Shown here: positions 1-43,232 of the stretch, in pieces
Layout: every line of letters starts with the position of its first letter
Position numbering within the stretch: position 1 is the first letter of the stretch
From: Nitrospinota bacterium
GTDB taxonomy: Bacteria; UBA8248
Direction: 5' to 3'
Assembly: GCA_030754595.1 (NCBI GenBank)
Contig: JASLZZ010000134.1
Span: forward strand, 1-43,232
Length of the DNA stretch: 43,232 nucleotides
Notes under the pieces: model-generated
The model's input: the letters and a program-made list of their open reading frames with translations, nothing else
Database searches by the model: none
What the model was told of the DNA's origin: nothing
Made by a program: the position numbers and the translations under genes

Positions 1-141
1 CAGGCCGCACAGCTCGCTAGGCTATCGGCCTCCAGCTCCTGAAATAAAAGAACCATGGCCTCCGGGCTTCGCTCCGCTTCGCCCTTCGTCCATGGTTCCA
101 GGACTCTCGTAGCTAGTGGTACAACTATTGGGGGGAGGTCA
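1..141 (+). mobile_element. Right end of an IS3-family insertion sequence (left part outside the window)
   Basis: The transposase C-terminus is followed by GTGGTACAACTATTGGGGGGAGGTCA ending in CA at 141, the form expected of an IS3-family right terminal inverted repeat. Confidence 0.85.
2..112 (+). CDS. IS3-family transposase, C-terminal fragment (5' partial)
   Basis: Hand translation from base 2 gives RPHSSLGYRPPAPEIKEPWPPGFAPLRPSSMVPGLS*. RPHSSLGYxPP is the typical IS3 integrase-core C-terminal motif. Not in the ORF track. Confidence 0.88.
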   Translation, partial: RPHSSLGYRPPAPEIKEPWPPGFAPLRPSSMVPGLS

Positions 142-390
142 TCCTTGTTTTCGCTTCCTTGGTTATGGTCTTAAATTCACTCGCCGGAAAGGTAAACAAC
201 CAATCAGTATCGCACCTATTCAGGTCCCCCCTTTTATAAAAAAAAATTGCTAGTGGGATCCATCATCGTGGGTGGTAAAATCAGGCTGAAATAAGCGCCT
301 GTTTTCGTGTCAGTTCACAACACCAACAGGTAAATATCCATATAAATCCAGAAATAGACCTTCCCCCGTGCGGGGCCCGTCCGTGCAGAG

Positions 391-828
391 TCAGTCGGTT
401 ACGATGTCCTCTCTCCTGAAACCCACTAAAATCCGGTAGGTCAGGAAATAAGTGACGCGGCAGGCCCCCGGATTTCCGAACTGGTCCATCGCCATGTGGA
501 TTCCCGCGCCGAGGAGAGCTGAAAGGAAAACGGGGTCCGGAAACCAGAAATACCAAATGAGGGTCAGGAGGGTCATCAACTCCCAGCTGTGAAGCCAAAG
601 GTAGAGGCGGGGGAGCCTCACATTCGGGCCGCCGGCGAGTCTTCCCGCGAGCACCCCAAGGCCCGCCCGGAGGCCCTGCGCGTTGGTGTAATCGTAGATA
701 TGGTCGAGGTCGATGGCGGTCGAGCCGGCGAGAAGGGCCGCCGCGCCCTCCGCGTCGCCTGTCAGAAGATACGCGCCGCCGCCCAGTGCGGCGCCTGCGG
801 CGAGGTGGATCGCGGGGCTCAAATTCAC
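391..828 (-). CDS. Membrane protein, putative metal-dependent hydrolase (YdjM-like)
   Basis: 145 aa with hydrophobic segments and spaced motifs H (AIH), DLDH, LHSWE and HMAMD typical of membrane-bound metal-dependent hydrolases. Confidence 0.6.
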   Translation of the reverse strand: MNLSPAIHLAAGAALGGGAYLLTGDAEGAAALLAGSTAIDLDHIYDYTNAQGLRAGLGVLAGRLAGGPNVRLPRLYLWLHSWELMTLLTLIWYFWFPDPVFLSALLGAGIHMAMDQFGNPGACRVTYFLTYRILVGFRREDIVTD

Positions 829-889
829 ATTCTCCCGGGGCGGGGGCCGATCTGGGGAACTGTGCCGGCGGCGGGGGGCGCCTCCGGGC

Positions 890-1132
890 TCAGATTACTG
901 TATTGATGGCTCCGCCGCGCTCAATCGTAACATCGACGGGATCGTTGTCCCGTTGGACCAGGCCCGGTGGCCTCTCGGCGGTGGATTGCTCGGAGAAACT
1001 CACCCCCGTCGCGGCCGCATAAATCTTGGGGCCCCTGAAGTTACTCACACCGGGCGGGTTGATGTAGGCGAAGGTTCCGTCCCCCCTCACGGTGGCGACC
1101 GGGAGGGGTCTGAAAGCGGCGATGCCAGCCAC
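890..1132 (-). CDS. Small hypothetical protein (80 aa)
   Basis: GTG start preceded by AAGGAGAG; a sigma70-like promoter lies immediately upstream; no family recognised. Confidence 0.6.
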   Translation of the reverse strand: MAGIAAFRPLPVATVRGDGTFAYINPPGVSNFRGPKIYAAATGVSFSEQSTAERPPGLVQRDNDPVDVTIERGGAINTVI

Positions 1133-1162
1133 GAATCTCTCCTTTGGCGAGACGGTCCCTTA

Positions 1163-1191
1163 AATATAGGGAGGTTCACGGAGGCTGTCCA
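1163..1191 (-). promoter_or_regulatory. Sigma70-type promoter for the 80-aa ORF
   Basis: Minus strand TGGACA-N17-TATATT, about 30 nt upstream of the GTG at 1132. Confidence 0.55.
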
Positions 1192-1383
1192 TTCGCGGGT
1201 CACGGGCCCTGCGCGGGCCCCGGGACCGGTGCTGTTAGAGAGGGGCTGTAATTCTGTTCCGGGTGTCGTTTTTGTGTTAATAGGGGGGCAGCCGGGTTTC
1301 CCCGGCGGGTAGGCACCCGAACCAAACCTCAATCTCAATTGCGGCAGGCGGCCGGATTCGCCGCCGCGTTCTCGGGAGGCTCC

Positions 1384-2637
1384 ATGAAGATTAGCGAAGG
1401 CAAACTCTCAAACGGCATCCGCGTCGTGACTGCGGAGCTCTCCGATTCCGCCGCCGTCGCCTTTCACATCTATTTCGGCTGCGGCGGCCGCCACGAGCGC
1501 GACGAGGTCGTCGGCGTATCCCACGCCCTCGAGCACATGATCTTCAAGGGCACCCCGAAGCGAACCACCCTCGAGATCGCACGCGAGATGGAGGGCAACG
1601 GAGCCGCCATCAACGCCAATACGGGCTCGGAGCGTACCTGCTACCACTTCAAGGCGCCGGCCGATGTTTTCGAGACCGTTCTCGACGTCTATTCAGACGC
1701 CGTGAACAACTCCCTCCTCGACAAGGACGAATGGCACCGCGAGCGCAACGTCATCCTCGAGGAGCTCAAGATGTACGAAGACATGCCCCGGGCCTGGGTC
1801 TCCGAGATGCTCGAGACGACGATGTACAACCTGCAGGTCGGCGTCATCGGGGACAAGAAAACCATCAACGCCATCGAGCCCGAGCACATGCGCGAGCTCA
1901 TCCGCGACTGGTACTTGCCGGGCAACACGGTCGTCTCGGTGGCGGGAGGAGTCTCCCACGAGGAGGTGGTCGCCCTTTCCGAGAAATTCTTCGGCTCGAG
2001 GGAGGGGAGCACGGACACCCAGAAGGCCCCGTCTCTTCCCTCCGCGGGCAGCCAGGATTACATCGAGCAGGTCCGCCAGACAGATCAGGTGAATCTCGGC
2101 ATCGGATTCCGCGCTTTCGGCGTCAACCACGAGGACGGCCCGGCGCTCAGGCTCCTGTGCGACATCCTGGGCGGGAAGATGAGCAGCCGCCTTTTCACCG
2201 AGGTGCGCGAGAAGCGCGGCCTCGCCTACAGCGTCGGCTCCGTGCCCAACCGCTACTCGGACGAGGGCTACATCGAGATCAAGGCGGGCGTCGCCCTCGA
2301 TAAGGCAAGGGAAGCGGTCGAGGTCTCTCTCGCCGAAGTGGCGCGGATGAAGACCGAGCCCGTCAACGACGAAGAGCTCGACGAGGCTAAGCGCCACCTT
2401 CGCGGCGGGCTTCAGATCAACGAAAGCTCGGATTACTACGCGGGGCGAAACGGCTCGAACCTGCTCATCCGCGGGCGGCTCTACACCCTCGAGGAGGAAC
2501 TGAGCGATATCGACGTCGTGACGGCCGGGGACATCCAGCGTGTCGCGGGCGGCATCTTCCACGAGGAGAAGATGACCGCCTCCGTCATCGCCGAGAAATC
2601 ATTGGAGGATGAACTCCGGCCCGTACTCAAAATTTGA
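1384..2637 (+). CDS. M16 (pitrilysin-family) zinc metallopeptidase
   Basis: Inverted zinc motif HALEH in GVSHALEHMIFKGT, ERNVILEE, and C-terminal SSRLFTEVREKRGLAY. Start moved to the ATG at 1384 behind GGGAGG. Confidence 0.93.
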   Translation: MKISEGKLSNGIRVVTAELSDSAAVAFHIYFGCGGRHERDEVVGVSHALEHMIFKGTPKRTTLEIAREMEGNGAAINANTGSERTCYHFKAPADVFETVLDVYSDAVNNSLLDKDEWHRERNVILEELKMYEDMPRAWVSEMLETTMYNLQVGVIGDKKTINAIEPEHMRELIRDWYLPGNTVVSVAGGVSHEEVVALSEKFFGSREGSTDTQKAPSLPSAGSQDYIEQVRQTDQVNLGIGFRAFGVNHEDGPALRLLCDILGGKMSSRLFTEVREKRGLAYSVGSVPNRYSDEGYIEIKAGVALDKAREAVEVSLAEVARMKTEPVNDEELDEAKRHLRGGLQINESSDYYAGRNGSNLLIRGRLYTLEEELSDIDVVTAGDIQRVAGGIFHEEKMTASVIAEKSLEDELRPVLKI

Positions 2638-2691
2638 ATTTTGTGTTTTTAACCCGGAATTACGCTGTCTCGCGATGAGTTTACCCGCCGA

Positions 2692-3711
2692 TCATGGCTG
2701 ACACAAAACCTTCATCATCGGGCCGCCCGAGGTCAGAGTCTCGAAAGCGCCGGGCACTTCGCCGAGGCCGATCTCGTTCGTGATGAGCGGCCTGACATCG
2801 AGCTGCCGGCTGGAGATGAGGTTCAGCGACGCGCGAAAATCGTCGAAGACATGCGCGCGCGTGGTGAGGTAATTCATTTCGCGCTTCCGTGCCCTCGTGA
2901 TCCCGATGTCCGGGTTTCCGTGGTAGGTCGCGACCATCATCACCTGCCCCCCGACCCTCGTCATTTCCGTGGCCTGCCTGACCGAATCCGTGCTTCCCGC
3001 GGCGTCGAACACGACATCAAAACCCTCGTCTCCTTCGCTTAGGTGCGAAAGAGCCGCCGCCACCGGGTCCTCCTCCACGGGATCAATCGCCGGGAATCCG
3101 AGGTTTTCCATCAACTCCCTGCGAAAGGGGTTTGGCTCGGTGACAACCACCGTCGTCCCCCCCGAGGCCCGGGCCAGCATGGCCAAAAGCGCCCCTATCG
3201 GACCGGCGCCCAGGACCGCCGCCGCACTCCCCCCCTGGAAGGCGGTGCGCCGGAAAGCGTGGACCGCCACCGCCACGGGCTGAACCAGCGCCGCCTCCTC
3301 GAAGGACATCTCGCCCGGTATTGTTAAAAGATTCTCGAGAGGCACACGGACGTACTGGGCGAAAACGCCGTCCGTCTCCACGCCTAGAATCACCCGGTCG
3401 TCGCAGACGTTGTATTGGCCGTTGCGGCAGCTGCGGCATATTCCACAGCCCGAAATGGGCTCGGCCACCACCCGGTCGCCGGGCTTGAACGGATAGCCGG
3501 TATTTCCCTCGATCTCCCGAAGCGTTCCGGCGAATTCATGCCCCAGGACCCGGGGCAACTCCTTCGGGCGGCCGTCCGCCAGCGTCACCAGGTCGGACCC
3601 GCAGATGCCGGCGCGATCGACCTCAACCAGCGCCTCCCCGGCGAGGGGGCGCGGGTCCGGAATTTCTCCCACTTCCAAGATTCCCTTGGCCATCATCAAT
3701 GCCGCGCGCAT
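2692..3711 (-). CDS. Zinc-dependent alcohol/polyol dehydrogenase (MDR family)
   Basis: GICGSD, GHE, structural zinc CGICRSC...C and NAD-binding GAGPIG. The ATG at 3711 was chosen as the start. Confidence 0.92.
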   Translation of the reverse strand: MRAALMMAKGILEVGEIPDPRPLAGEALVEVDRAGICGSDLVTLADGRPKELPRVLGHEFAGTLREIEGNTGYPFKPGDRVVAEPISGCGICRSCRNGQYNVCDDRVILGVETDGVFAQYVRVPLENLLTIPGEMSFEEAALVQPVAVAVHAFRRTAFQGGSAAAVLGAGPIGALLAMLARASGGTTVVVTEPNPFRRELMENLGFPAIDPVEEDPVAAALSHLSEGDEGFDVVFDAAGSTDSVRQATEMTRVGGQVMMVATYHGNPDIGITRARKREMNYLTTRAHVFDDFRASLNLISSRQLDVRPLITNEIGLGEVPGAFETLTSGGPMMKVLCQP

Positions 3712-3893
3712 ATCGCCCCCCACCGAGCCCAGGCGAATTTCAACGCCGGACGCTCATTATTCCGGAATGATAGAGTCTCCCGTATCAATTTCCCCCACCT
3801 TAACAGGAACAGGAAACGCCGAGCGAGGCCCTTCCGTTTCGAATTTTCAACCGGAAGGCGGATTATCGTATTTTAGGGAGTTTTAACCCACAC

Positions 3894-3922
3894 AAAAAAC
3901 CGAGGCCCTCTCGGGCCCCGGC
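3894..3922 (-). terminator. Terminator-like hairpin, near-copy of the one at 4671
   Basis: Minus strand GCCGGGGCCCGAGAGGGCCTCGG followed by T6. Confidence 0.5.
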
Positions 3923-4055
3923 TCTTGTGTTTCGGTTGCGATTCGGATTTGATATATTCATCGGGCAAGAAAAATTCGCCTCGGAAGATGTCTCCGCTAG
4001 CCCGTGGCGCCGCCACCCGCCCGCTACCGCCCGTATCCGCCCGGAAGGGGAAGCC

Positions 4056-4637
4056 GTGTCCAATGTCCGCGTGTCCAATCCCAGATTAAAGGGGCGGGAC
4101 GTTCTCCAGGAAAAATTTGTCGTCGTGGACCTGGAGACGACGGGGCTTTCTCCCCGAAATAACGCCATCATCGAGATCGGCGCGGTGAAATTCGAGGCCG
4201 GCGCGGCGAAGTATGCGACGATGGAGGCGCTCATCGACCCGGAAATGGATATCCCCGGGGTCATTACCGGGATCAACGGGATTTCCAACGAGATGGTGGA
4301 GGGCTGCGGGGTCATCGAGGAGGAGTTGCCTCATTTCATCGAATTTTTCGGGGGCCTCCCACTGGCGATATTCAACGCGCCCTTCGACATGGGTTTTTTG
4401 CGGCACAACGCCCTGAAAATCGGCGTCGCCATCGACAACTCCGTGATCGATGTCCTGCCCCTGAGCCGCAAGGCGTTCCCCGCGCTCCCGAATCATAAAC
4501 TGACGACCCTCAAGGCGCATTTCGGCATCCGCGTCGATCAAAGTCACCGGGCGCTGGTCGATTGCCGAACGACGCTCTCCGTCTATGGCGAGTGCATCAA
4601 GAAACTGTTTGGTCGAGGGGCATTCCTCGGTCGTTAA
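4056..4637 (+). CDS. DEDDh 3'-5' exonuclease (DnaQ/PolC-exonuclease-like, stand-alone)
   Basis: VVDLETTG, FNAPFD and HRALVD exonuclease motifs. A GTG start at 4056 behind GGAAGGGG is likely; the ORF-track start is 3927. Confidence 0.9.
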   Translation: MSNVRVSNPRLKGRDVLQEKFVVVDLETTGLSPRNNAIIEIGAVKFEAGAAKYATMEALIDPEMDIPGVITGINGISNEMVEGCGVIEEELPHFIEFFGGLPLAIFNAPFDMGFLRHNALKIGVAIDNSVIDVLPLSRKAFPALPNHKLTTLKAHFGIRVDQSHRALVDCRTTLSVYGECIKKLFGRGAFLGR

Positions 4638-4670
4638 GCGGGGAGGGTGGGATAGAAAATTATTACGATA

Positions 4671-4699
4671 AAAAAACCGGGACCCTATCGGGCCCCGGC
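4671..4699 (-). terminator. Intrinsic terminator downstream of the BI-1/YccA gene
   Basis: Minus strand GCCGGGGCCCGATAGGGTCCCGG followed by a T-run, about 25 nt after the stop at 4723. Confidence 0.7.
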
Positions 4700-4722
4700 T
4701 TATTTGTGTCAGCGGATTCGAT

Positions 4723-5433
4723 CTAGTCGCGCGAGCTACCGAAAATATGCGCGAGGTAGATGAACATCATGATGAAGTCGAGGTAGAGCTCGAGGGCCGC
4801 CATGATCGAGGCGCGGCGGCCGATTTCGTTGTCCGTGTCCTGGGTGAGGGCGTAGGCCCTCATCTTCTGGGTGTCGTAGGCGGTGAGGCCCGCGAAGATC
4901 AGAACGCCGAGGACGCTGATGGCGAAATGAACCGCCGAGCTGGCCATGAAGATGTTCACGACCGAGGCGATGATGATCCCGAACAGGCCGACCATGCAGA
5001 AGTTGCCCACCCCCGAGAGGTCGCGCTTGGTTACGAAGGCGAACACCGTGAGCCCGCCGAAGGCGCCCGCCGTGACGAAAAAGGCCTGGGCCACCGAGTC
5101 GCCCGTGTAGCGGAGCAGCAGGGAGGAGACCGTGACCCCCAGCGTCGCCGCGTAGGCGAGGAACATCGCCGCGCCCACGGCCGAGCCCTTGCTCTTCATC
5201 ACCGGGCGGATCGAAAACACGAGGGCGAGTTGGACCCCGATGACGAGAAAGATCGAGATCGAACTGCCGAAGATGAAGTTGATGGCGGCCTCGCTTGAGG
5301 CGATGTAGAAGGCCGAAATTCCCGTGACCGCCAGTCCCGCGGTCATCCAGCCGTAGACGCGCTGCATGAAAGCGGCGGCGTCGGCGCTTACGACGCGCTG
5401 GCCGGTCGTCTGTGCGAACTCTCTCGATCTCAT
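4723..5433 (-). CDS. Bax inhibitor-1/YccA family membrane protein
   Basis: FMQRVYGWM, TKRDLS, LTAYDTQK and ALELYLDF; about 7 TM segments; AAGGAG RBS. Confidence 0.93.
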   Translation of the reverse strand: MRSREFAQTTGQRVVSADAAAFMQRVYGWMTAGLAVTGISAFYIASSEAAINFIFGSSISIFLVIGVQLALVFSIRPVMKSKGSAVGAAMFLAYAATLGVTVSSLLLRYTGDSVAQAFFVTAGAFGGLTVFAFVTKRDLSGVGNFCMVGLFGIIIASVVNIFMASSAVHFAISVLGVLIFAGLTAYDTQKMRAYALTQDTDNEIGRRASIMAALELYLDFIMMFIYLAHIFGSSRD

Positions 5434-5718
5434 CCGATTCTCCTTATGATTCGGTTGCCGAAGGCCGGCGGCGGGGGGCGAGCCCAGGACCTTGGGTCAA
5501 AGTCATCCGTATACTTGAGACGGACCGGGTTCCGGTGGCGGCCGGCGGCTGTTGGCCGGCCGAGGCCCAACCCCTGTCTGTCTATTTATTATACCGGAAT
5601 CACCGCTTAAATCGAGCCGGTCAATATGGCAATTTGCCCTCCTTGCCGGAATCAGCGGTGGGCCGGTAGGCTGGGCGTACCGGAGCCCGCCTTCCACGGT
5701 GGGTTGGGAGGAGGGGAC

Positions 5719-6957
5719 ATGCTGTTTCGATTCTCGCTCTATGGTTTTTTGAAGAACCAGACCTACTTCGAGCCGTTCCTCATCCTGGCTTTCCGCGAAA
5801 AGGGGCTCTCTTTTTTTCAGATCGGCCTGCTCATCGGTTTTCGCGAGGTTTGCGTCAATCTTCTCGAGATTCCGAGCGGGGCCGTGGCCGACCTCTACGG
5901 CCGGCGCCGGGCGATGATCTTTTCTTTCTCGGCCTACATCGCCTCATTCCTTATTTTCGGTTTCGCGGGCTCGCTGGCCGCCCTGTTCGGGGCGGTGCTG
6001 GCCTTCGCCCTCGGCGAGGCCTTCCGCTCGGGAACCCACAAGGCGATGATCTTCGACTGGCTCAGGGGGCAGGGCCGCGAGGGCGAGCGCACCCGGTTTT
6101 ACGGGTTCACCCGCTCCTGGTCGAAGATGGGCTCCGCCCTCGCCGTGGCCATCTCGGCGGGTTTTATTTTCTCGGGCGCGAGCTACAGCGACGTATTCCT
6201 CCTGGCGGTGATTCCCTACTTGCTCGGTATCGTGAATTTTCTGGGATACCCGGCTGGCCTGGACGGCCGGCGCGGCGAGGGGGCAGGGATTGCCGCCGTT
6301 CTCGGGCATCTCGAGGGCGCGCTTCGCCATACCTTCCGCCTTCCGCCGCTTCGCCGCATCGTCTGCGAGTCGATGGGTTTCGGGGGGACCTACAAGGCGG
6401 CCAAGGATTATATCCAGCCGGTTATTCAACAGGCGGCCCTGGGCCTCGTCCTCCTTGCCGCGTGGGAGGAGCACAAGCGAGTCGCCCTTCTGGTGGGGAG
6501 CGTTTATTTCGTCTTGCATATTCTCTCGAGCGTGGCCAGCCGCGGGGGGTATCGGCTGAGCGCCGCGGCCGGCGGCGAGGAGCGGGCGGCGCGGCTCATC
6601 TGGGCGGGAACTTCGGTTCTTTACGCCGGTCTCGCGGCGGGGCTGTGGATGGGTCATGAAAGCGTGGTCATCGCCGCTTTTATCGGCCTCGCCGTGGCCC
6701 AAAATTTTTGGCGGCCGATTCTGATCAGCCGCATCGACGCCCACGGCTCGCCCGAGGCGGGGGCTACGGTGCTCTCCATCGAAGCGCAGGCGAAATCGCT
6801 TTTCGCGATGATGCTCGCGCCCGCCCTCGGCTTCGCGGTGGACCGGCTGGGGTTGGTTCCGGTCGGGGTGGCGGGTTTTCTCGTGGCTGCTCCGTTCGCC
6901 CTGGGCGGGGTTTTTTGGGCTGGAGCAAAAGGGCGCGAGGCGGGGGCCTCACCCTGA
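5719..6957 (+). CDS. MFS transporter
   Basis: EIPSGAVADLYGRRR (MFS motif A), GEAFRSGT and multiple TM helices; ATG at 5719 behind GGAGGAGG. Confidence 0.9.
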   Translation: MLFRFSLYGFLKNQTYFEPFLILAFREKGLSFFQIGLLIGFREVCVNLLEIPSGAVADLYGRRRAMIFSFSAYIASFLIFGFAGSLAALFGAVLAFALGEAFRSGTHKAMIFDWLRGQGREGERTRFYGFTRSWSKMGSALAVAISAGFIFSGASYSDVFLLAVIPYLLGIVNFLGYPAGLDGRRGEGAGIAAVLGHLEGALRHTFRLPPLRRIVCESMGFGGTYKAAKDYIQPVIQQAALGLVLLAAWEEHKRVALLVGSVYFVLHILSSVASRGGYRLSAAAGGEERAARLIWAGTSVLYAGLAAGLWMGHESVVIAAFIGLAVAQNFWRPILISRIDAHGSPEAGATVLSIEAQAKSLFAMMLAPALGFAVDRLGLVPVGVAGFLVAAPFALGGVFWAGAKGREAGASP

Positions 6958-7049
6958 GCGATGTGACCTCTAGTCTTTACTGGTGAAAAATAGTCGGATG
7001 GCTTCCGAAGCCGTGCGGCTCCGTAGCCGGCGGGCTATCCGGGTCCGTC

Positions 7050-8528
7050 TTAAAGGGCCAACTGGCCCTCGGTGGGTTCCGCTCAGCAGAACCACGATTC
7101 GGTAAGCTTTGGCGGGCGAAGCCGATCGGGGGCGAGGGCGGGAGCCGATCCGGCGCGATCGGGGCGCTCGAGCGTGGCTGCTGCTGCTGCGCGAATCCGC
7201 GCGAAGGTTTCGGCGGGATCCTCACTCTTTCCGGCCGCGTCCTCGGCGATGGCGAGGGTCTCCCCGTGGAGCCGGTCCATTCTCGGATCGGGATGCGACC
7301 AGCGGTGGATGAAATTCTCAGGGTCCATCTCGCCGATGAACGACTGCATCGATTCCCGGCCGAGCAGGTCCGAGCCCGGCGGGACGAGCAGCCGGATGGC
7401 GAACTGAACCGGGTCCACCTCGTCGATGAGTTCGAACTCCTCCACGAAATCTAAAAGCTCGAAATAATCGTCCGGTTTCGTCCAGGGGGTGAAGGCGAGA
7501 AGCGAGGGCCGGATGGGGATCCCCGCGGCGCGGCAGGCCCGCACCACCCGGACGGCCTCCTCGCGGGTGTGCCCCTTCTCGAGGTTTTCAAGGACGGACT
7601 CGCTCAGCGATTCGAGGGCGGTGACGATGAAGGCGCAGCCCAGCTCGCTCAGTTCCGCGAGCAGGCCCTCGTTCTTTGCCAGATGCTCGACCTTGGCGGT
7701 GAAGTCGAAAGTGAGCGAGGGATATTTACTGTGGAGCGTCCGCGCGACGCGCATCGCGTGCCCCGGGCCGTTCAGGAAATCAGGGTCGGCGAAGGTGATG
7801 TGTCTCGCGCCGAGGGTGGTGAGCGCCCGGATGTCCTCCAACACTATTTCAGGCGGAACGGCGAAAAATCGCCCACCGTAGACGGGCGGAATCGGGCAAT
7901 GGAGGCACAGGTGCTTGCAGCCCCGGCTCGCCTCGACCGAGCCCGCCAGAAGATGAACCCCGTCCCTGAGCAAATGGGCGTATGTCTCGAGCGGGGGAAG
8001 CCCTTCGCGGCGAGGGGTGAGCAGCGGAATTTTTTCCAGATTCGGTGCTGCCTGTGCCTTGCGTGTGCCGGCGCCGGGGACATCGACCGAGCCGCGGGCG
8101 CTGGCCGGTTCCCGGGAGGCGGCCAGCGCGCCGACGAGTTCGGAAAGGGTCTCCTCGACTTCCCCGCCGATCACGGAGTCGGCCTCGTTTTCGAGCAGGT
8201 AGTCCGCGTTCAGATTGGCGTAGAGGCCATAGAAGCAGATATGGCAGTCCGGGTTGACATCACGCACCCAGCGGGCCGCCTCGACCCCGAGGCGCAGTGC
8301 GGTGTGCATCGGGACGCTGATTCCGGCGAATAGCGCTCCGGCTGCTTTTTCCGGCGAGAACGGCTCGACAGCCAGATCGAGCGTGGCGGGCGCGTATCCC
8401 GCCCGCCGCAGGAAAGCGAGCGGAGAGGCCAGCCCGATGGGCTGGCGGCCCAACTCGTAGCACGAAATGAGAAGGGTGGCGCCGTGCGCCTTCCAGGTAT
8501 TGTTCACCTTCGAATCCTGACCGGCCAC
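7050..8528 (-). CDS. CUAEP-tail radical SAM selenoprotein (TGA at 7083-7085 read as Sec)
   Basis: CKHLCLHC radical SAM motif and an N-terminal LLISCYELG domain. Reading through the TGA gives ...TESWFC-U-AEPTEGQLAL-TAA, the CUAEP/CCAEP-tail family signature. The exact start is uncertain. Confidence 0.9.
7053..7070 (-). promoter_or_regulatory. Putative bacterial SECIS element
   Basis: mRNA hairpin GAGGGCC-AGUU-GGCCCUU whose apical loop begins 20 nt after the UGA and contains GU, fitting the bacterial SECIS model. Confidence 0.7.
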
Positions 8529-8543
8529 GTGTCCACCGGCACG

Positions 8544-8577
8544 AAAAAGCCCCGGCGCCGATCACCGGGGCCGGGGC
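8544..8577 (-). terminator. Terminator-like hairpin between hesB and the radical SAM gene
   Basis: Minus strand GCCCCGGCCCCGGTGATCGGCGCCGGGGC followed by T5. Confidence 0.65.
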
Positions 8578-8594
8578 GCCTCATTAGGTTGGCC

Positions 8595-8972
8595 TTAGGC
8601 GGTGAAGGAGCTGCCGCAGCCGCAGGTGTCCCCCGCGTTCGGGTTATCGATCTTGAATCCCGAGCCCTGAAGGGTGTCCACGAAGTCGACGGTCGAGCCG
8701 TTCAGCAGCGGGTAGCTGTTGGGGTCGACATAGATGTTGAAGCCCTCGGCTTCGGTCACGTGGTCGGCCGGGTCGTTGCTTTCGTCGAAATAAAGGCCGT
8801 AGCTGTGGCCCGAACAGCCGCCCGCCGTCACGGCGACGCGAAGGCCGAGGCCGGATTTTCCCTCGGCTTCGATGAGTTCGCGCACCTTTGCCTCGGCGAT
8901 GGGGGTGATGGAGATGCCCTCTCGGACAGCGGGTTTTGTATCGTCGAAGAGATTAATCGTTGTGTCGGACAT
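8595..8972 (-). CDS. A-type Fe-S carrier protein (HesB/IscA/ErpA family)
   Basis: GGCSG and terminal NPNA..TCGCGSSF motifs; ATG at 8972 behind AAAGGAG. Confidence 0.95.
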   Translation of the reverse strand: MSDTTINLFDDTKPAVREGISITPIAEAKVRELIEAEGKSGLGLRVAVTAGGCSGHSYGLYFDESNDPADHVTEAEGFNIYVDPNSYPLLNGSTVDFVDTLQGSGFKIDNPNAGDTCGCGSSFTA

Positions 8973-9130
8973 CGGGTGTTTCTCCTTTGGGTGGATCGAT
9001 GTCAAAAGCTGATAGGGATAAATAGTCCGGTCAGGTGGCTCCGATTCCGCTCTATGGCGTCGGTGCGCCTCTCTTGCGGCGGGCGTTTCCGCCGGGCCCA
9101 TCGGCCAGTTGTGCCAGGCCGCGGCTCAGT

Positions 9131-9556
9131 TTATCGTCGGTCAGATGCCCCCCCCATTTCCGCCGGGAGATCGGCGAAAGTCGCTTCCGTGAAAAAATCG
9201 GTTAACCGTTTTTGGGCGAGAGCGAAAACCTCGTTCATCGAACAGAATTCCTCGATTTCGCAACACGACTCCCCATTTTGGCACGTGACCAGGGAAATTG
9301 GTCCGTCGATGGCCTGGATGACCTCTAAGAAATCGATCTCCGAGGAGGCGCGGGCAAGCCGGTAGCCGCCCTTGGGTCCCTGGACCGATTTAACAACTTC
9401 TGCCTTGATGAGCATCGGCATCAGCTTGGCGAGAAACGCCTGGGGAATCTGTTGGGCGCGAGCGATCTCTCCGATGGTGCAGAGCCGATCCGAGTTCTGG
9501 CGGGAGAGATAAACCACCGCCCGCAAAGCGTAGTCTCCGGCCCGGCTGATCTGCAT
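9131..9556 (-). CDS. Rrf2-family transcriptional regulator, IscR-like with Cys cluster
   Basis: MQISRAGDYALRA, SVQGPKGGYRL wing and CQNGESCCEIEEFC; ATG at 9556. Confidence 0.92.
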   Translation of the reverse strand: MQISRAGDYALRAVVYLSRQNSDRLCTIGEIARAQQIPQAFLAKLMPMLIKAEVVKSVQGPKGGYRLARASSEIDFLEVIQAIDGPISLVTCQNGESCCEIEEFCSMNEVFALAQKRLTDFFTEATFADLPAEMGGASDRR

Positions 9557-9617
9557 TCGGCATGTCTCCCTTTTGAGTGCTGCTTGAAAATGGTCCCCGG
9601 GTGTGGTGGCGGCCAGC

Positions 9618-9666
9618 AAACCTGACTCATCCAGTCTGATATAAATGGATCGGACCCAAATGTCAA
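9618..9666 (-). promoter_or_regulatory. Sigma70 promoter overlapped by an IscR type-1-like operator
   Basis: Minus strand TTGACA(9666-9661)-N17-TATATC(9643-9638). The 25-mer ATATCAGACTGGATGAGTCAGGTTT (9642-9618) has the GACT-N5-AGTC core. Confidence 0.75.
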
Positions 9667-9863
9667 AGGCCTTGGGGCGGCCTTCCTCAAAACCACTTTT
9701 ACCCTCCAGTTTGCAATTGGGGGGAATTGTGCGAATGCCGCCACGAAAACATACATATTTGGCGAAACTAAAACGAAATCGTTATAGGCACAGTCGCTAT
9801 ACTTGGTTTAACGGTTTGATAGTTAATCGGTTGCAACTATATGCAAGGTTAGGATAAAATAAT

Positions 9864-9892
9864 TTGACAGAGATACACTCATATATTATATT
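9864..9892 (+). promoter_or_regulatory. Sigma70 promoter of the clpB-dnaK cluster with a degenerate HAIR-like site
   Basis: TTGACA-N17-TATATT. TTGACA-GAGATAC-ACTCAT (9864-9882) resembles the HspR operator TTGAGT-N7-ACTCAA. Confidence 0.7.
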
Positions 9893-9925
9893 TCTCCTCA
9901 GTTTGGATGTGGCCTACAGCTATGA

Positions 9926-9982
9926 GCCATCAATTGGGTGCGCCGCCATCAATTGGGTGCGCCGCCATCAATCGGGTGGGCC
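9926..9982 (+). repeat. Tandem repeat, 3 x 19 bp
   Basis: GCCATCAATTGGGTGCGCC twice exactly, then GCCATCAATCGGGTGGGCC. Confidence 0.95.
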
Positions 9983-10023
9983 GGGGAGCCGGTCCGCTCC
10001 TCTGATAAAATGGATTTCATTCG

Positions 10024-12648
<2,625 letters not shown>

Positions 12649-12770
12649 TCAGGGAGCATTGTTGGCTGAAACAATCCAACCGGCGGTTTTGGCGAGTTTT
12701 TCAGGCGCCGGCCGGAGGGCGGAGATTAATCCAAAATTCAAACGAAATTCCATAAAGGAGCGAGACGGAA

Positions 12771-14702
12771 ATGGCCGGAAAGGTAATCGGAATCGATTTG
12801 GGAACGACAAACTCGGTCGTGGCGATCATGGAGGGCGGCCAGCCCACCGTGATTCCCAACCAGGAGGGAAACAGGACGACCCCGAGCGTCGTCGCCTACA
12901 CAAAGGACAAGGAGCGCCTGGTGGGCCTGGTGGCCAAGCGCCAGGCGGTGACGAACCCCACGAACACGATTTACTCGAACAAGCGGTTCATGGGGCGGCG
13001 CCACTCCGAGGTGCCCGAAGAGGTCAAGATGGTGCCCTACGAGGTGGTCGATGCCGACGGCGGCGTGCGCATAAAAATAGAGGGAGAGCTTCACGCCCCG
13101 CCCGAGATTGCGGGAATGGTCCTTCAGAAGCTCAAGCAGGCGGCCGAGGACTATCTGGGCGAGAAAGTCGAGGACGCGGTCGTGACCGTGCCCGCCTACT
13201 TCAACGACAGCCAGCGCCAGGCGACCAAGGACGCAGGCCAGATCGCGGGCCTCAACGTCTTGCGGATCATCAACGAGCCGACGGCCGCCGCGCTGGCCTA
13301 CGGGCTCGACAAGAAAAAGGACCAGCTGATCGCCGTCTACGACTTCGGCGGCGGGACGTTCGACGTGTCTATCCTCGAGGTCGGCGACAACGTGGTCGAG
13401 GTGAAGGCGACCAACGGCGACACCCACCTTGGCGGCGACAACATCGATCAACTCGTCATGGAGTGGATGCTCGAGGAGTTCAAGAAAGACCAGGGGCTCG
13501 ATCTCTCCCAGGACCCGATGGCCCTGCAGCGGCTTCGTGAGGAGGCCGAGAAGGCCAAGATCGAGCTTTCGAGTTCGATGGAAACCGATATCAACCTGCC
13601 CTTCATCACGGCGGACGCATCGGGGCCCAAGCACCTGAACATCAAGCTCTCCCGCTCGCTGCTTGAGCAGTTGGCGGGCGACCTGGTGGAGCGGACCCTG
13701 GGGCCCTGCCGGAGAGCCATCGACGACGCGGGCGTCGAGCCGAGCCAGATTGACGAGGTGGTTCTCGTCGGCGGTTCGACCCGGATGCCCCTCGTTCAGG
13801 AAACGGTCAAGAAATTCTTCGGCAAGGACCCCCACAAGGGGGTGAACCCGGACGAGGTGGTCGCCGTCGGCGCTGCGGTTCAGGGAGGAATTCTGGCGGG
13901 CGACGTCAAGGACGTCCTCTTGCTGGACGTTACCCCGCTCTCGCTGGGCATCGAGACCCTCGGCGGCGTGGCGACGAGGCTCATCGAGCGCAATACGACA
14001 ATCCCGGTGAGAAAAAGCGAGACATTCTCCACGGCGGCCGACAACCAGCCCTCGGTGGAGGTTCACGTCCTCCAGGGCGAGCGCGAAATGGCCCGGGACA
14101 ACCGGACGCTGGGCAAGTTCCACCTTACCGAGATTCCGCCGGCCCAGCGCGGGGTTCCGCAAATCGAGGTCACCTTCGACATCGACGCTAACGGAATCGT
14201 CAGCGTTTCAGCGAAAGACCTGGGCACCGGCAAGGAGCAGGCGATCACCATCACCAGTTCGAGCGGTCTCGGGGAAGATGAAATCAAGAATATGGTGAAC
14301 GAGGCCGAAGTGCACGCCGAGGAGGACAAGAAAAACCGCGAGTTGGTCGAGACCCGAAACCAGGCCGACGGTCTGGCATACAGCACCGATAAAATGCTCA
14401 AGGAGAACGAGGATAAAGTTTCCGAGGACGATAAAAAGGCGATCGAGGAAGCCATCGCCGAGGTGAGGAAAGCCCTCGAAAATGCCGACGCCGGTCTCGA
14501 GGAGATCAACGAGGCCAAGGGCAAGCTCGAGACCGCCTCGCACAAGCTCGCCGAGGTGATGTATCAGCAGGCGAGTGAGGGAGCCGAAGCTCCCGGAGGG
14601 GACGCGCCGCCCGAGAACGGGAGCGGCGCCCCGGAGGGCGAGGCGGCCGAGGGCGAAGTAGTGGACGCCGAGTTCGAAGAAGTGGACAAGGACAAGGAAT
14701 AA
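12771..14702 (+). CDS. dnaK: Chaperone DnaK (Hsp70)
   Basis: [25 protein letters not shown] and C-terminal VVDAEFEEV. Confidence 0.99.
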
Positions 14703-14733
14703 AACCCTAGCGCCCCTGGGAGAGTCAGGGCGA

Positions 14734-15708
14734 ATGGCCAAAAAAGACTACTATGAAGTTCTCGACGTCGGCCGTGGTGCGACCGAGGATGAAATCAAGC
14801 GGGTATTCAAGAAGCTCGCCCGAAAATTTCACCCGGACGTAAATCCGGGCGACAGGAGCGCCGAGGACCGTTTCAAGGAAATCAGCGAGGCTTACGCCGT
14901 CCTTTCGGACAAGGACAAGCGCCGCCAGTACGACGCGATGGGACACGCCGCCTTCGCGGGTGGAAGCCCGTGGGGAGATCGCGGCGCGCCGCAAAATGTC
15001 GAAGATATCCTCCGCGAATTCGGCATCGGGGACATCTTCGGTTCCATATTCGGTGGCGCGGGCGGCGCGGGCCGTGGCAGGCGGGGCGGCGGCGGATTCT
15101 GGGGGACACCCCGCCCACAGGGGCCGGTAAAGGGCAACGACGTCAACTACTCGATGGAAATTGGTTTTAACGACGCCATCAGGGGAATCAACTCGACCCT
15201 CACGGTTCCCAAGACCGAGAATCGAGGTGGCCAAACCCTCCGGACTACCGAGCGGATTCAGGTGAAGGTGCCTCCGGGCGTCTCGAACGGATCGAAGATA
15301 CGGCTGGCCGGAAAGGGCGAGCCATCGCCCAGCGGCGGGCCCAACGGCGATCTGTTCATCATCACCAAGGTGCGCCCGCATGAATTTTTCGAGAGAAAGG
15401 GCGATAACCTCCACCTCGATCTGCCGGTCTCCTTGCCGGAGGCTCTTTTGGGAGCGCGGGTGGAGATTCACACCTACGAGGGAACCACGAAGATGACGAT
15501 ACCGCCCTGCACCCAGGCCGGACAGACCTTTCGCCTCAACGGGAAGGGGGCGCCCCGCCTCAAGGGATCCGGCAAGGGCGATCTGTACGTGAGGGTTCAG
15601 GTGCAAATCCCCAAACACCTCGACGAGGGAAGCCAGGAGTTGATCCGGGAGTTTGATCGGAAAAACCCCGGGGACCCGCGCGCCGAGATGACGGGCGTGA
15701 GTATTTAG
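14734..15708 (+). CDS. Class II J-domain protein (CbpA/DnaJ2-like, no zinc finger)
   Basis: J domain with HPD, G/F-rich region and DnaJ C-terminal domain; no CxxCxGxG repeats. Confidence 0.93.
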   Translation: MAKKDYYEVLDVGRGATEDEIKRVFKKLARKFHPDVNPGDRSAEDRFKEISEAYAVLSDKDKRRQYDAMGHAAFAGGSPWGDRGAPQNVEDILREFGIGDIFGSIFGGAGGAGRGRRGGGGFWGTPRPQGPVKGNDVNYSMEIGFNDAIRGINSTLTVPKTENRGGQTLRTTERIQVKVPPGVSNGSKIRLAGKGEPSPSGGPNGDLFIITKVRPHEFFERKGDNLHLDLPVSLPEALLGARVEIHTYEGTTKMTIPPCTQAGQTFRLNGKGAPRLKGSGKGDLYVRVQVQIPKHLDEGSQELIREFDRKNPGDPRAEMTGVSI

Positions 15709-15744
15709 CGTGGGCATTTAGCGTAGGTAGTTAGGGAGACACCG

Positions 15745-16155
15745 ATGGCGCGCCGGGTTCAGAGAAAGGACGGCAAGTACACGATCAGCGTAGTGGCCGA
15801 GATGTTCGATGTTCACCCCCAGACGCTCAGGATGTACGAGCGGGAGGGGTTGCTCGAACCGGGACGGAGCGAAGGGAAAACGCGCCTCTACTCCGATGAG
15901 GACCTCGAGCGCGTGGAGATGATCCTCACCCTGACGCGGGAGATGGGCGTTAACCTCGCGGGCGTTGAGGTGATCATCGACCTCAGGGCCAAACTGGTTC
16001 TGGCGGTCGAGCGGCTGACCGAGTTCGAGGAGATTTTCAGGAGCGACGTCATGCAGGAGTTGCGCGATCAACTCAGGTACGTGAGTCCCGATAAGGGCGC
16101 TATGATCCCGCTACGATCGGCCAAACTGGTCCGGATGAAACGGAGAGCGAATTGA
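15745..16155 (+). CDS. hspR: MerR-family heat-shock repressor HspR
   Basis: [29 protein letters not shown] and GVNLAGV; located in the dnaK cluster after the class II J-protein. Confidence 0.9.
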
Positions 16156-17003
16156 GCGCGAATTCGATCAAGACGTTCCTCTTGCTGGGGCTGTTGACCG
16201 CGTTGATTTTGTGGGTTGGAAATATCGTGGGCGGACGCGCCGGGGTTGTCATTGCGCTGATTTTGGCCGTTGCGATGAACGGCTACAGCTATTGGTACTC
16301 GGACAAGATGGTGCTCTACTCCACCGGGGCGCAGGAGGTTCTCCCCGAGCACGCGCCCGAGATTTACGGTTTGGTCGCCGGTCTCGCCCGGAGGGCGGGG
16401 CTTCCGGTGCCCAGGGTCTACATCGTGCCCGAGGGAGCGCCCAACGCGTTCGCCACCGGACGGGACCCCGAGCACGCCGCGGTCGCCTTCACCGAGGGAA
16501 TCCTGGAGACGCTGAACCGCGAGGAACTCGAGGGCGTCGCCGCTCACGAGCTGGCCCACATCGGGAACCGGGATATTCTCATCGGCACCGTCGCCGCCAC
16601 CCTCGCCGGCGCGATCATGTACATCGCCCAGATGGCCCAGTTCGCGGTTTTCTTCGGTGCCGGGCGAAGGGATGACGAGGAGGGCGGCGGCGGAATGTTG
16701 GGAATTTTGTTGGCGGCGATTGTCGCGCCGGTTGCCGCAATGCTGCTTCAGATGGCGGTGAGCCGCTCGCGCGAGTATCTGGCCGACGCCTCCGCGGCGC
16801 GGATTGCCGGCAGCCCGAACGGGCTGGCCAACGCGCTCGGGCGCCTGGAGGAGGCGGCGCATCGCCGGCCGCTGGAGTGCGCGAGCGAGGCCACTGCCCA
16901 CATGTACATCGTGAATCCCCTGTCGGGGGAAGGGCTCGCCGGGCTGTTCAGCACCCATCCGCCGATGGAGGAGCGGATTCGAAGATTACTGGATATGCGG
17001 TAG
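16152..17003 (+). CDS. htpX: Zinc metalloprotease HtpX (M48)
   Basis: [22 protein letters not shown] and FSTHPP; the TTG start overlaps the hspR stop. Confidence 0.95.
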
Positions 17004-17028
17004 GGAAATCATCGGAGGAAAATGGTTC

Positions 17029-17709
17029 ATGGATCGAGTTGAGGTGAGTTCCACACCCGCGGACGAGGAAGAGGCCGGAGCAGGGGCCGGCGAGGGCGAG
17101 GCCAAAGAGCAGGGCCCCAAGGTCGTCGATCGGCGGCGCCTCCGTGCGGAGGACGACGATCAGGCGGCCGAAGGAGAGCCGGTGGCGGAGGAGGTTGTCC
17201 GCAAGCCCACCTTCGTCGAGGAGCTCGAGAAAAAAGTGGCTGTCGCCGAGGAGAAGCTTCGCGGACATATCGAGCGGATCGACAAGGAGTCGGCCGAGTT
17301 TCGCGCCCGCCAGGGACGGGAGTTGGAGCGGCGGACGCAGCAGGCCAGGAAGGATGCGGTCTCGGCGTTTCTCGGGATCGCCGACGATATGGGACGGGCG
17401 ACCGCCGCCGCTTCGGGTCCCTTCGAGGACCCGGCCAAGCGCCAGGAGGCCCTGGAATCCCTCGTCGAGGGGGTGCGGATGATCCAAGGCCGATTTTTCC
17501 AGGAGCTTGCTTCGTTCGGCGTGAAGCCCTTCTCCTCGAAGGGAGAAAAATTCGACCCCGAGCGACACGAAGCGGTTCGGACGATCGAGGTGAACGACCC
17601 CAAACTGGATGGATTGGTTGTTGAGGAGTTGGCGCAAGGCTATTTACTCGGAGACGAGGTACTCCGGCCGGGCACTGTCGCTGTCGGAAAGTTTTCCGCG
17701 CCTTCCTAG
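17029..17709 (+). CDS. grpE: Nucleotide exchange factor GrpE
   Basis: Coiled coil, GEKFDPERHEAV and GYLLGDEVLRPGTVAV. Confidence 0.93.
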   Translation: MDRVEVSSTPADEEEAGAGAGEGEAKEQGPKVVDRRRLRAEDDDQAAEGEPVAEEVVRKPTFVEELEKKVAVAEEKLRGHIERIDKESAEFRARQGRELERRTQQARKDAVSAFLGIADDMGRATAAASGPFEDPAKRQEALESLVEGVRMIQGRFFQELASFGVKPFSSKGEKFDPERHEAVRTIEVNDPKLDGLVVEELAQGYLLGDEVLRPGTVAVGKFSAPS

Positions 17710-17752
17710 CCGGAGGCGGTTGGACAGGCCATATGACATTTAGGGAATCTGA

Positions 17753-18955
17753 ATGAACGTAAACGGAAAGCGGGACTATTACGAAATTCTGGGCGTTGAC
17801 AACGGGGCGGGCGACGCCGATATCAAGAAAGCCTATCGCCACTTGGCGATGAAGTATCACCCTGATCGGAATTCGGGCGATCCCGAGGCCGAGGAAATGT
17901 TCAAGGAAGCATCCGAGGCTTATCAGGTCCTGAGCGACGCGGAGAAGCGAACGAGGTATGACCGTTTCGGCCATGAGGGCCTGAGCGGAATGGGCAGCCA
18001 GGGATTCTCGAATTTCGACGATATTTTCTCCTCGTTCGGCGATATTTTTACGGATTTCTTCGGCGGCGGAAGGAGCGGCGGCCGAAGCCGCCGGGGCGGC
18101 CTCCAGCGCGGGCGCGATATGGCCTACCAGATGGAAATGACACTGGAGGAAGCGGCTCTGGGCGTCGAGCGCGAACTCGAGTTCGAGCGCACATCGCAGT
18201 GCGCCTACTGCGGCGGGACGGGGGCGAAATCGGCGGACTCCATCCGCCAGTGCTCTGCGTGTAAGGGATCTGGACAAGTCGCATTTCGCCAGGGTTTCAT
18301 CACCTACAGCACCACTTGCTCAACCTGCGGCGGCGCGGGCTCCGAGATCGCCGAGCATTGCCTGGAGTGCCAGGGGGAGGGAAGGCGCACCGAGAATCGC
18401 AAGGTGAAGATCAAGATTCCTCCCGGCATCGACGAGGGCGGAAGGCTGCGGCTCCGGGAGGAGGGAGAGGGCGGCCTCAAGGGCGGCCCGGCCGGTGACT
18501 TGTTCGTCATGGTGTCCCTTCTGCCGCACGATTATTTCCACCGCGATGGAAGCGACGTGCTCACCCAGCTCTCCGTCACCTTTCCCCAGGCGGCGCTTGG
18601 CGCCGTGTTTGAGGTGAGGACGCTCTATGGCTCGTCGAGGCTCAAGGTTCCCCGGGGGGTCCAGGGAGGTGACCTGCTTCGGCTGAGCGGGGAGGGTTTC
18701 CCGGTTCCGGGGCGAAGGGGAAAGGGAGATCATATGGTCCAGATCATTGTGGAGACGCCGAAGAAACTCTCCTCAAAGCAGGAAAAGCTCTTTCGGGAGC
18801 TGGACTCCCTTGAAGGAGGGGGGCCGAAGAAATCGGGTTGGGACGGAAAAGGTTATGCGGGGCTCTTCCGCCGCATCTGGCGAGGGTTCCGCCGGGTCTT
18901 GAGGCTTATGGGCGCAAAAATTCCGGCGGCCGGGCAGGCCGCCTCGAGGATTTGA
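17753..18955 (+). CDS. dnaJ: Class I chaperone DnaJ
   Basis: HPD J domain, G/F region and four CxxCxGxG repeats. Confidence 0.96.
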
Positions 18956-19106
18956 TCGGCCGCGTGCGGATGGTGGGTTAAGGGAGTGGCACCCGGCGGC
19001 GCGTGGGTGACACCCGGCGGCAAGAGGGATTAGGATTGGCCCTCGTAGCGAATCACTGGCGGGAATCCGGCCTGAAATTTTCGGATTGGTTTATTGAGGG
19101 AAAGAC

Positions 19107-19658
19107 ATGGCAGACGAAATCGAATCGGAAGAACAAGAGCAGGAGCAGGGGTTTAAAGTCTCGGATCGCCGCTATTCCATCCGGGGTTATGAAGACGAGG
19201 ACGAAGGTTCCGGGGGAGAGGAGAGGGTGGAGACTCCTCCCCAGGCCTCCCCTGGGGTTTCCGATTCTTCACTGGTGCCCGAGGCGCCCGGGCCGGTTGT
19301 AAGCGAGCCTTCGATGGCGGCCGGAGCCGCCGGGGAAGCGCCTCCGCCTGAAGCGCCCACAGGAGAGGGCGGTCCCGCCGGGGAGGGCGAGTCTCCCGAG
19401 GAGGGTGAGGTTTCCAGGGAGTTCGAGACGCTTCTCGCCATTCTTCAGACCAATGCCATCGCGGCCATGGGCATTAATCCCCAGACCGGTGAGCGGAGTG
19501 GCGGAGGAGACCCCAGAAGTGCCAAGATGTTCGTGGACATGATTTCCATGGTCAATGATAAAATGGCGGGGAACCTCTCGGAGGATGAGGAGCAAATCCT
19601 CTCGCAGGTTCTCTCCGAGATGCGGATGATGTATGTCCAGCATGTGGGAATCGGATAA
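19107..19658 (+). CDS. DUF1844-like protein with acidic disordered N-terminus
   Basis: GFKVSDRR near the N-terminus; C-terminal AKMFVDMI...KMAGNLSEDEEQIL...MRMMYV resembles DUF1844. Confidence 0.75.
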   Translation: MADEIESEEQEQEQGFKVSDRRYSIRGYEDEDEGSGGEERVETPPQASPGVSDSSLVPEAPGPVVSEPSMAAGAAGEAPPPEAPTGEGGPAGEGESPEEGEVSREFETLLAILQTNAIAAMGINPQTGERSGGGDPRSAKMFVDMISMVNDKMAGNLSEDEEQILSQVLSEMRMMYVQHVGIG

Positions 19659-19801
19659 TAAAATAATTCTCTCCCGCGGTTGATAACCGGGGAGATTTCG
19701 TCCATAACCCGTTCCTGGTTTTGGAGGGAATAGGGCCGGGCCGCGCTTCCTCTTGGCGCCTGTGTGCCGCCCTTTTCCGGATGGAATTTCGTGGAGGAAA
19801 T

Positions 19802-20077
19802 ATGGCCTCAACAATGTCCTACGATCAAAGTTTCGAAGCGGCTCTCAATAAGGTTGAGAACCGGTTTCTTTTATCCGTTGTGCTCGCCAGGCGGGTGACT
19901 CAGCTCCGAAAAGGGGCGGAGCCGCTGGTGGACTCTCACGGGCTGGCCACTCACGAGGAAATCGTTTACCACGAAATTATCGAGGATAAGCTCGAGTGGC
20001 GTGAGGCCAATTCCCAGGCGGAATCCGACGAGATGGAGCCGGAGTTCGGCGGCAGCGATTTCGATGAGGGTGAGTAG
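19802..20077 (+). CDS. rpoZ: RNA polymerase omega subunit
   Basis: KVENRFLLSVVLARRVTQLRKGAEPLV...EI; ATG at 19802 behind GGAGG. Confidence 0.88.
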   Translation: MASTMSYDQSFEAALNKVENRFLLSVVLARRVTQLRKGAEPLVDSHGLATHEEIVYHEIIEDKLEWREANSQAESDEMEPEFGGSDFDEGE

Positions 20078-20101
20078 GCGAAGCTAGCGAATTTGGCCGC
20101 G

Positions 20102-20147
20102 ATTCTCCCTTCCCTCGGCGGGCGCCGGGAGAAGGGAGAATTTTTTT
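20102..20147 (+). terminator. Intrinsic terminator between convergent rpoZ and aminotransferase
   Basis: ATTCTCCCTT...AAGGGAGAAT stem followed by a T-run. Confidence 0.75.
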
Positions 20148-20151
20148 GCGC

Positions 20152-21300
20152 CTATCTGGATGCCAGATAGCAGCCTACGCGATCGAGGGCCAATTCAATA
20201 TTTTCAACCGAGTTGCAGTAGGCGAAACGCAGGTAGCCTTCTCCGCCGGGGCCGAAATCAGCGCCCGGCGCTACGGCCACCCCGGTCGCCTCGAGTATTT
20301 CCCGGGCCAGTTTCAGCGAGTTTTCGCCGAAGGGGTGCGCGTCGGCGAAAGCGTAGAAGGCGCCATCGGGTTCGCGGTGGACGGGAAGCCCGATTTTTTT
20401 CAGTCCCCGAATCATGGTTTTTCTCCGTTCGGCATAAATCCTTCGCATCTCCTCCGCCGCGGGAACACCTTCCCGGAGGGCCGCCACGCCCGCCCACTGG
20501 ACGAAGGGATTGGGTGAGACGAAGTAGTTTTGCTGCAAAATCTCAAACGGCCGGACATAGCGCTCGGGCACAATCAGGTAGCCGAGCCGCCAGCCAGTCA
20601 TGGCGAAATACTTTGAAAAACCATTGATAACAAAGGCCTCATCGGAATACTCAAGGGCCGATCTGTCCCGCTCACCGTAGTTCAGGCCGTGGTAAATCTC
20701 ATCCGAGACCAGGGGAGGGCCCAGGGCGGCCAGCGCCTCGATCTCCTCGCCATCGAGACGGGTGCCCATCGGGTTCGAGGGAGAGTTGATGAGAATGCAC
20801 TTTGTCTGGGGGGTGATTCGCTCCCGAACAGCGTCGGGCTGGAGAACGAAGTCCTCCTCGGCCCCGGCGGGAACGAGAACGGGGGCGCCCATCGCCGAGA
20901 GGATGAAACTCGGGTGGCACGCGTAATGTGGATTCGAGAGAATCACCTCGTCGCCCTCCTCGATGAGAATCGAGAAAAGCATGAGCATGGCCGGGCTGGT
21001 GCCACTGGTCACAACGACGCGCGAGGAACTGATCGAAAGTCCGTAAAGATGGTTGTAGCGCTCGGCAATGGCCTCGCGAAGCTCTGGAATTCCCAGGGCG
21101 GTTGTGTAGTGAGTGTGTCCGTCGGCGAGCGCTTTTTGGCCGGCCCGGACGATGACCTCGGGGGTTTCGAAGTCGGGTTCCCCCACCTCGAGGTGGATGA
21201 CCTCCCGGCCCACAACCTCTAATTGGCGGGCTCTTTCGAGGATATCCATCACCAGGAAGGGCTTGATCCCCTGCATTCGCCGGGGGAGGGAATTTTCCAT
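20152..21300 (-). CDS. PLP-dependent aminotransferase class I/II (AspAT-like)
   Basis: LEVGEPDF, NSPSNPMG, SDEIYH and GFSKYFAMTGWRLG (PLP lysine). Confidence 0.95.
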   Translation of the reverse strand: MENSLPRRMQGIKPFLVMDILERARQLEVVGREVIHLEVGEPDFETPEVIVRAGQKALADGHTHYTTALGIPELREAIAERYNHLYGLSISSSRVVVTSGTSPAMLMLFSILIEEGDEVILSNPHYACHPSFILSAMGAPVLVPAGAEEDFVLQPDAVRERITPQTKCILINSPSNPMGTRLDGEEIEALAALGPPLVSDEIYHGLNYGERDRSALEYSDEAFVINGFSKYFAMTGWRLGYLIVPERYVRPFEILQQNYFVSPNPFVQWAGVAALREGVPAAEEMRRIYAERRKTMIRGLKKIGLPVHREPDGAFYAFADAHPFGENSLKLAREILEATGVAVAPGADFGPGGEGYLRFAYCNSVENIELALDRVGCYLASR

Positions 21301-21496
21301 TTGCCGGTTTATTACCTCCGAGTGAGTAGAAGTCGTATGGAAATCATGGATTTACAGGGTTGCTCTTCCTTCCGCTCAATGCTAAAGTTTGTTTGCTCAA
21401 AAGGTTAGGTCCTTTATCCATTCGTCGCTTCTGAAGCGAAGTCCGTAAGTTATCGTAATCGGGCGCGCAAACGATTTTGGAATGAGGGTTGGAGCA

Positions 21497-21790
21497 TTGA
21501 CCAAGATCGATATTATTAATCTCGTCGCCGAAGATACCGGTCTTAGTAAAGTGAAAGCCGAGGAGGCCGTCGAGGCCATCATCGCCACCATCAAGGAAAC
21601 TCTCCAAGTAGGCGAGCCTGTGATTCTCAGGAGGTTCGGCTCATTCCAGGTGCGCTCAAAAAAAGCCCGCATCGGACGGAATCCCAAAACGGGTGAGGAA
21701 GCCCCCATCAGCGCCCGAAAGGTGGTGCGCTTCAAGTCCGGCAAGCACTTCAAGGAAGCCATGAACGGGGCTCCGGTTCGCTTCTTCTAG
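21497..21790 (+). CDS. HU/IHF-family nucleoid DNA-binding protein
   Basis: FGSF, ARIGRNPKTGE and VVRFK; a TTG start at 21497 is likely. Confidence 0.95.
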   Translation: MTKIDIINLVAEDTGLSKVKAEEAVEAIIATIKETLQVGEPVILRRFGSFQVRSKKARIGRNPKTGEEAPISARKVVRFKSGKHFKEAMNGAPVRFF

Positions 21791-21907
21791 TCATTTAAAA
21801 TTCCGGCATGTCATCTTAATTTAATAAAAAACAACTACTTATATGGCCCTTTATGTTGTGCCGAAAGCGCCGCCACTCTTTCCCAGGCGCGGCAGCCGGC
21901 CCCTGTC

Positions 21908-22939
21908 TCAGATGATGAGCATCGCGTCCCCGTAGCTGTAGAAGCGGTAGCTCGCATCCCTCGCCAAGCGGTAAGCCTCCAGTATACGCTCCCTTCCGGC
22001 GAAAGCGGCAACAAGCATCAATAACGTCGAGCCGGGAAGGTGAAAGTTGGTGAGCAATCCGTCAACCAAGCGAAAGGAATGACCGGGCAGTATAAAGAGC
22101 CTCGTTTCGCCGGTCGCCTCGCCGGCCCATGTCTCATCACCCTCCCTCTCCTTCGCGACTGTCTCAAGAACTCTGACCACCGTTGTTCCGACGGCGATAA
22201 CCCTGCCTCCGGCGCATCGCGTCTTTTCGATTTTCGAGGCCGCCTTGGCGGAAAAAAAATAGGCCTCAGAATCCATCTCATGGTTCTCGATTCGTTCGGA
22301 TTTCACGGGGCAGAATGTTCCCGGTCCGACATGTAGGGTTAAGAAGGCGAACCCCACCCCTCTCGATTCGAGTTCGCGGTTCAGGGCGGCGCTGAAGTGG
22401 AGCCCGGCGGTGGGGGCGGCGATGGCGCCGGGGTTCCGAGCGAAGACGGTCTGATACCGCTCTCGGTCCACCGATTCCTCCCGGCGGTTTAGGTAGGGTG
22501 GAATCGGCAATTCACCCTCTTTTTCGAGCCATTCCGAGAGGTTCGCAGCGTCCGAGAAATGGAGGGCTCTCTCGTGCCCGGGTGGGCCAAGGGTGGCCTC
22601 CAGCCCGCCCCGAAACCGGATCTGCTCCCCTTCGGGGAGGGGGCGGTTCGCGGAAACCATGGCCCGGTAGAGGCCCTCGGCTTCCTCACGCACCAATAGG
22701 ATTTCGACCTTCCCGCCTGAGAGGCGGTTTCCGAAGAGGCGCCAGGGCAGGACCCGGGTATCGTTCACTACCAAAAGATCGCCGGAGCGAAGCTCGTCCG
22801 GGAGCTGGCGAATAGCGCTGTGGCGGTGGGGGCCTCCCCCCCTGGGAACCACCATGAGGCGGGAATCCTCCCGCTGTTCGGCCGGATAGCGTGCGATGGC
22901 TTCTCGGGGAAGCTCATAGAGAAAGTCTTTTAAATTCAT
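21908..22939 (-). CDS. queA: S-adenosylmethionine:tRNA ribosyltransferase-isomerase
   Basis: VVNDTRV, PIPPY, YQTVFA, AAPTAGLHF, LHVGPGTF, TNFHLP and YRFYSYGDAM. Confidence 0.97.
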   Translation of the reverse strand: MNLKDFLYELPREAIARYPAEQREDSRLMVVPRGGGPHRHSAIRQLPDELRSGDLLVVNDTRVLPWRLFGNRLSGGKVEILLVREEAEGLYRAMVSANRPLPEGEQIRFRGGLEATLGPPGHERALHFSDAANLSEWLEKEGELPIPPYLNRREESVDRERYQTVFARNPGAIAAPTAGLHFSAALNRELESRGVGFAFLTLHVGPGTFCPVKSERIENHEMDSEAYFFSAKAASKIEKTRCAGGRVIAVGTTVVRVLETVAKEREGDETWAGEATGETRLFILPGHSFRLVDGLLTNFHLPGSTLLMLVAAFAGRERILEAYRLARDASYRFYSYGDAMLII

Positions 22940-22987
22940 GGCTAGCGGGTGTCGAGAAAGAAACCGGGGCGGCGGGGTCTTTTCTGT

Positions 22988-23857
22988 TCAGGCATTCCGA
23001 ATGAGCCGTTCCCTCCGTTTTTCGGCGAGGGAGGGTGATTCCTCGTTAGGTTCTTCGGAGCCCTCCGGGGCGACTGGCGTTTCGGGTGGGGCGGCTCCGT
23101 TGAGGACTTTCCAGGCTGCCTGGCGGAGTACGCCGCGCATCATGCGAACCTCCCGGTCGCTGGGTTTTATCCGGTCAATCAAGTCCCGGAAGGACCGGGC
23201 CACGCGCTCGGGGTGGTGGTGGGGCACGAACCCGATCAACTCGAGGGTGGCGACGAAGTGATCCACCAGGCCCTCGATCTTGTCCCGGGGGGCTAGCTTG
23301 TCCCCGGGGTATGAAGGTTCGGCGCCCTTCCCGGAGGAGGCGTTCTTTTGTTTTTCCATGAAAATTTCCCAGAAAATGAGAAGAGCGGCCTGGGAGAGAT
23401 TGAATGACTCGGATTCCGAAACGGCGGGAATCAGGAGGCGCTCCTGGCACAGATCGACCTCATCCGTCCTGAGGCCCTTGTCCTCGCGTCCAAAGACCAA
23501 GGCCACCCGGGCTTCCTTGGTGCGCTCAATCAAGGGACGGGCGCCCTCGCGGGGAGACATCGTTGGCTTTCGGTTCCGGCCGAGGCGGCGAGAGGTGGCC
23601 ACCGCCCAGGCGCAATCCTGGAGCGCGTCGCGGAGGGTCGCGTAATGCTCGGCGGAGGCCAGAAGCGGCTGGGCGCTCATGGCCATCGATCGTGCCTCCA
23701 CGCTTTTGACGTCGCACTGCGGGGCGACGAGCCGTAGGGTGGTCAGACCGAAATGGGACATGGCGCGCGCAATCGCGCCCACGTTTCCGGCTCCCTTGGG
23801 CTGGACGAGCACGATGATGAAATTTTCGAGTCTTTCATGGAACGAGTCGTTTTTCAT
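22988..23857 (-). CDS. SPOUT RNA methyltransferase (TrmJ/LasT-like)
   Basis: GNVGAIARAM, ALVFGREDKGL and SFNLSQA. Confidence 0.92.
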   Translation of the reverse strand: MKNDSFHERLENFIIVLVQPKGAGNVGAIARAMSHFGLTTLRLVAPQCDVKSVEARSMAMSAQPLLASAEHYATLRDALQDCAWAVATSRRLGRNRKPTMSPREGARPLIERTKEARVALVFGREDKGLRTDEVDLCQERLLIPAVSESESFNLSQAALLIFWEIFMEKQKNASSGKGAEPSYPGDKLAPRDKIEGLVDHFVATLELIGFVPHHHPERVARSFRDLIDRIKPSDREVRMMRGVLRQAAWKVLNGAAPPETPVAPEGSEEPNEESPSLAEKRRERLIRNA

Positions 23858-23880
23858 GGGAGCCAGCCTATCACGCCCAC

Positions 23881-24849
23881 TTAAAACAGGGCCAGCCGAT
23901 AGCGGCGGACACGGAGCAAGCCGGTTTCTCGCGCGAAAAGGGGGTTCATGAAAGGCGGTAAATTGAGGGGAGGGGGAATAATAAGGACGGATGGAAGAGG
24001 CGGGAAATTTATATTTCCCAGTTTTTTTTTCTCCAGCGCCTCTTTGACGAGGACGAACTCATCCTCGAGCCGGTTCAAAACCCCTTGCGCTTTGTGAAGG
24101 CGAGAGGCCTGCCCAATTTTTTCGAGTTCATAGGCGATGTCTTTCATCCCTAACGCTCCGATAATTGTACAAGCTTCTTTTTATGGCATGGGCGTTGTGT
24201 TCGAGGGCTTCCGGGTCGTTGTCGCCAATCGCGCTGAAGATGGCGCTCACCCGTTTCGGGGAGTAGGAGAGGAAAATAGCGATCAGCTCGCCGACAATAT
24301 CGCTATCGATTTCGTCTTTGAGTTTCAGAAGCTCGCCCAATACTCGTGGGTCGATTGGCTCCTCTGCGGGAGGGTGCTCCGCCTTGTCCCGGGAGACGGA
24401 ATTTTCGTTGCCTTGGTTGAGCATTCTTTCGACTTTATCGTTCAAAATATCGACCGTGACGGGTTTTGAAATGTAGTCGTCCATCCCCGCTTTCAAGCAT
24501 TTTTTCTTATCTCCCTTGAGGGCGTAAGCCGTCATCGCGATGATTGGGATTCGCGGCCCCCCCCTCTTTTTCGGTCTTTCGAATATTCTCGGTAGCCTCG
24601 AACCCGTCCATTTCCGGCATCTGGCAATCCATCAGTACAAGGTCGAAGCTTTCGCGCGAGAGTATCTCGACCGCCTCCGCCCCCGTGGTCACCACCTCTG
24701 AAGCGTACCCGAGGCTCTCGAGCATGTAGGAGGCGACAAGCTGGTTGGATGGATTGGTCCTCGGCAATGAGAATTCGCCCTTTGGGCGGTGGCGCTCTCG
24801 TAGTGAGAGGCACTTGATACTCGGGAGAGGATGGGAGAGTGGAAGTCAT
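23881..24849 (-). pseudogene. Frameshifted response-regulator receiver plus HPt-domain gene
   Basis: Four consecutive fragments (RILIAED / NPSNQ..DLVLMDCQMPEMDG / RIPIIAMTA..DDYISKP..HAIK / ACTIIGA..ELEK) join into one REC-HPt protein if one base is removed at each of 24756-57, 24557-64 and 24178-82. Confidence 0.85.
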
Positions 24850-25131
24850 TCTTTTTCCCCGGAACGGGTGGCCCCTCCGTAGGGCCATCCTCGAACCGAT
24901 AAGACCCAGAGATTTATGGAACAGTTTATTTACCTACCAATGTTCTCGGGTGAAACCCATGACTACATCAAAAATACTATCTCAAAGAGGGGGGTGTAAT
25001 GTTAGATTTCGATTAGAATGATATGTTTGTATATATTAATCATTTTGTCTGTACGGAAAAACGAAATATAATGAATAGGTTACAGGATATTTCAGAGATA
25101 CCGAAGAATATATTTGTCGGTCGAATTTCAG

Positions 25132-25224
25132 TTTTGCCGCCCTCCGTGATGCCTGAGTCAGTTTAATCTCAATTTTGCCGCCCTCCCGGATGTCTGAGTC
25201 AGGTTAAGGAGGTTTTTTGCCGCC
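25132..25224 (+). repeat. Imperfect direct repeats, period 41-42 bp (2 copies plus a partial third)
   Basis: TTTTGCCGCCCTCCGTGATGCCTGAGTCAGTTTAA (25132), TTTTGCCGCCCTCCCGGATGTCTGAGTCAGGTTAA (25173) and TTTTGCCGCC (25215). Confidence 0.9.
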
Positions 25225-25459
25225 GACTTGGCCGGGCCGGTTTTTCGATTAATCGTTCGAACGATTCGGCTAACAACCCGAGGGGAGCTTTCCTCCTCTG
25301 GAGCGGAGAGGGCCCTATTCCCTTTTGTTGGTCACAGTTTTACCCATCGGCGGAATATTTTTTTTTGGTAGGACTAAAATGAATGGTTGACAAACTGGAT
25401 ATATAGGAAACAATTAGGACTCGCCCATCGATTTTCTCAATCATTAATGAGGTGAAGAT

Positions 25460-25897
25460 ATGCTTTATTCACGCCCTTGCGAGTACGCCCTTAGGGCGCT
25501 TACCTATATTACGACAAACATTGATATGGAATTGATTCGGGCCCAGGAAATTGCCGAGGCCGAATGCCTGCCGGCGCCGTTTCTGGCAAAATTGCTTCAA
25601 CAACTCGCCCGGTCCGGGATTCTCGTATCTGTCAAAGGTCCCAAAGGAGGATTCGGCCTGGCTCGGCCCCCGAAGGAAATCAGCCTGATGGAAGTCGTTT
25701 TCGCGGTTGATGGTGAAGATGGATTCACCCGTTGTGCGGTTGGCCTCGCCGAATGTTCGGATGACGCCCCATGCCCTCTCCATGACACATGGAAGCCCTT
25801 GAAAGAGGAAATTCTTGACTATATGTCGAGCAGGTCCCTAGCCGATCTGGCTAAGGCGATGATCGAAAAAAAACAACTGATAGATTCTGACTCCTAA
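25460..25897 (+). CDS. Rrf2-family transcriptional regulator with three C-terminal Cys
   Basis: SRPCEYALRA, SVKGPKGGF and CAVGLAECSDDAPCPLH. Confidence 0.93.
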   Translation: MLYSRPCEYALRALTYITTNIDMELIRAQEIAEAECLPAPFLAKLLQQLARSGILVSVKGPKGGFGLARPPKEISLMEVVFAVDGEDGFTRCAVGLAECSDDAPCPLHDTWKPLKEEILDYMSSRSLADLAKAMIEKKQLIDSDS

Positions 25898-26089
25898 TAG
25901 ATACCGGACAAAAAAGACCTAAGGGAGATATCTTTTTTCCTTGATTTAGTGAATTATTGGTATATGAATGGTAGTTTTTAGGGGGCCACTCTTAAAGATT
26001 ACGACCAACAATTTACAATTTACAATTTCGATATGGCCGGCGGGAAGAAAGTTCTTGCCCCAGCGCCCCGACCAGGAGTGAGGAGAAAA

Positions 26090-26761
26090 ATGCTTTCTTG
26101 GCTTCCTAGGAATGTGTCAACTTTCGGCGGAGACGTCGACTCCATCTTTACAATGATCTACTACATCGTCGGTATCTGGTTTATCGCCACTCAGGTTTTT
26201 CTCCTTTACTGCATCATCCGCTTCAGGCGCCGCGATGGGCAAAAATCCGACTACACGCCGGGCAACACCATGTCGCAGATGATGTGGATTCTCATCCCTT
26301 GCGCCCTGGTCCTCGTTCTCGATCTTTGGATCGATTTTCGGGGGGCCGATGTCTGGGCCAAGGTCAAGATCAACCAGCCGGCTTCCCAGGTGGTCGTTCG
26401 GCTGACCGCCAAGCAGTTCAACTGGATTTTCACCTATCCGGGGCCGGACGGAAAATTCGGAACCAAGGACGATAAGAAGTTCCAGAACGACATGCATGTG
26501 CCGGTGAACAAGGTCGTCCGGATCATTCTCACGGGCGAGGACGTCATCCACAGTTTCTTCGTGCCCGAGATGCGGCTCAAGCAGGATGTCGTTCCCGGCC
26601 GCGAGATTCCCGCATGGTTTGAGGCCACGCAGACAGGAAAATACGAGATCCCCTGCGCGGAGCTTTGCGGGACCGGGCACACGGGCATGAAAGGATTCCT
26701 CTACGTACACCCGGAGGCGGAGTACAAGAATTGGGTCGCCAAAAATTGGCCGGGTTCTTAA
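26090..26761 (+). CDS. coxB: Cytochrome c oxidase subunit II
   Basis: Two TM helices, QFNW, DVIHSF and CuA motif CAELCGTGHTGM; ATG at 26090 behind AGGAG. Confidence 0.95.
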   Translation: MLSWLPRNVSTFGGDVDSIFTMIYYIVGIWFIATQVFLLYCIIRFRRRDGQKSDYTPGNTMSQMMWILIPCALVLVLDLWIDFRGADVWAKVKINQPASQVVVRLTAKQFNWIFTYPGPDGKFGTKDDKKFQNDMHVPVNKVVRIILTGEDVIHSFFVPEMRLKQDVVPGREIPAWFEATQTGKYEIPCAELCGTGHTGMKGFLYVHPEAEYKNWVAKNWPGS

Positions 26762-26793
26762 GGCTCCCGGGAGAGCCTGGAACCGTTTTTTTT
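26753..26793 (+). terminator. Terminator-like hairpin between coxB and coxA
   Basis: GGTTC..AGGCTC-CCGGGA-GAGCCT.GAACC followed by G and T8. Confidence 0.55.
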
Positions 26794-26825
26794 AATGAAC
26801 GCACGACTCGAACAAGAGGGAAAAC

Positions 26826-28559
26826 ATGAGCGGAACTGCCGCATCGATGCATGATGCCCACCATGAAGCGCCTACGAGCTTTGTGCGCAAATATGTATTC
26901 TCGACCGATCATAAAATGATCGCCAAACAGTATATTTTCATCGCTCTTTTCTGGGCGTTCGTAGGCGGTTTGCTCGCGTATATGTTTCGCTGGCAGCTGG
27001 CCTGGCCCGAGACCCCGGTCTGGGGATTTGGTTGGATATCCGAGGACGCCGATTTCATGCCCACCGGGAGAATCGGCCCCGAGGTGTATAACGCGCTGAT
27101 CACCATGCACGGGACAATCATGGTTTTCTTCGTCGCGATGCCCCTTCTCCTGGCGTCGATGGGGAATTTCCTCATTCCCCTGATGGTCGGCGCGCGCGAT
27201 ATGGCCTTTCCCCGCCTGAACATGCTTTCGGTCTGGGTGTTGGCTACGGCGTCGCTCATTTTGTTGGCTTCGTTTTTCGTCGAAGGGGGGGCCGCCGCGG
27301 CCGGGTGGACGGGCTATCCGCCGCTATCCGCGAAGGTGGATTACACAGGCGTCATCTGGGGGATTGACCTGTGGCTCCTTGCGCTGGCGCTGGAGTTCGC
27401 CTCCTTTCTCATGGGCGGAATTAATTTCCTGGTGACCCCGTTCAACATGCGCACCCGGGGGATGTCGCTCTTCCGCATGCCGCTAATGATCTGGATGATC
27501 GTCATCGCCTCGGTCATTTTCCTCCTCTCGGTAGGGCCCTTGATCGCGGGCGCCGTTTTTCTCCTGCTGGATCGCAACCTGGGGACGAGCTTTTTCCTCC
27601 CCGAGGGGGGAGGGGATCCATTGTTGTGGCAGCATCTGTTCTGGTTCTTCGGGCATCCCGAGGTGTACGTTATTTTCCTGCCCGCGCTCGGGGTGATGTT
27701 GGAGGTCATTTCGACCTTCTCCCGCAAGACGATCTACGGCTACCGGCCGATCATCTACGCCGTATTGACCGCCGGCGTGTTGAGCTTTGTCGTCTGGGCG
27801 CACCATCAGTTCATCTCCGGCCTGGACCCGCGGCTCGCCACTCCGTTCAGCATTACGACAATCCTGATATCGGTTCCCTTCGCCTTTGTCGTGTTTTCGT
27901 TGCTGGCGACCTTGTGGAAAAGTTCTATCCGTCTCGACACCCCTATGTGGTTCGCCATCGGTGGGCTGTCGGTATTCGTTTTCGGCGGCGTGACCGGCAT
28001 CTTCAACGGGTCCGCGCCGGCGGACATCTTCATTCACGACACCCTTTTCGTCGTCGCCCACTTCCACAGCACTTTATTCAGCGCTGTTTTCCTGGGCGGG
28101 TTCTGTGCGATTTACTACTGGTATCCGAAGATGTTCGGCCGGGTGATGGACGAATTCTGGGGGAAGGTGCACTTCGCCGGAACCTACCTGGGCTTTCTGG
28201 CGGTTTTTGTTCCGATGCACCTTGTCGGCGTCGGCGGGATGGTGCGGCGCGTCGCCGACCATACGAAATACGATCTTTTCATACCTCTTCAGCCTTGGAA
28301 CGAATGGATGACCGTCGCCGCGATTGTCCTCTTCCTGTTCCAGTTCGTCTTCGTGGTGAATTTCATCCGGAGTCTCTACTGGGGCAGGGAAGCGGGAGAG
28401 AACCCTTGGGGCGGGACGACGCTCGAGTGGACCACCCCCTCGCCGCCTCCTCACGGAAATTGGCCGGGGGCGATTCCCGAAGTGCACAACGCACCCTACG
28501 AGTATGGTGTTCCCGGCATCGACGGAGAATGGGTGAGTCAGGATCAACCCGCCCCGTGA
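26826..28559 (+). CDS. coxA: Heme-copper oxidase subunit I, A1-type
   Basis: All six His ligands are present (MHG, WFFGHPEVY, WAHH, HFH), with GWTGYPPL and the RR pair. Confidence 0.97.
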   Translation: MSGTAASMHDAHHEAPTSFVRKYVFSTDHKMIAKQYIFIALFWAFVGGLLAYMFRWQLAWPETPVWGFGWISEDADFMPTGRIGPEVYNALITMHGTIMVFFVAMPLLLASMGNFLIPLMVGARDMAFPRLNMLSVWVLATASLILLASFFVEGGAAAAGWTGYPPLSAKVDYTGVIWGIDLWLLALALEFASFLMGGINFLVTPFNMRTRGMSLFRMPLMIWMIVIASVIFLLSVGPLIAGAVFLLLDRNLGTSFFLPEGGGDPLLWQHLFWFFGHPEVYVIFLPALGVMLEVISTFSRKTIYGYRPIIYAVLTAGVLSFVVWAHHQFISGLDPRLATPFSITTILISVPFAFVVFSLLATLWKSSIRLDTPMWFAIGGLSVFVFGGVTGIFNGSAPADIFIHDTLFVVAHFHSTLFSAVFLGGFCAIYYWYPKMFGRVMDEFWGKVHFAGTYLGFLAVFVPMHLVGVGGMVRRVADHTKYDLFIPLQPWNEWMTVAAIVLFLFQFVFVVNFIRSLYWGREAGENPWGGTTLEWTTPSPPPHGNWPGAIPEVHNAPYEYGVPGIDGEWVSQDQPAP

Positions 28560-28644
28560 TTCCGGCGGCGGCGAATGCCCGGTTCTTTAATTCAAATTTT
28601 AGAGGGCAAGCGATGGTATTTGAACCGAAAGGGGGAAATGGAAG

Positions 28645-29232
28645 ATGAGCGTGGAGTCCACCGCGAGTACGGATACGATGGAGGCTGGCGTTCCGGCGGC
28701 CAAGCTGGGAGTTTGGTGGTTCATCGCATCCGAAATCATGGTTTTCGGCGGGGTCCTCGCCTCGTTTATCCTTCTTCGGCTCACGGGGCCGGGATGGGCC
28801 GGGGATATCGAGCACAACAGCGTCCTGCTCGGGTCGATTAACACCCTTGTCCTCCTGACGAGCAGTTTCTCCATCGTCGAGGTTCTCGCGGCCAACAAGG
28901 CCGGCGACCTGGAGAAGTTCAAAAAGTACATGGGAATTACGATTGCCCTGGGCCTTTTGTTCATGGTCATCAAGGGGGTGGAGTACTCAATCCATATCCA
29001 CGAGGGCCTTCTTCCGGACAAGTCCCTGTTCTGGGCTTTCTATTTCGGGATGACGGGATTGCACGGGCTGCACGTCCTGGCCGGAATCGTGGCGAACATT
29101 TCCCTGCTGGTGGTGGTATCCAAACCCGGGGGGCTCGCCCGCTACGGCCATCGGTCGGAGATGTGCGGACTTTACTGGCATTTCGTGGATGTGGTCTGGA
29201 TTTTTCTCTTCCCCCTGCTTTATCTGGGCTGA
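28645..29232 (+). CDS. coxC: Cytochrome c oxidase subunit III (short form)
   Basis: WFIASE, NTLVLLTSS, TGLHGLHV and YWHFVDVVW. Confidence 0.95.
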   Translation: MSVESTASTDTMEAGVPAAKLGVWWFIASEIMVFGGVLASFILLRLTGPGWAGDIEHNSVLLGSINTLVLLTSSFSIVEVLAANKAGDLEKFKKYMGITIALGLLFMVIKGVEYSIHIHEGLLPDKSLFWAFYFGMTGLHGLHVLAGIVANISLLVVVSKPGGLARYGHRSEMCGLYWHFVDVVWIFLFPLLYLG

Positions 29233-29276
29233 GGGAGAAGGCATTCGGCGACACTGAAAAAATCTTCGGAGGAATT

Positions 29277-29558
29277 ATGGCTGCTGCCGAGAACCATGGA
29301 CCGAAAAACATCGTCATCTGGGCCTATCTGGTCATCCTCGCGCTCGTATCCGTGTTCGTGTCCTTAATTATTCCCTCTCCGGCCGATACTGTGGTTATCT
29401 TTGCCCTGGCGATCGCCAAGGCGGCTCTGGTCCTTATGTACTTCATGCATCTCCGGGTGGAGAATATCTTCATTCACTCCCTGTTTTTCGTCCCGCTGGC
29501 GCTGGTGGTCGTCATGTTCTTCGGTTTCATGCCCGACATAAACCACTGGCTCTACTAG
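29277..29558 (+). CDS. Prokaryotic cytochrome c oxidase subunit IV
   Basis: Three TM helices and AKAALVLMYFMHLR; ATG at 29277 behind GGAGG. Confidence 0.9.
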   Translation: MAAAENHGPKNIVIWAYLVILALVSVFVSLIIPSPADTVVIFALAIAKAALVLMYFMHLRVENIFIHSLFFVPLALVVVMFFGFMPDINHWLY

Positions 29559-29710
29559 GGAGTTCCAGGAAGTTCTGGTTTCGTCTTTCTGTCGTTGTGC
29601 CTGCTCCATCAGCCTCGTTGCGCCCGCCGCCCCTTTCCCGTCCGAAAGGATAGGGATATATATCCGTGGGAAGGCCGCACCCAAAGAAAGCGGCCGAAGG
29701 AGGCGGGGCG

Positions 29711-30124
29711 ATGGCGGAAATCGATTCTGTATTCAGGGAGGGCGGTCTTAAGCAGATGGCCGAACTCCTGACGAACCCGGCGCGCTGCGGAATCCACCTC
29801 TCCCGCGCCCGGATTCGCCAAATCGGCTTCGACATGGACCTTCGCTCGGGCGTCCAGTCGCGCTCAAGGATGTTGGAGAACCTGTTCCGCGAGGCTGGGG
29901 CCGAAGGGCGGGTGGAGGAGTTGCTCGAGAGAATCGAAGTCGAGACCGGCGCCTGGCAGGCCCGCTACAAGGAATGGGCCCGTTTCTGCCCGCCGGCCAA
30001 GTCCGCCTGGAAGGATTGGGGCGGCCGGGCCAGCCAGCTGCGCCGCTCGTTGCGCCGGGCCAGGAAGTGGGCACGAAAAATCGGGGACGAAGCGCCCGGG
30101 GCCGGTCTCCAGCCTCCCGGTTAG
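29711..30124 (+). CDS. Hypothetical helical protein (137 aa)
   Basis: GGAGG RBS upstream, protein-like composition, fills the gap between the cox and molybdoenzyme operons; no family assigned. Confidence 0.7.
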   Translation: MAEIDSVFREGGLKQMAELLTNPARCGIHLSRARIRQIGFDMDLRSGVQSRSRMLENLFREAGAEGRVEELLERIEVETGAWQARYKEWARFCPPAKSAWKDWGGRASQLRRSLRRARKWARKIGDEAPGAGLQPPG

Positions 30125-30205
30125 GCTCCCAGCCTCCCGGTTAGGCTCCCAGCCTTCCGGTTAGGCTCCCAGCCTCCTGGTTAGACTCCCAGCCTCCTGG
30201 TTAGG
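30107..30205 (+). repeat. Tandem repeat, about 5 x 20 bp
   Basis: Unit CTCCCAGCCTCCCGGTTAGG with 0-2 differences per copy and no spacers. Confidence 0.95.
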
Positions 30206-30239
30206 TCTTCTCTCCAAGGTTCATGCGTCCCCGCAGGGG

Positions 30240-30890
30240 TCAGGCGTTCCGCAATACATTTTCGATGTGTTTTCTGTCCTCGAGCGCGAACTCGCGGGTC
30301 CATTTCGAGAGCGCGCGGTAGAAATCCGTCTCAGCGTCTTCTTCCGTGCTTGCCGTGAGAAGAGGCATCCATCTCAACAGATGCGCGTCCATGAACCGGG
30401 CCGCGCCCGAGAGGCTCTCCGCGGCGAGGGGGCGGTCTTCACTCCGCCATGCGTTCTCCTCGCGGCCGGCGAGGTGGGCGAGAAACTCGAGTTCGGCGCT
30501 GATGTGATCCATGGCGACGAGGCCGCTGTGGTGCGAGCCGCCGCCGCCTCGGCCTGGGCTGAATCCGCAGGAGCGGTAGAAATCGGTGACGCGGTCGGTG
30601 GCGCTCGAGTTCAGGTGGCCGCTCTCGTCTACCAGAGCGGCCTCGTAGGGAGGGCTAGAGAGCAGAAACAGGTTGGTGAAATCCACGCGCAGGGCTTTTT
30701 CGAAAGACGCTGTTCGCTCAGGCGTTTCCCGGGGGAAGAGAAAAGGGTAGTTGTCCGCCAGGAAGCCGATCAGCTTCGCGTCGGGCGGGTCGAGAAAAGC
30801 GGCGGCCTGGACCCGGTAGACTTTCTGGCGGAGGGCGGCCTGCTCGATCAACTCCTCGCCGCTGGGCAGCCTTCTTCCCAGTGCGTTCAT
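30240..30890 (-). CDS. TorD/DmsD-family molybdoenzyme maturation chaperone
   Basis: PPYE, DHISAELEF and HLLRW. The ATG at 30890 overlaps the stop of the catalytic subunit (ATGA). Confidence 0.9.
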   Translation of the reverse strand: MNALGRRLPSGEELIEQAALRQKVYRVQAAAFLDPPDAKLIGFLADNYPFLFPRETPERTASFEKALRVDFTNLFLLSSPPYEAALVDESGHLNSSATDRVTDFYRSCGFSPGRGGGGSHHSGLVAMDHISAELEFLAHLAGREENAWRSEDRPLAAESLSGAARFMDAHLLRWMPLLTASTEEDAETDFYRALSKWTREFALEDRKHIENVLRNA

Positions 30891-33763
30891 TCGGTCATCT
30901 TGAAGGCACCGGGCTGGGGCTTGTTGGGGCGGTTGAACCACAGGGGCCGTCTGAGGCCTCCGGGCCCGGGCGCGGGGCGGGTCAGCTCGAGCCATTTTTT
31001 GTAGTGGGCGTAACTTTTCTCGGTGTCCACCTCGATGTCGCCGTATCGCTCGTGCGGGGCTGCCTTGTGGACCTTCACGGGTTGATGCCAGCAGTGCATC
31101 CCGCTCACGGGGTCGGGGTTGACCGGGAAGGCGAGGTTCTGGTTCACCCCCACCTCTCGCCACCAGATGCGCGAGGTGTCGGGGTCCTCGCTCTCGAAGG
31201 GCTCGGCCCCGTGAATCTGGCGCATGGCGTAGCGGCCCTCCTCTTTCTCGTCGATTCGCACGAGCGAGGAGGCGATCCGGGGTGCCCCCATGGTTTCGGA
31301 GAGGCGCCAGCGCCCGAGGTGGTGGGCCATGGCAACGATGCCGGGCTTGAGGCCCTCGGTCGCCCAACAGCGGGTGACGTAGTGGCCGATCGGGGTCTCG
31401 ACGCGGACCAGGCCGCCCGTCGCCACCCCGATTCGCCGGGCGTCGGAGGGGTGGATCCACAGCGGATTATTGTGGGTGATCTCGTAGAGCCACTTCACGG
31501 CCGAGCGCGTGTGAATCAGGGTGGGCAGGCGGTAGTTGGGCAGCAGGTCGAACTCGTTGGCCGAGCGGTCCATATCGCGCCAGTAGACATGGGTCTTCAC
31601 GTAGCGGGGTAGGGCCTGCTCGGGCCACTTCCATTCGGCCATGGTGGGGCTGTAAAACTCGAGCTTGCGCGAGGGCGTGCCAAAACCGGCCCGCGCCGCC
31701 CCCCGGCTCATGTTGCCCACCGCCTTGCCCTCCTTGCGGAGTGTCCCGCTCGCCTCGTCCACCTCAGCGCCCTCGAGGGCGTCCGGGGCCAGCTCACGCA
31801 TGTGGACCTCGCAAACTTTGTCCTCGGGGGTGAATACCCCGTAGCGGCGCATGTATTCGAGCGGGGCCAGGCCCTCTTTTTCGGCCGCCTCGGGCAGGCC
31901 CGGCACGTTATTCTCGAACATGTAGCGATAGTACTCATCGACGGTGATCTTCTCGCCCGTCCGGTAGGGGCTCTCGAAGTAGCGCCGGATGCCCAGTTTC
32001 CCGTCCGGGTCGATGCGCCAGGAGAGCTCGATGTGGAGTTCGTCCTCCTCCCAAACCTCACCCGGGTTCGTCTCGCGGCTGTCGGCGATGGTCTCGCCGA
32101 GGCGTTCCCTGGCCGCGCGCATGACGGGCTGGCGGAGGCCCACCCAGCGGGCCGGGTGCGTTTCCTGGCTCTGGTTGTCGTGGCGCTCGGTGGCGATGCC
32201 CATCGGCAGGACGTAGTCGGCGAACCAGGCCGTCTCGTTCCAGGTCGGAGTCAGCGCGACGTGGCAGCCCATCCGGTCGTGGTTCTTGAGCATCTCGATC
32301 CACATGAAACCGTCCGGGTTCGTCCACACCGGGTTGTAGACCCGGGTGAAGTAGGTATCCACCTTATGGCCTTTTTCGCGCATGAGGTGGGGCATCAAAA
32401 AACTCATCTCGTAGTGGGCCAGGGGATACTCGGGCGGGTAGAGCAGCTCGTTCCACTCCCCAGGGCCCGGCGCCGGGTTCGGGTGGGCCGGGGCGAACTT
32501 GTGCCAGCCCGCCAGGTGGGTGCCCCCCACCGTGCCCACCGCCCCCGTCAGGGAGGGCAGCAGATGGAGGCATCGGGCGATCTGCCAGCCGTGGAGGTTG
32601 CCCGTCGCCGCCGCGCGCCAGACGTGAACGCTCAGCCGGCTGCCCGCCCGAGCCACGGCCTGGGCCGCCTCGGCGATCCGGTCGGCAGCGACGCCCGTCT
32701 CCTCGGCCGCATAGGCGAAGGTGAACTCGGCGTATTCTTCCTTCATCCGTGTGACGAAATTCTCAAAGGTGGCCTCATCGCCCGGATGGAGCGCCGCCAT
32801 GTACTCGCCCCAGTTGAACCACTCCTCGACGAACTCGGCGTCGAACTGCCCGGTCTCGAGCAGGTGGCGCGCGAAGGCCAGCAGGATCGCCGATTCGGTC
32901 CCGCTGTAGGCCGGCAGCCAGTGGTCCGCCTTCGCCGCCGTGTTCGATAGCCTCGGGTCGATCACGATGAGTTGCGCGCCCGCCGAGTGGGCCTCGATGA
33001 TCCGCTGGGCCGAGGGGTTGTAGTAATGGCCCGTGTCGAGGTGGCTCGAGATCAGCAGAATGGTCTCGGCGTTCGTGAAATCCGGCGAGGGGCGGTCCCC
33101 CCCGTTCCAGAGCACCTGGCCGATGCGTGCCGAGGAGCTGCACACGTTGGTGTGGCTGTTGTGTCCGTCCACCCCCCACGAGGCCAGGGTGTGGAACATG
33201 AAGCCGTCCTCGCCCGGGCGCCCTACGTGGTAGACGATCTCGTTGCGGCGCTCTTCGATGATGGCCTTACGGATTCGCCCGGCGATGTCGTCGAGCGCCT
33301 CGTCCCAGCTCACCCGCTCCCACTTGCCCTCGCCCCGCTCGCCTGCCCGTTTCATCGGGTACATAATCCGGTCCGGGTCGTAGATCTGGTTTACCGTCAC
33401 CCAGCCCTTCGCGCAGTTGCGCCCCCGCGAGGCCGGGTGAAGGGGGTTGCCCTCGATCTTGCGGATCTTCAGGTCGTCCTTGTCCACGTAGGCCAAAAGC
33501 CCGCAGCCGGCCTCGCAGTTGAAGCACAGCGTCGGAACCAGCATGTAGTTGCGCCGCACCTTATCGGGCCAGTGTGTGCTCTCGTACTCGTGCCAATCGT
33601 CCCACTTCTCCGGAGAGGGGTAGGAGACGAGCGGGCCGTTCGCGCATATATGGTTCTCCTGGCCAGCCGGCGCCGAGGGAGCCCCGGCGGTCAGCAAGTC
33701 CGGCCGACCGAGAGATGCGATGTCCCGCGCTCCCCGGGCCGACTGAAGATGAGGCGCTGCCAT
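30887..33763 (-). CDS. Molybdopterin (DMSO reductase superfamily) oxidoreductase catalytic subunit
   Basis: FS0 motif CFNCEAGC...NCAKG, WERVSWDEAL, HTNVCSS (candidate Cys Mo ligand), ADYVLP and a C-terminal MGD-binding domain. Confidence 0.93.
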   Translation of the reverse strand: MAAPHLQSARGARDIASLGRPDLLTAGAPSAPAGQENHICANGPLVSYPSPEKWDDWHEYESTHWPDKVRRNYMLVPTLCFNCEAGCGLLAYVDKDDLKIRKIEGNPLHPASRGRNCAKGWVTVNQIYDPDRIMYPMKRAGERGEGKWERVSWDEALDDIAGRIRKAIIEERRNEIVYHVGRPGEDGFMFHTLASWGVDGHNSHTNVCSSSARIGQVLWNGGDRPSPDFTNAETILLISSHLDTGHYYNPSAQRIIEAHSAGAQLIVIDPRLSNTAAKADHWLPAYSGTESAILLAFARHLLETGQFDAEFVEEWFNWGEYMAALHPGDEATFENFVTRMKEEYAEFTFAYAAEETGVAADRIAEAAQAVARAGSRLSVHVWRAAATGNLHGWQIARCLHLLPSLTGAVGTVGGTHLAGWHKFAPAHPNPAPGPGEWNELLYPPEYPLAHYEMSFLMPHLMREKGHKVDTYFTRVYNPVWTNPDGFMWIEMLKNHDRMGCHVALTPTWNETAWFADYVLPMGIATERHDNQSQETHPARWVGLRQPVMRAARERLGETIADSRETNPGEVWEEDELHIELSWRIDPDGKLGIRRYFESPYRTGEKITVDEYYRYMFENNVPGLPEAAEKEGLAPLEYMRRYGVFTPEDKVCEVHMRELAPDALEGAEVDEASGTLRKEGKAVGNMSRGAARAGFGTPSRKLEFYSPTMAEWKWPEQALPRYVKTHVYWRDMDRSANEFDLLPNYRLPTLIHTRSAVKWLYEITHNNPLWIHPSDARRIGVATGGLVRVETPIGHYVTRCWATEGLKPGIVAMAHHLGRWRLSETMGAPRIASSLVRIDEKEEGRYAMRQIHGAEPFESEDPDTSRIWWREVGVNQNLAFPVNPDPVSGMHCWHQPVKVHKAAPHERYGDIEVDTEKSYAHYKKWLELTRPAPGPGGLRRPLWFNRPNKPQPGAFKMTE

Positions 33764-33785
33764 TGAGCGGTTCTCCTTATTTCTC

Positions 33786-35306
33786 TTATGAAAGGGGGAC
33801 GGCCTGACCGGCCTTCACCCAAACTCTATCCCAGTAATAAGCTCCGGCCACGGCGAGTATCGCCGCCGTGAGGGCGCCCATGCCGCCCACGCCGCACCAC
33901 CAGATCAAAATGACCGGAACGGCGCAGCCCATCGCAATCGCTCCGCCCCAGAATTCGTTTTTGAGCGGGCCGTCGACCAGAAGCGCCACCGCACGCTCGA
34001 GGGCGGCCGGGCCCGTGCGGTGGGCGAGGGTCGAGAAAATCAGGATCGCCAGGTGGACCAGGAGCGCTCCCGTCAGCACCGATCCCAAGAATAGGAGGGC
34101 TGGAATTTTGTCGGCGACAGGGAAGATGGTGGTGAAGAAGATGAGGCCTGCCGCCCCCTTCACCACCGTCTGGGCGGCGATGTCCACGGTGTTCTCGCTG
34201 CCCCGCCACAGATCCCGCGCCGCCGCCTGGGCGAAGAAAAATCCGGTGTAGATCGAGGTCAGCGCCGCCGCCGCCAGCGTGGGCCAAAGGAGCGTCTCCA
34301 GCGCCCCACGCGAGCCCGCCAGCGCCCCCAGGACCCATAAAGCCGTGAGTACCCCGTCGAGCGCGATAAAATACGTGCCCAACGACATCCAACTGCCCCA
34401 GTTGGGACGGATGAGGATGTAGTAGAACCGCTCGGGGCGCTTCAGATCGGTGACGAGGAGCGCGCCGGTCGCCGCGAGAAGTATCCCGCTCAGGATCGGC
34501 GCCCAGATCGCGAAGAGGGAGCTTTCGTAGCCCAACCGCCACATGATCAGAGCCAGGATCAGTAATCCCGCGCTCAGCCCCTTCATCATCAGGTAACCGA
34601 TGATCTTCCGATCCCACGGTATATTATGGAAGACGTCATACACCGTTCGGCTCTCGCCCGGCTTATTTTCCCACTCGGGAACCATGTCTTGGGTCTGTTC
34701 GTCGGCCTCGCCCTGCTTGTAGATGCCCGATTGACCGGCGGCGGTGGGGTCGAGTGTTTGGCGGCTTCCCTTGAAGTAGTAGATGTTGGGCGAGGTGTTG
34801 TATTCGGCCTTGCGCACCGTTACGGCTTCGCGCGCGATCAGGCCCGAGAGCCGTGAGTCGGCGTCCTCGCGGTCCCCGAAAATCCGGCACTGCGTCGGGC
34901 AAACCACCACGCAGGCCGGCTCCAGGCCCGCCTCGAGGCGGTTCGAGCAAAAATTGCACTTCTCGGCCGTGTTCGTGTTCGGGTCGATGAACAATTGGTC
35001 GTAGGGGCACGCCACCATGCACGCCTTGCAGCCGATGCACCACGAGGGGTCAAGGTCCACGATGCCGTCGGGACGCCGGAAAAGCGCTCCCGTCGGGCAG
35101 ATGCTCCGGCAGGGCGCGGCCGAGCACTGGTTGCACAGAACCGGCAGAAACTCCCGGCGCGTGTCCGGGAAATATCCCTTCTCCACCTCCTTCACCCAGC
35201 ACCGCCAAACGCCAATCGGTATCTCGTGCTCGCTCTTGCACGCTATCGTGCACGCGTGGCATCCGATGCACTGGCTCAGGTCTATCGCCATCCCGTATCG
35301 GGCCAT
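33786..35306 (-). CDS. Four-cluster 4Fe-4S protein (NrfC/PsrB-like) fused to an NrfD/PsrC-type membrane anchor
   Basis: CIGCHAC..C, CNQC..PC..ICP, CIGCKAC..CP, KCNFC..PAC..CP, then about 8 TM helices with DLKRPERF and SWM. Confidence 0.92.
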   Translation of the reverse strand: MARYGMAIDLSQCIGCHACTIACKSEHEIPIGVWRCWVKEVEKGYFPDTRREFLPVLCNQCSAAPCRSICPTGALFRRPDGIVDLDPSWCIGCKACMVACPYDQLFIDPNTNTAEKCNFCSNRLEAGLEPACVVVCPTQCRIFGDREDADSRLSGLIAREAVTVRKAEYNTSPNIYYFKGSRQTLDPTAAGQSGIYKQGEADEQTQDMVPEWENKPGESRTVYDVFHNIPWDRKIIGYLMMKGLSAGLLILALIMWRLGYESSLFAIWAPILSGILLAATGALLVTDLKRPERFYYILIRPNWGSWMSLGTYFIALDGVLTALWVLGALAGSRGALETLLWPTLAAAALTSIYTGFFFAQAAARDLWRGSENTVDIAAQTVVKGAAGLIFFTTIFPVADKIPALLFLGSVLTGALLVHLAILIFSTLAHRTGPAALERAVALLVDGPLKNEFWGGAIAMGCAVPVILIWWCGVGGMGALTAAILAVAGAYYWDRVWVKAGQAVPLS

Positions 35307-35542
35307 GATGGTCCTCTTTTTGAAAAAAGTCGCGGCCGAAGTCCAGCCTTGTCCGCGAGAGTCGCCGCCGCGCGCCTCACTTTTCAGGAGCCGGAAGAGC
35401 GAAACCCTAGCTAGTTTTCCGAAAAATTAGCGGAAAGCATGAAGGTTTGGCTGCGGCGTTCGCGGCGTCCCTGTCTCAGCGCACAGCGAAAGAATAACGT
35501 AGCGCGCCTAGAGAACCCGTGGACACAATGGTATGCGCCGTA

Positions 35543-35571
35543 AATTTAAAGGGGTGGAAGGGAAGTGTCAA
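35543..35571 (-). promoter_or_regulatory. Sigma70-type promoter for the molybdoenzyme operon
   Basis: Minus strand TTGACA-N17-TAAATT, about 235 nt upstream of the ATG at 35306. Confidence 0.6.
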
Positions 35572-35621
35572 TTCCCGGGAGGGGGTTTCGGCGCCTGGTT
35601 TCTGCCCCAATAATTTGTACC

Positions 35622-36545
35622 TTAGCCGCTCTCCGTCATGGGGAAGATACGGTTGAGTGTTTCGTTGACCGGAGCGAGGGCAAAGGGAAGCTCGCTTTTA
35701 GCGGACGCTCCCGCGGGCTCTATATGTTCGGTGAAGATGGTGTCCAGGGCGGCGCGGTCGCTCCCGGTGGCCGGGGACACTGCTTCGGTGGCCCACCCCG
35801 CGAGACGGGCCAGGAGTTTCGGGACGGGAAAGAGCTTGGGCTGCTTGCCGAGCCGTCTGGCTACGCGGCCAATGAGATCGGCATAGGTCACCGTATCGGG
35901 CCCGGAGAGGCCCATGGTTTGCACGGGCATCGGAGGGGCGGATAGCACCCACTCGATAGCGGCGATGACATCGGATTGGGACACGGACTGGACGCGAACC
36001 GAGCCTCCGCCGACGAGGGGAGCGATGGGAGCCCGGACCTTCAGGAGAATACGTTCGAGCGACTCATTCCCTTGGCCGAGAATCATCGGCACCCGGAAGA
36101 TTGCGCCCGGCAGGGCCGCGTCGAGAATCCTTTTTTCGGCGATTCCCTTAGACTGCAAAAATCCGTTCCTGGCGTCCAGGTCGGAGCCGGGATGACTCAA
36201 AAAGACAAAGCACCTCAGATGGATACCCTTGACGGCTTCTAGAAGAGCCAGGGTTGTTCCGCAATTGGACTCCCAGAGGCTTTCGCCTGGGCGGGTTTTG
36301 AGCCCTCCGGCGAAGTGGACTATGGCCTCGGCGCCCTCGACGGCTTCCCGAAGGGAAAGGGGGTTCGAGTAGTCTATCTCGATCAGTTCGGCGGCCAGGG
36401 GACGCAACGCCTCCGCTCTGGCCACGCTGCGGACGAGCGCACGAATCCTCCTCGGAACGATGTCCGAGCCCTGGCTGAAGTGTTGAATCAGGGCTTGTCC
36501 GACGGCGCCGTTTGCGCCCGTGACCACGATGTCGATGGGATTCAC
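35622..36545 (-). CDS. NAD(P)-binding atypical SDR (epimerase/NDUFA9-like)
   Basis: IVVTGANGAVG Rossmann motif and FLQSKGIAE. A GTG start at 36545 behind GGGGGA is likely; the ORF-track start is 36740. Confidence 0.85.
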   Translation of the reverse strand: MNPIDIVVTGANGAVGQALIQHFSQGSDIVPRRIRALVRSVARAEALRPLAAELIEIDYSNPLSLREAVEGAEAIVHFAGGLKTRPGESLWESNCGTTLALLEAVKGIHLRCFVFLSHPGSDLDARNGFLQSKGIAEKRILDAALPGAIFRVPMILGQGNESLERILLKVRAPIAPLVGGGSVRVQSVSQSDVIAAIEWVLSAPPMPVQTMGLSGPDTVTYADLIGRVARRLGKQPKLFPVPKLLARLAGWATEAVSPATGSDRAALDTIFTEHIEPAGASAKSELPFALAPVNETLNRIFPMTESG

Positions 36546-36775
36546 TCCCCCCGGTTGCCCGTCTTCGAGGCGGGAGATTTTCGATTGGTTAAGAACGCTT
36601 CGCGGCAAAGGGGCCGTCCGGCCTGGGCCATCCGGCCGAATGGCCCCCCCGGGAATCATCCCACCTTCTCCGAGACCGTGCCAGAGGGCGGGAAGGGAAG
36701 GGCCCCTCAGATTTATCCCGGACACAAGGTATACTGCCACTCCCAGGTATTCTACAACGCCCCGGCGGAGGTAGC

Positions 36776-37351
36776 GTGCTAACTCTCGATATCGGTTGCG
36801 GCAGACAAAAGGAGGCCGGAGCCATCGGCCTTGACATGAACCCGGCCACGGACGCCGACGTGCTGGCGGACGTATCGTCGAGCCCGCTCCCCGTACGCCC
36901 CGAAAGCGTCGATCGCATATTCATTCGCCACATTATCGAGCACGTCGATTCCCCGCTTCGCTTCATGGAGGAGCTCCATGCCGCCGCCCGCGATGGGGCC
37001 AAGATCGAGGGCGTAACACCTCATTTCTCGAACCCCTGCTCGTTCGCCGATCCGACCCACAAACACCATTTTTCCCTTATGTTCCTGAATTTTTTTTCCG
37101 GTGACGGGGAAAGGGCCTCATCGGGGTGGCGCCTGTGGGCGAACCGGTTTCTGGAATGCTACTACCCGCCGATTCCCTTCTACACGCGGGCGCGTTTTGA
37201 GATCATCGAGCGAAGGATCACCTTTTGCCGCCTCCACAGGTGGATCGGGGTAGCCTGGCTGGCGAACAAGTTCCCGGAAATCTGGGAATTTCATTTCTCG
37301 GGATTCTTCAGAGCGCGGGATATCGTCTTTAGGCTGCGCGTCCGAAAATGA
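36776..37351 (+). CDS. Class I SAM-dependent methyltransferase
   Basis: LDIGCG motif I, HIIEHV and DPTH; GGAGG RBS. Confidence 0.88.
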   Translation: MLTLDIGCGRQKEAGAIGLDMNPATDADVLADVSSSPLPVRPESVDRIFIRHIIEHVDSPLRFMEELHAAARDGAKIEGVTPHFSNPCSFADPTHKHHFSLMFLNFFSGDGERASSGWRLWANRFLECYYPPIPFYTRARFEIIERRITFCRLHRWIGVAWLANKFPEIWEFHFSGFFRARDIVFRLRVRK

Positions 37352-37447
37352 GCGCGAGGCCGAGACCCGCTTTTTTCTGAAATTCACGCAATTCGGTTAT
37401 GTTCACACGATTCGATAATTCGCGCCGACTCGATTTCCAGTCCGGCC

Positions 37448-38683
37448 TTACGCCTCAATCACGCGGAAGTGCCTATCCTGCGGAATGAGCCGCTCCCAGC
37501 CGTCTTTTTTGACGATGACGGAATATTCGATCTGGTAGCCGCCGAATCCGGCGGTCCCCCCGGGCGCCTCGATATTGATCGTGGCGTTTTCGGGTAGCGG
37601 GATTTCCGATGTGGGGGGCAGAAACGGCCGGTCGTATTTGGCCTCGTCGCTCAGGATGAAGGGGAACTCGCGCGCCTCGAGCCCGACGGTGTGGCCGGCG
37701 AAGGGGCTGTTGAATTCCGGCATGCCGGCTTCGTGGATGCCGTCGCGGAGAGCGTGGAAAATCTGCTGGCCGGTGCATCCTTCCTTGATGACATTGAGCG
37801 CTTCGTGAAAACCGGTGTCGATGGCTTTCCACTCTTTCTGGGCTTTTTCGGGGGGCTCTCCGATGCAGCCGCATGAGCCGGTGTCGGCATTGTAGTTTTT
37901 GAAAAACAGCCCGGCGTCGAACATGAACAAGTCGCCCTTTACTAGCTTCCGCCCGGTCGGAGGGAATATGTAAGCGCTGCGTGGGCCGCTGTTGAAGTGG
38001 AACCAGTGCCACATCCCGCCGGGCCGGGCGACATTCTCCCGCCATATCTCGGCCACATCGTTTTCGCTCATGCCGGGGCGGAGGCTGGCGAATACCGCGG
38101 AGATAGCGTCCTCGTTCACCTGCGCGGCCGCCCGGAGGCGCTCGAGCTCCTCGGGCATCTTGACGAGGCGAATCATCAGGAAAAGGTTCGAACCGGGGAT
38201 GAACTCACATCCGGGAAGCGATTTCTTGAGTGACTCGAAGAGCGAGGGAGGACAGCCCCCATCGTCGAGAGCGATTCGACCCCGGGTGATTCCCCTGGCC
38301 TTAAGCGCCGCGAGGAGAGCGTCAAGGACGGTATTATGCCTTCCGCCGCTTTCGGTAAGCTCCTGGAAGCGTTTCTGCTCGTCGTTGGCGGGCTCGAAAT
38401 CCTCCGGGAAGATGACGCCGGGGATGCCTCCGTAGCTGTAAATGCGCTCGGGATAGCCCCCATAGGCGGCGAAATAGGTGTTGTCCGAGCGGGTGAGGAT
38501 GAGGTCGGTCCCGGCTTCGGAGTTGTTAGTCATGACGGCGTAGCTCTGGAGGCTCCTGTAGACGCGCTGGGCCCATCCCACGTGGCCTGTCAGGTAGGTT
38601 ACATTCTCGAGGGTGGTCCCGATGATTGCGGTCAGGTCATGCTCGGCCATAAGGGCGAGCGCACGTTCTTTGTTCAGGAGCAT
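37448..38683 (-). CDS. M24-family (Xaa-Pro peptidase/creatinase-fold) metallohydrolase
   Basis: Creatinase-like N-domain (ENVTYLTG), RLVKMPEE, and metal ligands in MFD, NAD, GHTVG, NIE and QIE; ATG at 38683. Confidence 0.88.
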   Translation of the reverse strand: MLLNKERALALMAEHDLTAIIGTTLENVTYLTGHVGWAQRVYRSLQSYAVMTNNSEAGTDLILTRSDNTYFAAYGGYPERIYSYGGIPGVIFPEDFEPANDEQKRFQELTESGGRHNTVLDALLAALKARGITRGRIALDDGGCPPSLFESLKKSLPGCEFIPGSNLFLMIRLVKMPEELERLRAAAQVNEDAISAVFASLRPGMSENDVAEIWRENVARPGGMWHWFHFNSGPRSAYIFPPTGRKLVKGDLFMFDAGLFFKNYNADTGSCGCIGEPPEKAQKEWKAIDTGFHEALNVIKEGCTGQQIFHALRDGIHEAGMPEFNSPFAGHTVGLEAREFPFILSDEAKYDRPFLPPTSEIPLPENATINIEAPGGTAGFGGYQIEYSVIVKKDGWERLIPQDRHFRVIEA

Positions 38684-38881
38684 GATTTTTCCCCTCTTTA
38701 AAGAAAAATATAAAAGGAATTCTACCGGCTCAAATGTGTTTGAAGTTACACCAGGAGGCTCCGGATGACCAGCCGAAATCGGTCTCTCGGTGAAGTTGAG
38801 AAATGAGCCAAAGGTGCCTATAACCAAGGAAGCGGCCTCTCGCCGGGGGGACGCCTGAATCGCCGATTGAGGAGCCAACCC

Positions 38882-39457
38882 ATGACGCTCGACCGTTCGG
38901 CGGCCGAGGAGTTGTTATTCGAGTGGACCCAGAGCCCTAGTCTTCGGGCGCATGCAAGGGGCGTTGAGGCCTGCATGCGCGCCTATGCCCGCCAATTCGA
39001 CGAGGACGAGGAGCTGTGGGGCGTGACCGGTCTCCTCCACGACCTCGACTACGAAAAACACCCCACCGAGCAGGAGCATCCCCAGATAGGTTGCGGGGTT
39101 TTGAAGGAAAAAGGATATCCGGAGCCGATGCTTCAGGCCATTTTGGGCCATGCCGAGTATCTGGGGGTCCCCCGCGAAAGTCAGATGGCTCAGGCCCTTT
39201 TCGCGGTCGACGAACTCGTGGGCCTTATCACGGCGGTGGCGCTGGTCCGGCCGAGCAAGGATATCCGGGAGGTCCAGCCCAAGAGCATTAAGAAGAAATG
39301 GAAGGACAAGGCCTTTGCCAAAGGGGTCAACCGGGCAGATATTGAGAAGGGGGCCGAGGAATTGGGCGTCTCCCTCGCCCACCACATTGGATATTCTCTT
39401 GAGGCGATGAAATCGGTTGCCTCCGAACTGGGCCTTGATGGCTCCGATCCCCGGTGA
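38882..39457 (+). CDS. HD-domain (HDIG-like) metal-dependent phosphohydrolase
   Basis: LRAH, GLLHDLDYE, ILGH, DELVG and KDKAFA; ATG at 38882 behind AGGAG. Confidence 0.9.
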   Translation: MTLDRSAAEELLFEWTQSPSLRAHARGVEACMRAYARQFDEDEELWGVTGLLHDLDYEKHPTEQEHPQIGCGVLKEKGYPEPMLQAILGHAEYLGVPRESQMAQALFAVDELVGLITAVALVRPSKDIREVQPKSIKKKWKDKAFAKGVNRADIEKGAEELGVSLAHHIGYSLEAMKSVASELGLDGSDPR

Positions 39458-39687
39458 GAGGGGATAAATATGACTAAACTGCCCCTATTTCGATTGACGG
39501 TTCCGGCTGTTTTCATTGATAATCCACCGCTGCGGGCATGCTGTTGAAAAATCAGTTGTTGACCGCGATTGAGCCGGGAGGAGTTTTGAACCGGACTTCG
39601 GGATATTAAGAAGGATTCAGGTCTCCCGAGCGATGTGTTCTCGAGACCGATCATATTGAGGAAATAGTAAGAGGAATTCAAAAAAAC

Positions 39688-41559
39688 ATGGCTGATCAAT
39701 CGGATGGAAGCGGCCACAACGGAGGACCTCAAAAGAAGGAAGTTGTAGAAGTCGAATCGGTTGCCATTCGTTTCGCCGGGGACAGCGGCGACGGAATGCA
39801 GCTAACGGGCGATCGATTTTCAACCGCATCGGCAATCGCGGGAAACGACCTGAGAACCTTTCCGGATTATCCCGCCGAGATTAGAGCCCCCATCGGTACC
39901 CTTGCGGGGGTGAGCGCTTTTCAAATCAATTTCAGCAGCAGCGACATCCATACGCCGGGCGACGTGCTCGATGTCCTGGTCGCCATGAACCCTGCCGCGA
40001 TGAAGGGCAATATCGAAGATCTCAAGCGCGGCGGAATACTCATCGCCAACTCGGACAGTTTCACCGAAAAGAATTTCCAGAAAGTGGATCTGGATTCGAA
40101 TCCCCTCGACAACGAAGAGATCAGGGGCAAATACCAGGTGCTCGAGGTGCCCATCACCGGTTTGACGCGCAACGCCCTCGAGGAGTTGGACCTTCAGTCC
40201 AACCTCGCCGACCGCTGTAAAAACTTTTTTGCTCTCGGTCTGATGTTCTGGATGTATTCGCGGCCGATGGAGCACACAAAGAGTTGGATCAAGGACAAGT
40301 TCGGTAGCCGCTCCGAAATTGTGGAGGCCAACGCGCGGGCGCTCGAGGCCGGGTATTACTACGGCGAGAACACCGAAATCATCGCCAACCAGTATGAAGT
40401 GCACGAGGCCACCTACCCCGAAGGAAGATACCGCAACATTTCGGGCAACGTGGCGGTGTCCTACGGGTTTATCGCCGCGGCCCAAAAACTGGGGCTCAAG
40501 CTTTTCTGCGGGGCCTATCCGATAACCCCGGCGAGTGAAGTTCTCCACGAGCTCTCCAAGCATAAGAATTTCGATGTCCTCACGTTCCAGGCCGAGGACG
40601 AAATCGCCGCGGTGTCGGCCGCCATCGGCGCCTCGTTCGCGGGCGCGCTCGGGGTCACCTGCTCGAGCGGGCCGGGCATCGCCCTCAAGGGAGAGGCTAT
40701 CGGCCTTGCCGTCATGACCGAGCTTCCGCTGGTCATTCTCAACGTTCAGCGCGCCGGCCCGAGCACGGGACTCCCCACCAAGACCGAGCAGTCCGACCTG
40801 CTCATGGCGGTTTACGGCCGAAACGGCGAGAGCCCGGTTCCGGTCATCGCGGCGAGCACCCCGGCGGATTGTTATTTTGCGGCCATCGAGGCTTCCCGGA
40901 TCGCCGTGAAGTACATGACGCCGGTCATGGTTCTGACCGACGGCTACCTGGCCAACGGCTCCGTTCCCTGGCTTCTTCCCTCCTTTTCGGATATCCCGGA
41001 AATGGCCGTCGAGCACCGGACCGACCCGGAAAATTTCATGCCCTACGTGCGCGATCCCGAAACCCTTTCCAGGCCCTGGGCCATTCCCGGCACCCCGGGG
41101 CTTCAGCATCGAATCGGAGGGATCGAAAAACAGGACGGCACCGGAAACGTCAATTACGATCCGGCCAACCATGAGCACATGGTCGTCATGCGGGCGGAGA
41201 AAATTGCTCGAATCGCGAAGGACATCGCACCGGTCGAGATCATGGGCGAGGAGAGCGGTAAAGTTCTGGTCGTGGGGTGGGGCGGGACCTATGGCGCCAT
41301 CACGGCGGCGATCGAAGCGCTTCAGGCTAGGGGCGCCTCCGTCTCCCAGGCTCATCTGAAGCACCTGCACCCGTTCCCGGCTAATTTCGAGGAAGTGATG
41401 AGGAAGTTCGATAAGGTTCTGGTGCCGGAACTGAACCTTGGGCAACTGGTCAAGCTGATTCGGTCGGAGTATGTAATCGATGCCATCGGCTACAGCAAAG
41501 TCCAGGGAAAACCCTTCAAGGTCAGCGAGCTTATTACTAAAATTGAGGAGCTGCTCTAG
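39688..41559 (+). CDS. korA: 2-oxoacid:ferredoxin oxidoreductase alpha subunit (gamma-alpha fusion)
   Basis: AGDSGDGMQL, YPITPAS, QAEDEIAA and QRAGPSTGLPTK. Confidence 0.95.
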   Translation: MADQSDGSGHNGGPQKKEVVEVESVAIRFAGDSGDGMQLTGDRFSTASAIAGNDLRTFPDYPAEIRAPIGTLAGVSAFQINFSSSDIHTPGDVLDVLVAMNPAAMKGNIEDLKRGGILIANSDSFTEKNFQKVDLDSNPLDNEEIRGKYQVLEVPITGLTRNALEELDLQSNLADRCKNFFALGLMFWMYSRPMEHTKSWIKDKFGSRSEIVEANARALEAGYYYGENTEIIANQYEVHEATYPEGRYRNISGNVAVSYGFIAAAQKLGLKLFCGAYPITPASEVLHELSKHKNFDVLTFQAEDEIAAVSAAIGASFAGALGVTCSSGPGIALKGEAIGLAVMTELPLVILNVQRAGPSTGLPTKTEQSDLLMAVYGRNGESPVPVIAASTPADCYFAAIEASRIAVKYMTPVMVLTDGYLANGSVPWLLPSFSDIPEMAVEHRTDPENFMPYVRDPETLSRPWAIPGTPGLQHRIGGIEKQDGTGNVNYDPANHEHMVVMRAEKIARIAKDIAPVEIMGEESGKVLVVGWGGTYGAITAAIEALQARGASVSQAHLKHLHPFPANFEEVMRKFDKVLVPELNLGQLVKLIRSEYVIDAIGYSKVQGKPFKVSELITKIEELL

Positions 41560-41561
41560 CC

Positions 41562-42587
41562 GTGGCAACCGAGGCTAAGTCAAACGGGATTGGACTCAAA
41601 TTATCGCGGAAGGATTTTCAGTCGGATCAAACCGTTCGCTGGTGCCCCGGCTGTGGGGATTACGCCATTTTAGCGGGCATTCAGAAACTTCTTCCCCAGC
41701 TGGGAATGCCAAGGGAGAATTTTGTGTTCGTGGGAGGGATCGGCTGCGCTGCCCGGTTCCCCTACTATATGAACACCTTCGGTTTTCATACCATTCACGG
41801 CCGGGCGCCGGGGTTCGCGACGGGGATCAAGGTCACCCAACCCGATCTTTCCGTTTGGGTGATTTCGGGGGACGGCGACGCACTGAGCATCGGCGGAAAC
41901 CATTTGATTCACGCCATGCGCCGGAACATCGGAATCAAAATTCTTCTCTTCAATAACAGAATTTACGGTCTCACCAAGGGACAGTACTCGCCCACCTCGC
42001 TGGTCGGCTCGAAGACGAAATCCACGCCGGTGGGTTCGATCGATTATCCCCTCCACCCGATTTCGCTCGCCGTCGGCGCGGAGTGCTCCTTTATCGCCCG
42101 GGCGGTGGACCGGGACCAGAAGCACATGGCGGAGGTCCTCGACGCGGCCGCCAGGCACGAGGGAACGGCCTTTGTCGAAATTATGCAGAACTGCATCGTT
42201 TTCAACGATGGGGCGTGGCACCAATACACCGAAAAAGGGCTCAAGGAGCAAAACGTGCTCTACCTTGAAGACGGGCAGCCCCTCGTTTTCGGCTCCGAGG
42301 ACGACCGGAAAGGGGTGAAGTTGCACGATTTCAAGACCGATGTTGTCGCCTCGGATGATCAGGATCTGACCGTCCACCGGGTGGACGACGAGGAAGGGGC
42401 TTATGTTCATATGCTCAGCCGCATGGAGGCCGACGGCGGACCGCTGCCCCTGGGGATTTTCCGTAATATCGATCGCCCGCCCTATGAGCGGATGGTAGGC
42501 GAGCAGGTCGCATCCGCCAAGGAGAAAGGCGTGGGGAGTGTCGATGATCTTCTCGCCAGCGGGGACACCTGGATCCACAAAAATTAA
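41562..42587 (+). CDS. korB: 2-oxoacid:ferredoxin oxidoreductase beta subunit
   Basis: WCPGCGD, GIGC, HGR, TPP motif GDGD...NN and YGLTKGQ. Confidence 0.95.
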   Translation: MATEAKSNGIGLKLSRKDFQSDQTVRWCPGCGDYAILAGIQKLLPQLGMPRENFVFVGGIGCAARFPYYMNTFGFHTIHGRAPGFATGIKVTQPDLSVWVISGDGDALSIGGNHLIHAMRRNIGIKILLFNNRIYGLTKGQYSPTSLVGSKTKSTPVGSIDYPLHPISLAVGAECSFIARAVDRDQKHMAEVLDAAARHEGTAFVEIMQNCIVFNDGAWHQYTEKGLKEQNVLYLEDGQPLVFGSEDDRKGVKLHDFKTDVVASDDQDLTVHRVDDEEGAYVHMLSRMEADGGPLPLGIFRNIDRPPYERMVGEQVASAKEKGVGSVDDLLASGDTWIHKN

Positions 42588-42602
42588 CGAGGCTTGATCG
42601 GG

Positions 42603-42638
42603 AAGCCGCCGGCCGTGGGCCGGCGGCTTTTCTTTTTT
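42603..42638 (+). terminator. Intrinsic terminator after korB
   Basis: AAGCCGCCGGCC-GTG-GGCCGGCGGCTT followed by TTCTTTTTT. Confidence 0.85.
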
Positions 42639-42668
42639 CGGATTGAGCTTCAGCTGCAGGGGTGCGCG

Positions 42669-43232
42669 ATGCCTACTCTCAATTCCGGGAGTTCCTCCCG
42701 CCGGTTCACCCTTCTATTGGTTCACGCCCATCCGGATGACGAATGCAGCGGTACGGGCGGCTTGATCATCCGCTGCGCCGAGGCGGGTCACACCACCGTT
42801 CTGATCACCTGCACAAACGACGACCGGGGCCAGGTGAACGGCCTCTCTCTCCGGCCGGAGGAGAGCGCCGATGCCGCCGCCGATCCCTCGCGGCTCGCCG
42901 GTCTCTCTCCCTGGTGGGTGAAGAAGATCTACCACACGGCATGGGCCCGCTCGCGGATGCTTCGCTCCTGGCGCTGGATGCGCCGCCTGGGGAGGAAAAC
43001 TCCGCTGGACGACCCGAAGTTCGACGAGACGAAATTCGGAACGCCGGATGAGGAAATCACAACCCGAATCGATGTCCAATCTGTTCGGCGGAAAAAATGG
43101 CGTGCGCTTTTCACTCATGAAAGCCAACTCGGAAACAATTTTTTTTGGTGGTTTTTTCGGTTGGCGGGCCGCTGGCTTTTTCCGGACGAGAGCTTTGTGC
43201 TGGTTAGGAGCGAGGCTCCCTCCTTGAGCCGG
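42669..43232 (+). pseudogene. PIG-L/LmbE-family deacetylase (MshB/Mca-like) with an apparent in-frame internal deletion; 3' partial
   Basis: Open frame from the ATG at 42669 to the window end (not in the ORF track): LLVHAHPDDE, LITCT, then directly AAADP..PWWVKKIY, ITTRIDV, HESQ and ESFVL. The central region is missing. Confidence 0.7.

Follow-up and report, generated by a model that had tools for sequence, protein, structure and literature searches.

A CUAEP-tail radical SAM gene of a Nitrospinota bacterium with an in-frame UGA probably read as selenocysteine

ArsL cleaves SAM to MTA and a 3-amino-3-carboxypropyl (ACP) radical, and no other radical SAM enzyme with a CX3CX2C motif has so far been reported to make this radical. 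Three cysteines in its C-terminal tail bind the substrate As(III), and the tail was shown not to bind an Fe-S cluster. The closest relative of ArsL is a family named for its CUAEP or CCAEP tail (NF040546, CUAEP/CCAEP-tail radical SAM (seleno)protein). This family is mentioned once in the literature that we found, as uncharacterized (Haft 2022 preprint), in agreement with the original prediction for the present locus, which held that the family's own reaction is uncharacterized. The same preprint places the CU motifs of selenoproteins in clusters among metal-handling proteins. We describe herein a member of the family encoded in a 43,232-nucleotide stretch of DNA (hereafter the window) from a Nitrospinota bacterium (assembly GCA_030754595.1, contig JASLZZ010000134.1).

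The gene, its family and its predicted fold

An open reading frame on the minus strand (8528..7086) begins with GTG at 8528 and ends in ...LTESWFC, with Cys481 encoded at 7088-7086. The claim that an in-frame UGA is hidden after WFC, the frame running on to a TAA, agrees with the sequence: TGA is followed by GCG GAA CCC ACC GAG GGC CAG TTG GCC CTT and then by TAA at 7052-7050, and positions 7050-8528 are the exact span of the open reading frame plus this extension. The features of the gene are as follows.

7050..8528, minus strand: full CUAEP-tail radical SAM selenoprotein gene, 492 codons with a GTG start and Sec482, plus TAA (translated with TGA as U)
7896..7919, minus strand: CX3CX2C radical SAM cluster motif (C204, C208 and C211), columns invariant in 70 homologues
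7083..7085, minus strand: UGA immediately 3' of the Cys481 codon, very probably decoded as selenocysteine (residue 482)
7053..7082, minus strand: ten in-frame codons 3' of the UGA (AEPTEGQLAL), with AEPT..Q[LF] kept in Sec and Cys forms
7053..7070, minus strand: SECIS-type hairpin, a 7-bp stem (7070-7064 with 7059-7053) and an AGUU loop (7063-7060), from local folding

A start at 8528 gives an N-terminus about as long as those of homologues, and a GTG at 8507 may be an alternative start. As anticipated, standard annotation truncates the gene. The database entry for the window's own protein has 481 amino acids and stops at the UGA, the listed CDS of the Thermomicrobium roseum homologue (a megaplasmid gene in strain DSM 5159 with the reading WFC-U-AEPLEDPSGP) stops at its TGA, and 101 of the best 120 database matches end exactly at W[FY]C. 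With the UGA read through, the gene is 11 residues longer than the database entries, and the missing piece holds the two residues likeliest to matter.

Read with Cys in place of Sec, the protein matches NF040546 with 649.4 bits (cut-off 500), residues 19-491 aligning to profile positions 2-467 of 468; the search of the genome itself gave 642.9 bits with one TGA inside the match. Membership in this named family, as had been proposed, is thereby confirmed. The C-[U/C]-A-E-P motif is present (...ESWFC-U-AEPTEGQLAL), and the protein shares with the family the full-length match, the CX3CX2C motif and the C-U-A-E-P tail, in which Sec takes the place of the Cys of other members. No family-defining difference from the rest of NF040546 was found; the tail is the shortest seen, with a stop after GQLAL right behind the putative SECIS throughout this lineage, and the adjoining Fe-S carrier is A-type rather than Nfu. 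Since NF040546 is already a curated selenoprotein family, the gene is of a known kind: very probably a real selenoprotein, and an ordinary member.

Pfam Radical_SAM (PF04055) covers residues 199-339 (55.7 bits). The structure model (pLDDT 92.3, pTM 0.91, with residues 461-480 at about 85-92) predicts an N-terminal Rossmann-like domain of the B12-binding-like type, a radical SAM barrel with the CX3CX2C motif and a C-terminal helical part, past which lies the conserved tail RPPRLTExWFC-U-AEP. The top Foldseek match is AprD4 (6fd2; E 2.3e-18, TM 0.65), followed by OxsB, TsrM and MgmA. The overall predicted fold is common to radical SAM enzymes with a B12-binding-like domain (AprD4, OxsB, TsrM, MgmA, CysS and TokK), whereas identity to these is only 15-19% and they are without the Cys-Sec tail. 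It resembles B12-dependent enzymes (OxsB and TsrM) and AprD4 alike, the latter not known to need cobalamin; Pfam B12-binding (PF02310) scored 22.4 bits (gathering score 32.1), and cobalamin use is not indicated. A sequence search of the PDB returned remote matches only (best 9ccb, E 1.1e-06), and no ArsL structure was among these or among the fold matches listed.

The proposed homology to ArsL also holds. The ArsL model NF040542 is the nearest named family (304.5 bits, under its cut-off of 450), and identity to an RCCLKC-tail (ArsL-family) protein is 37% over 426 residues. The two families have in common the domain architecture and a Cys-rich C-terminal tail, and the single RCCLKC-tail gene examined likewise has an L-amino-acid-ligase (LAL)-like ATP-grasp gene nearby. 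They differ in the tail, which is C-U-AEP with Sec and two chalcogens here, and R-CC-LK-C with three thiols in ArsL. They also differ in further cysteines. Among 70 homologues, C481 and C23 are invariant, and C95, C98 and C298 are conserved in at least 90%; in the one RCCLKC-tail protein compared, C23, C95, C98 and C298 are T, A, T and V, respectively. These four family-specific cysteines offer concrete targets.

Decoding of the UGA

It had been suggested that the genome be searched for the selenocysteine genes, and selA (551.8 bits), selB (364.5 bits), selD (345 bits) and tRNA-Sec (73.6 bits) were all found above their cut-offs; ARAGORN likewise called a tRNA-SeC with anticodon tca. The genome's selD itself carries an in-frame TGA. 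In the phylum, selA was found in 49 of 51 genomes, the two misses being the least complete (67% and 79%). We consider it very likely that the protein is a radical SAM enzyme of NF040546 whose UGA is recoded as Sec.

Homologues point the same way. Exactly one in-frame TGA is present in all 48 genome matches from the window's phylum that reach the tail, and TGC-TGA-GCN-GAR-CCC is kept at the DNA level in 31 of 31 sequences (the window and 30 loci). The existence of Cys and Sec variants, asserted beforehand, is borne out in other phyla: of 80 loci, 57 carry TGA at the Sec codon and 18 carry TGY (Cys), with the motif missing from the other 5, and alignment places Cys and Sec at one column with AEP kept after it in both forms. 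Record labels of 15 of the 18 Cys forms read Nitrospir* or Manganitrophus.

A bacterial SECIS of the Escherichia coli fdhF type is a hairpin that lies within the reading frame, begins about 11~12 nucleotides past the UGA and has a small apical loop containing G-U. The hairpin here (GAGGGCC-AGUU-GGCCCUU) is similar in that it starts 12 nucleotides past the UGA, is GC-rich and has G-U in the loop. It differs in its sequence and in lying at the very end of the reading frame, its last nucleotide abutting the stop codon, and no Rfam model detects it. For comparison, the UGA of selD in the same genome is followed by an 11-nucleotide spacer and a 6-bp GC-rich stem. A search of positions 6500-9000 against Rfam (E up to 10) found no SECIS or other credible RNA family, which says nothing against the hairpin because Rfam apparently has no model for such an element. 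The hairpin is the local minimum-free-energy stem, but the 71-nucleotide fold as a whole is unexceptional (z = -1.66; 14 of 200 shuffles fold equally well), and the single sequence therefore proves little.

Comparison across homologues indicates that the hairpin is more than chance. In TGA-type homologues of several phyla it recurs with compensatory changes, whereas it is absent from Cys-type homologues; with the 12-nucleotide spacer and 7-bp stem, this upholds the earlier claim of a hairpin at SECIS distance. A stem of at least five contiguous pairs closes at the same column in 53 of 56 Sec forms. Folding energy over the 42 nucleotides past the codon averages -15.1 kcal/mol in Sec forms (n = 57) versus -7.5 kcal/mol in Cys forms (n = 18), a difference whose Mann-Whitney p-value, like the shuffle test below, overstates significance because the compared sequences are related. 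In the class with a 5-nucleotide loop (36 sequences), 86.9% of cells pair, versus 77.2 +/- 1.4 after shuffling, and changes on both sides occur in 40 cells, versus 14.5 +/- 2.8, neither value being reached by any of 500 shuffles; slid controls gave 2-15 both-side-change cells and 20.6-56.7% pairing. The covariation score was 0.478, versus 0.262 in shuffles (0/500). Two of the five covariation measures did not exceed shuffles: double-change pairs (5 vs. 5.2; reached by 431 of 500) and further pair types (11 vs. 11.2; reached by 429 of 500). As the hairpin overlaps coding sequence, its conservation is partly at the protein level.

By the established bacterial mechanism, SelB with Sec-tRNA would dock on the hairpin during a ribosomal pause at the UGA, Sec would be inserted, and translation would end ten codons later at the TAA. 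The last six codons of the gene would then be the SECIS in this lineage and, from its position at the extreme end of the frame, the hairpin would dictate the last six residues. The opposing view, that the UGA is a genuine stop giving a 481-residue product ending in WFC, with the hairpin a structure of the transcript end, is what gene callers annotate, and it draws on the location of the hairpin at the 3' end of the gene. Against it, AEPT..Q[LF] is conserved as protein in Cys forms, where the hairpin is missing; Cys occupies the same column in 18 of the 80 loci; the curated family model extends through the tail; the hairpin has no U-run and is followed by 5-20 further codons in many Sec forms; and the genome has complete Sec machinery. 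A genuine stop is highly improbable, and this reading is close to refuted.

Genomic neighbourhood

The genes and sites flanking the radical SAM gene are as follows.

8595..9101, minus strand: IscA/ErpA-like gene for an A-type Fe-S cluster carrier, immediately upstream; residues 63-163 match Pfam Fe-S_biosyn
9131..9619, minus strand: gene for an IscR-like regulator of the Rrf2 family, upstream of the carrier gene; Pfam Rrf2, TIGR00738 122.8 bits
8548..8572, minus strand: terminator-like hairpin between the carrier and radical SAM genes, a 10-bp stem followed by a U-run
6994..7008, minus strand: weak terminator-like site 42 nucleotides past the TAA, a 5-bp stem with a consensus match only

The carrier gene, whose true start is probably downstream of 9101, scored 119.6 bits with TIGR00049 (cut-off 58.8) and 112 with ErpA, just below the cut-off of 117. 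At the ten loci of the same taxonomic family, an A-type carrier lies upstream of the radical SAM gene in all ten and the Rrf2 regulator occupies its place in five. The terminator-like hairpin between the two genes, which has a similar counterpart with a U-run at the same place in seven of nine related loci, weakens the case for a simple operon. Beyond this family, a YggX-like gene is upstream in 4/4 loci of a second family of the phylum, and an Fe-S carrier gene, in four domain architectures, adjoins the radical SAM gene in 37 of 75 loci. Across phyla, the iron or Fe-S trafficking neighbour is an A-type carrier in the window and Nfu, NfuA-like or YggX-like elsewhere.

A second recurrent neighbour is the LAL-like ATP-grasp gene (34 of 75 loci), which within the phylum is missing from both genomes that have no radical SAM gene. 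In the window's genome it is paired with Nfu on another contig, convergent with the NifU-domain gene, as in six of six related loci. Its orthology is ambiguous, as family f4 has two paralogues and the one beside the radical SAM gene is less similar to the copy in the window's genome (44-48%) than is the other (50-55%). These recurring neighbours suggest that the enzyme probably depends on a dedicated supply of iron or Fe-S clusters (from A-type, Nfu, NfuA-like or YggX-like proteins), and probably works in a small pathway with the ATP-grasp enzyme. The link to Fe-S carriers could also reflect no more than what radical SAM enzymes generally require in an aerobe; the window carries cytochrome c oxidase genes.

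Two other candidate partners were rejected. DUF169, a neighbour in 19 of 75 loci elsewhere, is not a partner in this lineage: the homologue of the window's genome occurs in both genomes that are without the radical SAM gene and is absent from all seven genomes of family f4, which do have the radical SAM gene. The convergent MFS gene (5626-6957) recurs in one of 14 related loci, and is not similar to the MFS gene next to the T. roseum homologue. An Atg22-like MFS gene was seen in 7 of 75 loci. Housekeeping genes (clpB, dnaK and dnaJ) are also among the neighbours of the radical SAM gene.

Possible roles of the Cys-Sec tail

The suggestion that the Cys-Sec pair may bind a metal or metalloid such as As fits the tail of ArsL by analogy. 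In what is tentatively the likeliest mechanism, the enzyme would reductively cleave SAM at its [4Fe-4S] cluster, like ArsL, the nearest characterized relative; the vicinal Cys-Sec pair at the C-terminus would bring a soft atom (a metalloid or a chalcogen) to the active site, with C23 or C298 perhaps acting as a third ligand; and a carbon-heteroatom bond would then form. Four findings count against an ArsL-like reaction: the ArsL score is below the cut-off, the tail has two chalcogens rather than three thiols, no ars genes were found among the scanned reading frames of the window, and the housekeeping context and near-universal presence of the gene in the phylum (49 of 51 genomes) are more in keeping with a core function than with the making of an antibiotic. 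In manner of working, the pair can be likened to the C-terminal Cys-Cys or Cys-Sec arms of MerA and thioredoxin reductase, which bring Hg(II) or electrons to an active site buried in the protein; the likeness lies solely in two adjacent chalcogens near the C-terminus, as fold and family are unrelated and no homology is claimed.

That the protein is an ArsL orthologue making hydroxyarsinothricin from arsenite is most improbable. ArsL is indeed the nearest named family, with the same architecture and the identity given above. However, the score does not reach the cut-off, the RCCLKC motif is missing, and Pfam scanning of 33 window reading frames found no arsM, arsN, arsR or arsenic transporter (small reading frames and unscanned stretches could hide one), unlike the RCCLKC-tail locus examined, which has ArsR, ArsN1, an aquaglyceroporin-type channel and an arsenic transporter.

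Redox chemistry would put the same two residues to another use. Mammalian thioredoxin reductase has a C-terminal Gly-Cys-Sec-Gly redox arm, and interchange of Sec and Cys at one column, as found here, is the usual sign of a redox-active catalytic residue. The pair might cycle between selenenylsulfide and selenolate/thiolate instead of holding a substrate, and supply the electrons or hydrogen atom needed to quench a product radical, or to reduce an intermediate, in the radical SAM active site. Two chalcogens in place of the three thiols of ArsL, and a housekeeping context in which no metalloid genes were found nearby, agree with such an arm; nonetheless we regard it as unlikely, since the only characterized relative uses its Cys-rich tail for substrate binding and not for redox, CU motifs cluster in metal-handling proteins (Haft 2022 preprint), and no thioredoxin-like partner recurs among the neighbours of the radical SAM gene. 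It is similarly doubtful that the tail together with C23, C95, C98 and C298 provides ligands for, or services, an auxiliary Fe-S cluster, possibly a sacrificial one. Lipoyl synthase has a sacrificial cluster that is restored by NfuA, and an arrangement of this kind would explain the dedicated Fe-S carriers, both those of four architectures and the YggX-like gene. The four extra cysteines, all replaced in the RCCLKC-tail protein compared, favour it as well, as does the presence of MiaB and RimO, which have an N-terminal auxiliary cluster, among the fold matches (TM about 0.5-0.56). Against this, the model places C23 after strand 1, C95 before strand 4 and C98 inside it, which in a parallel sheet would put them at opposite edges, and neither the top fold match AprD4 nor ArsL, whose tail binds none, has such a cluster. 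With the predicted strand topology speaking against a site shared by C23, C95 and C98, the auxiliary cluster is kept only as a rival to substrate binding by the Cys-Sec pair.

If substrate binding is extended to the neighbouring genes, the CUAEP enzyme, the Fe-S carrier and the LAL-like ATP-grasp enzyme might form an undescribed and widespread three-gene pathway, in hosts that are mostly aerobic soil, groundwater and sponge-associated bacteria. An ACP radical like that of ArsL, or an organometallic intermediate, would form a bond to a soft atom (Se, S, As or Sb) carried by the Cys-Sec arm, giving an unusual amino acid for the ATP-grasp enzyme to ligate. As one joint claim this is improbable; if true, ACP chemistry on a canonical CX3CX2C motif would be known from two radical SAM families, and this one would be the first radical SAM family that holds its substrate by selenocysteine.

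The context offers partners for co-expression, namely iron and Fe-S trafficking genes of five kinds and the ATP-grasp gene, and assays would be possible without recoding by use of the cultured carrier T. roseum DSM 5159 or natural Cys forms. At least 598 candidate stretches in the species-genome collection contained confirmed relatives.

Recoded UGA of a CUAEP-tail radical SAM gene

The minus-strand ORF at 7083..8528 starts with GTG and encodes 481 amino acids ending in PPKLTESWFC, and a TGA (7085-7083) lies directly 3' of the WFC codons. A selenocysteine (Sec) tail had been predicted behind this apparent stop, and the frame indeed runs on through the TGA as AEPTEGQLAL to a TAA at 7052-7050. 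The 492-residue protein (Sec entered as Cys) matched NCBIfam NF040546, "CUAEP/CCAEP-tail radical SAM (seleno)protein", with 649.4 bits over profile positions 2-467 of 468 (curated cut-off, 500 bits). The second-ranked family was ArsL (NF040542, RCCLKC tail), whose cut-off of 450 was not reached (304.5 bits). Thus, both the family name and the ArsL kinship, as originally proposed, were right. Pfam returned a Radical_SAM match and a sub-threshold B12-binding match. Among the papers searched, a single one mentions the family, a 2022 preprint by Haft (10.1101/2022.07.06.499078); its name is absent from the searched main-text passages of a 2026 review of prokaryotic selenoproteomes (PMC13188914). 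The identity of the gene product and the recoding of its UGA are secure, and the gene is a further member of an already curated selenoprotein family.

The protein's own database entry is the 481-residue truncation. Among the best 120 database proteins, 101 terminate exactly at W[FY]C; the others comprise 18 Cys forms that retain the whole CCAEP tail and one fragment. Standard annotation does truncate this gene, as had been foreseen. When a single genome was scanned for each species, at least 599 candidate stretches and at least 598 confirmed relatives emerged. In the best 80 loci, this codon is TGA in 57 and Cys in 18, and five loci lack the motif. Sec-form labels among these 80 include Rokubacteria/Methylomirabilota, Blastocatellia and other Acidobacteriota, Gemmatimonadota, Planctomycetota, Poribacteria, and Chloroflexi, and 15 of the 18 Cys forms are labelled Manganitrophus or with names beginning with Nitrospir. 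Within the phylum, the family was found in 49 of 51 genomes (48 above the cut-off), and all 48 matches that extend to the tail contain exactly one TGA. At the DNA level, TGC-TGA-GCN-GAR-CCC is common to the window and all 30 loci retrieved; of 30 peptides compared, 29 read WFC-U-AEPT[EQR]GQLA[LF], and the other (locus L056) reads WYC-U-AEPTEEQFAL. The closest named records, at 65-68% identity, are metagenome-assembled genomes labelled Candidatus Tectomicrobia and Nitrospinae. A Sec form (WFC-U-AEPLEDPSGP...) also occurs in a cultured organism, Thermomicrobium roseum DSM 5159, on megaplasmid NC_011961.1 (locus L154, 6953-8389), where it is flanked by a divergent PLP aminotransferase gene and a convergent MFS transporter gene.

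The genome (3.55 Mb, 138 contigs, 96.9% completeness, 6.4% contamination) contains all four components of the Sec machinery that the original prediction had proposed to look for: selA (551.8 bits), selB (364.5 bits), selD (345 bits), and tRNA-Sec (73.6 bits; called tRNA-SeC, anticodon tca, by ARAGORN). Contamination does not explain these genes, because selA is present in 49 of the 51 phylum genomes, the two misses being 67% and 79% complete. The selD gene (locus L011, contig C16, about 1528) itself encodes a selenoprotein, with a single in-frame TGA at the GG-U-GSK site; an 11-nt spacer and then a 6-bp GC-rich stem follow its UGA.

Hairpin downstream of the UGA

Bacterial SECIS elements follow a spacing rule and a G-U loop rule. 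A hairpin had been noted at SECIS distance, and GAGGGCC-AGUU-GGCCCUU (7070-7053, minus strand), the local minimum-energy stem, begins 12 nt 3' of the UGA, its 3' arm abutting the stop codon. A single sequence is weak evidence here (71-nt fold, z = -1.66; 14 of 200 shuffles equally stable); the case for the hairpin depends on comparison. Over the 42 nt 3' of the codon, the 57 Sec forms had a mean fold energy of -15.1 kcal/mol and the 18 Cys forms one of -7.5; the Mann-Whitney p was 2.8e-8, a significance inflated by kinship among the sequences and by their unequal G+C. The window and 55 of the 57 Sec loci were aligned (L114 and L140, whose tails lie in another register, were omitted), which revealed one hairpin in two registers with an AGUU or AGUUN loop; at least five contiguous pairs close at the same column in 53 of the 56 sequences.

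Covariation was tested on the 36 sequences with a 5-nt loop, using 500 shuffles and slid controls. Pairing cells made up 86.9% (shuffles, 77.2 +/- 1.4), 40 cells were changed on both sides (shuffles, 14.5 +/- 2.8), and the covariation score was 0.478 (shuffles, 0.262), each value being reached by none of the 500 shuffles. The slid controls gave 20.6-56.7% pairing and 2-15 cells changed on both sides. In the same 36 sequences, pairs with a double change (5 vs 5.2) and further pair types (11 vs 11.2) were no more numerous than in shuffles. Rfam gave no match for the hairpin region.

Neighbouring genes

Three minus-strand features precede the radical SAM gene, in this order:

9619-9131, minus strand, Rrf2-family regulator gene
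9101-8595, minus strand, A-type Fe-S carrier gene
8572-8548, minus strand, strong terminator-like hairpin (10-bp stem with 8 G-C pairs, then a U-run)

The carrier ORF encodes 168 aa from its first ATG; since homologues are 122-139 residues long and the domain begins at residue 63, the true start is probably further downstream. The terminator-like hairpin occupies part of the 66 nt that separate the carrier and radical SAM genes, leaving too little space for a promoter ahead of the radical SAM start (8528), and a like hairpin and U-run occur at the equivalent place in seven of nine related loci; it may be an attenuator that lowers the radical SAM transcript level. A convergent MFS gene lies 3' of the radical SAM gene, and clpB-dnaK-dnaJ diverge upstream. 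The Pfam scan of 33 window ORFs revealed no ars gene.

Within the same taxonomic family, all 10 of 10 loci have the A-type carrier gene upstream (within about 170 bp in eight, about 0.9-1 kb in two). None of four loci of a second family of the phylum (f4) has it there; upstream in all four stands a YggX-like gene for Fe(2+) trafficking. All ORFs within 5 kb were clustered for 75 loci with the tail motif, and 38 flanking ORFs were scanned with Pfam. Of the 75 loci, 37 have an Fe-S carrier gene adjoining the radical SAM gene; all 38 carriers lie within about 2.3 kb of it (5 kb searched per side), and most are no more than a few hundred bases away. Because related genomes are not independent samples, the neighbour counts are descriptive.

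Domain architectures of the 38 Fe-S carrier ORFs (Pfam)
Nfu_N plus NifU: 17
NifU alone: 9
Fe-S_biosyn alone: 8
Fe-S_biosyn plus NifU (NfuA-like): 4

With Pfam run on cluster representatives, an ATP-grasp gene (ATP-grasp_4 plus LAL_C2; weak BacD and DdaF matches) was found in 34 of the 75 loci and DUF169 in 19. As a partner in this lineage, DUF169 was rejected, its distribution across the phylum genomes not tracking the radical SAM gene. The genome's own ATP-grasp homologue (50% identity) is on another contig, C34 (locus L152, 840-2739), where a 182-aa NifU-domain gene is convergent with this LAL-like gene. The convergent pair is kept in six of six related loci, and three Acidobacteriota loci show a matching arrangement 3' of the radical SAM gene. 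The ATP-grasp gene occurs in 46 of the 51 phylum genomes; of the five without it, two are the genomes that also lack the radical SAM gene (99% and 92% complete), and the other three are 67%, 79%, and 95% complete. In f4, five of seven genomes have a second ATP-grasp paralogue directly 3' of the radical SAM gene. These conserved partners make the family's function more testable.

Possible role of the Cys-Sec tail

AlphaFold2 modelling from an alignment of 70 homologues gave a pLDDT of 92.3 and a pTM of 0.91, with about 85-92 for RPPKLTESWF and 63-68 for the last 12 residues. Foldseek ranked AprD4 first in the PDB (E 2.3e-18, TM 0.65), then OxsB, TsrM, MgmA, CysS, TokK, MiaB, and RimO; a PDB sequence search found no close solved relative. 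According to two reports on ArsL (10.1101/2024.02.01.577332; 10.64898/2026.04.29.721666), SAM cleavage by this enzyme yields MTA together with an ACP radical or an organometallic species. Its RCCLKC tail reportedly binds no cluster, As(III) is bound by the three cysteines of the tail, and formation of hydroxyarsinothricin (AST-OH) is abolished without the tail.

By analogy, the most economical model for the CUAEP-tail enzyme is ArsL-like: a conserved, partly ordered C-terminal arm would bring the vicinal Cys-Sec pair to the SAM-cleaving cluster, and the pair would carry a bound soft atom. Alternatively, the tail might be a redox arm, or be linked to an auxiliary or sacrificial cluster. Four cysteines outside the cluster motif and tail are conserved among the 70 homologues, C23 being invariant and C95, C98, and C298 at least 90% conserved; an RCCLKC-tail protein of Priestia has T, A, T, and V at these positions. 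The iron and Fe-S neighbours could themselves be a mere mark of a fragile enzyme in an aerobe; the window encodes cytochrome c oxidase subunits II, I, and III (26033-29232, plus strand).

On plasmid pBEH3 of Priestia filamentosa (locus L155, 732-1955 and 3992-5266), the RCCLKC-tail (ArsL-family) gene belongs to an arsenic island that also encodes ArsR, ArsN1, a MIP channel, and an arsenic transporter. Another gene of the island is an ATP-grasp gene, distantly related to its CUAEP-linked counterpart (22% identity, E 2e-22).

Elsewhere in the window (30887-35306, minus strand), the gene for a 958-aa molybdopterin-oxidoreductase-like protein precedes one for a fused 4Fe-4S dicluster/NrfD-like membrane protein, a layout that recalls alternative complex III or a complex of the polysulfide-reductase type. 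A 2-oxoacid:ferredoxin oxidoreductase pair is encoded at 39688-42587 (plus strand), and an aerobic respiratory gene set here stands beside oxygen-sensitive enzymes.
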